A DNA stretch of 64,000 bases, taken from Klebsormidium nitens (taxonomy: Eukaryota; Plantae; Klebsormidiophyceae). Positions 1 to 64,000 of the stretch are shown in pieces. The stretch's first letter is position 1; each line of letters begins with the position of its first letter. The position numbers and the translations under genes were made by a program. Under the pieces are notes generated by a model. That model searched no databases. It had not been told where the DNA came from and was given only the letters and a program-made list of their open reading frames with translations. The stretch covers positions 2,177 through 66,176 of the forward strand of contig DF237442.1 in assembly GCA_000708835.1 (NCBI GenBank). The letters are read 5' to 3'.

Positions 1-420
1 GTCCCACCAATAATGTGTTGTAAGCAATGGCGCGAAGGTGTCCGAGCGTCCGAGTTTGAGTCATGTACCTTTTTGGGTCGAGCATGCTTGATGACGTCAG
101 CAGCTATCCCACCAATGATGCTCTGTACTTAACGGCACGAAGGTGTCCGAGTGTCCGAATTCCTCACGTACCTTTTTGAGTCGCGGCATGCTTGATGACG
201 TCAGCAGCCATGCCACCAATGATGTGCTGTAATTACGGCACGAAGGTGTCTGAGCGTCCGAGTTTTTCACGTAACTTTTTTGGCCGAGCATGCTTGATGA
301 CGTCAGCAGCCATGCCACCAATAAAATGCACTGCAATGAACGGCCCGAATTTTGAAGGTGTCCGATCAAGTGTTCAAAGATTACAGTGACGCATATTACG
401 AGCTAGCATGCTTGATGGAC
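1..420. repeat. Tandem array of a ~104-bp two-box repeat (about 3.5 copies visible; the array runs off the window start)
   Basis: CCACCAAT recurs at 4, 109, 213 and 315. The full units carry GTGTC(C/T)GAG(C/T)GTCCGA and GCATGCTTGATGACGTCAGCAGC. Confidence 0.9.
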
Positions 421-978
421 TACTTGGCGAATCTTTGGCTACATCAAAGACAGTGTATCAATAAATCATTGATGCAAGGTTTCTAACTCGGTTGACGATG
501 AGCCGCGGTTCAAGTTCAATTTGCAACCGTAGGCCCAGACTACGGTTGTACAAAGTAGCGCGTATATACTACTCGACTTCGTGATCGAGAATTCGACATG
601 GTGGCATTAGCAGTTCCATCCAACGCAAAAGAATGGGGTTGTACATGAGGTTGTACATCGGGTTTACCACCGTGTGTGGGTGTGTGGTATTGTAGACTTA
701 CTCAGTAGTTTCAACATTACGTGCAAACCCAATTCCAAGGTGAGACTAGGGGGTCTAAAAATTTCACTTAGAATGGTACATCGGCAGAGTTCGTGAAATT
801 CGTCCGAACGCATGCATAATAAATACCAAAGTGAAGGGGTTACTAGAATGTACACCTAGGGCATCTAGCTATCTCTAAAAAGGAGGACAATATGTACATC
901 TTAGGCTCCTATGCTCTACCAATTGAAGCAAGTCTAAGAGAAAGGCAATGAATTGACTCTACAGACGAGCGCTAACTA

Positions 979-3900
979 TCAATCATACTCGCACTTGAAG
1001 CCTAAATAGCACGAGCTCCGGTGGGATGACCCGTCATAACGGCCGGCTCGCTTCGTTCTCGCGTAACCCTTCTCTCGCATCTGCCTAGCCAACTCCTCCT
1101 TGGCAATCTTGACCCCTGTGAATCTCTGGAACTGCGTCCAGAACTCGTCCTCCCATGTGACCGTCTTGGCATTGTCGGGCGTGTCTGGCGGGTCGTGCGC
1201 GCAGTGCTCCGACTGCAGGAAGATCTGCAGCTTGTCTCCGCGCCGCAGCCATGCCATCGAGGCCGCCTGGACGGCCGCCGGATGCCTGCGCAAGACCGTG
1301 GGGTCCTCGTACCAGGCCCGACTTCCCTGGACGAGAAACGTGAGGAACTCCTCGCGGACCGCCAGACTCTCCATCCGGTCCTTCAACCCGACGTCCACGT
1401 GCCTGTGGTTCGGGTTGGTCTCGTCAAACTTATTCTCGGACACGTACTCGTTTGGGAAGCGAACCACGATGAGGCGGCGGTTGATGTTTGGCTGCTTGGC
1501 CAGGGTTGGGGGGATCTCGGGGTCGTAGTTAGTCTGGATGAAAGGCGTGTGGGTGAACCGGAAGGAGACGTTGTTCTGGAAGAGGAGCCGGGAGGCGACC
1601 ATGCCCCCGCCGGTCATCTTGAGCACGTCCCCCAGGTCGACGCGCTCGCCCGGGCTCGTCTCGTCCGTCACGGCCACCCGTTTCCCCTGAAGCTCGGCGA
1701 GGTAGCCCGTGGCAGCGCCCTTGGACGGCGGGCGTTGTCCGGGGGCCTTGACCACGGCGTCCTTGGACATGACGCCGTAGTATTCGCCCAGCGTGGTCTC
1801 CAGCATCTGCTTGCAGACCCCCTTGCCATTCCCTGCACGAGAAATGGGTCGAAAAGCACGTAAGCGGGCGTCTGAAATGGAGTTAGAGGATTCGTGATGG
1901 ACAAAGATATCAAAGCAAAGTGGACGTGATCATTTATCCCAACGATAAACGGTCAGGGATGGCTGCTGACGTCATCCAGAGGCGACAAAGAGAAAGGCGA
2001 GCGGGGAACTGGGACACTCGGACGCCTTCGCGCCATTCACCACAGTGGATTATTGGTGCAAGTTTTGATGAAATCACCAGAGTCACAGGCGAAAGTGCAG
2101 GGAATGGCTGCTGACGTCACCAGAGGGTCGACCTGAAAACGTGCGTCAAGAACTCGGACACTTGGACACGTTCGCGCAATCAATCACAGGCGAAAGTGCA
2201 GGGAATGGCTGCTGACACAGTCATCAAAGAGGTTCAAATTTGTATGTCCTAGGCTGAGCCTAGGACATACATTCTGAAAGGATACACAGAATGTCTGTTA
2301 AAAAGTGGGACACTCGGACACCCTCGCGCCACCAATCACAGGTGGAAGCGCAGGGAATGGCTGCTGACGTCATCCAAGGGGGTCGATTCAAAAACGCTCA
2401 TCAAAACCTCGGACACTTGGACACCTTTGCGCCATCAATCCCAGTCGACGACCACGGCCGAAAGAAAGAAAGGAATACTTGGACGGACAAAATCAGAGCC
2501 AAAGGAGAGAAAGACGTACCGCCGCTTCCGAGTAAGAACACAATAATCTCCTCCGAGGTACGTCCGTTGATGGCATACCCCCAGAGCCTCTGCATGAAGT
2601 CAATCAACGCTCGGTCCCCGTTGAAGATGTCGTCCAGGAAACCCTCGACGGTGAGCGTCGGGTGACCTAGCCCCTGCAAAGAATGATTTAGACGGTTCAA
2701 TCGAATTCTCCTTGGCGTCTTTTAAGTCAAAGGACGTCTGCCTCTAACCGGGACTCTCTTTGAAAGACGCCATGCGGACAAGCGCAATTGCAATCAAGCA
2801 CAAAGACTCGTGAGAAAGGGACAGGATGCCGTGAAGCGTCAACGCCCTGCCTTCAGATTCAGCTGTTGCGCTTATGCGTGTACATACCAGGCAGAAAGAT
2901 GCTTAGCACTGGAGGAAAAGACGCCAACCTGAACTAAAAATCAAGAAAGAGAGCGCAAAGCCTCGATACAGCAAACTCTTGACTCTTTCTAGTAAGTTGG
3001 TCCCCAAGTAACTCGCACGGATGCTTGCCTGAATAGGGAGCGATTGCAAGGACCAAAGAGAGACTCAAACAAGTATTTCTCTTTCACAATTCTTTTGTGC
3101 ACCAGAATTTCGACGATATTCCATCCTGAAATTGCATGACGACAGAAAACAAGCCACAACGTGCAAACAAAACACCTTGTAGTTGATGTCAGCCAGCTTC
3201 GTGCACAGGTACTCCGGCCTGTGGATGTCCAGCTCGCCGGTGCGCAAGTTGACGACCCCATTCTGGACGTTGAGGATGTCTGGATTAGAGTCCAGCTCCC
3301 CCACCAGATCCAGGGCCATCTCCCCCATCATGATCGTCAGGGTCGAACTGATCTCGCCAGCGTCGTAGTATCGTCTGACTCTGTCAAGAGCTTTCTTTAG
3401 CTCCATCTTCTCCTGCTCGTCAGTGGTTACGCTCAAACGCTCTTTCAATTCGGCTCGAACTCGAGCATACACAGTGCTGAGCTGGTGGAGGCAGACAAAC
3501 TTGATCTTCTCGGCAGTAGCCTGCTTGAAACGCTTCCCATCCCACATCCACCAAGTCTTCCCGTCGTTCCAGATCCTGCAAAACCTCACGAAAAGGTGTC
3601 ACTCTGTGGGCTAACACCGTCAATGCCTTCAAAAGTCAGCGCTTAGGAGCCGTAGCGCTTGACATAACGAAACATGCATGGGCCGGCGGCTGCTAACTTC
3701 ATCCTGAGCTCCTGAACAGAAGACTTTTTCTGTGAAAACTCGGACACATGGACACGGTGCAGGCTTTCTACGACAACAAACTTAAGGTGGGATTGCAAGT
3801 GGCATCACCCCCGAGCTCCTGAAGAAAAAAGGTTGGCAGCAATCGAACACTTGGACACGGTATACAATGCAGGCTCTCAATTCCAGTGAACATCTGGCGG

Positions 3901-6900
3901 ATTAGATGCTGACGTCATCCCGAGCTCACGACCCAAAAAGGTTTGCTAAAGCTCGAACACTTACACGGAACACAGTGCATGCTCTCAATCACAATAAACG
4001 TCAAGTGAAAGAGATGCTGACGCCATCCCAAGCTCCTCATCCAGAAAGGCTAGCTGAAAAACGGACACGAAGACAAAGACGACAATAGGAGACATTGATC
4101 ACGACAAGAATTGAGCAAGATGCATGCAGACACTTTCTCCTTGAGATGAGCAGGAGAGCAACAGGATGGAAGACAATGGCTGCAGCTTCATTCAGGGGAG
4201 TTTTCCAAAGTCGCAACCGCTACCACAGAGAAAAAGGAGTAGATGATACCACCTGTGGCACCTCGAGTACATCTGTGCGACGATCCGACTGGCCCCCATG
4301 TCACCTTTGAACGCCCAGTAGTCCACGAACGGCTTCGTCAGCTCCTTGTACACGGTCGGGTCGTCCTCAGAAACTGGGGCTGTCTCGCCCCCCATCATGC
4401 TCTCTTTTACCGTGAGCTCACCGATCTTGCGCGGCGGGTGAATGTCACAACATTCCGGGCTGTTGCACTTGTAGAGGAGGTTGCGACCCCGCACGAGGAC
4501 GCAGAAGTTGTTGGAGCCGCTGTGATTGGCCCCATACGGACACACGCGTGCGCCATTCACGCGGAACACGTACATGTCGCCCGCAGAGGACCTCTTGAGC
4601 TTGTCAAAGCATGAGTCGGAGTCTCCAGCGTCCGCGAGGCACTTCTGAACGCGCTCCAGAACAGCTGGCGGAGGGGGCAGCTCGATTTCGTGGGCGTCGA
4701 GGCCTTCCGCGAAGCGATCGGGTGGCTGTGACGCTGGCCTGCAGATGAAATCGAATGAGGAGGTCCCTAAATGGAAGGGAAGAGCAAGCACCGCCAAGGA
4801 AGATCTGCTTAAATGCGGCCCAAAATGGGCCGAATACCGCCTGACTACGAGCTTGACTGCGAATTTTAAGCCAGACAACTCATCGTTCGGAAAGAAGCTG
4901 GATGCGCCCCCCCGGAATTGCCCGAGCACGGCCGAGAGAACAATCAATGCACGGATTTACAAAACAATCTCGTCGCGCTCTTTGCAAGAGCCCGATTGCA
5001 ATTCAACGAAAGTGCCTGAAACGCGGCCCAAAGCAGATCGACTACAGTGAAGGAACCAGCATCATTGTGTCCCAAGAGCAAACCTAACTTTGGGCTCGGA
5101 TGCTGGTCGAATTCAAGCTGAAATCTTGCGCGCCCCTCAATCTTGATGCATCAGAACCAGGCTAGCTGCGCCCCTAGCCTGACTGGGGCCAAGAATCGGC
5201 TTTCGCTGTGGGCAAGAAACCCAACTGTGCCTCTCCAAATCAGCCTGATTGTGTGACCCCAAACAGCCTGACTGTGCTTCGCCTTACAGCCTGACTGTGC
5301 GGCCCAAACAGCCTAGGTCTAGACAAGAGAGTTGCCTAATTGCATCCTCCAAATCGGCCTGATTGCCTGATTGCTTCCAGGACAGGCTGGGTGGCACGCA
5401 AAGACCGCGGGTAATGCAGAACGCGCAGAATCAGACTCCAAGCACACGACAAGCGTAAACCCCCATGCAAGCTTCTTGATCCAGACATGGAAAACCAAAA
5501 AGGGAATAGTACCTTGGTGGTGCTGCAGGTGCGCTGCTGTCATTGATGATCTTGATCAACCACGATGGCATAGCCCGAAGGTTGGAGCGGTCTGGAATAT
5601 CTCCTGCACCCACTCGTACCGCCGGACCGCGCCGTCCACGCCCTTGTAGCTGCTGGGGCCCACAAACAACATGCCCCCCTCGCCACGCGTGTCGAGGCCC
5701 ACTTTTTCGCCTTCGTAAACCAGACCTTGCCTTCCGGCGCCACTCAGCAACCCCGCGGCCTTGGACAGCGACAGGGAGAAGAAGAAATGTCTCCCAGGCC
5801 TGTGTCCCGACCACTCCCATGGGGTGTCATCAGGCAAGGGGCCGTGAGCTGCCAGCATCCGCTCGAAGGCCTCCGCCCCGCCGTCCTTCGCGTCGATGTC
5901 GAGGGCGTAGATGTCGGAGGGCTGGGTCACAATGGCAAGGCAGCTTTTGCCAGGCCGGACACCTCTGCGCAAGCAGTTGCCGAGATCGCACTCCTTCTGC
6001 CACCCGCGCATGAGGTCAGCAGGCTTCTTGGTCTCCTTGCCCTCCTTGTCCAACTCGACTTTCATGTTGAACGTCAGCGATGCCACGCCCATCGCGTGAA
6101 AGTGATGGGCGGCGGCCAAGATGGGGTCGACTCGCGACGGCCTCCCCACGTCAGATGGGCTCGGTACCTGTGGAGGACGGAAGCATCTGTGAGGTTGGCG
6201 CCTAGCTTTGGCAGTTGCACGAACTCTGGGGAAGGGGATCTCAAACCCTTGTTTCGCCCCTTGTGCACCATCATTGTTTTGGACTCAGGAACTTGGATTG
6301 GCCCCAAACTGGCCCTCGACCCAACCCCCTTTGAAGTAGATCTAATCTGGCCCCCAAACTTGCCCTTAAAATCTGGCCTCCAAACTGGCCCCCGAACCGG
6401 CCCCAAGCCGGCCCCCAAAAACTGGCCCCCAAACCTGCCCTTAAAAGGCCCCCAAACTTGCCCCCGAACTGGCCCTTAAAAACTGGCCCCCAAACTGGCC
6501 CCCCAAAACCTGGCCCCAAAGTGGCCTTCTAGATCACACATGTAAGTGCACCTGTTGCGCATCAAGTAGCAGCCCTAGGTGCGCTTGCGCTTCCCTTTTG
6601 CTTTACCAAACGGGCTGGACTCGTGCCAGTCATAACCATCATAAGAAAGATGCTCCATTCTTACTTCGCGACTCGGTACGTTTGTCAGGTGGTACGCCAG
6701 ACGCTCGAGATACACACTCATTCGGGCTTCCCATATGGCCTGGTCCCTGATGACGGGCACCCCGAGCTTGCGCCAACCGTAAGAATCCCTAGACTTGAGC
6801 GAGCACAATTTCAAGTTTCGCAGTAGACACTTCCAGGACGGGTACCAAGATAAAACTGCCCTATTCAAGGAGCCCACCTGGCAAGGAGCCGCCGTCTCCT

Positions 6901-9900
6901 GCACCGCGATGCCCTGGGGAACGGCGGAGGGAGCAATAGGTGCTTGGGCGGTCGAGGAGGGCAAAGGGGTGTGGGGCGCAGCCACGTCCGGCTCTGGCGC
7001 AGCAGACGTGGAAGAGCGGGCAGGGGCGGAACCGGAGTTGGGCGCGTCCCCCAAGTCCTGGGGTGCAGCAGGTGTGTGCTGCTCCTGCTGGGCCGCCCTG
7101 GTCGCGCTCTGGGCAACTACGGCGCTCCGGATGGGGTCCGACGGCAAAGTGCGCGGCTCAAGCGAGGTTAGCCCGGCCGCGTCAAGGGCGGTCGGGGCAC
7201 CGTCGGCAGCTACGGCCTGCGAAAAAGGTGATAAATTTGGAATCAAACCGTTAATCCTTCACCCTCGTAGCGCTGCACGAAAAGCTGCACCTTTCTTGAG
7301 CATTCCCTACGCGGGGTCAAGTGAAGCCTGATGAACGAGCAGAACACAAGGCGCCCCTTCTCAGTGAGTACTTTGTTGGAATGCAGGTGCCGCGTCTCGA
7401 ACTCTGAACGTGCTTTGAAAATCTGTGTTTTATTGGCAGGCATTCTCGATTGGGCGCGACGAGCACCAGCCGCTCATGCAAGGAGACAATGATTCTCTGA
7501 GCATGTACACCTCCTGCCCTCTTGCCAACCCAGAGGGTCACTGAACAAACCGCCCAAGGCTGTCCAAGTTTCTAATCGCTTCGGAAACTCAAACCCTAAG
7601 ATTTCGTGTACATCAGCAACCCAGGCGGCGATTGAATGGCGATGTACACAAAACCAGCTTTCAGGTCGGCAATTGTATGGCGGTTGATGTACACAAACAC
7701 CAGCTTTCACCTCGGCGATTGAATGGCGGTTGATGTACACCAATCTGTCACTACGTCCTGTAAACTTTCGCAACTTTGCCAGCAATTTGCGCGCTGGCTT
7801 TTCTGGGCACGCAACCATACCTTGATGCGATTTGCTGAGTGCCCAAAATCTGACAACCTAGAGTTCTGTCCAGATGCGAGTCAGGGGAAGGGGGGAGGGT
7901 GCTCACCTGGCGGCTGATCGAACGCGGACGCGGGGCGATCACACACGCTCTCGCAAAGTCATCCTCCAGGCTTAGGTCCAACAGGTCCAGCCAGCCGTCG
8001 TCCTCGGGCTCTGGTGGGAGGTCGTCGGACCAGCCGTCGTCCTCAGGTTCCGAAGGGAGGTCGTCTGGCATTGGGTAATCCGTCCCAAGCGCAGACCCTT
8101 CTTCCGGCATGGGGGGGTGCTTGGCGATCACGCCCTGGCTGCAAACCGGGGAGTGCGGACTGTCCTCCTCGCTCGAGGAGTCAGACTCGGGTGACAGCAG
8201 CACGCGGCGGCGACGGCTGGTTTTGCGCGGGTTGGTCGCCCCATCAGGCGCGCGCCGCTTGAGCCTTGCCAGCACCTGGGAAAAATCCTCTTCATCGGAA
8301 TCTGTCTCCATCGCGGCGAACCGGCCGCACCGCACCACCTCGTTCTCCTCTTCCTGAGGGGCGTCGTCGATCATTGCGCGATCTTGGGAGGTTTCCTCGT
8401 CCGAGGTCTCGTTCGCGCTCTCGAACTCCGCCCCCTCAATGTCCTCGCCCTCCCATTCCGACTCCGTCTTCTGCGACTCGTCTCCGCAGAAGAGGCGCGG
8501 CGCCTGCCGATCATCGCCGCCCTGCACAAGTGTGCGCGCCGCCAAAGATCAGATGAATCGATGAAGCAATTAAAGGCGAGCTGCTGGTTCCAAAATCAGA
8601 TGCTGTCAAAAGTCCTTGTCCAAGTGTCCGAGTTCTTGACATGCCTTCTGGGCTCGGGCCTGCTTCGTGACGTCATCAAAGATCAATGGCAATCTGATGG
8701 CAAATGCGAGTTGAGACACACTGCCAGCACCTGTCCAAGTGTCCAGGTATCTGGAGTGCTTTCTGGAGTGCTTTCTGGGCTCGGGCCTGCTTCGTGACCT
8801 CATCAAACATCATGGCAAAAACAGTTGAAGATTTCGATGGAGCAATCTGATGCGAGCTACTGGTTGGACCACAACATGCGCTGCATCGCAGAAACCCGTG
8901 TCCAAGTGTCCGAGTTTCTGTCGCACCTTCAAAGGGCAAAGCTTCATAATGACGTCAGCAAACATCCCGAGTAAATCCCTGTGTGGTTGATGGGGCAGAC
9001 TCTGTCCGAGTGTCCGAGCTCTAGTCACACCTTTCAAAAGCGAAACTCCAGGATGACGTCAGCAGACGTTCTAGAAGGAAACTTTGTAGTTGATGGGGCT
9101 AACACTGTCTGAGTGTCTGACTTCTTGCCATACCTTTCAAGAGCGAAGCTCCTGGATGACGTCAGCAGACGTCCCAGGAAGAAAACTTTGTAGTTGATGG
9201 GATTTGGGAGGACATTGTCTGAGTGTCCAAGTGTGTGACGTGCCTTTTGGGCTCGAGCCTGTATCGTGACATCATCAGAAACTATGGCGAGATGAGTTCT
9301 TAAGAGACAGCCACCAGATTACAGATATGATTCTTGCGGCTACTTAGGCAAGTTGGGGGAAGGGCTGTTCAATCGACTTCACACTTACCTCTGAGTCGTT
9401 GGTGGCCGCTTTCATCTGGCTAAGATGCCACCTGATTCCAGAAGTCTTATAGGGATGTGTATGCAAATGGATATGCTTGCTTGGTTCTCTTATTAAGCGA
9501 CCGCATGCAGTCGCACTTGAAACGCACCTGGCTGCATTGTGCGCTGGACGACTGTGGCCGACTGTCAACGTCCATGGATGCTCCAGGAGCGCCGGCGGGG
9601 GTCTCGATAGGGAAGCTGCTCGTCATCTTCTCTGAAGGGCTCGGGATACCGTCATCTGGGGCGCCTCCCTCCTGCACGTAAGCGGGAGGTGTTGATCAGA
9701 AGTTTGCCGGACAGGCAAAAGTCCAAGCGAAAAAGGCGCAAGAAAGGCCTCAATGCTGGCAGGTGGACCGGCAAGTGTTCATAAATGATCGTGCAACATC
9801 ACGACAACAGACTGCTTGAGCACGTGTTGCTGACGTCCTGCCTTCTGGGCTCGGGCCTGATTCCTGACGTCCGCATCTATCATGACAAGCCGAGCTGTTA

Positions 9901-10947
9901 ACAGAAGAGCACTAGTTGTCCCCAAATCACTGGCATGATTCTCGAGGTACGCCTGCCTAGTAGATGAATTCGACACAATCCAGAGTTATCTTCACACGAA
10001 CCTGTGAGTCGGTGGTGGCCGCTTCGAGCTGCTGTGAAGCTGCCACTTCCTCCCTCAGCCTGCGTTGAAAGTCGCGGAAGTGGCTGGGGTCGATGAGGCC
10101 ATGTAGTGCAGGCCCTTGCGGTTGGCGGGTCTCATGCTCCTGCAAACAAAGAAACGTGTGGTGGGATTGTTGGCAAAGAGAGGGGATTGTCAACCGCTTG
10201 AAAAACGGATTCTTCAAGCTGCCGTGTGCAATGATCGGGCACGGAATTCCGACCGCTGAAGCATCGGGAGGTATGTAAGAAGGAAGGCAACGGGTTGCTT
10301 TTTGTTTTTGAAGAGTGTTAACCAGATGTGCTTGACGAGCCACCTGTGTTCGATGGCAAAGGAAAGATCTCGAGCTAACCCCTGAGATACATCAAATCCT
10401 GAAAGGCGTCCTTACCAGAATTCTTGTCCGAAGTGCGCCTGCTCGCAGAAGAATCTTCAATGAACAATCTGACACCAAACTAATCTCGATTGTGGTTTAC
10501 CCCCCAATAAAGACATCTCAGACAGTGACCACGCCATCGAATACGGAGGATCCTTTCGAGGATGGCTGCTGACGTCATCTAGGAGCTCGGTCTGAAAAGG
10601 TGCGACAAAAACTCGGACACTCGGACAGAGTCCGCCCCATCAACTACAAGGCATCCTATCGGGGATGTATGCTGACGTCATCAAGGAGCTCCCCTCTTGA
10701 ATTGTGTGACAAAAACTCGGACACTCGGACAGAGTCCGCCCCATCAACTACAAGGCATCCTATCGGGGGTGTATGCTGACGGTCGTCAAGGAGCTCCCCT
10801 CTCGAAACGTGTGACAAAAACTCGGACACTCGGACAGAGTCCGCCCCATCAATATGGATACCTCACCTGCAGCCCTTTGGGCAACATGAAGGAACTTTGA
10901 GAGCTGTCCCCAGGAGCATGGCCACCAGGAGAATCCGTCTCCTCCAT
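979..10947 (-). CDS. Spliced D5/P4-type primase-helicase (acidic N-terminal extension + Prim-Pol + Zn finger + D5_N + SF3 helicase + C-terminal wHTH-like domain), about 1290 aa; one 1-nt frameshift, so possibly a recent pseudogene
   Basis: Phase-consistent GT-AG exons: 10947-10867, 10139-10002, 9671-9528, 8521-7907, 7216-6878, 6167-5513, 4738-4253, 3575-3176, 2673-2520, 1832-979. Prim-Pol motifs: IYALDID, GRHFFF, LDTRGEGGMLFVGPS, MPSWL. Zn motif: CPYGANHSGSNNF..YKCNSPEC. D5_N: WWMWDGKRF, LDSNPDILNVQNGVVNLRTGEL. Walker A GSG|GNGKG is rebuilt across the last intron. Walker B VAVTDE, motif C FIQTN, Arg finger NRRL. The five 5' exons are less certain than the five 3' exons. Confidence 0.88.
1950..2430. 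repeat. Two-box repeat copies in the last intron (opposite orientation to 1-420)
   Basis: Repeated GGGAATGGCTGCTGACGTCA...AACTCGGACACTTGGACAC units. Confidence 0.85.
3735..4075. repeat. Degenerate two-box repeat copies in intron 7
   Basis: AAACTCGGACACATGGACAC, GATGCTGACGTCATCC..CTCGAACAC, GATGCTGACGCCATCC..AAACGGACAC. Confidence 0.7.
5235..5320. repeat. Short ~21-bp tandem repeat in intron 6
   Basis: About 4 copies of CAGCCTGA(C/T)TGTG, the last truncated. Confidence 0.7.
6296..6527. repeat. ~12-bp minisatellite (GGCCCCCAAACT) in intron 5
   Basis: Many degenerate tandem GGCCCC(C)AAACT / GGCCCCCGAACC copies. Confidence 0.9.
7625..7745. repeat. ~45-bp tandem repeat in intron 4
   Basis: About 2.7 copies of CGGCGATTGAATGGCGGTTGATGTACACAAACACCAGCTTTCA. 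Confidence 0.8.
8610..9280. repeat. Two-box repeat copies in intron 3
   Basis: Repeated TGTCC(A/G)AGTGTCCGAG...GATGACGTCAGCA units. Confidence 0.85.
10560..10852. repeat. Three near-identical ~105-bp two-box repeat copies in intron 1
   Basis: TGCTGACGTCATC..AAAAACTCGGACACTCGGACAGAGTCCGCCCCATCAA three times; box A of the third copy is degenerate. Confidence 0.9.
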
Positions 10948-12094
10948 TGCCTGCACAGCGTGGGAAATAGAGAGGAAGTGGGTAGAGCAGATTACAAAAA
11001 TTACGCATCAGCATCACCATAAACAGCACACATTGTTCGACCATAGACAGTGAGTATTCGATATGTCCCCCCCTCCCCCCCTTGGACAAGAACCAGCACG
11101 CGATCCCACAATCGACCCCAGTGAACCGTGAACCCGTTCGACAGTGGTCACAAGATCGGCCCGACAGCGGGCCCTGATTCAGCGGAACCACCCCGCTTCC
11201 CCAAGCATCAGAGAAGTTAGCGCAGCGGCGACTGTGATACCCCCCAGCAGCTTGGCCCTTATCAAGCTTAACAGCTGATTTCAGCCAACCCAACGCTGGG
11301 GCCAAGTCAGCAAAGCTACGGGGTTTGAGATCACCCCACAGTATAAGCCCATCAGCAAGTCCAGACCTGCCTAACAGCAGATGGTCAGAATCAGCCAGCC
11401 AAAGCACCTGATGCGCGCTATATACCTGGCGCTATTGCAAGCGTCTTGACATACGAAGGCTCACTTGCAGCTCTTCGTCAACCCCAATGATAGAACCATA
11501 ATAAAGAAATGTGTTCACTGAAGGAAGAATCGCACAAAGAAGCTTCTTCAGTTTGCATTCCCTGTGACGGACGTACCTGACGGAAGCTTCTTTGTTGCGG
11601 CTGAGCAGCTCACCACGGCCTTCTGGCACAACAATCTCAACAATTCGAAACCGTCTCAGGGCAAAAGCCAGGCAGTCCTGAGCTCTGTCCAGCAGTGTAG
11701 GAAAGGTGGTAATATATATGCCTTGGGCCGCAGCAGGTTCGGGCCGGATATTCCAAGCTGCTGCTGACTGTATATTCGGCTGGATGTGCTGTATTTCTTG
11801 ACAGCTGGCACTTTCTCATACCTTCTAGAAGGCTCGGGGTATACCGGCCATACCATGTAAAATGCTAAAAATATTGTAGTATACGGCGCTGCCGACGTCA
11901 GAATCCTAGTGTGACTGAACACTGCAGGTTTGGATTTGGGACGGACACTTGGACGCAAGAGTGCACTCAGAGCGAAGTCGTTACCGTGCTGATGTGAATC
12001 AGAGCGGTAATGGTTAGCCCCCGGTTGGCTTCGACCTCCTTGTTGTCCTTGGAGAAGCCTTTCGACCGCTCGGTCTACCTGCCACCCCTTGGGC

Positions 12095-12147
12095 GGGCTG
12101 ACATGGCGCTCTCTGAGTGGCCCGGATTTTAGTCCGAAGTTCATTTG
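12095..12147 (+). repeat. 53-bp direct repeat, copy 1 (copy 2 at 15319-15371)
   Basis: GGGCTGACATGGCGCTCTCTGAGTGGCCCGGATTTTAGTCCGAAGTTCATTTG; 50/53 identical to copy 2. Confidence 0.9.
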
Positions 12148-12237
12148 CTGATGTTGGTTGTTGGGACTGGGTTGTGACATCATTGATCACTTCTAAAGCG
12201 CCCCAGTGGCAGTAGCTTGGTGCAGGAGCGCTATTAA

Positions 12238-12525
12238 ATGGGCAAAGACTTCGATGATTTGGTGAAAGAGTTGAAAGATTTGGGGTTCAAGCAGCGAAAG
12301 AAGAAACTAGGTAACGGCGACATCTGCTTTTATCACGTAGATTACCCAAACTTCGGTTTCTTAAGGGACTCTAACGTCAATAATTCATTCAGGGTCAAAA
12401 CTTACGTTGATAAAGCAATTGAATTCTTGGAGGAGGCCAAACGCAACGCAGCGAAGGAGGAAGCAGAGCAGAAAGAGGCTGAAGAAGGGCCGGGGAAAAA
12501 CAAGAAAGGGAAGAAGAAGAAGTAA
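12238..12525 (+). CDS. HicA-like (dsRBD-fold mRNA interferase-like) protein, 95 aa, intronless, with a basic C-terminal tail
   Basis: KDFDDLVKELKDLGFKQR..GNGDICFYHVDYP..RVKTYVDKAIEFL follows the HicA pattern (F-x-DL-x-K-x-L-xxx-GF, then FYHPDYP-like, then VKQV-x-KAIE-like). It lies directly upstream of a HicB-like gene. The usual GSH His is not evident. Confidence 0.6.
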   Translation: MGKDFDDLVKELKDLGFKQRKKKLGNGDICFYHVDYPNFGFLRDSNVNNSFRVKTYVDKAIEFLEEAKRNAAKEEAEQKEAEEGPGKNKKGKKKK

Positions 12526-12993
12526 TGGCTGGTGCGGCTCACCATGCAATCTGCTGTTTAAAGAGTGCATAAGTCCATGTTCCGGCCTAGCATTCTGAGT
12601 CCAGGGCCTTTGTGCTCGCGTTGGTCACACACTGCATCCTTGGTTCTTGAAGTAAGAGCTTGCGACAGTTTTTCCGCGACATTTTCATCAATTGAGTCTG
12701 GAGAAGGGCCTTCTTTTTGAATCGTTGATCGAGATTCGAGGAGCTGCTTTTGGGACTTCAGGAGGCTACTTGCGTTGGATGTTTCCTTATCGCTTTGCTG
12801 CATGAGCAAGGAGGTCAAGAATACCTCCTGTTGGGCATCACCACGTTGAATAATATCTGAGATGGTCTGGCAGTGGGACTGCGCTGTTAGGTTATGATCC
12901 ACAATTTCACCACACATGCTTTTGCAGGAATTGATGCTAAGATTCTCCTTTGTCCTCTTGCCAGCGGTGGGGCAGCAAGTGGTTCAGCGCGGC

Positions 12994-14222
12994 ATGGGGG
13001 CCAGGGGAAGATTCAAGGGGGAGGGAAAGGGGAAGGAGCCGCAGAAACGAAAACGGACTGAAGCAGGTGGTGCGAGCGGCAGCGCAGCGGAAGGCGGGAG
13101 TCTGGAGCAGGGCGCTGCAAAGCTGAAGGCGGGAGAGTGGACGCGCGTCAAGGAGGCGGACGACTATGATGTCAAGGACGTGTTCTCCAAGGTGCTGCAC
13201 GGGCTGGAGTACCCTGCGTACGTCTCGCGAGAGCTGCACGAGGAGACGGGAGTCCCCTTCTACTATGCGGAGGCGCCCGACATCAGGGACCTCTGCACCA
13301 TGAGGCCCAACGCGCGGGAGGTGAGTGGAATGAGCAGCTTCTCATCGGAATGTTCATGCTCGCCTCTTTGAGATATGGATGGCTGTTCAACTCATTCCTG
13401 CAGTTCAATTACGGGCGAGGGCCTTCGGCCCAATCAGTCAGAGTGTATTTGTGCCTTCCGTTGAAGGGACTGAAGTGCTGAGGCATGTTTGCCTTTCCTG
13501 GAGGCATGTCGCTTTCCTTCAAGCATGCTTTCTCTGGCACTGCTGCTCGCTTCCTGGCGTGTTTATCTGCGGATGGTGCACATTCCAGTGTGCATGCTGA
13601 AGTCAGCAATTGCTAACGATATTTTCCTGAGATCGCACTCGTTCATCTGCAAAAGTTGCAACAGAAGTCTGGTCGGAAAGGTTTGGTTTTGACATTCAAT
13701 GAATGCTTCGATGGCAGGCGCAGGATGTGCTGGCGCGCCACCTCCACGCGGAGCTGGCAGAACGCGCAATCATCAGGATGCTGCCACCGCTGCCGTCGCC
13801 AGACCTGCCGCCGAATTCGGTGAAGCCGACCTACACCTGGAAGATACGAATCGACGGGGAGAGGTAAGAAGGGCAGCGGGGCCACAGACTCAATCGATCG
13901 CATGGATCGCATGGATGTGTACGGCAAACCTTGCTCAGGTGCAGAGCCTTGAGACTTGCGAGCGCTGCTGCATTGGCAGGAAGCTGTTTCTTGTTTGAAA
14001 TGCACGCATTAACTCTCTCTGAAACTCTTGGGTTTGATCTCCAGTCCTAGCTCTGTCAGAACTGAATTGCGTGAGCCAGCCAAAGACGAAACGCAAAAAA
14101 GAGAAGGTTTGTCAGGCTGTATATGGTGACCAGGTTCTGATTGACTCGTTGAAATTTGCAGGCTCACCCGGTTACTCAACAGCATCGACATCGGCCATGT
14201 CGAAGCTACCGATTCGGATTAG
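12994..14222 (+). CDS. HicB-like antitoxin, 3 exons, 177 aa from ATG 12994 (may gain a 5' exon from the HicA-like ORF)
   Basis: Exons 12994-13320, 13718-13863, 14162-14222 are GT-AG and in phase. Product YPAYVSRELHEETGVPFYYAEAPDIRDLCTMRPNARE|AQDVLARHLHAELAE..PLPSP..KPTYTWKIRIDGE|RLTRLL matches HicB features: YP start, Y-x-A-x-x-PD(I/L)-xxxx-T, EA helix, PLPSP linker and an RHH-like strand-helix. Exon 3 is the least certain. Confidence 0.65.
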
Positions 14223-15318
14223 TGTGCTAGGCTCCTATATTGTTAAGGAAATAAGTCAAACGATGTTTGTGTGTATGCTTCGCCAAGCAGGGGATGCAAA
14301 AGCAGGGGCAGGCGTGCGAGCGCAGCTAGAGTTAGCCAAGACAATAAACAGGCGGGCGCTTGCTTCTGCAGACCAGGGGCGGTGTGACCTCCTTCATGAA
14401 AAGCTCGGACCTCGAATTCGTTTCTTCATGTAATTTGCGGGTGTTCTTTCTCGAGGTTTGTCTACCTCACTAGTGGCTTCATGAAACACGGGCATGAGAA
14501 AGCATGCGCAAAACAACTTGTTTCATAGAAGAATCCGTGCAAAGCAGAGCTCATCTTAGGTGCGCGTCACCGCCCATGCAATTAATGTACAACGCCTTCT
14601 TGGTGTGCCCTGCAAAATCCGGTTTAAGTTATGGAGTGCATGCTGTTCTAAATTCCGATCATGCATACTCTTGCACACTATAGGACACAATTCAAAGTCC
14701 TTGCATGGTTTAGCAGCTTGGGTGCATCTATGGTTATATAGGCAGCGTCGTCAGCGGGCGAAATGCGAGGCTAAGGAGAGTCGACGATTCCGAGTTACGA
14801 ATAGCGGGGAAAGCGGGCGCGTGGACCCCACCATGACACGGGATTATCGTCAACGGGCGCTCATAAACTATACAAATTCGATTTACCTACAAAGTGGGTA
14901 AAACTTTTTGTGCTCCAGCTGCATTTAGACACTCGATTGAAAAGCAATGCGTCACAAATTAACACGACAAACTCGCCGGATAGCTACGACGCCGCGCGCT
15001 TCACTGGGTCAACACCGTCGTGGGCCGCTGTAGAGTCCGTGAACTCCTTTTTGACACAACCAACTCGGACACCGTCCGTAAGTTAATCCGGACGCGCGGT
15101 CGTCGTAAAATTAAATTGATAAGTCGGAAATCGCCGACGGTGGGTACTTCCTCCACACTTAAGGAAAGAAAGGCTGCATATTGGCCTCTTGTAAGTTGTC
15201 CCTAAGTGAGTGCCCGGTTGATACCAGACAACACAATGTGGTATGTACCACTTCCGGGATGGGCCTTCGACCGCGGTTAGGCACCGGCCTGCTACCTCCA
15301 CTCTTGCGACTCCCGGGG

Positions 15319-15371
15319 GGGCTGACATGGCGCTCTCTGAGTGGCCCAAATTTTAATCCGAAGTTCATTTG
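15319..15371 (+). repeat. 53-bp direct repeat, copy 2
   Basis: GGGCTGACATGGCGCTCTCTGAGTGGCCCAAATTTTAATCCGAAGTTCATTTG. Confidence 0.9.
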
Positions 15372-15642
15372 GCTTGCTGTTTACCGTGCCAACGACTTGG
15401 GCATGCTGGGGGATCCCCCGCAATCATGGGGTCGCTTGACAGTTGCGCTTGACAGTGGGGGGGGTCTTCACGAAAGCTCATAGAGCCCCTTGTCTTGTCA
15501 ACTTCATATGCAGGGATGCGCAGCATGGGTTCGACATCAGAATCTTCTGATCAAACCTCTTTGTCTTCATTACTTTTAGGAGGTTTTCTCCAGAGGATGC
15601 TGTCCTGAGTTGCAGAATTGGAAACAGTACGTCGCTGGTACG

Positions 15643-18600
15643 ATGGAGGGGCCCGCCGAGGAAAGCGATTTTCGGGTGCCTGCAATTGCGGCAGCTTGCA
15701 GCGTGGTGGCCAGCATCTTCCTGCTCTGGCGGAGCTTCCAATTGACCAGAATCCGTCCCCATTCTGATACAGAAGCGGACATCAGCAGTCCGTTGCTACC
15801 CGACTCTGACAGGCAGTTCAGACAGCGATCAAGCTCCGCCACTGTACTTTGGCTGGCAGTTTCCATATCCCTAGCCCAGATTATAGGTCAACTGTACATA
15901 GTTTTTTCCTTTACGCATGCACAATCAAGCGCACAGCTAACCCAGTTTGTGACCCTAACCCTTGCCTGGGGTGCGGCGCTGCTGTTAAGCTTGTTGGAAC
16001 ACCGCAGAGGGTTAGCTTTCCCTGGTCCAATTCTCCCCTGGTGGTGGGCGCTAGCAGCTGGCATCAGCTTCGTCTCTGCATGGCAAGTGCCCCACGATCG
16101 CGCCACCTGGCGGCCGGAGCTTGCGACACACCTCCTCAGCGGCGCCCTCGCTCTTGTTCTAATAACCGCCCACGCTATCACCACCGCTTACAGCGCCTTT
16201 GCAAAGAGCAGCCCCCACACCCCCCTGGTGAACGCGTACGATCGAGCGGGACCGCTCTCGCGCCTCACGTTCTGGTACATTCTCCCCCTTCTCAAGCTCG
16301 GATACAAGCGCCCCCTCCAGCCGGTCGACGTTCCCCCCCTCCCGAAGACAGACGATCCTGAGCCCCCCACCTGCCGTTTCCAACTAGAGTGGGCGAAAGA
16401 ACGGGCGAAAAGCAAGCCGTCGCTCCTGCGAGCGTTGTTTCGCGTCTATGGCGGCCGCGTCGCCCTGCAAGCGATCCCCTGTTTCATAGCTGAGGTTGGC
16501 AGCCTTGCGTGCCCTCTCCTTCTCCAACGGGTTCTCACATACCTAACACAAGATACCGGGCAATCAGGGGCTGCCACCTGGCGCGCAGCAGAGTACGCGC
16601 TGGCCTTCTTCTTGTTCACGATGATGAGGTCAGCAGGGACGCACGCCATGTGGATGCAATTAATGCAGGTGTCCATACAGTGTAAATACACCCTGATTGC
16701 GGCGCTGTATGGGAAAGTGCTGCGAATGCCCCCCGCCGTAAAGGGGAAGCACGCGGGGGGAAAGGTGCAGAATCTGGTGGCGAGCGATGTGGATGCGATC
16801 ACGGGGAGCGTGCTGCCGTACGTGCAGTGGTGGACTGTCTCCATGGTGAGAGATTTTTGGATGATGGCAGCTCTTTTATCTGCTTTTGCAAGATTTGGCT
16901 GTGATTGCTTGAGGGTTAAGACGCCAGTTCTTCTGGTGGCGACACGATCACAGGCACCTCAATGTTTAATCGCTCTCTCCTGCGAAAGTATGGGCAAGGC
17001 CTTGGTTCCCGTTCGCACCTATAGCCTTGACCACACTGCAAGCTGTGCGGCGATGGGTTTCCCTGTGGCTGCCTTGGTTCCAGTGTCTGTACCAAAAGTC
17101 CTTTTGGAAGTCAACTACGAGAGAGTAGACGGGTTGGCAGACCAAAGGGAGACTCATGGCCAGCACAGCTTTTGCCCGATGAATTACCGGGGAATAAGCG
17201 TTCTTCTCAGGTAGTCTGCCACATTTGAGTCAGCCCCTTAGAAGTTCGGCACCGTCCAATTGGGGTGTAACACCCCTTTCGGATTCTCCGATTGCGGCTC
17301 AAAGGCCTTCACACCAATGTTCGGTTGCCCAGCTATAATCGGGGGTAATTATGGCAGACTGCCTCCCTGACTGAATTTTCAGCCAGTCAGAGGTTCAATT
17401 CACGCTTGCTCTGTCATTCTGACAACGTGGGGATCTGCCTGTTCTGCTTTGTGACACTCATGTCGTATGCAGCCGATACCAACTAGGAGTTCGCACTCTA
17501 ATTAGTAAGATGTGGGACACTGTTGAGAGTTTCTCACTCTCTTCTTGCACCGCTGCACTCAGGTCAACTCAAGCTTTTTGACTCTTTCTCAGGTAATGAA
17601 CACGATTCTCCCCGGGTTCTTCCTGTACCGCCTGGTTGGCCCCGCGTACTTGATCGGCATCAGCGTGATAGTTGCGCTGCTCCCCGCCAGTGTGTGGGTG
17701 GCCGGCATTGTAAAGCGCGTCACCAAGACCATGTACGAGGCGCGTGATGCACGCGTCAAGCTGCTCGGGGAAGTGGTTCGCGCCATCCTAGTTGTCAAGT
17801 GCCTCGCGTGAGTGCTTTTACTCCGCCCATAATTGCCTCGCTGTCTCCTTCAGAGCTCTAAGGCTGTGTCATCTTTGCTGATTGATTGGCCTGAGAGGCT
17901 TTTCGCATGTTTCTTCTATATGGAATTGTCCAATACTCTCAAGCTTTGACATGGTCTTAGCAGGTTTCAGGTGCAGTCTGCGTCCTCGCTTTGAAGGTTT
18001 GCTGGCGCCGTTAATTCTGGGCGAGCCTTGTGTCCAAACAGCGGGTGCGCTTTTTTGACATGGATCAGCAAAGCTTTTGATGTCTCACTGCCATTTGAAC
18101 CTCCTCCGAGGCAATGGGGCATAAGCAATGCACGACGCCTTCCGCAATTAGAGTCCCAGCCTTCAGAAAATCGAGTTCGAACTCTAAGCACTCAAATTTC
18201 GTGCTTCCTGTGGCGCAACCATTTCGAAGCGTGAAGTTACATATACGGGTAACAACTCTGCCCTTCATACAAGTCTCTACCAAGTCGAATTCCCAGATCA
18301 CATTTCAGAGATTTGGAAGCGCTTTCAAACCTCTACCGAGTGTCCTGAATCGACTCTCCTTTATTGACTCGCAAAAGTGTCCATAATCTGCCCGCTGACA
18401 CCACCTTCTTGGCCTTCGCCCAGGTGGGACGACCTCATGCTGACGTGGATCACAGAGAAGCGCGCGGCGGAGCTGGCGCAGCGGCTGCGCCTCGTGTGGT
18501 GGGAGCTGAGCGAGGTTCTGCTGTGGGACACTGTTCCGGCGGCCGTTCCGCTCGTCACTTTCGCGTGGTACTGCCTCGTCATGCGTCAGCAGCTGACGAT

Positions 18601-21600
18601 CACGACCGCGTTCACGACGATCGCGTGGCTCGACATCCTGCAAATGAACGTGAACTACATCCCCTGGATCTACCGGGCCCTCATAAACGCGAGCGTGTCG
18701 TACCACCGCATACAGGACTTTCTGCTCGGCCCGGAGTTGCAGCCGCTTGCGAGCCTGCCCCCCGGAACGGATTCCGCGTTCGAGATCGCGCATGCGGACT
18801 TTGGGTGGGTAAGCGAGGGGGGCCGAAAACACCGCCGGGGAAAGCCCCCGGGAGGAAACAATGATAGCCTGGCAGACTCGGCGGTCGGCCCGGTAGGAGC
18901 AAACCGACCGGTATTGGAGGACGTTACTCTGACGGCGAAGCGCGGCGAGTTTGTGGCGATCGTCGGGCCCGTAGGGTCCGGTAAATCGACGCTCCTCTCC
19001 GCGATTTGTAACGGGGGCGCCGTGTGCACTCGCGGGAGCGTCGCAGTTACCGGCGGGTGCTTGGCACTAGTCGGGGAAGAGCCCTGGGTGCAGAACGCGA
19101 GCCTGAAGGACAACGTCACCTTTGGGGCGCCGTACGAGGAGAAGCGCTTCGCTGACGTCATCGACGCGTGTCAGCTGGCCGCTGACGTGGCGGCGCTGGG
19201 GCCGGCGGGCGCGGACTCCGCGGTCGGGGAGCGCGGCGCGACTCTCTCCGGGGGGCAGCGCGCACGGTGCGCGCTCGCGCGCGCGTGCTACCGGCGTCCG
19301 GAATCCGAGCTGTACGTTTTGGACGACTGCCTGCGCGGATTGGACGTCCACGTGTCGCAGGCGGTGTTTGAAAAATGCTTGCTCGGCTATCTTGCCGACA
19401 AGACACGTGTCGTGGCGACGCATGACGAGAAACTAGTGCGGGCGGCGGATCGGATTGTGTTGCTGGAAGGGGGGCGGTGTCGGGAAGTGACGGTGGAAGA
19501 GTGGGAGGAGCGGGCAAGGGGGGAGGAATGGCAGGGGTCTGAAGGGGGGGGACAGAGTGAGGGCAGCGAAAATGAAGACGAGGGGGGGAGTGAAGACGGG
19601 GAAGATGGCGAGGGTGATGATGAGGCGGATGGGGAAGAGGAGCAAGGTAAGACTTGCCATAGGGCGCCGAAGGAGCGGTTAGGTCGGGCAAACACCGGTT
19701 GTTTCGCCTTTCTTTCCTCTTTCCGTGTCTTCTCTTTGCCAGTCCCTTAGGATTTGTTAGAGTGTCAGCGAAATTGTCGTAGCGGTTGCAGGGCGCGTGG
19801 GACCAAAGCGCACGTGGCGACGATGTTTCTGAAAATGAGTTCACATGGTTGATTCATTGACTATCAAAATGCTTAGCGCAGCAAGCAAGAGCGTCTCAGA
19901 GCCCAGACGATCCAGGCTGCTTTCACCCGTTCTGCAAAACAGGGGCTAATAACCCAGGTTGCTAATTCCGGAAGTCTGGAGGAGCTTGGAAAGAACTCCT
20001 TTTTCCGTGCTCGGACAGAACAACATGAAGCGTAAATCAGCCGAAAGCAAATATACCAGCGGGCAGAATGAGCAATGTTGTATAGACCACGCAATGAAGC
20101 GTTCCGTTTTTTTGTTCTTATCCCAAAGCCTCTGTTGGAAGATCACAGATTGCCTCTTTCTGCAGATGACACGTGGCAAGACGAGGGAGAGGACCAGTCG
20201 TCCTCGTGGCGGCAATCCAGCAGCGAGCTGTGCGTGTCGCCGCGAACGGCGGCGCTGTTGGCGGGGCGGGCCAGCCGGGAAGAGGCGGCCAGAGAAGCGG
20301 AGAGAGAGGCGATCAGGGAGGACAAAGCCCAAGTGAGTGGGTTGCTTGGAAGTCGAGCAGACTGGCTCTTTAGTTTAGTTTTTGCTTGTGAGGTTGCAAA
20401 GCTGTGTGGTTTTTAACGAGTGGACCTCGATATCGCTGTTTGTATTAAGTATCTGCTTGAGAGATAAAAAAGCTGTCTGGTTTGAGACGAGTGGACATCA
20501 TTGGGGGAAAGTGTCTGCTTGCGACGTTATTGGGTCGCCTGAATCTGTCCACGAAACGCCCCCGTCAGGATTGATGCGCGACACTCGTGTGTCTTTCAAC
20601 TCCAAAAACTTACTTTGCCTTGCCCTCTTGAGATTTGCGTTTTGATGTGGGGACATCCTTTCAACCTCCGCTGAATCGGCAGGCCCAATAGTCGGTTCTA
20701 CTTTGACACTCACCTTCTATGTGACACTCGCGGTGATTCTCCGCAGGTCGATTTGCGCACGCCCCTCCTGGGAACAGGCGGCGGCGCTGGGCCCTCAAAA
20801 CCGCCCCCCAGACCTTCCCCCCCGGAGACCGGAAAACGCCCCCCGATCAGCCGTCCCCCGGTTCTAAAGAAACGCCCCTCTGGGCCCAAAACAGCTCCAC
20901 CTGGGCAAGAAACAAAGCGCGAGGGGGCCGTCTCTTTTTCCGTCTTCGCTGCGTTCTTCCGCGCCGCGGGGGGGTGGAAGATCGTCGCTCCCGCAATTCT
21001 CATCTTCGCCGCGCGCATCGCCGCGGGAATCGGGCGAACGCTCTGGCTGGCGGTATGGACCGGGGGGGCCGAGCCGGAACCCGGTACCGCGCCCCACTCG
21101 CAGCTGTTCTACATTCAGGTCTACGCGGGGATCGTTGGCGCGTTGTCGGTTTTCGCGGCTCTGCGGTCGCTGTTGGCGGACTTTGGCTGCTATTTCGCGG
21201 CGCGGGAGCTGCACGCGGCGATGCTGCGCGCCGTGCTGCGCGCGCCCATGGCGCTCTTCCACCGGACGTCCGCGGGGACCATCATCAACCGCTTCGCGTC
21301 CGACACCGGGCAGGTGCGATTTTCGGGCCCAGCTTCATTGCATCCTTGGTTCTCAGTTCCGCACAGAAACTGATAGCTTGAGCACCTTTGAGGAGCCTTA
21401 CAGCCTTGCAAGCATTTGCCAGCTCCCTGCCTTGGTGAACTGAATTCCGAATTCTTCCGGGAAACTCTACTTGCTGGGCGGTTCTCCGACCATGGTACTT
21501 GGTATTTGGAGCGGAAGAGAACTTGGTCCCTTGCCCTGCTGACGCTTGCTACGTGCGCTGCCCCTTCACAGCTCTCACGTGTATATTCAAGGTTTTACGC

Positions 21601-23869
21601 GTCCATGAGGATTTGTCCACATGGATAGCGAACTCCGGCTGGATAGAGTGGGCGACGCCTTGTTTCTTTTGAAAGTCTGCCCCTCCCCTCTCTGATGTTC
21701 TTTCCACGAATTCTGCCAATGCCGAGATGGACCCAACAATAAAGTTGAGACTAAGTAAACGAAAGCTAAAACGCTGTGCCCCAAATGTACCCTCCTTCTT
21801 TCTCTCGCAGATGGACGACGCTGTTCCGGAGGAGCTGTCCGGGTTCATCGAGGTGGCCCTCCAATTAGTGGGCGCGATCTTCGTCGTTTCCTTCAGCACG
21901 CCCGTCTTCCTGCTGCTCCTCCTCTTCATCTCGCTCGGCTTCGCGGCCATTGCGCAACTCTACCGCCACGCGGCGCGCGACCTGAAGCGCATCCAGTCGC
22001 TCCGCCAATCGCCGGTGTACGCGCACTTTGCGGAGAGCATGGAGGGCGCGCCCGCGGTGCGCGCGTTCGGCGAGGTTTCGAGGTTTATCGCGGACGGGAA
22101 GGCGCGCGTCGCGGGGTTCTTGGCGGCGATGTTCAGCGCGTGGGCGGCGAACCAGTTCGTGACGTTCTGGATGGACGTCATGGGGGCGGCGGTCATGCTG
22201 GGGGCGAGTTTCCTCGCGATCGTCGAGACGGAGCGCGGGAACCTGCGACCTGAGGTAAGACGACAGAGTCAGAGCTGTCTGTAGCTGTTTGTTCACTCCT
22301 GAGTTTTTCTTCCTTTTGTGGGTGCCGACAAACATCGGCTCGGCTTATCTCCTGGCGTGCGCGAAGTTCCTTTGCTCGGATTACGGTTCTGGTTCGAAGC
22401 AGCATCCTTGCTGTTTGTACGTGATTGGCTAAGAAATCTGGAGGCGAAGGCTTGTCCTCCGCCTGTTTGAACGACACACGGCCGGATTTGTTGCTCCGAT
22501 TTCCATCGAAGTTCGACGCTCTTTGTATCCTCGACTCTGTTCTCTTTTGCTTCTAAAAGGTGCCTTCTGGCTGAATTAGTTGTTAAATCCAGCTTCCGAT
22601 AAGCGCCCACCTCGCCTGTTTACTACTCTGCGTGCCAACCGTTTCCGTTTGTGGCGTCCCCAGATGGCCGCCCTTAGCATTACGTACGCCGCCGAGTTTG
22701 CTGAGCTGCTCATGTGGAGCGTGCGCCAATGGACCGAGCTCGAAGTCGCCATGGTCGCCGTGGAACGCGTGCTCGACTACACCGCCCTCCCCTCCGAAGC
22801 CTGGGACGGCCGCCGGGGGATCCATCTACCGGCCCAACGTCAGTCCCCGGTAAACGGTGTACCGGGCACACGTCCGGTTGTACTGGGCGCTCAGAGTCCT
22901 GCCACGTGGCCCGAGCACGGCCGATTGGAGTTTGAGGACGTGTGGCTGGTGTACGAGGCGCGCTCGCGGGGGGTGGTGAAAGCAACCGGGGGGCAGAAAC
23001 CGCCCGGGGGAATGAAAGACGGGGACGGAGAGAAGTCTGCGGCGCAAGGCGGGAAAGCCGCCCTACGGGGGGTGACATTTGCCGCGTCGCCTGGTGAACG
23101 GATCGCGGTTGTTGGTAGAACCGGGGCCGGGAAGAGTAGCTTGGTGTCGGCACTGTTCCGGCTGGTAGAACTAGACCAGGGGAGAATCTTGATCGATGGC
23201 GTTGACATCGGGGGCATGCCGCTGGGGCGGTTGCGGCGCGGGCTCGCGGTGGTGCCCCAGGAACCGGTGCTCTTCTCCGGGAGCCTGCGCAGCAACCTGG
23301 ACCCGCGGGGAACGCGCACCGACCGCGAGATTTGGGACGCGCTCGAGGCGGTCGCGCTGAAAGAGACGGTCGCCGGGAAAGAGAAGAAGCTGGAGGAACA
23401 GGTGGGCGGGGCGTTGTCGCTCGGGGAACGGCAGCTGCTGTGCGTGGCACGTGCCCTGCTCCAGTCCGCGAAAGTGACCGTTCTCGACGAGGCGAGCAGC
23501 GCGCTGGACGCGGAGTCGGAGCGCGCCATCTACCGGGCGCTTCTGTGGCGCCCGGGGATGCCCCGATCGCTCAGCCGCGGCGCCTCTGGGAGCTCGGGGC
23601 AGCTCTCCCGGCCGCCGAGTGGGCAGGCGCTGGCGAACCTGGGGGGAGAGGAGAGTGGCCGGGGAACCCCCCGGGCGCCGGAGGGCGCCCCGGTCGGTGG
23701 ATTTTATCCCGGGACGGTTTTGTACATTGCGCATAAGCTGAGCACGGTACTGCAGTGTGACCGGGTAATTGTGTTGGACCAGGGGCGGATTGTGGAGATG
23801 GACAGTCCGGAGGTGTTACTGGCCAGAGAGGGGAGCCGATTTGCGGCCATGGTAGAGACGGTGAGTTAG
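15643..23869 (+). CDS. ABC transporter subfamily C (MRP-like), 7 exons, about 1670 aa
   Basis: In-phase exons 15643-16845, 17593-17807, 18424-19646, 20166-20332, 20747-21313, 21811-22254, 22664-23869. NBD1: GPVGSGKST, LSGGQRAR, YVLDD. NBD2: GRTGAGKS, LSLGERQLLCVARALL, VLDEASSALD, IAHK. TMD motif IINRFASD. Confidence 0.95.
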
Positions 23870-26402
23870 AACGGCGCAATTGAAGAAGAAATCTTGAGAT
23901 CAATGACAGCCAGTCACGTGAATGTCTCTTCAATAAGCGGAGTGCGAGAGGGAGGCTCAGCTCGCTCTTATGTAATGCATGAGTTCCCACAGTAGTGCAT
24001 TTGACTAAACCCCACGCGGCAAGCTATTCCTGGCGGACTCAAGGTAGCCACGGTTTTCACAAGCACTAGAGGCCATCTTCTGCCTATCCTACGTAGGTAA
24101 GTTCTTTCCGATGTAACGAAGTAACCTGTCGAGCCCCGCTGTTACACGGCATGTGTCGCCAAGCTTTCGGCAAGTCGGTTAAGTTTGGACCTCAGGAAGA
24201 AGGTGTTCAAGTTCGATTCTGTACTTTAACATGCTACGCTGAGATGCTGCACCGGGCCATCATTGATGAATCAGATCGTCATGGCGGTTCAGGATTGAAT
24301 CCACATGCGTCACAGGGCCAACGATTGACACTGCATCCCTAGCTTCGAGACTGAAGGAGCGTCACGGTAATATCACGTTGGCGGCATTCAAGGATTCGGC
24401 GCTGAAACATGACAACGGCACAAGTCAGCCAAGATGGTGATCAGCATGCATAGTCCCAGGATAGTCCCATAGCTATTTTACTCGTGCTTTCTCTAGCCAT
24501 TTGCGATTTCAGACTCCAATGTAGCGCGAGAGAGTGCCAAGGATGCTCCGATCAAACGAGCAAGTGTGCCGCGTGAGTCATACATGCGAGGTTTCCGCGC
24601 ACCTTCACTCGTTTTGTGAAATAACACTTAACACGTCAGCCGGTCATTAAGCCGAGTCCTACAAATTGACCTTTGGGGACCTTTGCTGACATTGCATGCA
24701 CCATTGCACCGGTATCAACCTGAGGTAAGTGAACGACGCGCCGGCATACCGTACTTGCCTGGAGGCTGCAAGGGAGGCTGGGCCCCATGTGATCCATGCA
24801 TCATTGCTTTCTTGCTTGTGTGTCGTAGACAATCGCGCGTTCGAATAGAGTCAAGAGTCCTCAAGACCTGCGCAGCGCGCATAGACACATGAAGTATGAA
24901 AGTACGACTTATGATCCTGCATGATGATACCGCGTACTGCTCGTACGTTGGGAGTTTTTATGCCTTTTGTCCATCACGCGTTTCGTGCAACTCCTAATCC
25001 ATTTTTAAATGTTTTGAATAAACGCCGCCAGCTTACTGGTATCTTTGCATGTTTTGGGCCTGTGCCGTATTGGCCCCCAGATTTGTTGTGTACCGTCTTG
25101 CACGCCGGGCTCATCAGCTGGAGCACCGGGACTAGCACACGCCTCGTATTGGCCCCCAGAAACCTTAAAGTAAACTTATTTGAATCTCATTGTGGTCTTA
25201 GCATAATACCGGTACCGGTATTGGGCAAACTACCTATGCTCGTTTGGGTATCTCTTGCCATTGGGATTGAATTACCTATCGGCCCAAGTGACCGGAGGAA
25301 CAGCGGACCGGACCGCGGTACGCTACCTAATGTGAGACCGGTACTGCCAAGCATGTTCTCGCATGGCATCACTTTCGAAATTCCGTTTCCCTAGCGTTTG
25401 GAGCAGAAGACCAGGGTCCAGCACCTGCACAGTGCACAGTGCAGGGGACGAGTCGTGTACCTACGGTACGTTTCGTTCGAAGGACTCTGGAGTCTGAAAG
25501 ACTGGTCGGCGGTCGGCCACAACCCTAAAACCCCACAACTTAGGTATAAGGGCCCAGGCCCCAGGGGCCAGGGGTCCCCCGCCCCCGGACCTTCGGCTAG
25601 AAAGCCGGTAGGACGACTTCTCGCCGCTCGGTGTAGCGGGTAATCATTCCAATCTCCAACGTACCGGTACGGTACGTACTTACCGTAGTACCCACATGTG
25701 CGTGCCCCGGGCGCTCCTGAGAGGAGCAACCCTGGGGCCTGTCCTTCAGTCCTTGCTTGGCGTCCGATGGGAGTCAGGGACCCCCGGCCGATGCTGAAGG
25801 CACCCGGGCCTCGTCGGCTGCTCAGCCAGCAGAAAATGCAGGCACTTGCTGGGCTCGGCCGACCGGAGCAGCCATTCACCGACTGTCCAGCCGGCAGAAC
25901 CGGGGGCGTGCCCGCAGCTGGCCGGCCGGGACAAAAGTCCGTGGGAAACCCTGACCAGAACCCCGACCTCGAGGCTCGACCTTGAATCCGGAATCCGGAT
26001 CCGCAATTATCACCAGGTACGATGATAATCCCCCCGTACAGCAGGCGTTTTCCGAAGCTTCTAATCAGTCATCATTGCTCCAAGGGTCCTGGAGCCAGTC
26101 AGCAGGGTGGTTACAAAGTGCACGCGGCACTTTGAGAATACGCGCCCCATCATATGGGAGACTAATCGGACGGCTCGGAAGTGCAGTTCTCTCGACAGTT
26201 ACAAAACAGGCCGGCAAGGTTTGTCAGCGGAGCAGATTCAATCAGGCTTCCGCTGCGGCGCTGAGTCCGAGCTGGGAAACTGAATCGCCGCGTGTTGGAT
26301 GCGATTGTCACTGCACGGACAGCACTTGGTGTACGGTACACTCAGCATTTGGCACTGCACAATGCGGTCGTCCACCGACGATAGGTACACGAACCGGTAC
26401 TA

Positions 26403-26683
26403 CCGTACCAACACGCCGGTTGGGCAGAAATTAATAATTATGGCAATTTGCCCAATATTTTGATATATTCCGACCCACTCTGCCCAATGTTTCAAATGGT
26501 TCAAAATTCCAATTTGTCTTTTTTGATGAGATTTGAGTGGTAAAAGAAGGGATTTCGCAATAAATGCAGAGTTGCCCAAATTTTTCAAAAATTCCAAAAC
26601 GAGTTGCCCAAATTTTCAAACGTCCATTATCAATCGAAATTAATTATTGCCCAAAAATCTGCCCAACCGGCGTGTTGGTACGG
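26403..26683. mobile_element. Tc1/mariner-type (TA target) MITE, 281 bp
   Basis: Perfect 26-bp TIRs CCGTACCAACACGCCGGTTGGGCAGA, flanked by TA on both sides; AT-rich non-coding interior. Confidence 0.85.
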
Positions 26684-27087
26684 TATCTACCTAGTCCACG
26701 CCGCGCGGTTTCTTTGTCAGGTTGCACCTACCCAGAGTCTGAGCCCCGGGCCCCGGCCCGGTTCCCAAAAAGTCCGGCGAAGGTCGTGATCTGGATTCTG
26801 AAGCAGCGGAACGAGTCACCGACCGGATCCACTGCAGCCGTGGTCTGATTACGCAGAGATCGCGATCCGCTCCAACCCGGCGCAGCCACTGGTCGTACCG
26901 CGTGCCCGGGGTCCGGACTCCGCTGGAACGTGTGCGCTGTGAGGCTGGACCAACCGGGCCGGGTACTTTCCTAGACCACGTGAACTCAAATCTGTGTGCA
27001 CTTTCCGAGTGATCTCCTGCACTGTGCAGTGTGCACTCAACCAGAGGCTACAGTCAGGCTACAGTCACCAAGTTGCTATTAGTATTA

Positions 27088-27630
27088 GGGGAAGGTCATT
27101 TTGAAGTGGTACCCCCCCTAATTTTTTGTGAGGGGGGGGGGCCTAGGGCTCTGAGCGCGGCTCGAGGTCCCTATGGGGGGGGGACACACCCACACTTTGC
27201 TCACGGGAGTGCTTGATGGGGGGGCACCTAACGAGCTTGGCCTTTTAGGTAGCTCAAGGGGGGGGAACATGGATCCCGGTCCCCATTTTCATGTGATTCT
27301 GAGGCTAAATCAAGCTCCAAATGGCGTATATGAACTAATATTCGTCAAAAACTTCTTGCAAAATGCCCCATACGAAAATCTTGAACGCAGATTAGCAAAG
27401 AAAAAGGTTTCATATGCCCGCATAAGCGACTTCTCTATCCAATTTTGGCTTCTCCCAAATACAGATATGGGGGGGGTACCCAGGGCCTTGATCCGGAAAA
27501 ATTTATATGGGAGGGGGGCCCGACGCTACGATTCCACTTGGGCCGTGGGTATGGGGGGGGGACCCAGCGCTCCCGGCAAAAACCCTCTACAAATAATTAG
27601 GGGGGGTACCACTTCAAAGTGACCTTCCCC
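27088..27630. mobile_element. PIF/Harbinger-type (Tourist-like) MITE, 543 bp
   Basis: ~35-bp TIRs GGGGAAGGTCA(T/C)TTTGAAGTGGTACCCCCCCTAATT; TTA target duplication at 27085-27087 and 27631-27633. Confidence 0.88.
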
Positions 27631-27999
27631 TTAGGAATCTCGAATCCATGTGCCTTTCACCTGTGTCAGTGTGCCTACATGAGTCGATGTCAGGTCAAAA
27701 TCTTCGGGCATGGAGACATCCTCCCTGTCCATTGGTGCGCAGTCCAGGAAAGCAGGGTGCAGATTGGGCAGGCAGCAGAGTTGACGCGATTGACTGAGCA
27801 CGTTCAGCTCTCCCACCTCACCCTCTTGAACACGGTCGTTTGGATTCGTTTCCCTTGATATTTGTTGGTCCTTAGGTGGCGCGCAGGGCTCCTGTCAATG
27901 CATCGCAGGAGCTTCCCAGCCTCTTCTTGCTGCAGCTCACAAAGGTTTGTCTGCAGCTCAGCAGCTGGTTTGCGCTTTTGCTCCTGACTGCTTTCGAAG

Positions 28000-30900
28000 A
28001 TGGAGGAAGCAAAGCCCCCCGTTGCTCAGTGCGGCAGCCCAAACACGGTACTGGACCCTGCCGCGTTCTTCCAGGAGCAGCGCGTCGTCGCTAAAGCTCA
28101 GGCCTCTCAGCTGTACCAGCTGGATCCCACCATCTGCAACCCCATCTCGCTGCCAGCTGCCGGACAGCTGGCAGGCCGACTGTACCCCGGGGGGCAAGTC
28201 AAACTCTCAGCTCCAATGCTTGCCCAGGTGCAGGCCAGGGGGATGCACAATGTAGCTAGTCATGGGGGTTTAGTTGGAGGTCACCACCGGCCGGGGCAAG
28301 TACATACGCGGAGTTACCAGACGCGCGAACAAAGCCAGCAATCGAGCTCAGGGGCGGATGAGGAGGTCGGTCTGGGGGGCAGCACCATCGGGCCAGACGG
28401 GTTGAAACGAGGGCCCTGGACCAAGGAGGAGGATGCGATGCTGGCAGACTATGTGCAGCGCTTTGGGCCCAAAGACTGGAGTGAGACTCCTGCACTGACA
28501 CTGGTTTGCAAGTGCTAGTGTGACTCTTGGAATGAGCTTTTCCGGTTATGCTGGGGAAAACAGGAGCTACAGCAGCTTCCCAAGCAGAGCTCCTAAAGGG
28601 ATTTCCTCTAGCTCAGCAGGTTTTCATTGTAAGTCAGGCTCCAAGAAGATTGTCGGGACAGTGATGCAATTGGGGATGCAATGGATGCCAGGTGTCAGTA
28701 TTCTGAGCTAGCCCTGGCATGTTACCTGCAGGCAGCGTACCCATGAAGACGGGCCTTGTGAATCGGTGTGGCAAGAGCTGCCGCCTGAGGTCAGCTCTCG
28801 CTCCTGCTTCTTACTAAAACCTCATGCATGATTGGCAATTTGAGGTCAACTGGAAGTCCTGAGACGTGACAATGTTTGCTGCATCATTGCAGAGTCGCCT
28901 ATTATATGGCACTCTGCTGGACTGCAGAGCTGGGGCCTTCTGATTTGCCTGTACCAGACTTTTTGGCTGTCCTGAGTTATGGACTTCTTAGGATAAGTCT
29001 GAGTCTGATTGCTCAGTTCTATTCTGGTTCCAGGTATGTCAACCACTTACGGCCCAACCTGAAGAAGGAAGCTTTCTCTGACGACGAGGAGCAGATGGTG
29101 ATTCATTTGCAGGTAGGGCAGCGTCTGTGTTTGGATTGCAGTGCCCGAGACTGTCAGTTAGGCCCTGTGCTAGTGGCACCAGTGCATAATGATGTTTGAA
29201 AATGTAGAGTTGTGTCAAAGCTGCAAAATCATGCAAACGGCTTGGGTCAATTGTCGTTCATGAGAAGTTACTTTTGCGGATGCAATCCTCCGCATTAGCT
29301 CCTATTTGCTTGTTTGAAGCCCATGAAAGGTGGAACCTTTCTTGTGAACAAAGCACGGAGTGTCCTTTTGGACTTTAGCCAGCCCAAAATCTTTGCCAGA
29401 CGAAGGGCTCTATGATTGAACCTAAGAAACATTGGCTGGACTTCAAGGACCAGATTTTCGGTCTTTGAAACAAAGCTTTGAAGCACCACTGCCCAGCAAA
29501 GGTCTAAAAACTCTAGTACGCCAAACCAGCATAGCTCAAGTCACATTTCTTAAGTAGTGCAAAGTAGACCAGGTTTTATGCTGCTTTGCAAAGTAGACCA
29601 GACTTTCAAGCTACACAGCAGCATTTCATCAACTAGCATACCTGACAGCCATCACAGCCATGTCTCTCAAACACCCCCCTAAAACTCCCTGCTTTTCCTA
29701 CCCCCCAGGCCCAGCTCGGCAACAAGTGGGCGGCCATTGCGGCCCAGATGCCCGGGCGCACCGACAACGAGATCAAAAACCTGTGGAACACGCGCATCAA
29801 GAAGCGAAAGCGGGACGCCGAGCTGCACGGTCTGGATATGCAGCCGCAACAGCTGTACCGGTGGCCGCAGGCGGCCCGTCCCGCGTATTCTGAGGGGGAT
29901 AACGGCATGCCCCCGCTAGTCAGCGTTGAGGAGTGGGGGGGGAGAGTGGGCCGGGGGGCGCGCAGGATGATTGGGCCGCACAGCAATGTGAGGAGGGCGG
30001 CGTCGCTGCCGCCGGACGCGGGGGCTTATGTCTACATTCCAGAAGGTGAGCGGGTGGCCAAGAGATTGCACAATGAAAGCACGAGATGCTCTTGGAGGTT
30101 TGCGCTACCATGGCATGGAGGGTATACGCAGAAAGCAGTTTGCAAACACCAGGACAGCTCCTAAGTTCGGGGCAAAATCCAAGAGCCAATTTGATACCAG
30201 GTTATGTCTTTTGCGGGCGGACTGGCTTAATGTTGCGCCAAAAAAGTCTGCTGGATGGAGCCTCTATTGTATCAAGATTCAAGTATCTGAATGGATCACT
30301 GATGGGGCTGAGTCGCTAGCAGATTCGGAACCCAGGTTGCCGGTGGTCGAGAGCTGAATGTTCTCGTTCTGACCCGTCATAGAATAGGCTCAGATGAGAC
30401 ACGTCCAGAGGATGTCGAATGGCGTGACCTTTCAGCCAATTGAAGTCAAGGCAGTGACAATTGGTAAGGCAGAGGGTAGCTTCAGAGCTGAAGCTACCCC
30501 TTTGAAACGAAGTTTCTTGGGAACTCTCAACTCCGACCTGGAATATCCTTCCAATGAGCAAGCTTCGTGAACCCCTTAGATGAGTGCCCAAGTGCCACCG
30601 GACCTGTCTGTAAAACTTTTCGAGAGTCTACCAGAGAGTCCGAGCTCATCCTTCTTCATTCTACCCCCTCTGCCAGGCCCCGCCTGTCTTGCCCCCCCTG
30701 CCGCTTCCAGCACTACGTGCCCCTCCGGGCCCCGCCCCCCGTCTGCACAATCCTGCCGCAGCCGACTCAGTAACAGCACCCGGGCAGTGTCCTCTGACGG
30801 AGTGAACGACTCCAAGAGCGTCGGTTGGTCCCCCATAGAAGAAGCCATGTTTTGCGCCCCCACCACTAGCCAAGAGCACACGCTGCTATCCCCCTCGCCG

Positions 30901-31485
30901 GAAGATCAGTTGATGGTCGTCCCCCCAGACGAGTCGGTAGAACTCCCCGGGGGGGAGCAGCACTTCGTCCCCCCCAAGCAAGAAGAACTGCCGGCGATGC
31001 CCGACGAGATCATCGACGACGGATCGGGCGGTCCGGAGCCGTCCACGTCGTACTCCCTCGAAGACGACAAGATGTTCCAGCGGAAAGCGTTCATCGACAA
31101 GCTGAGGCTGGACGCGGGCGGGGGGGTCCACTGGGCTGCCTCGCTGGACACCAACTCCTCTCTGGAGGGGGGGCCGTCGACCGCCCGGTTGAACCCCCCG
31201 GGGTCGGACACGCCGGCGTGGACCCCTTCCTCGGGGACGTTCCCCAGCTTTCTGCGCGCGAGCACGCCCAAAGCGCGCGACTCGTGCCGCACGCCCGGGT
31301 TCCCTAACCCCTTCACCCCGGGGCCGTCGTTTGCGTTCCCATCGATGTGCGAGACGCCCTTGGGGGGCGGCAGCAGCTTTGACGTGTTTCCGTCGCCCGC
31401 GGGGTACCAGAAAACGGTAAAAAGCGTCACGGATGAGATGATGGCCGAGGATGACGTGGCGCGGCTGTCACGCACCTCATTTTAG
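28000..31485 (+). CDS. R2R3-MYB transcription factor, GAMYB/MYB33-like, 5 exons, 587 aa
   Basis: In-phase exons 28000-28480, 28732-28789, 29034-29112, 29709-30045, 30677-31485. Motifs: [58 protein letters not shown]. Confidence 0.93.
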
Positions 31486-33817
31486 ACTTGACACGTGTTG
31501 TCTTGGTGACATTTCAGCTTAGAAGATATACGCCTGGGCTCAGCGCGTTGTACAGTATTTCGACGTCGATTCCGATCATCCTAGCTGCGGCCGAGATCAG
31601 GATTCGATGGGCTAGAGTCTCCAGGTCGGAGCACAGTCTGCTTCCATTCTTCATTCTGGTAATTACCCTGAGTGTGATGCTTGGACTTTGGGTGTGTGGT
31701 GTGTCTTTGGTCAGATGAAAGTTTGCTTGTAGGACTACGTGACGGTAGTTAGAGTCCTGATTCGTATCCCGCTGAAAGGTGGAGGGCTAACCAAAGCTAG
31801 TCGGTAACTCAATGATGCGCAGGTGCGCTGCGACGTTTAGCGCAACCAGATGAGAAACCATTGGTTTTACAAATGGTGGTGTGGTCAATATTGTGTGTAT
31901 TGGTGCAGTACTTGTGAGGAGGTTCAATGAAGCTGTACGGTCGTAGGGTTTTTAGTTTAGGACGGGGTAATTGCCGGGCCGGACTGGGACATTCAACCGA
32001 TGGACCATAGCTGCATCAGTCAAAGGTTGCATATACGGCCTGCAAATGGAACATACTAGGTTCGACGGTGTCTTAAGTTAATAACGTGGCCGGGCAGTTC
32101 TCTAATTCTGGGCCGGGGGTCAAATCGTTGCCCCGGTTCGGCCCGGACTCAGCAATTGTGTCGGACCTTGTTCAATGCGTTGTTGCATGCGGGCTCCAAT
32201 TCTGAAGAGCTTCAATCGAACTTGAGGACCACACGCGCGCAGTGCCTCCGTCACTGGACCGAATGTCTTCATGCAATCCATTTAGTGCGCCTTCGCGATT
32301 TCACATGTGTAGAAGGGCATTGAATGATCCGTACTAGATTTTATTTGACCAAACGGTTGAAGGAGGTTCAAGCCAGCATGGCCTGGCCGAACACATATGT
32401 AAATGGCGGCCATGAGCACCGGGGCACCGCGGCCAGGCTGGCACGAGCTTAGCGACTCGTTCCGAAGAGGGTACGAGTGACTCGGACTCAAGCTCATGTA
32501 ACTTGAATCGCATGCATGGCCGGCAAGCCCCATGCATTATTCAATCCCTGACTTCTTATTGATCGTCAAACTTCGAAATGGCAGCCCCTGATTCTACTCA
32601 ACAATCATGGATCAACGATCTTGTTGCCGCGCAAGTTGGCAGCGCAAAGCACGATTCGCCACGTGAGCGCCTTTCCAGATCCCGAACTACGACAGACCTA
32701 TCTGAGCCCGTTGACGTGCAAAAGTTTACGGGGCAATAGCAACCGCAACCACCCGCTTTGCAGCAAATGCTCGTCCTTCCTTCCACACATCACTGCACGT
32801 AAGATAGTGTCAGATTCAAAACAACGTAAGTAGGAGACGAAAGCAATCATCAGTCGCGCTGCCTTGCAGCGTGTGGGATCCTTGAAAAAGTTGCCTGAAC
32901 CCGCGGTTGAGCCTTCTTTCGTGGACAAGTGCTCTCATCCGCAGCCATATGAATTTGAGAAATTAGCAATAATGCGACCGGAAATGAAGGGCGGCCTGCC
33001 AGCGGATGTTGGTGGTTGTAGGCATAAGCCCCGTCAGCTCTGGAAGAGCTCCTCGACTGCTGGTCGGAGAGGGTCGCCGTTCCGCGAGACGAACAACTGC
33101 CGACCATCGCCGTCGATGCGCCTGGAGGAACGGCGCGTATGATAAGCCGAGAGATATCGCCAGGACAACAGCTAATTTGAGCTCAACAATAACTTGGGTT
33201 CCCCCCATATTTCTTAGCGCGTTTTGACGTTGTCAAGTTGCGTCAGCTTTTCCAGCCATCAATCTATTGGGTCTTTTCCTGATGCTACGTGTGCAAGACA
33301 GTTGCTCTTCACCAGATTCGAATCAGCTTGAACGAATCAAGCTCCCATAATCCGCTCGCAAGCCCTAGCTGGGTACGACCGACACACCAACTCAAAAATC
33401 GCAACCGTCTTGCCGCGGATTGGTCGACTCGACGATCGGAGGCAATGGACGCAAAAAGTCTACAATTTTTCCGGAGCGCAAGGGGTTCTTGAAGAGCGTG
33501 CGAAGGTTCTGCGGTCACTAAAATGGCGTTCGAGCCAGCCCGCTTCCATATGTGCGCTGCACCTTAGGCGAAGTCCGAGACCTTTCTCCAAGTTTCATTT
33601 GTGGGGCTTACGGGACGGCGCAACTCTCTGGTTGTGAAGTGCCGCCCAAACGGGCCAAATTTGTGCTCTCGACAAACTCTGAATTGGGTCGAGCAACTAG
33701 GTCTAGGAAACTATGCAGTCGCTTGCGCGGCGGGCCTTTCGTGAGGTCTCCGGGTGGTGACGGTTTACAAGGAAAAGCGTGACCACCAGATAAGACGCGC
33801 AATGGAGAAAGGCTCAC

Positions 33818-36800
33818 CCCGTGATCCAGTACAAATCCCGCTTCTCCGCTACCGGTCGCTTTGCTTTCTTTGAAGGCGCCAGTACGGTGGCTTTTTCGAA
33901 GCGCGCGCTCAACTCGGCTTCCACCTGGCGAGTGACGACACCGATTGCAGGCGGCAGCTTCTCGAGTTGGCCATGAGGCTTGTCGACAGGAGACACACCG
34001 GCAAGCTGCACGCAAAACGAACACCGAAGTCATGACTTGAGAATCATCAGAACCGAGAGACTTTTCCTGGCGTCCACTGTTCTGGATTTGACTTCGATGT
34101 GTTGTGAGGATACGGAGGGAGATGCAAACGAGTGAAGGGCTCCAGCAAGAATTGCACGTTACTCTGCTGCTTTTCCTGCTCGCGTGCCAAAGTGCAAGTG
34201 TAAAATTCCCAACGACGGTTCCGATTATGAAACCTTCGTCGAATTCTGAGCAGTCTTCACTCCGTGGAAAAGAAAACACGTAAAGCGGCCAGAATACACA
34301 TTTAAGTCGGCAGCCTGATCAGGCGGGCGTCCTTCTAAGCAGACCTGCAACTCGACAAACCACGCAGAGTGCTACAAGTTTCGACACCCGTCCGATTGCA
34401 TCCTTCGCAGATTTTCCAGCTCGTGCGACTTGCCTGTGTCAGAAGCAGCCTCTGACGGAGGGCCGCTGCAAAGGTCTGAAAGCGCCGCTGGCCCGAGCCT
34501 CTTCTAGTAAGGAAGCCAGTTTGCGGAATGTAGCTCAATCGTTCCGTTCCGCTGCAAGCACCCACACGTTGTCAAACGACATTCGCCGCTTTTGCTTGAA
34601 AATGAGACCATTTGGCAGAGCTTGACGGCGGACGCTTGTGGTTCCAAATGAGGAACTAAGACCAGAGGCTCGATTCTTCCCTTGGGGAAGAACCATGAGC
34701 GGACTCGAATCCTTTGTGAATTTAAGAAAAGGCAAGGAATGAGGAGATCGATAGCGTACCTTTCCGCACCCGTGTTACTGGGCCCGTTGCCATTGCGCAT
34801 GTCGTCCAACACGTCATCCAAGTGATCAAGAGTGCCACTCTGCGAACAGGAAGAACGACTTAGCTGTCGCATCAAGTGTAAGAGGAATCTGCGTACCCAT
34901 GGGTACCCATGAACTGGCTTTGATCAGAATCGCGTGGATTTGAAGTAGAAACATGGCATACCACTCAATAGGAGAAGAGATGTACATGCTTTGTACAGGA
35001 ACCGGCATTGAGAGGCTAGAGCTTTGAGTAAGCTCGTTCGATGCCACCCAAGACGACTCTAAAAGTGAGTACGTGCACAAAGACATCTACAGGAAGCAGA
35101 TTCTGCGAGGCTTCCTCTCGCCAGGTTTTTCTACGGCTTGGGAACCTCATGATACTGGTAAGATCCTAGTAACAAGGATCCCTGACATGCAAATAATTCA
35201 GCATGTCGGAGTTTGAACAAGAAAGCGAAGGAGCTTGGAGATTGCTTGAAGTGAACGAACCTGAGAGAGAGCCAGCAACTGGCTCACTGCAGCGTCCAGC
35301 TCGGGAGATTCAGCTAACCTGAGGGGGAGAAAACTGTCATTATGTTAGGTTTTTAAGCTCGGACATGGGCTTGACACACGCTTCCTTCCCAATCTCCGCA
35401 GACAGCTCTAACAAAACTCCTGAGGGTTTGGTTACAAGCAGCGCTGTTGGTTTGCTTCAACTTTTGCGGAGATCGAGGTTGAGTGGTCGGGTGGGGAAGG
35501 GACGGTTGCGGGCCCAGGAACAAGAAATCGAAGTTGTGAAGACTTTGGAAAACAAGGGCAGTACCTAGAAGCACGCTGCCCCAAGGCACCTACATCCCGT
35601 GTATGGGTAATCCCTCTCTTTGGGATGGGCCACGGCCCTAGACTCGAAACATCGTGGATTGCTTTAGATACAAGGGGACGCTTGAATTGGTAATAAGCAA
35701 CTCACTGCTCTGCGCGCACACTACTCGACTCTGGCTGCAGTAGCAGACACAGCAGACTGGGCTCCAAGCCTACCACCAGCAACGCTCGCTTCCCCATCGC
35801 GTTCCCTTTTCCTAACGTGTCAGCACCTTCCCCAAAGCTTCTGGTCGAAAGAGCGTCTTCGTCAGGTCCCACATACACGTCGTGGAATGAAATATGCTGC
35901 CCTTGACCTGCGGAGAAGTATTGCCACGTTGTGGAATCAAAGGGCCAACGTCGAACCTGAAACTGGTGGCCCTTTGCAAGCTGATTGTTGAGCTTTGAGT
36001 ACTCCCACTCGAAGTGGATCCAGTATGAATCAGAATATGCTGGGTTTGTTTGAAGACTAAGCTGAGCTGTTGGCCAGGCGGAGTAGAGTCCACAGGCTAG
36101 TCCCCACTGAATTTTGAGTTAGGAGGCAGATATGGGGGTAAACGTAACGCCCGCACAGTGGTCTCATGTCAAAACTTTTCATCTCATGCAGCGGAGATTC
36201 AGTATCTATATGCAGACACGAGACATGCCCGAACCACATTCCCCATTGTTCAAATGTAGTTCAGCACCGAGTCATGTTACTTGTTCTATCAAGTCCTTAG
36301 GTCCTCACCTTTACTCCGACACAGCAAGCCTTCCCGTTGGCAAAGCTCCGAACAGCTCGCCGTGTCCTCAGGGGCCATGTCAGTGTAAACAACCAGCCCT
36401 CGGTGGATCAAGCACGCCTCCCGATAGTCCAACCAGCCAACTTTCCTCAGGCACCGCTCATGTAGGGTGCCCCCCGCTGTCTCTGCCTTGCTCACCGCCT
36501 CAACTAGTTTGGCATGAATCTCTGAGCTGACCTCAAAGAAAGGAACAGCGCCGGGCAACGAGAGCATGAGCTGCGGGGATTCATGTTCCCCTCCAGGATT
36601 GTGCAAGCGATCGAACCAGCTTTGGAGAAGGGGTGTGAGCTTTGCAGTGACGTCTGTGGTGAAACATTTGCTGTCGTGCTCCATCCAGCGTGCTGTGGGA
36701 CCGAGGATGAAGCGAAGGCTGGACTGGAGACTCTGAGCTAGGCTTAGAGCTGCGGCATCGAGCAGAAAGCTAGGCAGAAGGACAACCATGACGATCCTTC

Positions 36801-37074
36801 CTAACTGCGCATACGCCGCTTTGATACCGCCCTCAGTCACCTGGGCAGGCTTCGCTTGGGACTGGTTGTACGTTTGTTTCGAGGAAAGAGAGGCAATCCG
36901 AACATTTGCCCCGGCGAGCGTCTTGGTCAGTGCTGCAAGAGCGAGAAACAAGCCTTTCAACCGTGCGGCGCGCTGCAGATCGCCTGCGGTGTCTGGGAAG
37001 CAATGCAGAAGGGGGTCCTCGTCTTCCTCCACCTGGGCTCTCAAAAGGAGGACGCCACCCAAGGCGGACGCCAT
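33818..37074 (-). CDS. INTU: Inturned (INTU)-like tri-longin protein of the CCZ1/INTU/HPS4 family; 3' exon structure uncertain, may extend to ~33300 or beyond
   Basis: Exon 37074-36309 encodes LKGLFLALAALTKTLAG..IASL, SLRFILG, LPGAVPFFEVSSEIHAKLVEAVSKAETA and CLIHRGLVVYTDM, collinear with INTU longin 1 and 2 as recalled. A downstream exon ends in LYWITG, resembling INTU YWVVGR. Confidence 0.62.
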
Positions 37075-37130
37075 GGCAGGCTCGCTTCTCCTGCGCGGGG
37101 GGACTGACGTCTAGCTTCACCCCTTGATTT

Positions 37131-37160
37131 TAGGGTTTGGGCTGACCAAAATTAGGGTTT
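37131..37160. promoter_or_regulatory. Two telo-boxes (TAGGGTTT) in the INTU-like/KAP divergent intergenic region
   Basis: TAGGGTTT at 37131-37138 and 37153-37160. Confidence 0.5.
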
Positions 37161-37619
37161 GCGGCAAGGATGATTAGGGTGCTGCGACAAGCATCATGAA
37201 TCGACTAAGCCTGCCTTATTCTTGCAAACGCAAGCAGAGCGGAGCTGTGCATCTTAGATGCTGACATGCTGAAGGGCAAGCGACTCTGAGCTGGTTGAGC
37301 TGCTTCTTGAGCTGAATGACCTCTGAAAGCCCTTAGTACTCATTAAAGAAAATTGCTTGTGATCACTCAGCTAGCGGGCCCCTCCCCTCAGTGCTTATGA
37401 CGTTTTCAAAACCTTTGCATCAAAGATCAGAATCAATGCAGTGAGCGGGCACCAGCGCAGCCTGCAATTTTAGAGTCAGGATAGCTTTGCTGCGAAAAAT
37501 GTTGAGGACCTTATAATCTATCAGCAGTGAGAAAGACTTCCAGGCAGGCATCAGGTAGAGTGGCATGAGGTGACCGCATCGTGCAGCTGCATTGGCCCTC
37601 GCGATTGCAGAACATCCTC

Positions 37620-49790
<12,171 letters not shown>

Positions 49791-50951
49791 CCACGTTAAG
49801 TACGTCGAAAACCCCTGCTTTAGAAACGAATTGGGTAATTTCTGGACTTGGACCATAGGCGCGCTTCCAGAGTGCTGTGTTGTTCGATTCATGCATCAGT
49901 ACTTCAAAGATTTGCGTGCTATCACAGGGCTGCTTATCTGTCCTGTCATATTGATGTGTCGTCCTGTCAGGGCGCGCATTCTCCGTTCTATGAACTTCAA
50001 TCTACATATCGTCCCGTTTGATCGATCCTTAACTTCAACTCCCAGCGCTGATGATCGAATGGCAGAAACGGATCAATGATGCACAGGCACATCGCAGAAT
50101 ATTTGCCGGCCATAATTGCGCTCTGTAGAGGATCGTATCCTTGAAGTTTGTATGCGCACTGATGCTTTTCCAATAGCGGCGCCCTAGCTTGTACTGAGAA
50201 GATCAAATTTGCAAACGTGCAGCATAAGTGTGGCGACTTTCAAGTGCTGCCACAACAATTAATCAACTTTAACAGGTCGCGATGCACTGGCTGGCCTAGA
50301 GCTAGCCTGGGCATGCATGCAATTTCTCAGGCCCGTCGCGGCGGCCCGGCTGCCACCCAATCCAATTGCAACTTAGGTACAGTTAACATGCCGATTATGC
50401 ACATGCTGGAGCAGCTAGTAGTCAGTGATGGCGGCACATGCGCTAGCTTCATTGGACAACTGTCGGTTCAAGTGGCGGAGCTGATATGTACCGCTTCAAA
50501 CTCTAATTATGCAGCGATTTCCATATATGACATGCATCCAGGCGCTGGCATGTGTTGCGTAGTACAATGTATTCTATGCACTGAATGAGTCATGCATGTC
50601 TGAGCCCGAAGCACGTTCACTATAATCATGGCAACTACGGGCCGCTGGCACTATTCCGCACTCTTAGGATTGAAGTCGACCGGCCAAGGTGCACATTCTG
50701 ATACCGTCCCCATGATGATTCTCGAATGAAGAGAGATGAACGAATATGCCGTCACGCAGAGCCTGATCCAATATCTTTCAGGCTGCACTCTTATTTTGAA
50801 AGCGCTGTATCGGGTCGTCAAAGCAAATATGAACCTAGCTAGATACAGACTCAACGACAACTATTTACCCTGGGCTTCTACAGGACAACAACTATGGTAC
50901 TAAGCAAAATTTTACATGATGACCCCATTTATTAGCATCAGAGGAATGAAC

Positions 50952-52166
50952 TCAACTCTGAAACCACCAATTATCATGGTCTAGGCAGTTGAACTCTTCA
51001 GGAACTATTCTATCTTCGTTGTGGTCTTCTGTTCGATTATAAGAATGGAAGCCCCCAGTGATTCTTTCCTTTCGAGCTTTCAAATAACTTATCTCCTCTA
51101 TCGTATAGTTCTGCTTCCGCCGGGATACCCCGTCTTCTGTCATAGAAATGAAGTCAAGTGGCATCCACCCAGCAACCCAACCGTACTGATGCCACGCGCG
51201 CGTCATAAAATCGTGATCATCATCCCCGAGATAGAAGTTAACCTCGTCAAAATATCCAAGCGCCCTCGTCTTGTCAGCAACTAAAAGCAATGGCCCGCGG
51301 TTGACGGTATCCCTGACATGGAAAGTGCACATGGTCTCTTTACTTGCGTTCAAAGGGCGATCAAGCTCAGTACCTTCGCAGCGGCCCACCTTCTCCGGCA
51401 GCGTGCTTTCCTGAATGCTGTACGCCATGTGGGCGCACCGTCCGCTGACGGCGACCACATCAGAATACAAGTGTGCCGGAACAGCAAGAATAGAATTCCA
51501 ACCGCGGGTGATCATCTGCATATCGTCTTGTACCAGCACAAGGAGCGTTGCACTTGGGTGGCTCGCCCTCATGCCAATATTGTTGGCACTTGTCTCCCAT
51601 ACCGGAGTTGGCTGTTCGATCAGCAATACATGTGTCAAGGAGTCAGGGTGCCTGGCATTCTGCAGAAGAGCCAAGGCCAGATCTTGAGAGTTATCCGTGC
51701 AGAAGTCAAAGACAATGATGAGTTCCCATAACCCCGTCGTGTAATCCAGGAGTGCTTGCAGGTTCTTCTGCAGGAGTCTGCTCTGATTATGTACTGTTAG
51801 AATGACGCTGAACAAAGGCTCCTGAACGGACAGCCAATAATCCAAAAGGATGCACGGAGGCTGTTGCAGCCCCTCGATATACCCGGGTTGGTTCACCAGA
51901 TCTTGTAGAGGGGCCAGAAACCCGCACCCTTCCTCCGGTTGCTTCTCACACTGGCACTGGGGATACTTCCCAGGAGATCTGTGGCTTGCCGGGCCTTGGA
52001 TAACGCCAATGGGGCTCAAAATAGTCAACTCAGCATTGTGTGGAGAATGCAGGGAATCAACTAGGGATCGCGCCGGGTGGTACAGCAAAAGTGTGCCGAA
52101 CAGCAACACAGCTAGCCTGAGACACTGGATGGTAGTGGGGCCAGTAACCCCGACACTACTACCCAT
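50952..52166 (-). CDS. Glycosyltransferase family 2 (GT-A fold), type II membrane protein, single exon, 404 aa
   Basis: N-terminal TM segment LAVLLFGTLLLY; PLFSVILTVHNQ..LQALL..ELIIVFDFCTDNS; NNIGMRAS; LVLVQDDM; GYFDE. Confidence 0.85.
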   Translation of the reverse strand: MGSSVGVTGPTTIQCLRLAVLLFGTLLLYHPARSLVDSLHSPHNAELTILSPIGVIQGPASHRSPGKYPQCQCEKQPEEGCGFLAPLQDLVNQPGYIEGLQQPPCILLDYWLSVQEPLFSVILTVHNQSRLLQKNLQALLDYTTGLWELIIVFDFCTDNSQDLALALLQNARHPDSLTHVLLIEQPTPVWETSANNIGMRASHPSATLLVLVQDDMQMITRGWNSILAVPAHLYSDVVAVSGRCAHMAYSIQESTLPEKVGRCEGTELDRPLNASKETMCTFHVRDTVNRGPLLLVADKTRALGYFDEVNFYLGDDDHDFMTRAWHQYGWVAGWMPLDFISMTEDGVSRRKQNYTIEEISYLKARKERITGGFHSYNRTEDHNEDRIVPEEFNCLDHDNWWFQS

Positions 52167-55100
52167 TGTAACCGGCCACCTTGGCTACAACCCCACAGTC
52201 CCTCAGCCAACACTCAGAATACATGGGACATGTGTGTTGGAGACAATAATAGCGTGTGATGGGGCTGAACCACACGCCACGTGCACCTCGGACCGGCAAG
52301 TCCTCCCTGCCCACTGCTGCTTTCACTGTTCAGCCACCATCTATACGGCAGCTTGGCCCCTTCATGGCCCCCACGTGCAGGGCGCCTTCGCAACTGGGAA
52401 GACCTCAGACACAACTTTGACAAGCTCCGAGTCCTAGCTAGCTGCATCATGCATGGCATTGAACTTGCATTGAATCTTGACAAAGGCTAAACCCTCCCGG
52501 CACGTGTAGGCTCGCGTAGGGTCGAGTCGCGGCCGCCGGCCGGCATTGTCATGCGCGTGCGGCGCGAGAAATCCCGGCCGGGCGCTCAGGCGGCAATTTC
52601 TGCTGTCTCTAGCTACCTACTCATATCCTTTAGATACCTAGCTGGAAACTCAATTTTTTTTGCAAGGCCAAAAGAAAACGCTGGCCTAGCTTTGGAAGTT
52701 GCAACTGTGGGCCCAAGTGGTGATTTCTACAGCAGTTGCAAAGGGTCTGATGGCGGGGAAGGAGTCGGCAGTGTCCCGGTTTTTCTCTACCCATGTGAAG
52801 GACGAGAGCGGCCGGGCCGCAACCCTGGTGAGCCACAAAATGCGTCATGGGGCCACAGGGGGCTTCTCTTATTGGAGTTTGCAGCAGTGCTGCTCGATCC
52901 ATTGTTCCTCCTCAAGTGCTTCAATATTGGTTCCGACCTGGCCACTGCTCTACTTTGCGGGTTTGACATTCAAGATACAATACAGCGCCTTGACAGTGCG
53001 TTCGCTGAGTGGCACTTAGAGAGCAGAGCATGCATGTATGTTGTTAGCAAAACATTGCTTCGAACCACCCCGGTTGGATCTGTGTTGGTCTGAAATGGTG
53101 CCTTCTAATGGGTGGTTCAATGGGAATCTGTCGTGAGGTTCATTGGGTAGTGGTCAGCACCACCATCATCATAGTTGCTGGAGAAACCAGTTCGATTCCC
53201 GTCAATCAACTCGAGGCCTGATGAATTAACGGCCTACCCAAGAAATCTGGGGCCTACCCGAGATCTTACCAGAATCTGGGCTGTTTGGTCTTATTGCTGT
53301 CATCTTAATTTTGTATATCACTTGAGAGATCCTGCAACCATTCATCCTGAAGTGGCCCCCGAGTCTACATCTAAAAACCAGACCCCACGCAAAGTTTACA
53401 CTTTGCATGTTTGAAGCTTTCGACGAGGTTAGTGCCACAGGTCTCTTACAAGCAGGCAAGCTGCAAAGCCCCCTGAAGGTGGACTGGTGCTTTCATTTTC
53501 ACCATTCTTTTCTATCACGAACTTAAATTCTACACGATAGTTCAGCCTTGGACAGTTTCTAACATCTGGTCTTGTTGGCAGCGGCTTCTACGAGCCGCAG
53601 GTCTTTTTGCTGGGGCTATCTGGGTGATGCGGAACTATGGGGAGTCGATGGAGATCTAAGTGACCTCAGGTTATGACATTGGAAGCCATCAACAATCATG
53701 TTACCGGTGTCCATGAGGAATCACTTGACAATATTGTCCCTGATCTGACTCCGGCGCTTCTTTGCTTTCTGTGCTTGGGTTGTAGGTAGCAATGATAACA
53801 GACATTCGAGAGTGCAAGTCAATTGCCCAACCTTATGAGCATACAGGTCGGGACAGGTCATAAGCACCTAGTAGGTATGCTTCACAATCAATGTTGATGC
53901 GGCGGCATGGTAATGTAAGCACAGTTGTTGTTCTTGCATCAGCATGTTGTGCCTCCGTGTGTTCACGCATATGGTATGATGCCTCCAAAAGGCTACGTGT
54001 GCTTGGGAGGCACTAGGCTTATAGAAGGTAGACCGTAACTGGACTAAACTTGAAAGGTAAAATCCAGTGAAAGCTAATCATGATATGGTCATATCTTGTC
54101 TAGCTAAGCCCGGCCCCAAGCTATGTTACTTTCAGAATCATCCTAAGTTGGCTAGTCTCACATGATCGGATCGTTCTGGCGAGGCCCCGCGGCATGCACG
54201 AGAGGTCAAGTCTGGCAGCTGCCGTGCCGCGCGGCCAGTTTAAGCTGCAAGTGGCCATGTGCTGTGTCAACGTGCAAGCTAGTGTTACCGTACATGTCAA
54301 ATGAGTCTGCAACCGTGAACGTGCTCAACATGAGTCAATCACGGTCACAAAGTAAACTGCGCATATATCACTGAGTCAGCCGTCGGCCAGAACAAACAAT
54401 GCATGGTCTACTAGTCTGCAGGCAGCGTTTGTGGGTATAAGATGGAAGCTCACAGCAAGCTCGGCCCACGCAGCTGCAGCATTTGCCAAGAGGACGTCAT
54501 TCGAACCTTGATAAGTGATCGGACATATGCGCCGATACCCTTTTCTGTCACTGTTTTGCACTGTCATCAAACACATGCTGTCAAAGACGGCATTTTGACA
54601 GACGTTTAAAACTCAACTGGACTTTGAGCGGTGAAGAGGTCGGCGGCACTAGCTTTGTGAAGGATTTGCCTTTGATAATAACTGGCAGCCCTGTCTAGTG
54701 TCGCTTGAGTTCCTTCGGTAAGCAAGTTCCCCTATATGCCTTACCACAAGTCCCACACCAGATATCTGCTCTATGCCCTTGAACCCGCAAATTCTTTCAC
54801 GTTTCGGACCCCTTAAGACTCCTCGACTGAAGAGTATCAGCTTCTATCGGGTCCTTAAAAGCATGCTCAGCGATAGCCACACTCTTGCTTCACTTCAAAA
54901 CAAATAGACCTGAAATCCCCCTCTCATCTCGCACTTGCTCTCTACTCTTCATGACAACATCCTTCCCAGCCTTCGCGCATGAACTTGCACGACTTTCTTC
55001 TCCGAGACTGTGTGAATTACTCCTCCAGAGGCGCTTCTCGACTTTCCACTGCAGTCTTGTCAACTTCGACTTCAAACCCTTCCTTTTCATGCCACTTTCA

Positions 55101-55885
55101 GATACTGCCATCGCTCAAACCCCTCATCATCCAAAACCATCTTCTAAAGCACCGCATCCACTGCAGCACGTCCCATTTCCATCCAAACAGGTACATTCTG
55201 CACCTCTGGATCTCCGGCCCCCCCTGGTGCACCCGGGCAGTGTTGACCGCCCAAGTGGTGATGGTCGTCACCTAAGACCAGTCCGTCCGCTTCCGATTTT
55301 GAGTTGCACTCCACTGTCAGGTCCGTACCCTCACGGACCTTCTCCTGACACCATAAGAGCACAAACCCCCTCCCGACACTCAATCGGCACAGTTGCTAAC
55401 ATTGTTCACAAATCCCTCCCGTTCATTCGAGCTGCTGCTTCTAAGCCGCCTCCCTCTGCTCCTCTCCAGGGCGGCCGAGCGCATGCCTCACTCCGAGTCA
55501 CCCCCAAGGCCCCTCACTCGCCTACAGTAGCTAGCTTTCTGCCCGCTGCGCGGCGGGCGGGGACAGCATTCAGCCCATCCGTGCGCACGCGCTGACTCGC
55601 TGCGAGCTCAGGCCTCCCGTCCGCAGCAGCGCCCTGCTGCCTCGCCTCTCTTGCCGGCAACCACTCCAGCTTTTCGCTGCTAGGTTGTCCGGCGTCTTGC
55701 ACGAAGCGGACCCCGCACCGCCCCTCTTTCGGACAGACACCGCTACTATCTCTGTACACTACCTGCAGGCGTCCGATACCTGTTACCTGTGCACCTGTTC
55801 CTACTCTAACCACCAACAATCTGCCGCAAGCCCGTGAAAGACCACCACCTCGCCCTCCCCCGTCCGCAGTCCGCTGCCCGCGGAC

Positions 55886-58800
55886 TTATCGACAGTAGAT
55901 TGCCCGGTCGATCTGAGGAGGAATGGGCTTGATCTCTGTGCCCAACTCCTGCTCAATGCGATACCTGCATACAGGAGCAAGCAATCCAGCCATCAAAACC
56001 GGATACACGACACGTTGCACCTGACACCTATGCTCAGCTCGAGCGGCATGCTCTGAACCATATAATTGCCCCTCCTTTCAATCGGTCAAACTTACACGTT
56101 CCCACCAGCTGTGCCAGACGCTGCCAACTTGAAAGGTCTCATCACCTCCCAACATGGAAAGTCAGCAACTCACTCCCTCAAGATCAAACTTCTACGCGTG
56201 TTCTGTAGACCTTGGCAGTGGCACGGCTTTGTCAGTTCAAAAAAGCCTGAGGCGTTGGGTGTCCATCCAGCAAGCCTAAAATACTTCGTGCTCTAGGAGG
56301 GCAGATTGGGTGAGACGACAGATGCGCTGCCACGCTCAAAGGAAAGTCAGAAAGTATCGTGGACAAACGGGCCGAAAAACTCACAAGTTGAAACGATCCT
56401 CATACGTAATCAGGTTCACTGCCAGGCCTAGGTGACCGAATCTTCCTGACCGGCCCACCTGCAAAACGGAAACAAGTGTCCAGCCATCAGCAACGCTTGA
56501 CATTCTCTACCACCACAGCAGAAGGTGACTGTTGAGGAAGGAACGGAATCAGGTGCAAGCCAAACTTTCCCATGATCGCATGGGGCCTTCTGCTACTGGC
56601 GCAAAGGCAATCCCTGAGAGGCCCTGCATGTTCACGGCAAACTTTGACATGCTTGATGCCCTCTACTTAGGGCAAGAGGAGGTCCGATATGAGTATCCAT
56701 CCTTACCCTGTGGAGATACGTCTCAGAGTTCTTGGGGAAGTCGAAGTTGATGACCACATTGACAGCTTGGATGTCGATACCCCTGGTGAAGAGGTCTGCA
56801 CGTGCAGGGTGACTGCTCATCAGAGGTGGCAAGGCAAAGCAAGAGGAGTGCCGGACAAGGGTTTACGGAACTTTGCCCATCGTCTGTCTCAGGGAAGATC
56901 CAGGTGCAAGCTCCTGGATGTGAAGAACAAAAAGCGCCACCTGCTGAAAGATGCACCTACATGTGCTTTCCTGAGAATACACATACAAGGACACGCAAGC
57001 ATACTCTATACGATCCAAGGGGTGAATTTACTGTCGCCGGCTGTAGCGAAGCCTCGTCCCCGACAAAGAATAAGGCCGAATTCTGTTGCAGGCAGCGTTA
57101 AGGTTTACCTGACGACACGAGGTTCCGGCAGGCTCCGTTCCGGAAATCATGGAAGACACGGTTGCGATGAGACTGCAGCATCTTGGCGTGGATGTAGAAG
57201 CACGAGTAACCCAGCTCGGTAATCTTCTTCGCAAGGAGCTCCACCCGGTTGACAGAGTTGCAGAAGATGATTGACTGGTTGATTTGCAACTGCACCGAGG
57301 CAACATGACACGCAGTCAGCCAGAAGGTCAAACATAGGAGCTCAGCTACTCACAAGATCTTAGCCTTCACGTATGCCCTGTGGACGCAGCCATGTAAGAA
57401 AAGTGCAGACTCCTACAAGGTGCATCCTTAGATTAATCAAGAAACATCATGGCATATGTTTGAAACTTCCGCTGTTAGAACGCAGCAAATGCAGCTTGAC
57501 AGGAGAACCACACGCAGTATAGCCAAGCTGAGCAGTCTCGCTTACCTTTGAGAAGAGCGTATTGAGGCAGTGCACCTTCTGCCTCTCCTCCACAAAAGCA
57601 TAGTACTGAGTGATACCCTTGAGCGTGAGCTCGTCCATCAGGTTGATGACGTACGGCTTCCTCAGGAACTTGTCTTTGAAGGACTTGACGGTCACGGGGA
57701 AGGTCGCAGAGTACAGCAGAATCTGGCGCTGCTCCGGCGTGTACCCAATGAGCTGCTCACACAGGGGCTGGAACTCCGGGGACAGCAACTTGTCCGCCTG
57801 CAGCAATATATACGGTTTGAGACTCTGCATGTGCAACCAATGTAAGCATCCCTATCCGAATGCCTAACTGCAGGAGCTTGATCAGCGCAGGTCTAGAGGG
57901 CGCAATTCGCAGGACTGATGTCACAGGACTGAAATCCAAGTCAGCGAGCATCTTAAGCAGGACGCAACTTCTCCAGCAATGCTGAAGACAGTTGTGGTTC
58001 ACGGAGCATCCAGTGATGATGCCTTACCTCGTCCATGACTAGCATCGTGCAGTTGTTCAGCTTGCACACCCCCTTATTTGTAAGGTCGAGGATACGACCA
58101 GGAGTCCCTACCAACACGTGGACTGGATTGTAGAGACGCATGATGTCGTCCTTCAGGCTAGTCCCTCCAGTTGTCACCATGATTTGGATGCCCATATGCT
58201 TCGAGAGCTCCTTGCAAACTTGAGAAGTCTGCAAAGCTAGCTCGCGAGTCGGCACCAGCAGCAGAACTGCAGAAGCAATAGAGTGTATGACAAAAGTTGA
58301 CGACCAATAGACAGCGTGTAACAATGGGGTGACCTGACTGGCTCTTTGCTTGAGAAAGTACAGCAGGATACCTGCTTCTGCCATTTTCTGTTCAAGTAAG
58401 CAATGCAACTCTTTTGCAGTGCTTAGGCTGAGCTCGTCGATATAGCAGCAATTGAAGCACACTTGGTAAAACTGGCTCCCAATAGACTGAACCCTGTGAA
58501 GCAGACCGCATGAATCAAAGGCACTTGCTCTTTGCGATCATAGTGCAGATGCTTGACCCCGTTAACTGCTTGAAGCCTGCATAACAGAGCATCATGAAAA
58601 ACAATTCACATCTATGTAAGCAAAAAGGACGACACAACACTTGCCTTGAATGGCATTCTTGCTCGTATCCACTTTCTCAAGAGCGGGGATGCAGAAGGCG
58701 GCTGTCTTTCCCGTGCCATTCTTGGCTCTAGCAAGAATATCGCGGCCTGTAAGCGCGATTGGAATGCTCTCTTCTTGGATGGGTGAAGGTCTCTCGAAGC

Positions 58801-59629
58801 CTTTCTCATAGATTCCCATCAGCAGCTCTCTCTTCAGGAAATAGTCTTCAAACTCGTTCCCTTTGGTATTGGTGACATCCTGCAAACGGAATTTCAGCTG
58901 TATGAGGAAATCCCCATTGACGACAGAACCGTATGCAGATAAAGCAAACAATGCCACATCTAGGCGAACACAGATGTCCTCTTCATTTGCAGAAGCTTTC
59001 CCCATGAATGCATAATCCTAAGGCTCCAAGCTGTGAGCATGGATGTGTTTTAGAAGCCTGTGCATTCATCAGTCAGACATGCAACTAAATTGCTGGGAGC
59101 CTTTACCTCTGTTCTGAAGCGGGTATCTGCAGGGGGGAGCTTCAGTTGCTGCTTCCAGTCTTGAGCCCTGTTGCAAACATCAATGCAAACTATGAGTTAC
59201 AACAAGAGCGAGACCTGGCAAACCAATTGGTGGGATACAATGTTCACAGCAAGAAGCACATAAAACATTTTGCCATGTGGGGACACGTCTCCCTGAGTTG
59301 ATCATTGCATAGGTTTGTGTCATCCAATGCATCGCCATTGTTCAGACAATGGCTGGGCTCAATGCCTTCCCTGCCAATCCTTACCCATTGCTCCCTGCAG
59401 CGGCCTGTACTTGCATTTGTCCCTGTGCTTGAGGAGGTGGCTGGGGAGGGGGTGCAGCTCCCTGTATCTGTGCCGGCTGCACAGCTTGAGGAGCACCAGC
59501 GGGCGGTGCTGTGCCCCTAACTACGTTACCTGGTTGCCTTGGGCCCCAGGCCGGCAACTGTGGTCTGACTGCGGCAGGACCCCCTTGACCCCCAGGGCCA
59601 CGAGGAGGACCCCGATTGTTTGTTGCCAT
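55886..59629 (-). CDS. DDX6: DEAD-box RNA helicase DDX6/Dhh1 (RH6/8/12-like), about 9 exons
   Basis: [53 protein letters not shown]|AD, YSATFP, HR|[11 protein letters not shown] and [15 protein letters not shown], all joined by in-phase introns. Confidence 0.97.
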
Positions 59630-60409
59630 CCCAATAGGTTCTAAGCTCCACCAGGCTAGACCTGTGGGTTTTTCGACCCCTATTCTTGCGGTGTCCCTGC
59701 TTGCACACAGTGCTTTGTCCTGCACGCCACGCAGGTGCTTCCTCTCCAAGACGCTCTCCCTTCAGCAATCTTTCTGGCACTGCTCACGACACGCGCGTGA
59801 CTCAATCGACCGCCCTTCCACGACCACCAACCGTTGACAATGAGAATGGAAACCTTCTTCCCGGATTGCTCCTGAAGGCTCATATGCCATTGCAGCAATG
59901 GGATTGCTTTATGTCTCAGATTATCCGTCCAATACAAGCACGTCCACGGAAAATGGACAAGCGAATATGCAGGACTTCAGTACCCCCCAACTTGGTTTTG
60001 GAGACTGGACTCTGCCCGCATTGGCGGGGCCCTGAACAGTTATGTACCACCAGGGTATACAGTGAGCTCGTATGTGGGTGATTTGAGAGCAGCTTATATT
60101 CTACAAATCATTCTTATGCATGTATATTTGAGCAGCGATTTCTACTGCAGAGACAGCTGCAGTCCGCAGAAACTGCAGTTCTCAGTGCAAGAGAGTGGAA
60201 CTTGAAGCAGGACCGCGGCATGCACCGGCCACAGCGCGCCTCAGCTACCTACTGCACAGCTACCGGTGGGCAGGACCTGCTCATGCAGAGGGGCAGCATT
60301 TCACTTGTTCAGCCTGGTCACTCAACGCTTTCGCAAAAATCTAGATCTTGTTTAGCTGGGCATTGCTCCGGAGGCATAGTCCATATACAATTGGCGTGTG
60401 GAGAAGGAG

Positions 60410-63400
60410 ATGGCTCTGTTGAAGCACAGTACATGGAGCTTCGAGAGAGCTTTTGCTATTCTCCGGTGGCAGCCAGCGCTTGCAGCATTTGCCCCAGGCA
60501 TGCTTGGATTGGGGCAGGCTGGGCCTGCCGTTTTGGAGGTGAGTCGCCTGGCAGGAGCAGGGAGCCTGATGCCTGGATGTTCCTCCAACCATTCTACGCC
60601 CTTGCGAGTTACACCTTCAGTAAATGTAAAGCTATCAAAAGTTGGCTCGCTTGTAATTGCGTCCCCTTGAACTTGTTGGCGTCATATGGGTGCGGAATGC
60701 TTACGGGACGTCACACAGAGACTTTGGAGTTTGATTGGTTCGATTGTGCCATGAGAACCGATTGTTTCCTTTCGTCTATTCAGAGTGCAATTTCCACTGA
60801 GCCCCCAGCAGGGGCATCGGGCATCAAGAGTTTCGCCACAGCTGCGATGGGTGAGTTATCACCACCTCTTCCCCTGAGTCTGCTAGCTTGGTCTCTTCAT
60901 GCTGATGGAAAGTGGTATAGCTGGAAGGTGATGCCCACTTGTATGGGGATATGGGGCTATTTGTTGAGGGAAGTGGGAAAAGGTCAGTGTGCAGGTAGCG
61001 CGAACATAACCACTTTCTGAAATGGAAGGGGCCCAGACTCGTCCCTGTTCAGTCCTGTGTTCAGTGGGGGCTTCGTTTAGGTGCATGATCCCCCCCTTCG
61101 ACTCTAACGTTGGCTGAGTGGTAGGATCCTCTCTGTGTCCATAAAGGGACCCTGCCTGTAAAGCTGTGTATGAAGAAGTCTGCTCCTGGTGCCCCCTCGC
61201 AGGCAAGGTGAAGCGAAAGAGCCCCAAGGGCTTGCCCCCTCCTGATGAAGGGGGAACCGGGCAGCGCCGGGCTGCCCTCGATGCGGCGCTGCTGCAGATT
61301 GAGAGCAGCTTTGGGTCTGGCTCCGTGATGCGCATGGGGGACCTGGCGGCGGCCAACAAGAACGTGGCGGTCATTCCCACGGGCTCCCTCGCACTGGACG
61401 CCGCGCTCGGGGTGGGGGGGCTACCCAAGGTAAGCCACATCGTTGTTCCATGGATGTCTTCCGTGTAACACAGGTTGCGTCGGCTTCTCCTCACATGGCA
61501 CCTTGATGGGTATGACACTTGAAGTTGCCCCTCTAGAATTGGCTCTAGCTTGATGGTTGTTGCCGGCCTGATTCTCTGCTTGCATACTTTCATGCTTGCA
61601 GGGGCGAGTGGTGGAGATCTTTGGACCGGAGGCGTCAGGGAAGACCACCCTGGCGCTGCATGTGGTGGCAGAAGCGCAGAAGCAGGGAGGTGAGGTGCAG
61701 CGTTCACTTGATAAGAAATGGCGACAGCGTTGTTCACGTTCCTGGACCCGTTTCTTGTTTCATCGTTTGAAGACTTTGACTCAGCATAGTTATATCGCTC
61801 CTTCCAGCTGTGGGTATTCTCACCATTTGTTAAGCTCAATTGTGTCGAGAAAACCGCAACTGCCTGTCGGAATGATGTTATGTTCTCTAGATCTTGGAGT
61901 AAAGGAGCAAGCGTATCGCTCTCTTTCGCAAGTCTCTCTCCCCATAAAACGATGCCATAAAGCATCTTGATTAAGTGACTTCGGTGTCGATTCGAGCCTC
62001 CCTCTTGCTAGCAGGGACGTGCGTGTTCATTGACGCTGAGCATGCTCTGGACGCCTCGTTTGCGGAAGCGATTGGCGTGCACACAGCGGACCTGCTGATT
62101 GCGCAGCCCGACAGCGGGGAGCAGGCGCTCGCGGTGGCGGACACGCTCATTCGCAGCGGCTCCGTGGACGTGGTCGTCGTGGACAGTGTGAGCGCGGCTG
62201 CGGTCGAGCTAAGCTTCTCAGGGGTCTAGAATGGACCGAACTTGTCTGAGAGCCCGTAGGGCGGCTCGAGATTCATGAACGCCTATGACTTGCTCCGTCC
62301 TAGCGGCGATTGGTGCAATCGAGTATCGGCTTTCGTTGGTCAAAGGATCTAGCAATTATGGCAGATTGGAGATGAGAGTGCTAAAGAGACTGTTTGCCCT
62401 TTTGACTAACGGTTGGGGATCATTGTGACGGGTCAATTATTTTGAACCCGCTGAAAGGAGATTTGTGCATATTTATCTTCGACACTTCCTCTCACGTGTG
62501 CTTGTGCGGTGGCAGGTGGCTGCGCTGGTGCCCAAGGCGGAGCTGGCGGGCGAGATGGGCGACGCGCACATGGCCCTGCAGGCGCGCCTCATGAGCCAGG
62601 CGCTGCGCAAGCTCACGCACTCGCTTGCCAAGAGCGACACCCTGCTCATCTTCATCAACCAGGTGCGCCACCACCAAGGCATCCGTGGGCTTGCATTCAG
62701 ACTGCCCATCTCAGCAAATTGTCCTGGCTGCCAGACATTCGAAGGAGCGGTCGTATCACAAGAGGGAAGGCAGGAAGCACCTCAGCGTGCACTTTGCATT
62801 GAAAGGGTCCGAAACGTGAGTGGGTCCGGAAATTAGGCCAGCCAGATTGAACACGGTGAATGGGTGAGAAGGCCGTTATTGCACATGGCTGGAGCCACAG
62901 AGTCTTGCCTGCGCTTGGTCAAACCTGGTTGTTGGATTGCAGCAAACCATAACTTCGGAGATTACGAGCACTTGGATCGGTTCCCATGGTCGCATAAAAG
63001 AGTGGGTTTTCTGGTGACTTAGGCTCCTGAAAGACGCAGAGCCGACTTATATCTTGACAGACGCTCGTCTGCCTTCGGCGCCCGTGCAGATACGAAATAA
63101 GCTCAGCACGTTCGGAGGGTTCGGGGGACCCCAGGAGGTCACGTCGGGCGGCAACGCGCTCAAGTTCTACTCGTCGGTGCGGCTGAACATTCGGCGCATA
63201 GCGTACTTGAAAAAGGGAGAAGAGGTGAGCGGCCAGGACGCACGTGAAGAAGCCGCTCTGCGCTTACGTCGGATGCTGGCCCTGGTGGACCGAAGGGGAG
63301 CACCAGGAAATGGAAAGGCTGTGTGCATGTTTTCAAGTAAGAGACCTGCTGGGAGTTCGTCAATAGTTTTGCAGCCTGGATTGAAGCTAAAATTGGGCCG

Positions 63401-64000
63401 CTTTTGTCGAGAATCGCCTTAACGAGGAATGACTCGATTGGCCTTCCCTTCTAGCTTTTCCACCTTTCACTAAACTTGCGTAACCTGACGGGACATATCG
63501 CAAGAGCAGGTGTGTGCCATGGAGCCTTCGATTGCTTTACTCAGTTTTCTTCCCAGGATGCTACTAGCGTGGTTCACTTGAAAATTACTGGATTACTTCG
63601 CATCCTGTCAAGAAAGTCGTGCACCGACCAAATTTTCTCGGACATTACTTACAAGAAGTGGCCCCTTTACGTCCTTGAGGCGGTGATACGATTGCGGCGA
63701 CCGGCAATTGCTTTGCACTTTGCTTCGTGCCAAAGTCCTCAAGCTCTAGTTCTTCCGAACACGAGAAGTGCGTCAACTGGCTGCCCGTCCACCCGTCGGT
63801 ACTTTGTACTGTGGCTATGAACATCTGTAGTTTTTGTGGGTTGCTTTCTTTGGCTCGGCGCTGACATGGCCGCTGGTGTGCAGGTAGTGGGCAGCACGGT
63901 GCGCGTGAAGATTGCCAAGAACAAAGTCGCGCCGCCGTTCCGGGCAGCGGAGTTCGACATCGAGTTTGGGCGCGGCATCTCGCAGGAGGGCGAGCTGCTG
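60410..64000 (+). CDS. recA: Organellar (probably mitochondrial) RecA recombinase; runs past the window end
   Basis: Exons 60410-60538, 60784-60850, 61203-61429 and more. Presequence-like N-terminus ending IKSFATAA; [35 protein letters not shown]; FIDAEHALD; [12 protein letters not shown]; [26 protein letters not shown] (plant mitochondrial-type). Confidence 0.96.

What the first reader, a model, noticed from the sequence alone, without database searches (positions are those of the whole stretch)
1..15371. Candidate integrated mobile element in a eukaryote: Prim-Pol/D5 replicase + iteron-like repeats + HicAB-like module
Seen in sequence: a Prim-Pol-SF3 helicase gene, a repeat family confined to this block, and a divergent HicA/HicB-like pair, all adjacent and followed by ordinary host genes. 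Established: Prim-Pol/D5 helicases replicate P4-like satellites, pRN1-type plasmids, Polinton-like viruses and NCLDVs, and hicAB cassettes are common cargo of prokaryotic mobile elements. Inference: this is a spliceosome-adapted, self-replicating or domesticated element with an addiction or defence module. No integrase or capsid gene is visible, and the left end lies outside the window.
Basis: partly seen in the sequence, partly recalled or inferred. Interest (0 to 1): 0.88.

Follow-up and report, generated by a model that had tools for sequence, protein, structure and literature searches.

The report
Spliced HicAB-like operon beside amplified primase
In the alga Klebsormidium, a broken copy of a multi-copy, intron-split phage-type DNA primase-helicase gene sits head-to-head with a single-copy spliced pair of genes that likely descends from a bacterial HicA-HicB toxin-antitoxin operon and keeps its overlapping stop-start junction, which would be an unusual case of a bacterial operon surviving in a plant-lineage nucleus.

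Summary
The three parts are real, but they are probably not one element. (1) An 11-exon minus-strand gene (about 11,600 to 979) encodes Prim-Pol, a zinc-finger-like motif, D5_N and an SF3 helicase. It is spliced in RNA contigs of four studies and carries a genuine frameshift near 5,597. It has three annotated K. nitens paralogues (46-78%), and DNA contigs show several more near-copies sharing exons, some introns and the non-coding 3' flank. (2) A 103-108-bp repeat has 22 copies, 19 in that gene's introns and none beyond 10,847; paralogues carry it too. It is not a classical iteron array. (3) ORF1 (12,238-12,525) and ORF2 (KFL_004930020) are joined by a splice and overlap at TAATG, as bacterial hicA-hicB pairs abut. 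ORF2's predicted structure resembles HicB. ORF1 has HicA-like topology but only weak similarity, and Asp where HicA has its catalytic His. This pair lies on one single-copy contig outside the amplified unit, so the addiction-module reading is unsupported. No integrase, capsid or terminus was found; the left end is an assembly break. Binding and toxicity are untested.

The parts
28..417 (+). Array of 3 clear plus 1 faint copies of the 103-bp repeat, downstream of the helicase gene; the window starts inside it
   Evidence: the only X1 contig that runs over an end does so on the right
545..978 (.). Non-coding 3' flank shared with other copies of the unit
   Evidence: several X1 contigs with other letters at 620-977; loose end at 769 where some copies diverge
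979..1832 (-). Last exon: SF3 helicase (rest of Walker A, Walker B TDET, motif C QTN) and C-terminal domain
   Evidence: RNA joint 1831/2519
1942..2434 (-). 5 repeat copies in intron 1833-2519
2520..2673 (-). Exon with the start of the helicase domain (LGSG of Walker A)
   Evidence: loose ends at 2675 and 3175 in RNA contigs match splicing
3176..3575 (-). D5_N exon
   Evidence: PF08706 E 7.1e-17; joint 3574/4252
3686..4068 (-). 4 diverged repeat copies (108-bp period) in intron 3576-4252; a paralogue has a repeat-bearing intron at the same place
   Evidence: record 20 and joint 3962/3899 in both DNA and RNA contigs
4253..4738 (-). Exon with a C-x6-H-x-SNNF...C-x4-C zinc-finger-like motif, shared with paralogues; likeness to PrimPol/UL52 zinc fingers is recalled, no Pfam hit
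5513..6167 (-). Prim-Pol exon (DID motif, G-x-H) with a one-base frameshift near 5,597 and a stop at 5,556-5,558
   Evidence: PF09250 E 7.2e-16; DNA contig agrees with the window
6878..10950 (-). Five exons (6878-7216, 7907-8521, 9528-9671, 10002-10139, 10867-10950) encoding a low-complexity acidic/proline-rich N-terminal region; first in-frame Met at 10,947
   Evidence: RNA joints; paralogues match at 40-48%
8611..10847 (.). 10 repeat copies in introns 8522-9527 (+, 6), 9672-10001 (+, 1) and 10140-10866 (-, 3)
11577..12000 (-). First (non-coding) exon of the helicase gene and the divergent promoter region; upper limit not mapped; one faint repeat copy at 11,887-11,956 (E 0.24)
   Evidence: joint 10949/11576 in 3 of 4 RNA runs
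12091..12147 (+). Dispersed ~60-bp motif upstream of ORF1 (second copy at 15,315-15,371)
   Evidence: 13 X1 contigs leave the second copy with different flanks
12238..12525 (+). ORF1, 95 aa, unannotated: predicted alpha-beta-beta-beta-alpha, HicA-like, Asp28 at the catalytic-His position, basic C-terminal tail
   Evidence: not in the protein collection
12523..12527 (+). TAATG overlap of the ORF1 stop and ORF2 start, 4 bases before the first intron
   Evidence: sequence
12525..14222 (+). ORF2 = KFL_004930020, 189 aa, HicB-like; introns 12532-12964, 13321-13717, 13864-14161
15315..15379 (+). Second copy of the dispersed motif, upstream of the host ABC transporter gene; not a terminus

Best explanation
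The block holds two spliced, prokaryote-type units side by side: a frameshifted copy of a multi-copy primase-helicase gene with its own intronic repeat, likely a decaying member of a self-copying DNA element family, and a single-copy spliced two-gene transcript that likely descends from a bacterial hicA-hicB operon. Shown: domains, exon structure, splicing, the frameshift, near-copies that share introns and 3' flank, the repeat's confinement, the TAATG overlap, and the single-copy state of the pair at 80% likeness. Inferred for the primase unit: intact paralogues would unwind and prime their own DNA, as P4-family primase-helicases do; the 103-bp repeats would be binding or priming sites, or a passenger minisatellite; and this copy would need the protein in trans. 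The integration step is unknown and would lie beyond the assembly break or be supplied by host repair. Inferred for the pair: ribosomes make ORF1 and then reach ORF2 by re-initiation at TAATG or by leaky scanning; the HicB-like protein would bind the HicA-like protein; with Asp in place of His the HicA-like protein would more likely bind RNA than cut it, so the pair is more likely a retained regulatory module than an addiction system.
For: Domains. The nearest prim-pol clusters are tailed-phage-dominated (score 0.95). tblastn hits are phage and Streptomyces plasmid P4-family primases (E to 7e-29), while poxvirus D5 and ASFV C962R score E 7e-8 to 8e-4 (different programs and libraries). Paralogues: 3 annotated. 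In one search, X1 contigs carrying other letters number 7 at 1531, 6 at 1186, 3 at 728 and 3 at 3381, and summed depth is 148 at 1201-1800 against 14.8-17.6 in single-contig zones (the tool warns this is not a copy number). Repeat in a paralogue's intron: record 20. Pair: joints 12530/12964 in 3 of 4 RNA runs, 13318/13716 and 13861/14160 in 4 of 4; the annotated protein equals the spliced ORF2. 8 of 10 Atlas structure rows are clusters named HicB family, TM by row 0.69-0.84 in 6 of them. ORF1 model H-E-E-E-H, with HicA3 at Z 3.9 (rmsd 3.2, 59 aligned) and B. pseudomallei HicA at Z 3.5. ORF1 beats all but 8 of 2000 shuffles on a bacterial HicA profile. 17 of 17 bacterial hicA/hicB pairs measured abut within -11 to +5 bases, one at TAATG. 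Only one ATG lies between the two starts. HicB-like homologues in unnamed metagenome contigs end at the same intron positions.
Against: No transposase, integrase, capsid or terminal repeat was found, so mobility is inferred from copy structure alone. No insertion polymorphism was seen: the only other DNA run looks base-converted (C>T 882, G>A 636) and gives no empty site. HicA identity is weak: no family hit, hhalign probability 3% (E 0.014), rank 6 of 741 frames, and dsRBDs and unrelated chains score as high in the fold searches. HicB sequence evidence is weak (40 of 2000 shuffles score as high; hhalign 0.5%). The Atlas flagged all its structure rows 'under the bar: name no family', with TM by query 0.36-0.45. 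ORF1 has no homologue and lower GC (44%) than its neighbours, so it could be a plain uORF. The splice joint holds only 29 letters on the ORF1 side, and intron-retaining contigs exist, so a single full-length mRNA is not proven.
Confidence: 0.5

Rival explanations
1. One integrated element carries both units, and the hicAB-like pair is its addiction or defence cargo.
For: Head-to-head arrangement across about 300-600 bp; a faint repeat copy at 11,887-11,956; both units are of prokaryotic mobile-element type; both are transcribed.
Against: The multi-copy signal ends by about 12,000 and only one contig covers 12,001-14,400. No second HicB-like protein in K. nitens. No repeat copy right of 11,956. 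ORF1 has Asp28 at the His position. No termini found.
Confidence: 0.2
2. The primase-helicase is a domesticated host gene family, expanded by ordinary segmental duplication, and no longer mobile.
For: 10 canonical GT-AG introns, host-like GC3 (0.81-0.86), a long eukaryote-style acidic N-terminus, and spliced transcripts of this copy and of near-identical paralogues in four studies.
Against: Copies span 46% protein identity to over 95% DNA identity, which suggests repeated recent duplication. They share a non-coding flank and a private repeat. This copy is frameshifted. No non-Klebsormidium relative came up (a length-limited search).
Confidence: 0.2
3. The unit is the replication gene of a larger endogenous virus (a polinton-like virus with AEP-S3H, or a giant virus) whose capsid and integrase genes lie beyond the left assembly break.
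For: Some PLVs encode AEP-S3H fusions (PMC11161782, passages). Klebsormidium carries giant-virus core genes (PMC5294986, passages). The left end is unresolved.
Against: The best similarity is to phage and plasmid primases. No relative in IMG/VR pattern scans. In the PMC5294986 table the D5 column is empty for Klebsormidium. No viral gene in 15 kb.
Confidence: 0.12
4. ORF1 is a chance upstream ORF, and ORF2 is a lone Klebsormidium gene with a small HicB-like fold; there is no operon relic.
For: ORF1 has no homologue or family hit; profile and fold scores are weak; my AlphaFold model of ORF2 was poor (pLDDT 43.5) and matched nothing.
Against: A chance uORF is unlikely to combine HicA size and topology, L-x3-G-aromatic spacing, hicA-then-hicB order and an exact TAATG overlap with a protein whose nearest models are HicB.
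Confidence: 0.25

Closest known systems
P4-family phage/plasmid primase-helicases (TIGR01613; PF09250 + PF08706; phrog_1156), e.g. actinobacterial phage and Streptomyces plasmid primases
   Same: Domain order Prim-Pol, D5_N, SF3 helicase; 23-31% identity over the helicase part; paralogues P0001 and P0002 pass the TIGR01613 cut-off.
   Different: Nuclear, 10 spliceosomal introns, about 450-aa acidic N-terminal extension, a zinc-finger-like insert, multi-copy in an algal genome, no integrase alongside.
Bacterial HicAB type II toxin-antitoxin operon (HicA PF07927; HicB PF15919; structures 4P78, 6G26)
   Same: Small basic ORF followed by a HicB-like fold, abutting stop and start; ORF1 is within the 50-100 aa range given in PMC11594946 (passages).
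   Different: Three introns; no family-level sequence match; Asp at the catalytic His position; no C-terminal HTH/RHH recognised (common in HicB per the same review); added basic, NLS-like stretches (label from my own knowledge).
Polinton-like viruses with AEP-S3H, and NCLDV D5 (vaccinia D5, ASFV C962R)
   Same: Primase fused to an SF3 helicase in a eukaryotic genome.
   Different: Much weaker similarity than to phage proteins; no capsid, packaging ATPase or integrase in the block; intron-rich.
Nuclear bicistronic loci of chlorophyte algae (PMC7896298, PMC11291117) and UAAUG termination-reinitiation (hypovirus CHV1, PMC2699510)
   Same: Two short ORFs on one spliced transcript, with few ATGs before ORF2; UAAUG junction.
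   Different: Here in a streptophyte alga, with overlapping rather than spaced ORFs, and apparently inherited from a bacterial operon.

Membership tests
P4-family primase-helicase | N-terminal Prim-Pol domain with acidic catalytic motif | tested here: met
   PF09250 59.5 bits, cut-off 22.8; DID and G-x-H motifs
P4-family primase-helicase | D5_N plus SF3 helicase motifs A, B, C | tested here: met
   PF08706 62.5 bits; motifs; TIGR01613 cut-off 108.7 passed by 2 of 3 paralogues (114.3, 137.3; third 104.4), the single exon scores 60.4
P4-family primase-helicase | Intact single reading frame in this copy | tested here: not met
   frameshift near 5,597, confirmed in a DNA contig
Integrated mobile element (satellite, plasmid or transposon) | Multiple genomic copies duplicated as DNA | tested here: met
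   3 annotated paralogues; multiple DNA contigs sharing exons, introns and 3' flank
Integrated mobile element (satellite, plasmid or transposon) | Integrase or transposase, and defined termini or target-site duplication | tested here: inconclusive
   none among 12 exon pieces and 29 other frames scanned; the left end is beyond the assembly
Integrated mobile element (satellite, plasmid or transposon) | Empty site in a relative, or a circular form | not testable with these tools
   no whole genome held; no second strain among the runs laid; contigs only
Iteron-type origin | Short (about 20 bp), near-identical, same-orientation repeats in one origin array (definition recalled) | tested here: not met
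   103-108-bp units, 63-87% alike, both orientations, spread over five introns and the 3' flank
Polinton-like virus / giant-virus insert | Capsid proteins and packaging ATPase next to the replication gene | tested here: inconclusive
   not in 1-15,400; left side unavailable; no IMG/VR relative by pattern scans
HicAB toxin-antitoxin system | Two adjacent, translationally coupled genes on one transcript | tested here: met
   TAATG overlap and splice joint; bacterial pairs abut within -11..+5; no long read
HicAB toxin-antitoxin system | HicA: 50-100 aa dsRBD-like fold | tested here: inconclusive
   95 aa, H-E-E-E-H model at pLDDT 68; Z 3.9, rmsd 3.2, 59 aligned to 4p78_D, tied with dsRBDs and unrelated chains
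HicAB toxin-antitoxin system | HicA catalytic His in the beta1-beta2 turn (His24 in PMC3969222) | tested here: not met
   the turn (residues 24-28) holds no His; hhalign places Asp28 opposite the His of GSH, on a weak alignment (E 0.014)
HicAB toxin-antitoxin system | HicB: partial RNase H N-terminal fold | tested here: inconclusive
   Atlas structure neighbours: 8 of 10 rows named HicB, TM by row up to 0.84, all flagged under the naming bar; no Pfam hit; own model too poor
HicAB toxin-antitoxin system | Antitoxin binds and neutralises a toxic RNase | not testable with these tools

The most novel reading that the evidence does not exclude
Klebsormidium hosts a family of spliced, self-replicating nuclear DNA elements driven by a phage-type primase-helicase, with origin repeats hidden in their own introns, and it keeps a bacterial HicAB operon as a spliced, translationally coupled, working toxin-antitoxin pair brought in by that element: a type II toxin-antitoxin system operating from a plant-lineage nucleus.
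Probability: 0.15. Interest if true: 0.9.

Novelty: new variant of a known kind. Interest (0 to 1): 0.66.

Why it matters
If the pair is a HicAB descendant, a bacterial operon has entered a eukaryotic nucleus, gained three introns and still kept its overlapping stop-start. That gives a direct test case for how operons and toxin-antitoxin pairs survive transfer to eukaryotes, and it would extend algal bicistronic expression to a streptophyte. The unannotated first ORF shows that gene callers miss such cases. Separately, an amplifying, intron-rich primase-helicase unit with no visible integrase or capsid does not fit the described eukaryotic transposon or polinton-like classes and may mark an undescribed element family. 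My searches (listings only) showed no paper on either; the library lacks most subscription journals.

Tried and rejected
No whole genome was held, so copy number and co-occurrence rest on contigs. Scans for related loci found nothing: helicase in viral, metagenome and prokaryote contigs; ORF1 and an ORF2 homologue in viral contigs; the repeat in metagenome and viral contigs. These are exact-pattern scans and weak evidence of absence. ORF1 had no homologue in the word search (52-167 aa only), plasmids or phages or PDB sequences, and no Foldseek match at E<=0.001. The ORF2 AlphaFold model failed (pLDDT 43.5), so say nothing; HicB's absence from those lists is not exclusion. Profiles from 22 HicA and 22 HicB proteins of actinobacterial genomes did not single out the ORFs among 741 frames (two loci from unpublished genomes were dropped first). 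Rfam found nothing in 1-16,000. Hairpin or Helitron-type ends were not evident in five flank stretches folded. The 57-bp direct repeat was rejected as a terminus. Methylation could not be read from the base-converted run. Run X22 laid only 2 records and is uninformative. Four look-ups of earlier findings returned nothing. The supplement of PMC5294986 (Fig. S5, Klebsormidium contigs) was not opened and may bear on the viral-origin rival.
Full report
Source. The last helicase exon finds three Klebsormidium nitens proteins (KFL_006270020 78%, KFL_007640060 73%, KFL_002130220 46%, proteins of 497-2000 aa only). The spliced ORF2 is KFL_004930020 on a 69,822-base scaffold. That gene number suggests the window starts near the scaffold's start (inference). 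No whole genome was held.

Primase-helicase gene. A minus-strand gene of 11 exons runs from above 11,577 to 979. Nine of its 10 GT-AG introns appear as joints in RNA contigs from four studies, and the tenth as loose ends. It encodes a low-complexity acidic region, Prim-Pol (E 7e-16), a zinc-finger-like motif, D5_N (E 7e-17) and an SF3 helicase whose Walker A is split by an intron. A one-base frameshift near 5,597 ends the first frame at 5,556, after the Prim-Pol core. The paralogues run through this point, and a 967-base DNA contig agrees with the window, so the break is real in this strain. The closest outside relatives are phage and Streptomyces plasmid P4-family primases at 23-31% identity (885 phage and 488 plasmid records). 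The Prim-Pol part is nearest to tailed-phage clusters. Poxvirus D5 and ASFV C962R score far lower. No tree was built, so the donor is not established.

Amplified unit. DNA contigs of run X1, which may be the source sample, were laid at 80% likeness. Several distinct contigs cover the helicase exons and the non-coding flank at 545-978: 7 contigs carry another letter at 1531, 6 at 1186 and 3 at 728. Summed depth is 148-168 at 601-1800, 131 at 3001-3600 and 69 at 5401-6000, against 14.8-17.6 where one contig lies. The tool warns that such depth is not a copy number, so I read it only as 'several copies'. The signal falls to 32-39 at 10,801-12,000 and to a single 4,037-base contig with no differences over 11,200-15,236. 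Shared introns and flank mean duplication as DNA, not through RNA.

Repeat. A profile built from 15 copies finds 22 copies at E<0.05, all within 28-10,847. Three hits beyond 12 kb are at chance level (E 0.46-0.94; 5 shuffles gave best E down to 0.012). 19 of the 22 lie in five introns, in both orientations, 63-87% alike. Each unit has a TGTCCGAG-type doublet and a TGACGTCA palindrome. A paralogue has a repeat-bearing intron at the same position with one more unit, seen in DNA and RNA contigs. The repeat therefore travels with the unit, but whether it also occurs elsewhere in the genome could not be tested. It is not a classical iteron array.

The gene pair. On the plus strand, introns 12,532-12,964, 13,321-13,717 and 13,864-14,161 are spliced (3, 4 and 4 of 4 runs). 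The spliced message carries ORF1 (95 aa) and ORF2 (189 aa), overlapping at TAATG. The first joint holds only 29 letters on the ORF1 side, and intron-retaining contigs also exist, so one full-length mRNA is likely but not shown. For ORF2, 8 of 10 Atlas structure rows are HicB-named clusters, aligned over residues about 80-170, with TM by row up to 0.84 but 0.36-0.45 by query and all under the Atlas naming bar; feature scores were 0.79-0.84, a lead only. Pfam gave nothing, and my own model failed. phmmer over 1.84 billion representatives gave 5 hits: the protein itself, three exon-sized pieces from unnamed metagenome contigs (36-70%) that end at the same intron positions, and one marginal hit. 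The gene is therefore older than this strain. ORF1 folds as helix, three strands, helix. HicA3 and B. pseudomallei HicA score Z 3.9 and 3.5, tied with dsRBDs and below two unrelated chains at Z 4.8 and 4.5. Against a profile of 22 bacterial HicA proteins it beats all but 8 of 2000 shuffles yet ranks only 6th of 741 frames; hhalign gives 3% and sets Asp28 opposite the His that PMC3969222 (passages) shows is needed for toxicity. All 17 bacterial pairs whose junction I measured (17 of 28 loci) abut within -11 to +5 bases. Each line is weak; together with order and overlap I put HicAB descent at about 0.7, and an active RNase toxin at about 0.2.

One element or two? The pair lies outside the amplified unit, has no paralogue found in K. 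nitens, and has no repeat copies. No integrase, transposase or capsid domain was found in 29 further frames. Adjacency may still reflect joint arrival, since the two genes share a divergent promoter region with one faint repeat copy, but the addiction reading is not supported.

Literature. Passages read: PMC5294986 (giant-virus core genes in Klebsormidium, D5 column empty), PMC11244446, PMC7896298, PMC11594946, PMC3969222, PMC11161782. Abstract only: PMC11291117 (leaky scanning in algal bicistrons). Listing only: PMC2699510 (UAAUG re-initiation). Searches listed nothing on this family or on a nuclear HicAB. The iteron definition, the NLS label and the PrimPol/UL52 zinc-finger likeness are recalled and come from no call.

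Verdict. Real, expressed and unusual. The best reading is a decaying member of an amplified, spliced primase-helicase unit next to a single-copy spliced hicAB-like bicistron. New variant of known kinds; interest 0.66.

Noticed in passing
window 979-6167 (RNA contigs): Contigs of near-identical paralogues have far greater depth (thousands to over 10,000 in X6) than this copy or the ABC gene. Contig depth cannot rank expression, but strong expression of a primase-helicase family would be odd and deserves raw-read analysis.
   Followed up: no
window 12,091-12,150 and 15,315-15,379: A dispersed ~60-bp motif upstream of two plus-strand genes; each copy holds a 9-codon ATG-to-stop frame with the stop position kept (read from the sequence); at least 13 different downstream flanks in DNA contigs. 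Possibly a promoter module or a small mobile element.
   Followed up: partly
P0001 (KFL_006270020) residues 112-129: A 2A-like motif (hydrophobic stretch then CVESNPGP) in the N-terminal part of a paralogue; none in window 1-16,500. Such motifs are reported in non-LTR retrotransposons (PMC3708506, listing only).
   Followed up: partly
window 5235-5314, 6347-6526, 7641-7740: Three other introns of the helicase gene each hold a different tandem repeat (23, 12 and 46 bp), so 8 of 10 introns carry tandem repeats.
   Followed up: no
window 12,513-13,321: Run X5 has a contig retaining the first intron of the pair, and X6 and X13 show both forms; alternative splicing could change the ORF1:ORF2 ratio.
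   Followed up: no
window 27,087-27,631: 43-nt inverted repeats (95%) 459 bases apart, MITE-like.
   Followed up: no
window 15,500-64,000: Ordinary host genes recognised from translations (labels from my own knowledge except the first): ABC transporter, a MYB-type factor near 28-31 kb, a glycosyltransferase-like ORF at 50,952-52,184, and a DEAD-box helicase near 58 kb.
   Followed up: no
L001:11229-13792: The Streptomyces plasmid SGLP1 encodes primase-polymerase and P4-family helicase as two overlapping genes, the same split that the frameshift produces here; probably coincidence.
   Followed up: no

Follow-up and report, generated by a model that had tools for sequence, protein, structure and literature searches.

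Helitrons and other intron-bearing helicase DNA transposons are present as dispersed copies that keep their introns, many of them broken, with internal tandem repeats, and eukaryotic PrimPol has a UL52-like zinc finger placed after its AEP-superfamily primase-polymerase. Helitron-type elements are compared in an excerpt of PMC11296320 (section 9). Many polinton-like viruses have as their replicase an AEP-S3H fusion, a chain that joins a primase-polymerase and a D5-like superfamily 3 (SF3) helicase, as described in excerpts of PMC11161782 and PMC12220804 (see also PMC11296320). The replicases of the pRN1 ORF904 and phage P4 alpha type combine PF09250, PF08706, an SF3 helicase and a predicted winged helix (excerpt of PMC2777425; TIGR01613). 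Several giant-virus inserts were reported in Klebsormidium flaccidum (nitens), and the D5 column of the survey table is blank for K. flaccidum (PMC5294986). Endogenous viral genes are mostly silent and poor in introns, according to an excerpt of PMC11244446, and in algae and protists this is the usual state. In K. nitens, an alga closely related to land plants, we describe a viral-type replicase with about ten introns that appear to have been gained once and kept through deep diversification; many copies are transcribed, and the surroundings are host genes.

The analyzed window is a 64,000-nt stretch of K. nitens contig DF237442.1. The gene occupies 976..10950 on the minus strand, where all its exons lie, and comprises 10 RNA-supported exons and 9 GT-AG introns, with the ATG at 10947 and the stop at 979-981. 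It reads as 1288 codons with an X placed at a break in the frame, while the unaltered frame from the ATG gives 642 aa. The sequence-only reading had assigned a primase-helicase to 979..6167; this span is too short, as five more introns with their exons lie upstream, up to the ATG. The exon with the start codon (10867..10950), whose joint is present in RNA-type contigs, is directly preceded by a splice-acceptor-like CAG, and two RNA-type contig records reach 55-59 letters further upstream; one additional 5' exon beyond 10950 is likely. Then follow two exons of the N-terminal tail (10002..10139, homologous to paralogs P0002, P0005 and P0006, and 9528..9671), an acidic low-complexity module with basic patches (7907..8521) and a Pro/Ala-rich linker (6878..7216). 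The basic patches, KRR and RRRR, possibly act as a nuclear signal. The catalytic part consists of the Prim-Pol exon with DxD, His and DxR motifs, which contains the frameshift (5513..6167), a C-H-C-C zinc-finger domain (4253..4738), a D5_N domain (3176..3575), an exon ending within Walker A (2520..2673), and the last exon (976..1832) with the remaining Walker A, Walker B (TDET), motif C, the arginine finger and a predicted winged-helix end.

The four introns proposed from the sequence alone, 5512-4739 (774 nt), 4252-3576 (677 nt), 3175-2674 (502 nt) and 2519-1833 (687 nt), are real: each starts with GT and ends with TGCAG, RNA-type contigs skip each of them, and the joined exons downstream of the break stay open between 5595 and the stop codon (981-979). 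The interruption of Walker A was also confirmed, the last intron cutting it between GSGG and NGKG in phase 1. The junction check suggested at that stage gave support throughout, with all nine introns skipped in RNA-type contigs and none of these joints found in the DNA run; the RNA nature of the runs is a guess, and they behave as RNA by skipping introns. Spliced contigs of the gene are present in runs from five studies, in agreement with the claimed nuclear spliced expression, and run X19 had no row across a junction. An origin of the introns as copies of one 'introner' was ruled out, since the introns have only satellite units in common, not their ends.

The predicted protein combines an acidic tail, Prim-Pol, a UL52-like zinc finger, D5_N and an SF3 helicase. 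The reading of this gene shows each of the 11 motif patterns tested, as the earlier claim of intact catalytic motifs implied. The Prim-Pol domain (PF09250, E 3.9e-16) has its motifs at 528, 564 and 598, and the helicase half includes D5_N (PF08706, E 3.3e-17), SF3 motifs A, B and C, and the arginine finger. Walker A ends with K-G, not K-S/T, and does likewise in the intronless relatives P0033 and P0034. The winged helix is predicted from the model of P0033, whose C-terminus folds as helix-strand-helix-helix-strand-strand with pLDDT ∼80; the full-length P0033 model is poor (pLDDT 59). The predicted fold of the zinc finger resembles herpes UL52 and giant-virus primases, the latter being its best model matches in BFVD, and VIA-align on this exon returned no match above Z 5.0.

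The family resembles the described polinton-like virus replicases in joining a primase-polymerase and a D5-like SF3 helicase in one chain, and its sister proteins share with them the form of intronless 800-aa ORFs. In contrast to polinton-like viruses as they appear in the cited excerpts, the Klebsormidium gene is split by 9-10 spliceosomal introns, encodes an acidic tail of 440 aa, lies among host neighbours and is transcribed in culture; no capsid, ATPase or integrase gene was seen in the window, and none of the near matches is a named polinton-like virus protein. With the pRN1 ORF904 and P4 alpha-type replicases, as covered in the excerpt cited, it shares both Pfam domains, the SF3 helicase and the predicted winged helix, and paralog P0002 scores above the TIGR01613 cut-off (137 vs 108.7 bits). 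It differs from them in the UL52-like zinc finger between the domains and in its separate clade in the helicase tree; phage and plasmid matches to P0033 reach an identity of just 26-31%, each over less than 80% of its length. Among solved structures, the giant-virus D5-like protein C962R of African swine fever virus is the best match to the helicase half (E 5e-45; Foldseek agrees), and the zinc finger is similar to those of giant-virus primases. However, the PDB sequence match to C962R lacks the Prim-Pol part, and, unlike giant-virus D5, the Klebsormidium gene lies outside any viral gene cluster. The family is like Helitrons in its dispersed intron-keeping copies, many of them broken, and its internal tandem repeats, whereas its enzyme is a primase-SF3 helicase, and no HUH nuclease, Pif1 helicase or element ends were found in the window. 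Eukaryotic PrimPol differs in its AEP family (PF09250 here), as well as in the fused helicase, multiple copies and patchy range of the Klebsormidium protein.

Intron-type members form one clade (9 rows, SH-aLRT 99), and their sister rows are P0033 and P0034 (support 92, below the starred level). Together they lie inside an 81-row clade with none of the 76 IMG/VR phage-type loci; seven phage-type rows fall on the opposite side of the helicase tree (support 99). The phylogeny called for by the sequence-only reading places the gene apart from P4-type primases and not with the listed giant-virus D5 proteins. A recent transfer of a bacterial or phage P4-type primase was ruled out, the family not being nested among phage or plasmid primases. 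The placement points to an unnamed clade of eukaryotic-virus-type AEP-S3H proteins, and the intronless form, tree and fold matches of the sister proteins suggest that these are viral. Intron positions are common to family members down to ∼40-50% identity. Long residence, as first claimed, is supported by the spliced junctions, by introns that sit at the same positions in relatives of about 40-65% identity and by the host-type neighbours; the gene is neither a contaminant nor a recent insert. The family was nowhere described in the literature searched, and paywalled papers and supplements (Dataset S1 of PMC5294986, viral-gene tables of PMC12344493) may list it.

The implied intact, working single gene did not hold up: this copy is frameshifted near 5596, it is one of at least nine, and most annotated models look incomplete. 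At 5595..5597 (minus strand), DNA and spliced RNA contigs lack one base relative to the paralogs, whose contigs have the extra base. The Prim-Pol frame runs into a premature TGA at 5558-5556, 43 nt ahead of the next junction, and the remaining domains are in another frame; in P0002 the Prim-Pol and helicase halves share one frame. The protein ends at 642 aa, ahead of the zinc finger and helicase, and this copy would give at most the tail and a nearly complete Prim-Pol domain. An assembly error was ruled out by gapless matches to the window across the site in two DNA-type and two RNA-type runs, the two DNA runs being one sample that may be the source of the window, and all runs possibly one strain. 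The copy in the window is a transcribed broken family member, not the working one.

Eight further K. nitens models, with eight different scaffold numbers, are 41-84% identical to this copy in the aligned parts, and at one place of the Prim-Pol exon five other contigs of run X13 reveal at least five other transcribed paralogs. The family comprises at least nine dispersed copies with 41% to over 90% identity. Only one of the eight models has all 11 motif patterns, seven being without at least one, as expected for birth and death of copies, although incomplete models may reflect annotation or assembly faults; P0002 is complete, and the intact paralog is KFL_007640060. A paralog at least 90% similar spans introns and exons at 1000-4700, so that both recent and old duplications are represented. 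Among 69 differences in a partial list, 31 are silent, whereas silent sites make up 23% (p 5e-5; pN/pS roughly 0.37), an excess that points to coding constraint.

Four introns of the gene, and its 3' flank, are filled by a 103-nt satellite. Its arrays or units are found in the 3' flank, running off the window start (4..420, plus strand), in the Walker A intron (1956..2444, minus), as diverged units in intron 4252-3576 (3687..4068, minus), in opposite orientation in intron 9527-8522 (8617..9279, plus) and in intron 10866-10140 (10554..10853, minus). All 25 hits are within 18-10853, with none in the other 53 kb of the window, and the other introns of the gene contain unrelated minisatellites. 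DNA depth reaches 225 and 345 in satellite bins vs 12-19 elsewhere, figures that are neither copy numbers nor expression ranks and only hint that the satellite recurs in the genome. The satellite pattern had no matches in viral contigs, Rfam found nothing in 1-16000, and three units folded as DNA had no common hairpin.

We favor, with about even confidence, the reading that the locus is a transcribed, spliced, frameshifted copy of a multi-copy Klebsormidium family. The family likely goes back to a single primase-helicase replicase taken from a eukaryotic DNA virus, and has since likely spread by serving a low-copy mobile DNA element as its replicase. One ancient capture of an AEP-S3H replicase would have been followed by copying at the DNA level, with copies being born, drifting and breaking; since copies retain introns, they spread as DNA, not via mRNA. 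By analogy with pRN1 ORF904, intact members would act as a ring helicase unwinding DNA, while Prim-Pol, aided by the zinc finger, would prime and copy it, and the acquired acidic tail with its basic patches would fit nuclear work. The confinement of the satellite to the locus supports the element. Several features would suit an ordinary host family equally well, namely the conservation of the introns, transcription that is steady across several studies and the constraint on the coding sequence; the lack of a mobility or capsid gene in the ORFs searched and of bracketing inverted repeats also speaks against the element. Pfam detected no transposase, tyrosine recombinase, HUH nuclease, capsid, packaging ATPase, integrase or other viral gene in 300 of the 312 ORFs of at least 80 aa; the helicase exon likewise escaped this search, and the window includes just 975 nt beyond the gene on its 3' side. 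No terminal inverted repeats besides satellite pairs bracket the locus, one end of which may fall outside the window.

A close rival, to which we give somewhat less than an even chance, is domestication: the alga would have turned the captured replicase into a nuclear enzyme of repair or repriming, similar to PrimPol but equipped with a helicase, and the gene would have multiplied by ordinary segmental duplication, this copy being a recent pseudogene and the satellite unrelated intron filler. The 9-10 introns and acquired tail fit this account, as do the spliced contigs from five studies, the silent excess, intron positions retained across deep subfamilies and in other assemblies, host-type neighbours with no mobility gene found in the window, and the unrelated minisatellites. 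However, genes of replication and repair enzymes are mostly single-copy, and at least nine dispersed copies of such varied identity, mostly annotated as incomplete, would be unusual for one. The family would either drive a class of mobile DNA that has not been described before or be an extra primase-helicase family of the alga itself.

A more specific form of the mobile-element reading is speculative and in our judgment unlikely: a new type of capsid-less mobile DNA of eukaryotes, a replicon that would be copied by its own primase-helicase, the product of a fully spliced gene. The winged helix of this enzyme would bind, as origin iterons, tandem TGTCCGAG octamers of the 103-nt satellite in the replicon's introns, and the replicon would have persisted in Klebsormidium until its subfamilies reached 40% identity.

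It is improbable that the family is merely what is left of an endogenous giant virus or polinton-like virus in decay, with all copies drifting and transcription and splicing incidental. The known giant-virus inserts in this alga, the frameshift and the motif patterns missing from seven of the eight models suit a relic, but the many introns with positions kept to about 40-50% identity do not, endogenous viral genes being mostly intron-poor and silent in the excerpt cited above; nor do the silent excess, the complete P0002 and the window without another viral gene seen. The neighbours in the window (ABC transporter, MYB, KAP, glycosyltransferase, DEAD-box helicase and RecA genes) are host genes in many exons, not the intron-poor viral cluster of a giant endogenous viral element, and nine spliced introns over 10 kb do not agree with the compact intron-poor genes of an endogenous polinton-like virus. 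A neighbour gene as element cargo was rejected, its sole match among 59-191-aa proteins being its own record, and a 95-aa ORF had no atlas match.

Least probable is a functional break, in which the frameshift is a recoding site or divides the gene into primase and helicase products: it sits where the Prim-Pol domain is just ending, an ATG of the downstream frame lies 13 nt ahead of the premature stop, and spliced contigs of the transcript can still be recovered, but P0001-P0006 run through the site in a single frame, inspection by eye found no slippery heptamer there, and the conserved xPxW end of Prim-Pol falls downstream of the break.

By locus-tag numbers, five of the six paralogs on multi-gene scaffolds lie within ∼2 genes of a scaffold end, a weak pattern given that three of the scaffolds are short. 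Among viral, metagenome and genome contigs no locus of a relative was confirmed. Exon-sized relatives occur in other assemblies, and the single scan that gave loci returned 77 distant matches at 24-35% identity.

The primase-helicase (replicase) gene occupies 976..10950 on the minus strand and contains ten RNA-supported exons. The sequence-only reading had named four introns within it; their positions are correct, each starting with GT and ending with TGCAG, and the last one does interrupt Walker A. Exons joined across them read as one uninterrupted frame between 5595 and the stop codon (981-979), with Pfam families PF09250 (Prim-Pol) in the first exon of this set and PF08706 (D5_N) in the third. 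Nine introns are skipped by RNA-type contigs from three runs of three studies, classed as RNA by guess, and none in a DNA run. Introns 10866-10140, 10001-9672, 9527-8522, 7906-7217, 6877-6168 and 5512-4739 (all on the minus strand) are skipped in all three runs, 4252-3576(-) (in a row shifted by a few bases, with its 677 nt unchanged) and 3175-2674(-) in two, and 2519-1833(-) in one; a close paralog may be part of the source of the three 3' joints. The 5512-4739 joint also occurs in two of three additional RNA-type runs. Intron 4252-3576 is contained entire in one 722-nt contig (3552-4273), with zero differences, in the DNA run and all three RNA-type runs; some transcripts thus retain the intron, and 3552-4273 perhaps has an identical twin elsewhere. 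The gene model starts at ATG 10947, and record lengths suggest an extra untranslated exon upstream, possibly ending at donor 11576. With an X at the break near 5596, the model has 1288 codons and comprises a ~440-aa acidic and Pro/Ala-rich tail, Prim-Pol, zinc finger, D5_N and superfamily 3 (SF3) helicase.

The gene is real and transcribed, and exceeds the earlier account in both age and size, but the window's copy is broken: it had been read as intact, and a one-base frameshift near 5596 was missed. The Prim-Pol frame stops at TGA 5558-5556, and the frame running into the downstream exons is offset by one base. DNA contigs cross the break without difference (run X1 record 2, 4662-5628; run X3 record 25, 4897-5628), as do spliced RNA-type contigs from two other studies (X13 record 2, X14 record 10); both DNA runs represent one sample, and the crossing contigs reach 31 bases beyond the break, just the alignment bridging limit. 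The extra base at the break is present in paralog contigs. The frameshift is real. As predicted from sequence, the product would be 642 aa long and would lack both the zinc finger and the helicase, as well as the conserved xPxW end of Prim-Pol. Downstream of the premature stop are four exon junctions, the nearest 43 nt away.

The nearest named proteins are exclusively K. nitens models. Eight further models (P0001-P0006, P0032, P0041) form two subfamilies about 41-45% apart. The full set of 11 motif patterns occurs in P0002 alone. P0004 is close to complete, having an arginine finger that the search pattern failed to catch, and the others lack at least one domain, which may reflect decay or faulty models. 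P0001 carries two unlike acidic N-terminal modules in tandem, one resembling that of P0004 and the other that of the window copy, suggesting subfamily recombination or a fused model. In run X13, five other contigs overlap a single place of the Prim-Pol exon, thus several paralogs are transcribed. Coding constraint is suggested by an excess of silent changes, 31 of 69 coding differences being silent where silent sites make up 23% (p 5e-5; pN/pS roughly 0.37); the 69 are 32 of the 40 best-supported rows of 277 and 37 of the 40 best-supported rows of 241, hence no random sample; 8 non-coding rows and 3 rows at the break were left out. These proteins are already in the public record, named hypothetical or P4-like primase, and the interest rests with the family rather than with the window copy.

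Among 1.84 billion representatives, a profile search recovered many ORFs of exon size, from JGI and Logan assemblies, and 37 short proteins were aligned to the gene model. Fourteen proteins represent the exon at intron 4252-3576, and in 12 of them homology breaks off precisely there (5 of 6 clusters; identity 49-66%). Homology also ends exactly at 3175-2674 in P0123 (44%), and at 5512-4739 in P0051 and P0188 (74%); seven more proteins end 4-10 aa before 5512-4739, and five ORFs start 1-22 aa past the Walker A intron (37-68%). Because homology in these protein sequences stops at intron positions, the exon-sized relatives would carry introns as well. Endogenised viral genes are described as having few introns for the most part, or as silent or methylated (PMC11244446, PMC12344493).

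The best non-Klebsormidium matches are uninterrupted ORFs of 800-1000 aa (P0033, E 7e-190; P0034, P0038, P0039, P0043, P0064) on contigs of 4-35 kb, with Prim-Pol, zinc finger and helicase in the same order and the acidic tail absent from most. A FastTree phylogeny of 235 helicase domains grouped them and the window copy in a clade of 81 rows (support 1.0) that includes none of the 76 IMG/VR rows. In an IQ-TREE analysis of 88 rows, with intron-type labels chosen beforehand and rows of <230 aligned columns (e.g. P0046) excluded, nine intron-type rows form one clade (SH-aLRT 99), sister to the intronless P0033 and P0034 (92). Named phage and plasmid primases show only 26-31% identity to P0033. 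Phage clusters of similar architecture were returned from an atlas limited to large clusters. Among solved structures, the helicase half has its best relative in swine fever virus C962R. The zinc-finger exon has a good predicted fold (pLDDT 82), whose top BFVD matches are giant-virus primases (best E 3e-4); in the PDB the herpes helicase-primase shares first place, at only Z 5.0, rmsd 3.5 over 87 residues. Taken together, ORF architecture, trees, low phage identity, C962R and the zinc-finger fold point to a eukaryotic DNA virus or polinton-like donor, the clade having no named member as anchor. Clade member P0071 carries Rpb1 and Rpb2 RNA polymerase fragments at the N-terminus of the same ORF, a hint that part of the clade resides in large DNA viruses. 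The contigs bearing the intronless relatives P0045, P0047 and P0048 measure 0.26, 0.38 and 2.0 Mb, so these relatives probably sit within cellular or giant-virus genomes. Fusions of primase-polymerase to SF3 helicase are known as replicases of polinton-like viruses (PMC11161782, PMC12220804, PMC11296320). Giant-virus inserts are present in K. flaccidum, but a published survey leaves its D5 column empty for this alga (PMC5294986). In the main texts of the literature searched, we found no account of the replicase family.

The locus carries a 103-nt satellite, whose unit contains a TGACGTCA palindrome as well as TGTCCGAG octamers in tandem. Its arrays hold three to seven units and lie in the 3' flank and within four introns, some in one orientation and some in the other (4-420, 1956-2444, 3687-4068, 8617-9279, 10554-10853; first 10.9 kb of the window only). 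A profile of 11 copies gave 25 matches in 18-10853 and none in the rest of the window, and of the TGTCCGAG octamers 17 lie in the first 11 kb and 4 in the remaining 53 kb. P4 alpha binds octamer iterons. A winged helix at the end of related replicases has been proposed to recognize origins (PMC2777425).

By analogy with ORF904 (PMC2777425), intact family members are likely all-in-one replicases, in which Prim-Pol would prime and then extend and the SF3 ring would unwind DNA. The copies spread as DNA, since they keep introns. Many dispersed copies of widely differing age, frequent breakage and the locus-bound satellite speak for a low-copy mobile element, a reading we give an even chance. Domestication of the family comes close behind as a tentative alternative: transcription is steady, coding sequence is constrained, and neither integrase nor element ends were found in the window. 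A drifting relic is improbable, fitting poorly with conserved introns.

The other window genes encode an ABC transporter, a MYB factor, a kinesin-associated protein, a glycosyltransferase, a DEAD-box helicase and RecA. Pfam recognised no viral or transposon family in 300 of the 312 window ORFs of at least 80 aa, a search that is insensitive because the helicase exon likewise gave no match. Next to the replicase gene lies a spliced orphan gene (12994-14210, +), with K. nitens KFL_004930020 as its sole match among proteins of 59-191 aa, at full identity across the 109 aa searched. An intronless lysine-rich 95-aa ORF (12238-12525, +), head to head with the replicase gene, has no match in Pfam or the atlas; one RNA-type contig (run X4) jumps back 97 nt within it. 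A 57-nt direct repeat (12091-12147 and 15315-15371, 93% identity) flanks a pair of orphan genes that lie upstream of the replicase and could represent duplicated element ends. Three unrelated minisatellites (23-, 12- and 46-nt units) fill three other introns (5235-5314, 6347-6526, 7641-7740), and a 545-nt segment at 27087-27631 resembles a MITE, with terminal inverted repeats of 43 nt (95% complementary).

Follow-up and report, generated by a model that had tools for sequence, protein, structure and literature searches.

In conserved-peptide uORFs and in plant bicistronic transcripts of the CDC26-TTM3 type, a larger gene has a small conserved ORF in its leader. In RNA viruses such as influenza B (M1/BM2) and the caliciviruses, consecutive ORFs meet at UAAUG or AUGA junctions at which termination is followed by reinitiation. 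Bicistronic nuclear genes are also known in the green algae Chlamydomonas reinhardtii, Auxenochlorella protothecoides, and Chromochloris zofingiensis, and the hallmarks of these algal bicistrons are short inter-ORF spacers and a depletion of ATGs ahead of ORF2 (PMC11892635). As for the HicAB systems of bacteria, archaea, and phages, HicA is a small single-domain protein of 50-100 aa whose catalytic His is conserved with a preceding Gly in a G-S/G-H motif; the reference families are PF07927/COG1724 for HicA, and PF15919/PF05534 and COG1598/4226 for HicB (reviewed in PMC11594946).

Here we describe a cassette of two genes on the nuclear scaffold DF237442.1 of Klebsormidium nitens. The window analyzed (the whole stretch of DNA, 64,000 nt long) contains both genes on the same strand, with the smaller one (ORF1) upstream, between an intron-rich Prim-Pol/D5_N gene on one side and an ABC transporter gene on the other. 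In window coordinates, the cassette is composed of the following features:

12238 to 12525, plus strand: ORF1, an intact 95-codon ORF, unannotated (the HicA-like gene of the initial annotation).
12523 to 12527, plus strand: TAATG, the ORF1 stop overlapping the annotated gene 2 ATG, read directly in the sequence.
12525 to 12531, plus strand: gene 2 coding exon 1, ATGGCTG (7 nt); the NCBI gene range corresponds to window positions 12525-14222.
12532 to 12964, plus strand: gene 2 intron 1, 433 nt, from GTGCGG to GCCAG; the acceptor gccag is kept in L002 and L003.
12965 to 13320, plus strand: gene 2 exon 2, encoding an N-terminal region that is disordered and contains a KRKR cluster, and then the first half of the domain (EYPAYV...APDIRDL...NARE).
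13321 to 13717, plus strand: gene 2 intron 2, 397 nt; its length and several sequence blocks are conserved in a three-way alignment.
13718 to 13863, plus strand: gene 2 exon 3, AQDVLARHLHAELAERAIIRMLPPLPSP...WKIRIDGE-, with 70% identity to P0002/L002 and 40% to L003.
13864 to 14161, plus strand: gene 2 intron 3, 298 nt, conserved at both its donor, GTAAG(A/G), and its acceptor.
14162 to 14222, plus strand: gene 2 exon 4, -RLTRLLNSIDIGHVEATDSD and then the stop.

Gene 2 is the deposited gene KFL_004930020, whose four exons end at 14222 and encode a protein of 189 aa (P0001) that was reproduced exactly when the exons were spliced in silico. The initial annotation, which was made from the letters alone, had joined two of these exons at NARE/AQDVL (slashes mark exon boundaries), and the deposited protein agrees: P0001 reads RPNARE/AQDVL and IDGER/LTRLL with identical splicing, the annotated model adding a 7-nt first coding exon. 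The locus is eukaryotic, and bacterial contamination is excluded because its spliceosomal introns lie at positions kept across lineages. The same argument had been made initially from one intron, and it is now strengthened by the nuclear scaffold context and by three intron positions common to two further lineages.

Those lineages came from JGI metagenome contigs, in which the pair recurs with the same strand and order in two other algae (L002/L004 and L003), so that the linked pairs which the initial annotation proposed to look for in other algae do occur. All three gene 2 intron positions are kept in K. nitens and in both of them. Each lineage has different outer neighbours, without detectable synteny among them, and linkage and order are nonetheless kept. 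Alignments of the 200-nt flanks are no better than those of shuffled controls, and by these sequence comparisons neutral divergence among the lineages is saturated. The three algae probably share the cassette through vertical inheritance. When 5.8 billion proteins were searched by word index, the single ORF1 sequence returned nothing and the ORF1 alignment matched solely the L002/L004 homologue (P0007). An exhaustive phmmer search with the gene 2 domain recovered only algal exon fragments, apart from P0005 and P0006, two repetitive proteins of bacteria that are spurious matches, and scans of metagenome contigs with ORF1 and with the gene 2 exon 2 alignment yielded no confirmed relative. As judged from these searches, the cassette is lineage-restricted, to Klebsormidium and two related uncultured algae.

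The ORF1 homologue located upstream of the gene 2 homologue in L002/L004 shares 68% amino acid identity with that of K. nitens (tblastn E 1e-27 against L002). Differences between K. nitens and L002 number 15/14/42 at the three codon positions, and dN is 0.22 with synonymous sites saturated. Amino acid constraint is at least as strong in ORF1 (pN 0.19) as in the gene 2 domain, for which pN is 0.25 versus a pS of 0.61 and splicing is in frame in three lineages. Two gene 2 homologues, P0003 (52% identity) and P0004 (42%), both end at the exon 2 donor. On these substitution patterns, both ORF1 and gene 2 are coding and under purifying selection, and the K. nitens genome thereby gains one unannotated, selectively constrained protein gene, ORF1. 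In L003, gene 2 is intact but the copy of ORF1 is interrupted by a frameshift and two in-frame stops. Because of this decay, ORF1 is, by its sequence, dispensable in at least one lineage.

The ORF1 product is a basic protein of 95 aa that combines a conserved core (residues 1-68) with a K/E-rich helix and a poly-Lys tail. Every lineage has a polybasic C-terminus; the sequence of the tail is variable and conservation is concentrated in residues 1-68. A single-sequence AF2 model has an alpha-beta-beta-beta-alpha order (H5-14, E19-23, E29-34, E39-44, H51-78) at a pLDDT of 61.5 and a pTM of 0.38. A PADLOC match of ORF1 to REase_II (E 0.02), which would make it a PD-(D/E)XK nuclease, was dismissed as noise since the matching motif is absent. 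The gene 2 protein combines a KRKR-rich, NLS-like N-terminus with an alpha/beta domain of about 125 aa, modelled by AF2 (pLDDT 49.5) in the order strand-strand-helix-strand-helix.

The junction between ORF1 and gene 2 is unusually tight, with overlapping stop and start and an intron that follows the first 7 nt of ORF2. The two ORFs overlap by 1 nt (TAATG) in K. nitens and are spaced by 5 nt in L002 and by 1 nt in L003, the gene 2 ATG ranging across the three lineages from a 1-nt overlap to 5 nt past the ORF1 stop. The sequences read TAATGGCTG/GTGCGG in K. nitens, TAGCAGACATGGCTG/GTGCG in L002, and TAGCATGGCTG/GTGAC in L003; the 7-nt exon with its donor (ATGGCTG/GT) and the acceptor gccag are kept in all three. 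The UAAUG overlap of K. nitens and the few-nucleotide spacing in the other lineages resemble the viral termination-reinitiation junctions, but here they belong to a cellular nuclear gene and the spacing varies (overlap, 1 nt, or 5 nt). Within ORF1, which measures 288 and 291 nt in the two species compared, there is one ATG each, out of frame, whereas about 4.2 are expected from the window-wide frequency. This depletion is marginal (Poisson P ~0.08), and it comes from two species that do not count as independent. Both the ORF1 and the gene 2 ATG have a purine at -3 and a G at +4, features named without derivation of a Klebsormidium consensus.

The cassette is like the green-algal bicistrons in having two conserved same-strand ORFs, the first one small and the second beginning very close behind it, in an arrangement conserved between species. 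ATGs also look scarce before ORF2, if marginally so, and the ORF2 ATG is in a context that looks good. It is unlike them in that the host is a streptophyte (charophyte) and not a chlorophyte, both products are orphans, and the single mRNA is one that we infer. A stop and start that overlap or lie 1-5 nt apart, and an ORF2 intron 7 nt after the ATG are further differences. MOCS2-like and other known bicistronic families were considered, and Pfam gave no support for them. 

We lean modestly towards reading the cassette as a single nuclear transcription unit that contains both ORFs, a putative bicistron acting as a pair and not a hicAB module, because linkage, order, the tight junction, the 7-nt exon, and the intron positions are all conserved. 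Co-transcription of ORF1 and gene 2 is what we infer from sequence conservation together with the deposited gene model. ORF1 and gene 2 would then be carried on a single mRNA, on which ORF2 might be reached via leaky scanning or via termination-reinitiation at the junction, as in chlorophyte bicistrons, and the two products would function jointly, probably by forming a complex that binds nucleic acid. This suggests that nuclear bicistronic organization of the chlorophyte type may extend beyond the chlorophytes to a streptophyte alga, one close to the lineage of land plants.

Some observations sit uneasily with a single unit. The ATG context of ORF1 looks strong, unlike the weak ones of the chlorophyte bicistrons studied, the donors of intron 1 are atypical, and ORF1 has decayed in L003. 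Specifically, the intron 1 donors (GTGCGG, GTGCGC, and GTGACT) are not close to the GTGAGT/GTAAGA donors of the other introns of gene 2.

The atypical donor would fit two neighbour genes expressed independently, from separate promoters and with separate terminators; gene 2 would then truly start at a Met further downstream, and neither the adjacency nor the ATGGCTG block would have any meaning for shared expression. In-frame downstream ATGs do exist (12994 in K. nitens; MQQ at 2657 in L002) and are used by prokaryote-style gene callers, and GC3 differs between ORF1 and gene 2 (0.58 versus 0.78). We nevertheless regard such independence as very unlikely, given that ATGGCTG/GTG after the ORF1 stop and the gccag acceptor are kept in three lineages while the flanking intergenic DNA is unalignable. 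Moreover, splicing is in frame in all three lineages, exon 2 of L003 offers no alternative Met ahead of the conserved domain, and linkage and order have outlasted the change of outer neighbours in every lineage.

A shared transcript could also carry ORF1 as a cis-acting conserved-peptide uORF that throttles gene 2, the peptide itself being without function. ORF1 does occupy the putative 5' leader of KFL_004930020, its stop falling at the gene 2 ATG, in the same putative transcription unit, as the small ORF does in conserved-peptide uORFs and CDC26-TTM3-type transcripts. Polybasic tracts can slow ribosomes at a stop codon, and the polybasic C-terminus found in all lineages, the strong-looking ORF1 ATG context, and the dispensability of ORF1 in L003 would all suit such a role. 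However, conserved-peptide uORFs differ from ORF1 in where conservation lies: here it is in the N-terminal 68 residues, which have a predicted compact fold, and not in the variable tail beside the stop codon. At 95 aa, ORF1 is also long for a regulatory uORF, its amino acid constraint at least equals that of the gene 2 domain (as given above), and no homology to conserved-peptide uORF or CDC26-TTM3 families was found. We therefore judge a purely cis-acting role to be quite improbable.

The remaining comparison is with HicAB, since the initial annotation had taken the two genes to match, independently, the two halves of one type II toxin-antitoxin (TA) family. Of that interpretation, the anatomy (order, linkage, and introns) stands and the HicAB family assignment does not, what is left of the match being sub-threshold resemblance. 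Gene 2 lies directly downstream of ORF1 on the same strand, as hicB does after hicA, and this is also the case in L002/L004 and L003. Like HicAB operons, the cassette places a small protein first and then a larger partner (95 aa followed by a domain of about 125 aa), with stop and start adjacent or overlapping. On the other hand, no bacterial source is required to account for the operon-like order, given that green algae have documented bicistronic genes in the nucleus (PMC11892635).

The profile match to HicA and HicB that had been anticipated was not obtained at E<=10. Neither ORF1 nor its L002 homologue P0007 matched HicA in Pfam, NCBIfam, PHROGs, or PADLOC, and no HicB was found in Pfam, NCBIfam, PHROGs, or PADLOC for full-length P0001, its parts, or its homologues (both E<=10). 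Searches of PDB sequences (phmmer) and profiles identified no HicA or HicB for either protein, the exhaustive phmmer search retrieved no HicB for gene 2, and tblastn against 72,556 plasmids gave no match at E<=10. Comparison of profiles by hhalign gave P 0.013-0.022 and a probability of 2.2-3.4% for ORF1 against HicA (11 and 21 bona fide sequences/clusters), and P 0.002-0.007 and 5.6-13.5% for gene 2 against HicB. These probabilities were not raised by enlarging the profiles from 11 sequences to 21 clusters for HicA and from 14 to 29 for HicB.

Faint as they are, some of the signals are specific, and a plain orphan pair does not explain them. The hhalign registers are the expected ones, that of gene 2 with HicB extending over 61-67 columns (YPAYV/YPVTL, PDI/DIP, the EA helix, and LPPLPSP/IPLPSP), and the predicted secondary-structure order suits both folds. 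With controls scored in local mode, column-shuffle nulls reached the hhalign score in 5-6 of 600-1000 trials for ORF1 and in 1 of 600-1000 for gene 2, and cross-controls were at null. Scored as single sequences against natural-sequence decoys, the proteins gave p 0.02-0.09 for ORF1 and 0.01-0.27 for gene 2. Among the 991 ORFs of the window, spliced gene 2 ranked 4th-5th for the HicB HMM and ORF1 90th-98th for the HicA HMM.

Foldseek searches against 350,542 PDB chains placed the HicA-family chain 1whz at rank 8 for the ORF1 model (E 0.73, TM 0.31-0.38; none at E<=0.001), and the Burkholderia pseudomallei (B. pseudomallei) HicB chains 6g26_A, 6g26_B, and 6g1n_A at ranks 3, 6, and 9 for the gene 2 model (E 0.7-1.6, TM ~0.2). 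HicA or HicB chains are thus in the top ten for both proteins, but these results are hints at best because both AF2 models are of low confidence. In a BFVD structure search with ORF1, no annotated HicA was among the best 50.

At the residue level, ORF1 fits the size range of HicA (95 aa, core 1-68), but hhalign puts its Asp28 (LGNGD) on the column of the catalytic His, which is the sole invariant column of the 11-sequence HicA alignment. The Asp is kept in L002 and is a Val in the decayed copy of L003. For gene 2, no HTH or RHH family was found, and the protein ends about 20 residues past the last predicted strand and helix. Some annotated bacterial HicB proteins also consist of the N-domain only (L118, 81 aa). 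The pair further departs from the HicAB of bacteria, archaea, and phages in its spliceosomal introns, its NLS-like N-terminus, its nuclear location, and its presence in three algal lineages.

Since the resemblance is sub-threshold, ORF1 is without the catalytic His, and gene 2 is without a DNA-binding domain, the HicAB family assignment is not supported by any of the usual criteria and the cassette should not be classified as a hicAB TA module. Descent is a separate matter. A bacterial hicAB could have been acquired by horizontal transfer in an algal ancestor, gained introns, an NLS-like N-terminus, and bicistronic expression, and diverged beyond profile detection. ORF1 may then be, by its model, a catalytically altered HicA with a dsRBD-like fold, and gene 2 the N-terminal domain of HicB, binding ORF1. 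The gene order and touching stop and start, the registers, the rarely reached shuffle nulls, the predicted secondary-structure order, the Foldseek ranks for both proteins, and the HMM rank of gene 2 speak for this origin, as does L003, which has lost the putative toxin and retained the putative antitoxin. The negative searches, the unraised hhalign probabilities, the decoys and the rank of ORF1, the poor Foldseek scores, the Asp, and the missing DNA-binding domain speak against it. There is in addition a selection bias, because the hypothesis arose from viewing these same similarities. On balance, we consider hicAB descent unlikely, and we give an equally small chance to the products having kept the HicA-HicB folds and mutual binding while losing the HicA catalytic His, that is, to a domesticated TA pair in a streptophyte nuclear genome. 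A non-exhaustive literature search found no intron-bearing nuclear descendant of a type II TA operon, and if the kinship is true this would be, to our knowledge, the first. If it is false, the locus illustrates how a known two-gene system can be imitated when motifs are matched by eye on two adjacent genes.

Rfam on positions 11800-14600 gave a sole, sub-threshold match to snoR24 (14489-14576, minus strand, E 0.56), taken as chance; ARAGORN identified no tRNA, and no stable folds of the 57-nt repeat were found. A minus-strand ORF within intron 1 (12558-12917) was discarded, its protein not being conserved. A conserved RNA structure in intron 2 was likewise rejected on weak energy and an absence of net covariation support, and the intron had no Rfam match. 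At the level of primary sequence, intron 2 has an identity of 0.66 versus 0.54 in the shuffled control, and a few conserved blocks are also present within intron 1.

The cassette, made up of ORF1 and the adjoining gene 2, belongs to the nuclear genome of Klebsormidium nitens, a charophyte alga (GCA_000708835.1, scaffold DF237442.1), and the following features were delimited around it (window position = record position - 2176).

12238-12525 (+): ORF1, an intact 95-codon frame from ATG to TAA
12525-12531, 12965-13320, 13718-13863, 14162-14222 (+): the four coding exons of gene 2 (KFL_004930020), an annotated orphan encoding the 189-aa protein P0001
1-12144 (-): KFL_004930010, the neighbouring intron-rich Prim-Pol + D5_N gene, encoding a 1299-aa protein

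ORF1 is a gene overlooked by annotation: it is absent from the K. nitens record, and its protein has no copy in a collection of 5.8 billion proteins. Joining the four exons of gene 2 reproduces P0001 exactly, so the junctions NARE/AQDVL and GER/LTRLL (slashes mark splice junctions here and below) had been read correctly in the initial annotation; the deposited model has, beyond that version, a first coding exon of 7 nt, ATGGCTG, and the A of its ATG is also the last base of ORF1's TAA (TAATG). The annotated starts of ORF1 and KFL_004930010 diverge and are only ~94 nt apart. The Prim-Pol + D5_N architecture is that of primase-helicases from large DNA viruses and mobile elements. With this intron-rich gene on one side and an ABC transporter gene downstream, bacterial contamination is ruled out.

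Searched exhaustively with phmmer, the domain of P0001 matched only fragments (P0002, P0003, and P0004), all of them prokaryote-style calls made on the exons of homologous genes from JGI metagenome contigs. Contigs L002 and L004 are identical across 9.7 kb and represent one organism in two samples, and L003 represents a more distant lineage. The four-exon structure of gene 2 is common to all three lineages, with three splice positions identical and in-frame. In L002/L004 an intact ORF1 homologue lies upstream on the same strand (68% amino acid identity across the core, tblastn E 1e-27), and both genes were compared between K. nitens and L002.

Substitution patterns, K. nitens versus L002
ORF1, residues 1-68: dN 0.22; synonymous sites saturated, pS about 1.0; codon-position differences 15/14/42
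ORF1, residues 11-68: pN 0.19; pS 0.96; codon-position differences 13/11/36
Gene 2 domain: pN 0.25; pS 0.61; codon-position differences 40/22/74

Outside the cassette, the 200-nt flanks show no better alignment than shuffled controls. By these measures both ORFs are protein-coding and under purifying selection. A copy of ORF1 is also recognisable in L003 (729-1050, 53-59% identity), upstream of an intact gene 2. Two in-frame stops, one following GFV and one following NASR, interrupt this copy, and its Lys/Glu tail has a frameshift. Its codon-position differences (20/17/29) are still coding-like, which suggests recent decay. A purely regulatory uORF is an improbable reading of ORF1.

In all three lineages the stop codon of ORF1 is followed by an ATGGCTG/GTG block. 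Stop and start overlap in K. nitens (TAATGGCTG/GTGCGG), and the ATG lies 5 nt past the stop in L002 (TAGCAGACATGGCTG/GTGCG) and 1 nt past it in L003 (TAGCATGGCTG/GTGAC). The intron-1 acceptor (...gccag/) is likewise kept, and in each lineage splicing yields a product that begins MAA... or MAE... and reads on in frame into exon 2. Mainly because this junction is conserved whereas the DNA around it is poorly conserved, we infer that ORF1 and gene 2 are co-transcribed as one unit; that they are neighbours expressed independently is improbable. ORF1 contains one internal ATG per species, out-of-frame, against ~4.2 expected. Chlorophyte algae are documented to have bicistronic nuclear genes in which the spacer between the ORFs is short and ATGs are depleted ahead of ORF2, with leaky scanning as the main mechanism (PMC11892635). 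Two features of the cassette are a poorer fit to this class: the ATG context of ORF1 looks strong (purine at -3, G at +4) and the intron-1 donors are atypical. The stop-to-start pair is real and conserved, and it is an arrangement of a kind known in green algae, which we consider of interest; the host in this case is a streptophyte, and the junction is unusual.

The claim that each gene matches one half of the HicAB toxin-antitoxin family did not hold in the databases. No HicA or HicB model in Pfam, NCBIfam, PHROGs, or PADLOC matched either protein or any homologue at E<=10, sequence and profile searches of PDB chains listed no HicA or HicB for either, and tblastn against 72,556 plasmids gave nothing at E<=10. 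Reference families were built from bona fide loci (E. coli K-12 hicAB and 13 plasmid loci) and afterwards extended to 21 HicA and 29 HicB clusters by adding loci from phages. In hhalign, the ORF1 family aligned to HicA over 18-31 columns, from helix 1 to strand 2 (probability 2.2-3.4%, P 0.013-0.022; score reached by 6/1000 and 5/600 shuffles), and gene 2, from the three spliced species, to HicB over 61-67 columns in the register proposed initially (probability 5.6-13.5%, P 0.002-0.007; 1/1000 and 1/600). The cross-comparisons (ORF1 with HicB, gene 2 with HicA) stayed near the shuffle null, at probabilities of 0.2-1.7%. Controls weaken this signal. Natural-sequence decoys equalled or beat single sequences of ORF1 (7/346 and 30/346) and of gene 2 (11/190, 52/190, and 2/190), which are unremarkable; when every stop-to-stop ORF in the window was scanned without bias (991 in all), ORF1 ranked only 90th-98th with HicA HMMs and spliced gene 2 4th-5th with HicB HMMs (E 4-5.5); and the extended profiles brought no growth in the hhalign signals.

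The AF2 models have an alpha-beta-beta-beta-alpha core in ORF1 (pLDDT 61.5) and a strand-strand-helix-strand-helix order in the gene 2 domain (pLDDT 49.5). Foldseek searches of the PDB with these low-pLDDT models gave nothing at E<=0.001 for either; the HicA-family structure 1whz ranked 8 for ORF1 and Burkholderia HicB chains ranked 3, 6, and 9 for gene 2 (E 0.7-1.6, TM-scores 0.2-0.38). A BFVD structure search added nothing to the HicA/HicB case. The catalytic His of HicA (PMC11594946) is the sole invariant column of the HicA alignment, whereas in ORF1 that column is occupied by Asp28 (hhalign). Gene 2 lacks an HTH or RHH domain and instead carries, close to the N-terminus, a conserved basic cluster of KRKR type. 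The cassette is like hicAB in protein size and gene order; the HicAB label fails on profile matches, on the catalytic His and on the DNA-binding domain, and the predicted folds are hints at best. True descent from HicAB is unlikely. The leftover resemblance, stronger for gene 2 than for ORF1, is weak, and it is what prompted the hypothesis in the first place. We favour, with modest confidence, a two-ORF unit of orphan genes with jointly acting products. Nucleic-acid binding in the nucleus is a possible role for them, suggested by ORF1's dsRBD-like topology and basic tail and by the NLS-like cluster in gene 2.

ORF1 and its L002/L004 homologue P0007 share an identical weak PADLOC match to a type II restriction enzyme (PDLC03452, E 0.02, residues 30-61), which is probably noise since no matching catalytic motif was recognised. 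ORF1 has a GC of 0.43 and a GC3 of 0.58, clearly below gene 2 (12965-14222: 0.64 and 0.78); its GC3 is also below that of nearby long coding ORFs (0.64-0.76) and recurs in the L002 homologue (0.58).

A 57-nt direct repeat (12091-12147 and 15315-15371, 93% identical) brackets the K. nitens cassette, and its 27-nt core is found nowhere else within the 64 kb. Copy 1 overlaps the first 18 annotated codons of the minus-strand Prim-Pol gene. A ~75% similar copy lies downstream of the cassette in L002 (6810-6835) and L004 (6850-6875), and none in L003; the L002 version has TGACGTGGC, similar to a bZIP Hex/G-box core. The repeat holds no tRNA and no stable fold; it could act as a cis-regulatory element, or be a fragment of a repeat or the footprint of a duplication. 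Within the Prim-Pol gene span, two mutually inverted tandem-repeat arrays with a ~104-nt unit (8600-9250 and 10517-10886) have arms of up to 126 nt that are 76-84% complementary. In L002, nested inverted-repeat pairs (300-386/7002-7088 and 1074-1145/6638-6709; 98% and 89% complementary) had no counterpart seen in K. nitens or L003; in L002/L004 they enclose a ~5.5-6.7 kb segment holding the cassette, and may represent either the ends of a transposon or a dispersed repeat present in two inverted copies.

Intron 2 of gene 2 (13321-13717) keeps its length (397/392/397 nt) and several blocks in the three lineages, especially ~13398-13404 and 13476-13490. It matched no Rfam family and gave no supported RNA structure; among the blocks are an internal polypyrimidine-CAG and GTGCTGAGGCATG, possible marks of a splicing element or of an alternative (poison) exon. 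Where the annotated ABC transporter gene starts, just past the downstream end of the cassette, 14489-14576 (-) resembles the C/D-box snoRNA R24 in Rfam, but below threshold (23.4 bits, gathering score 38, E 0.56).
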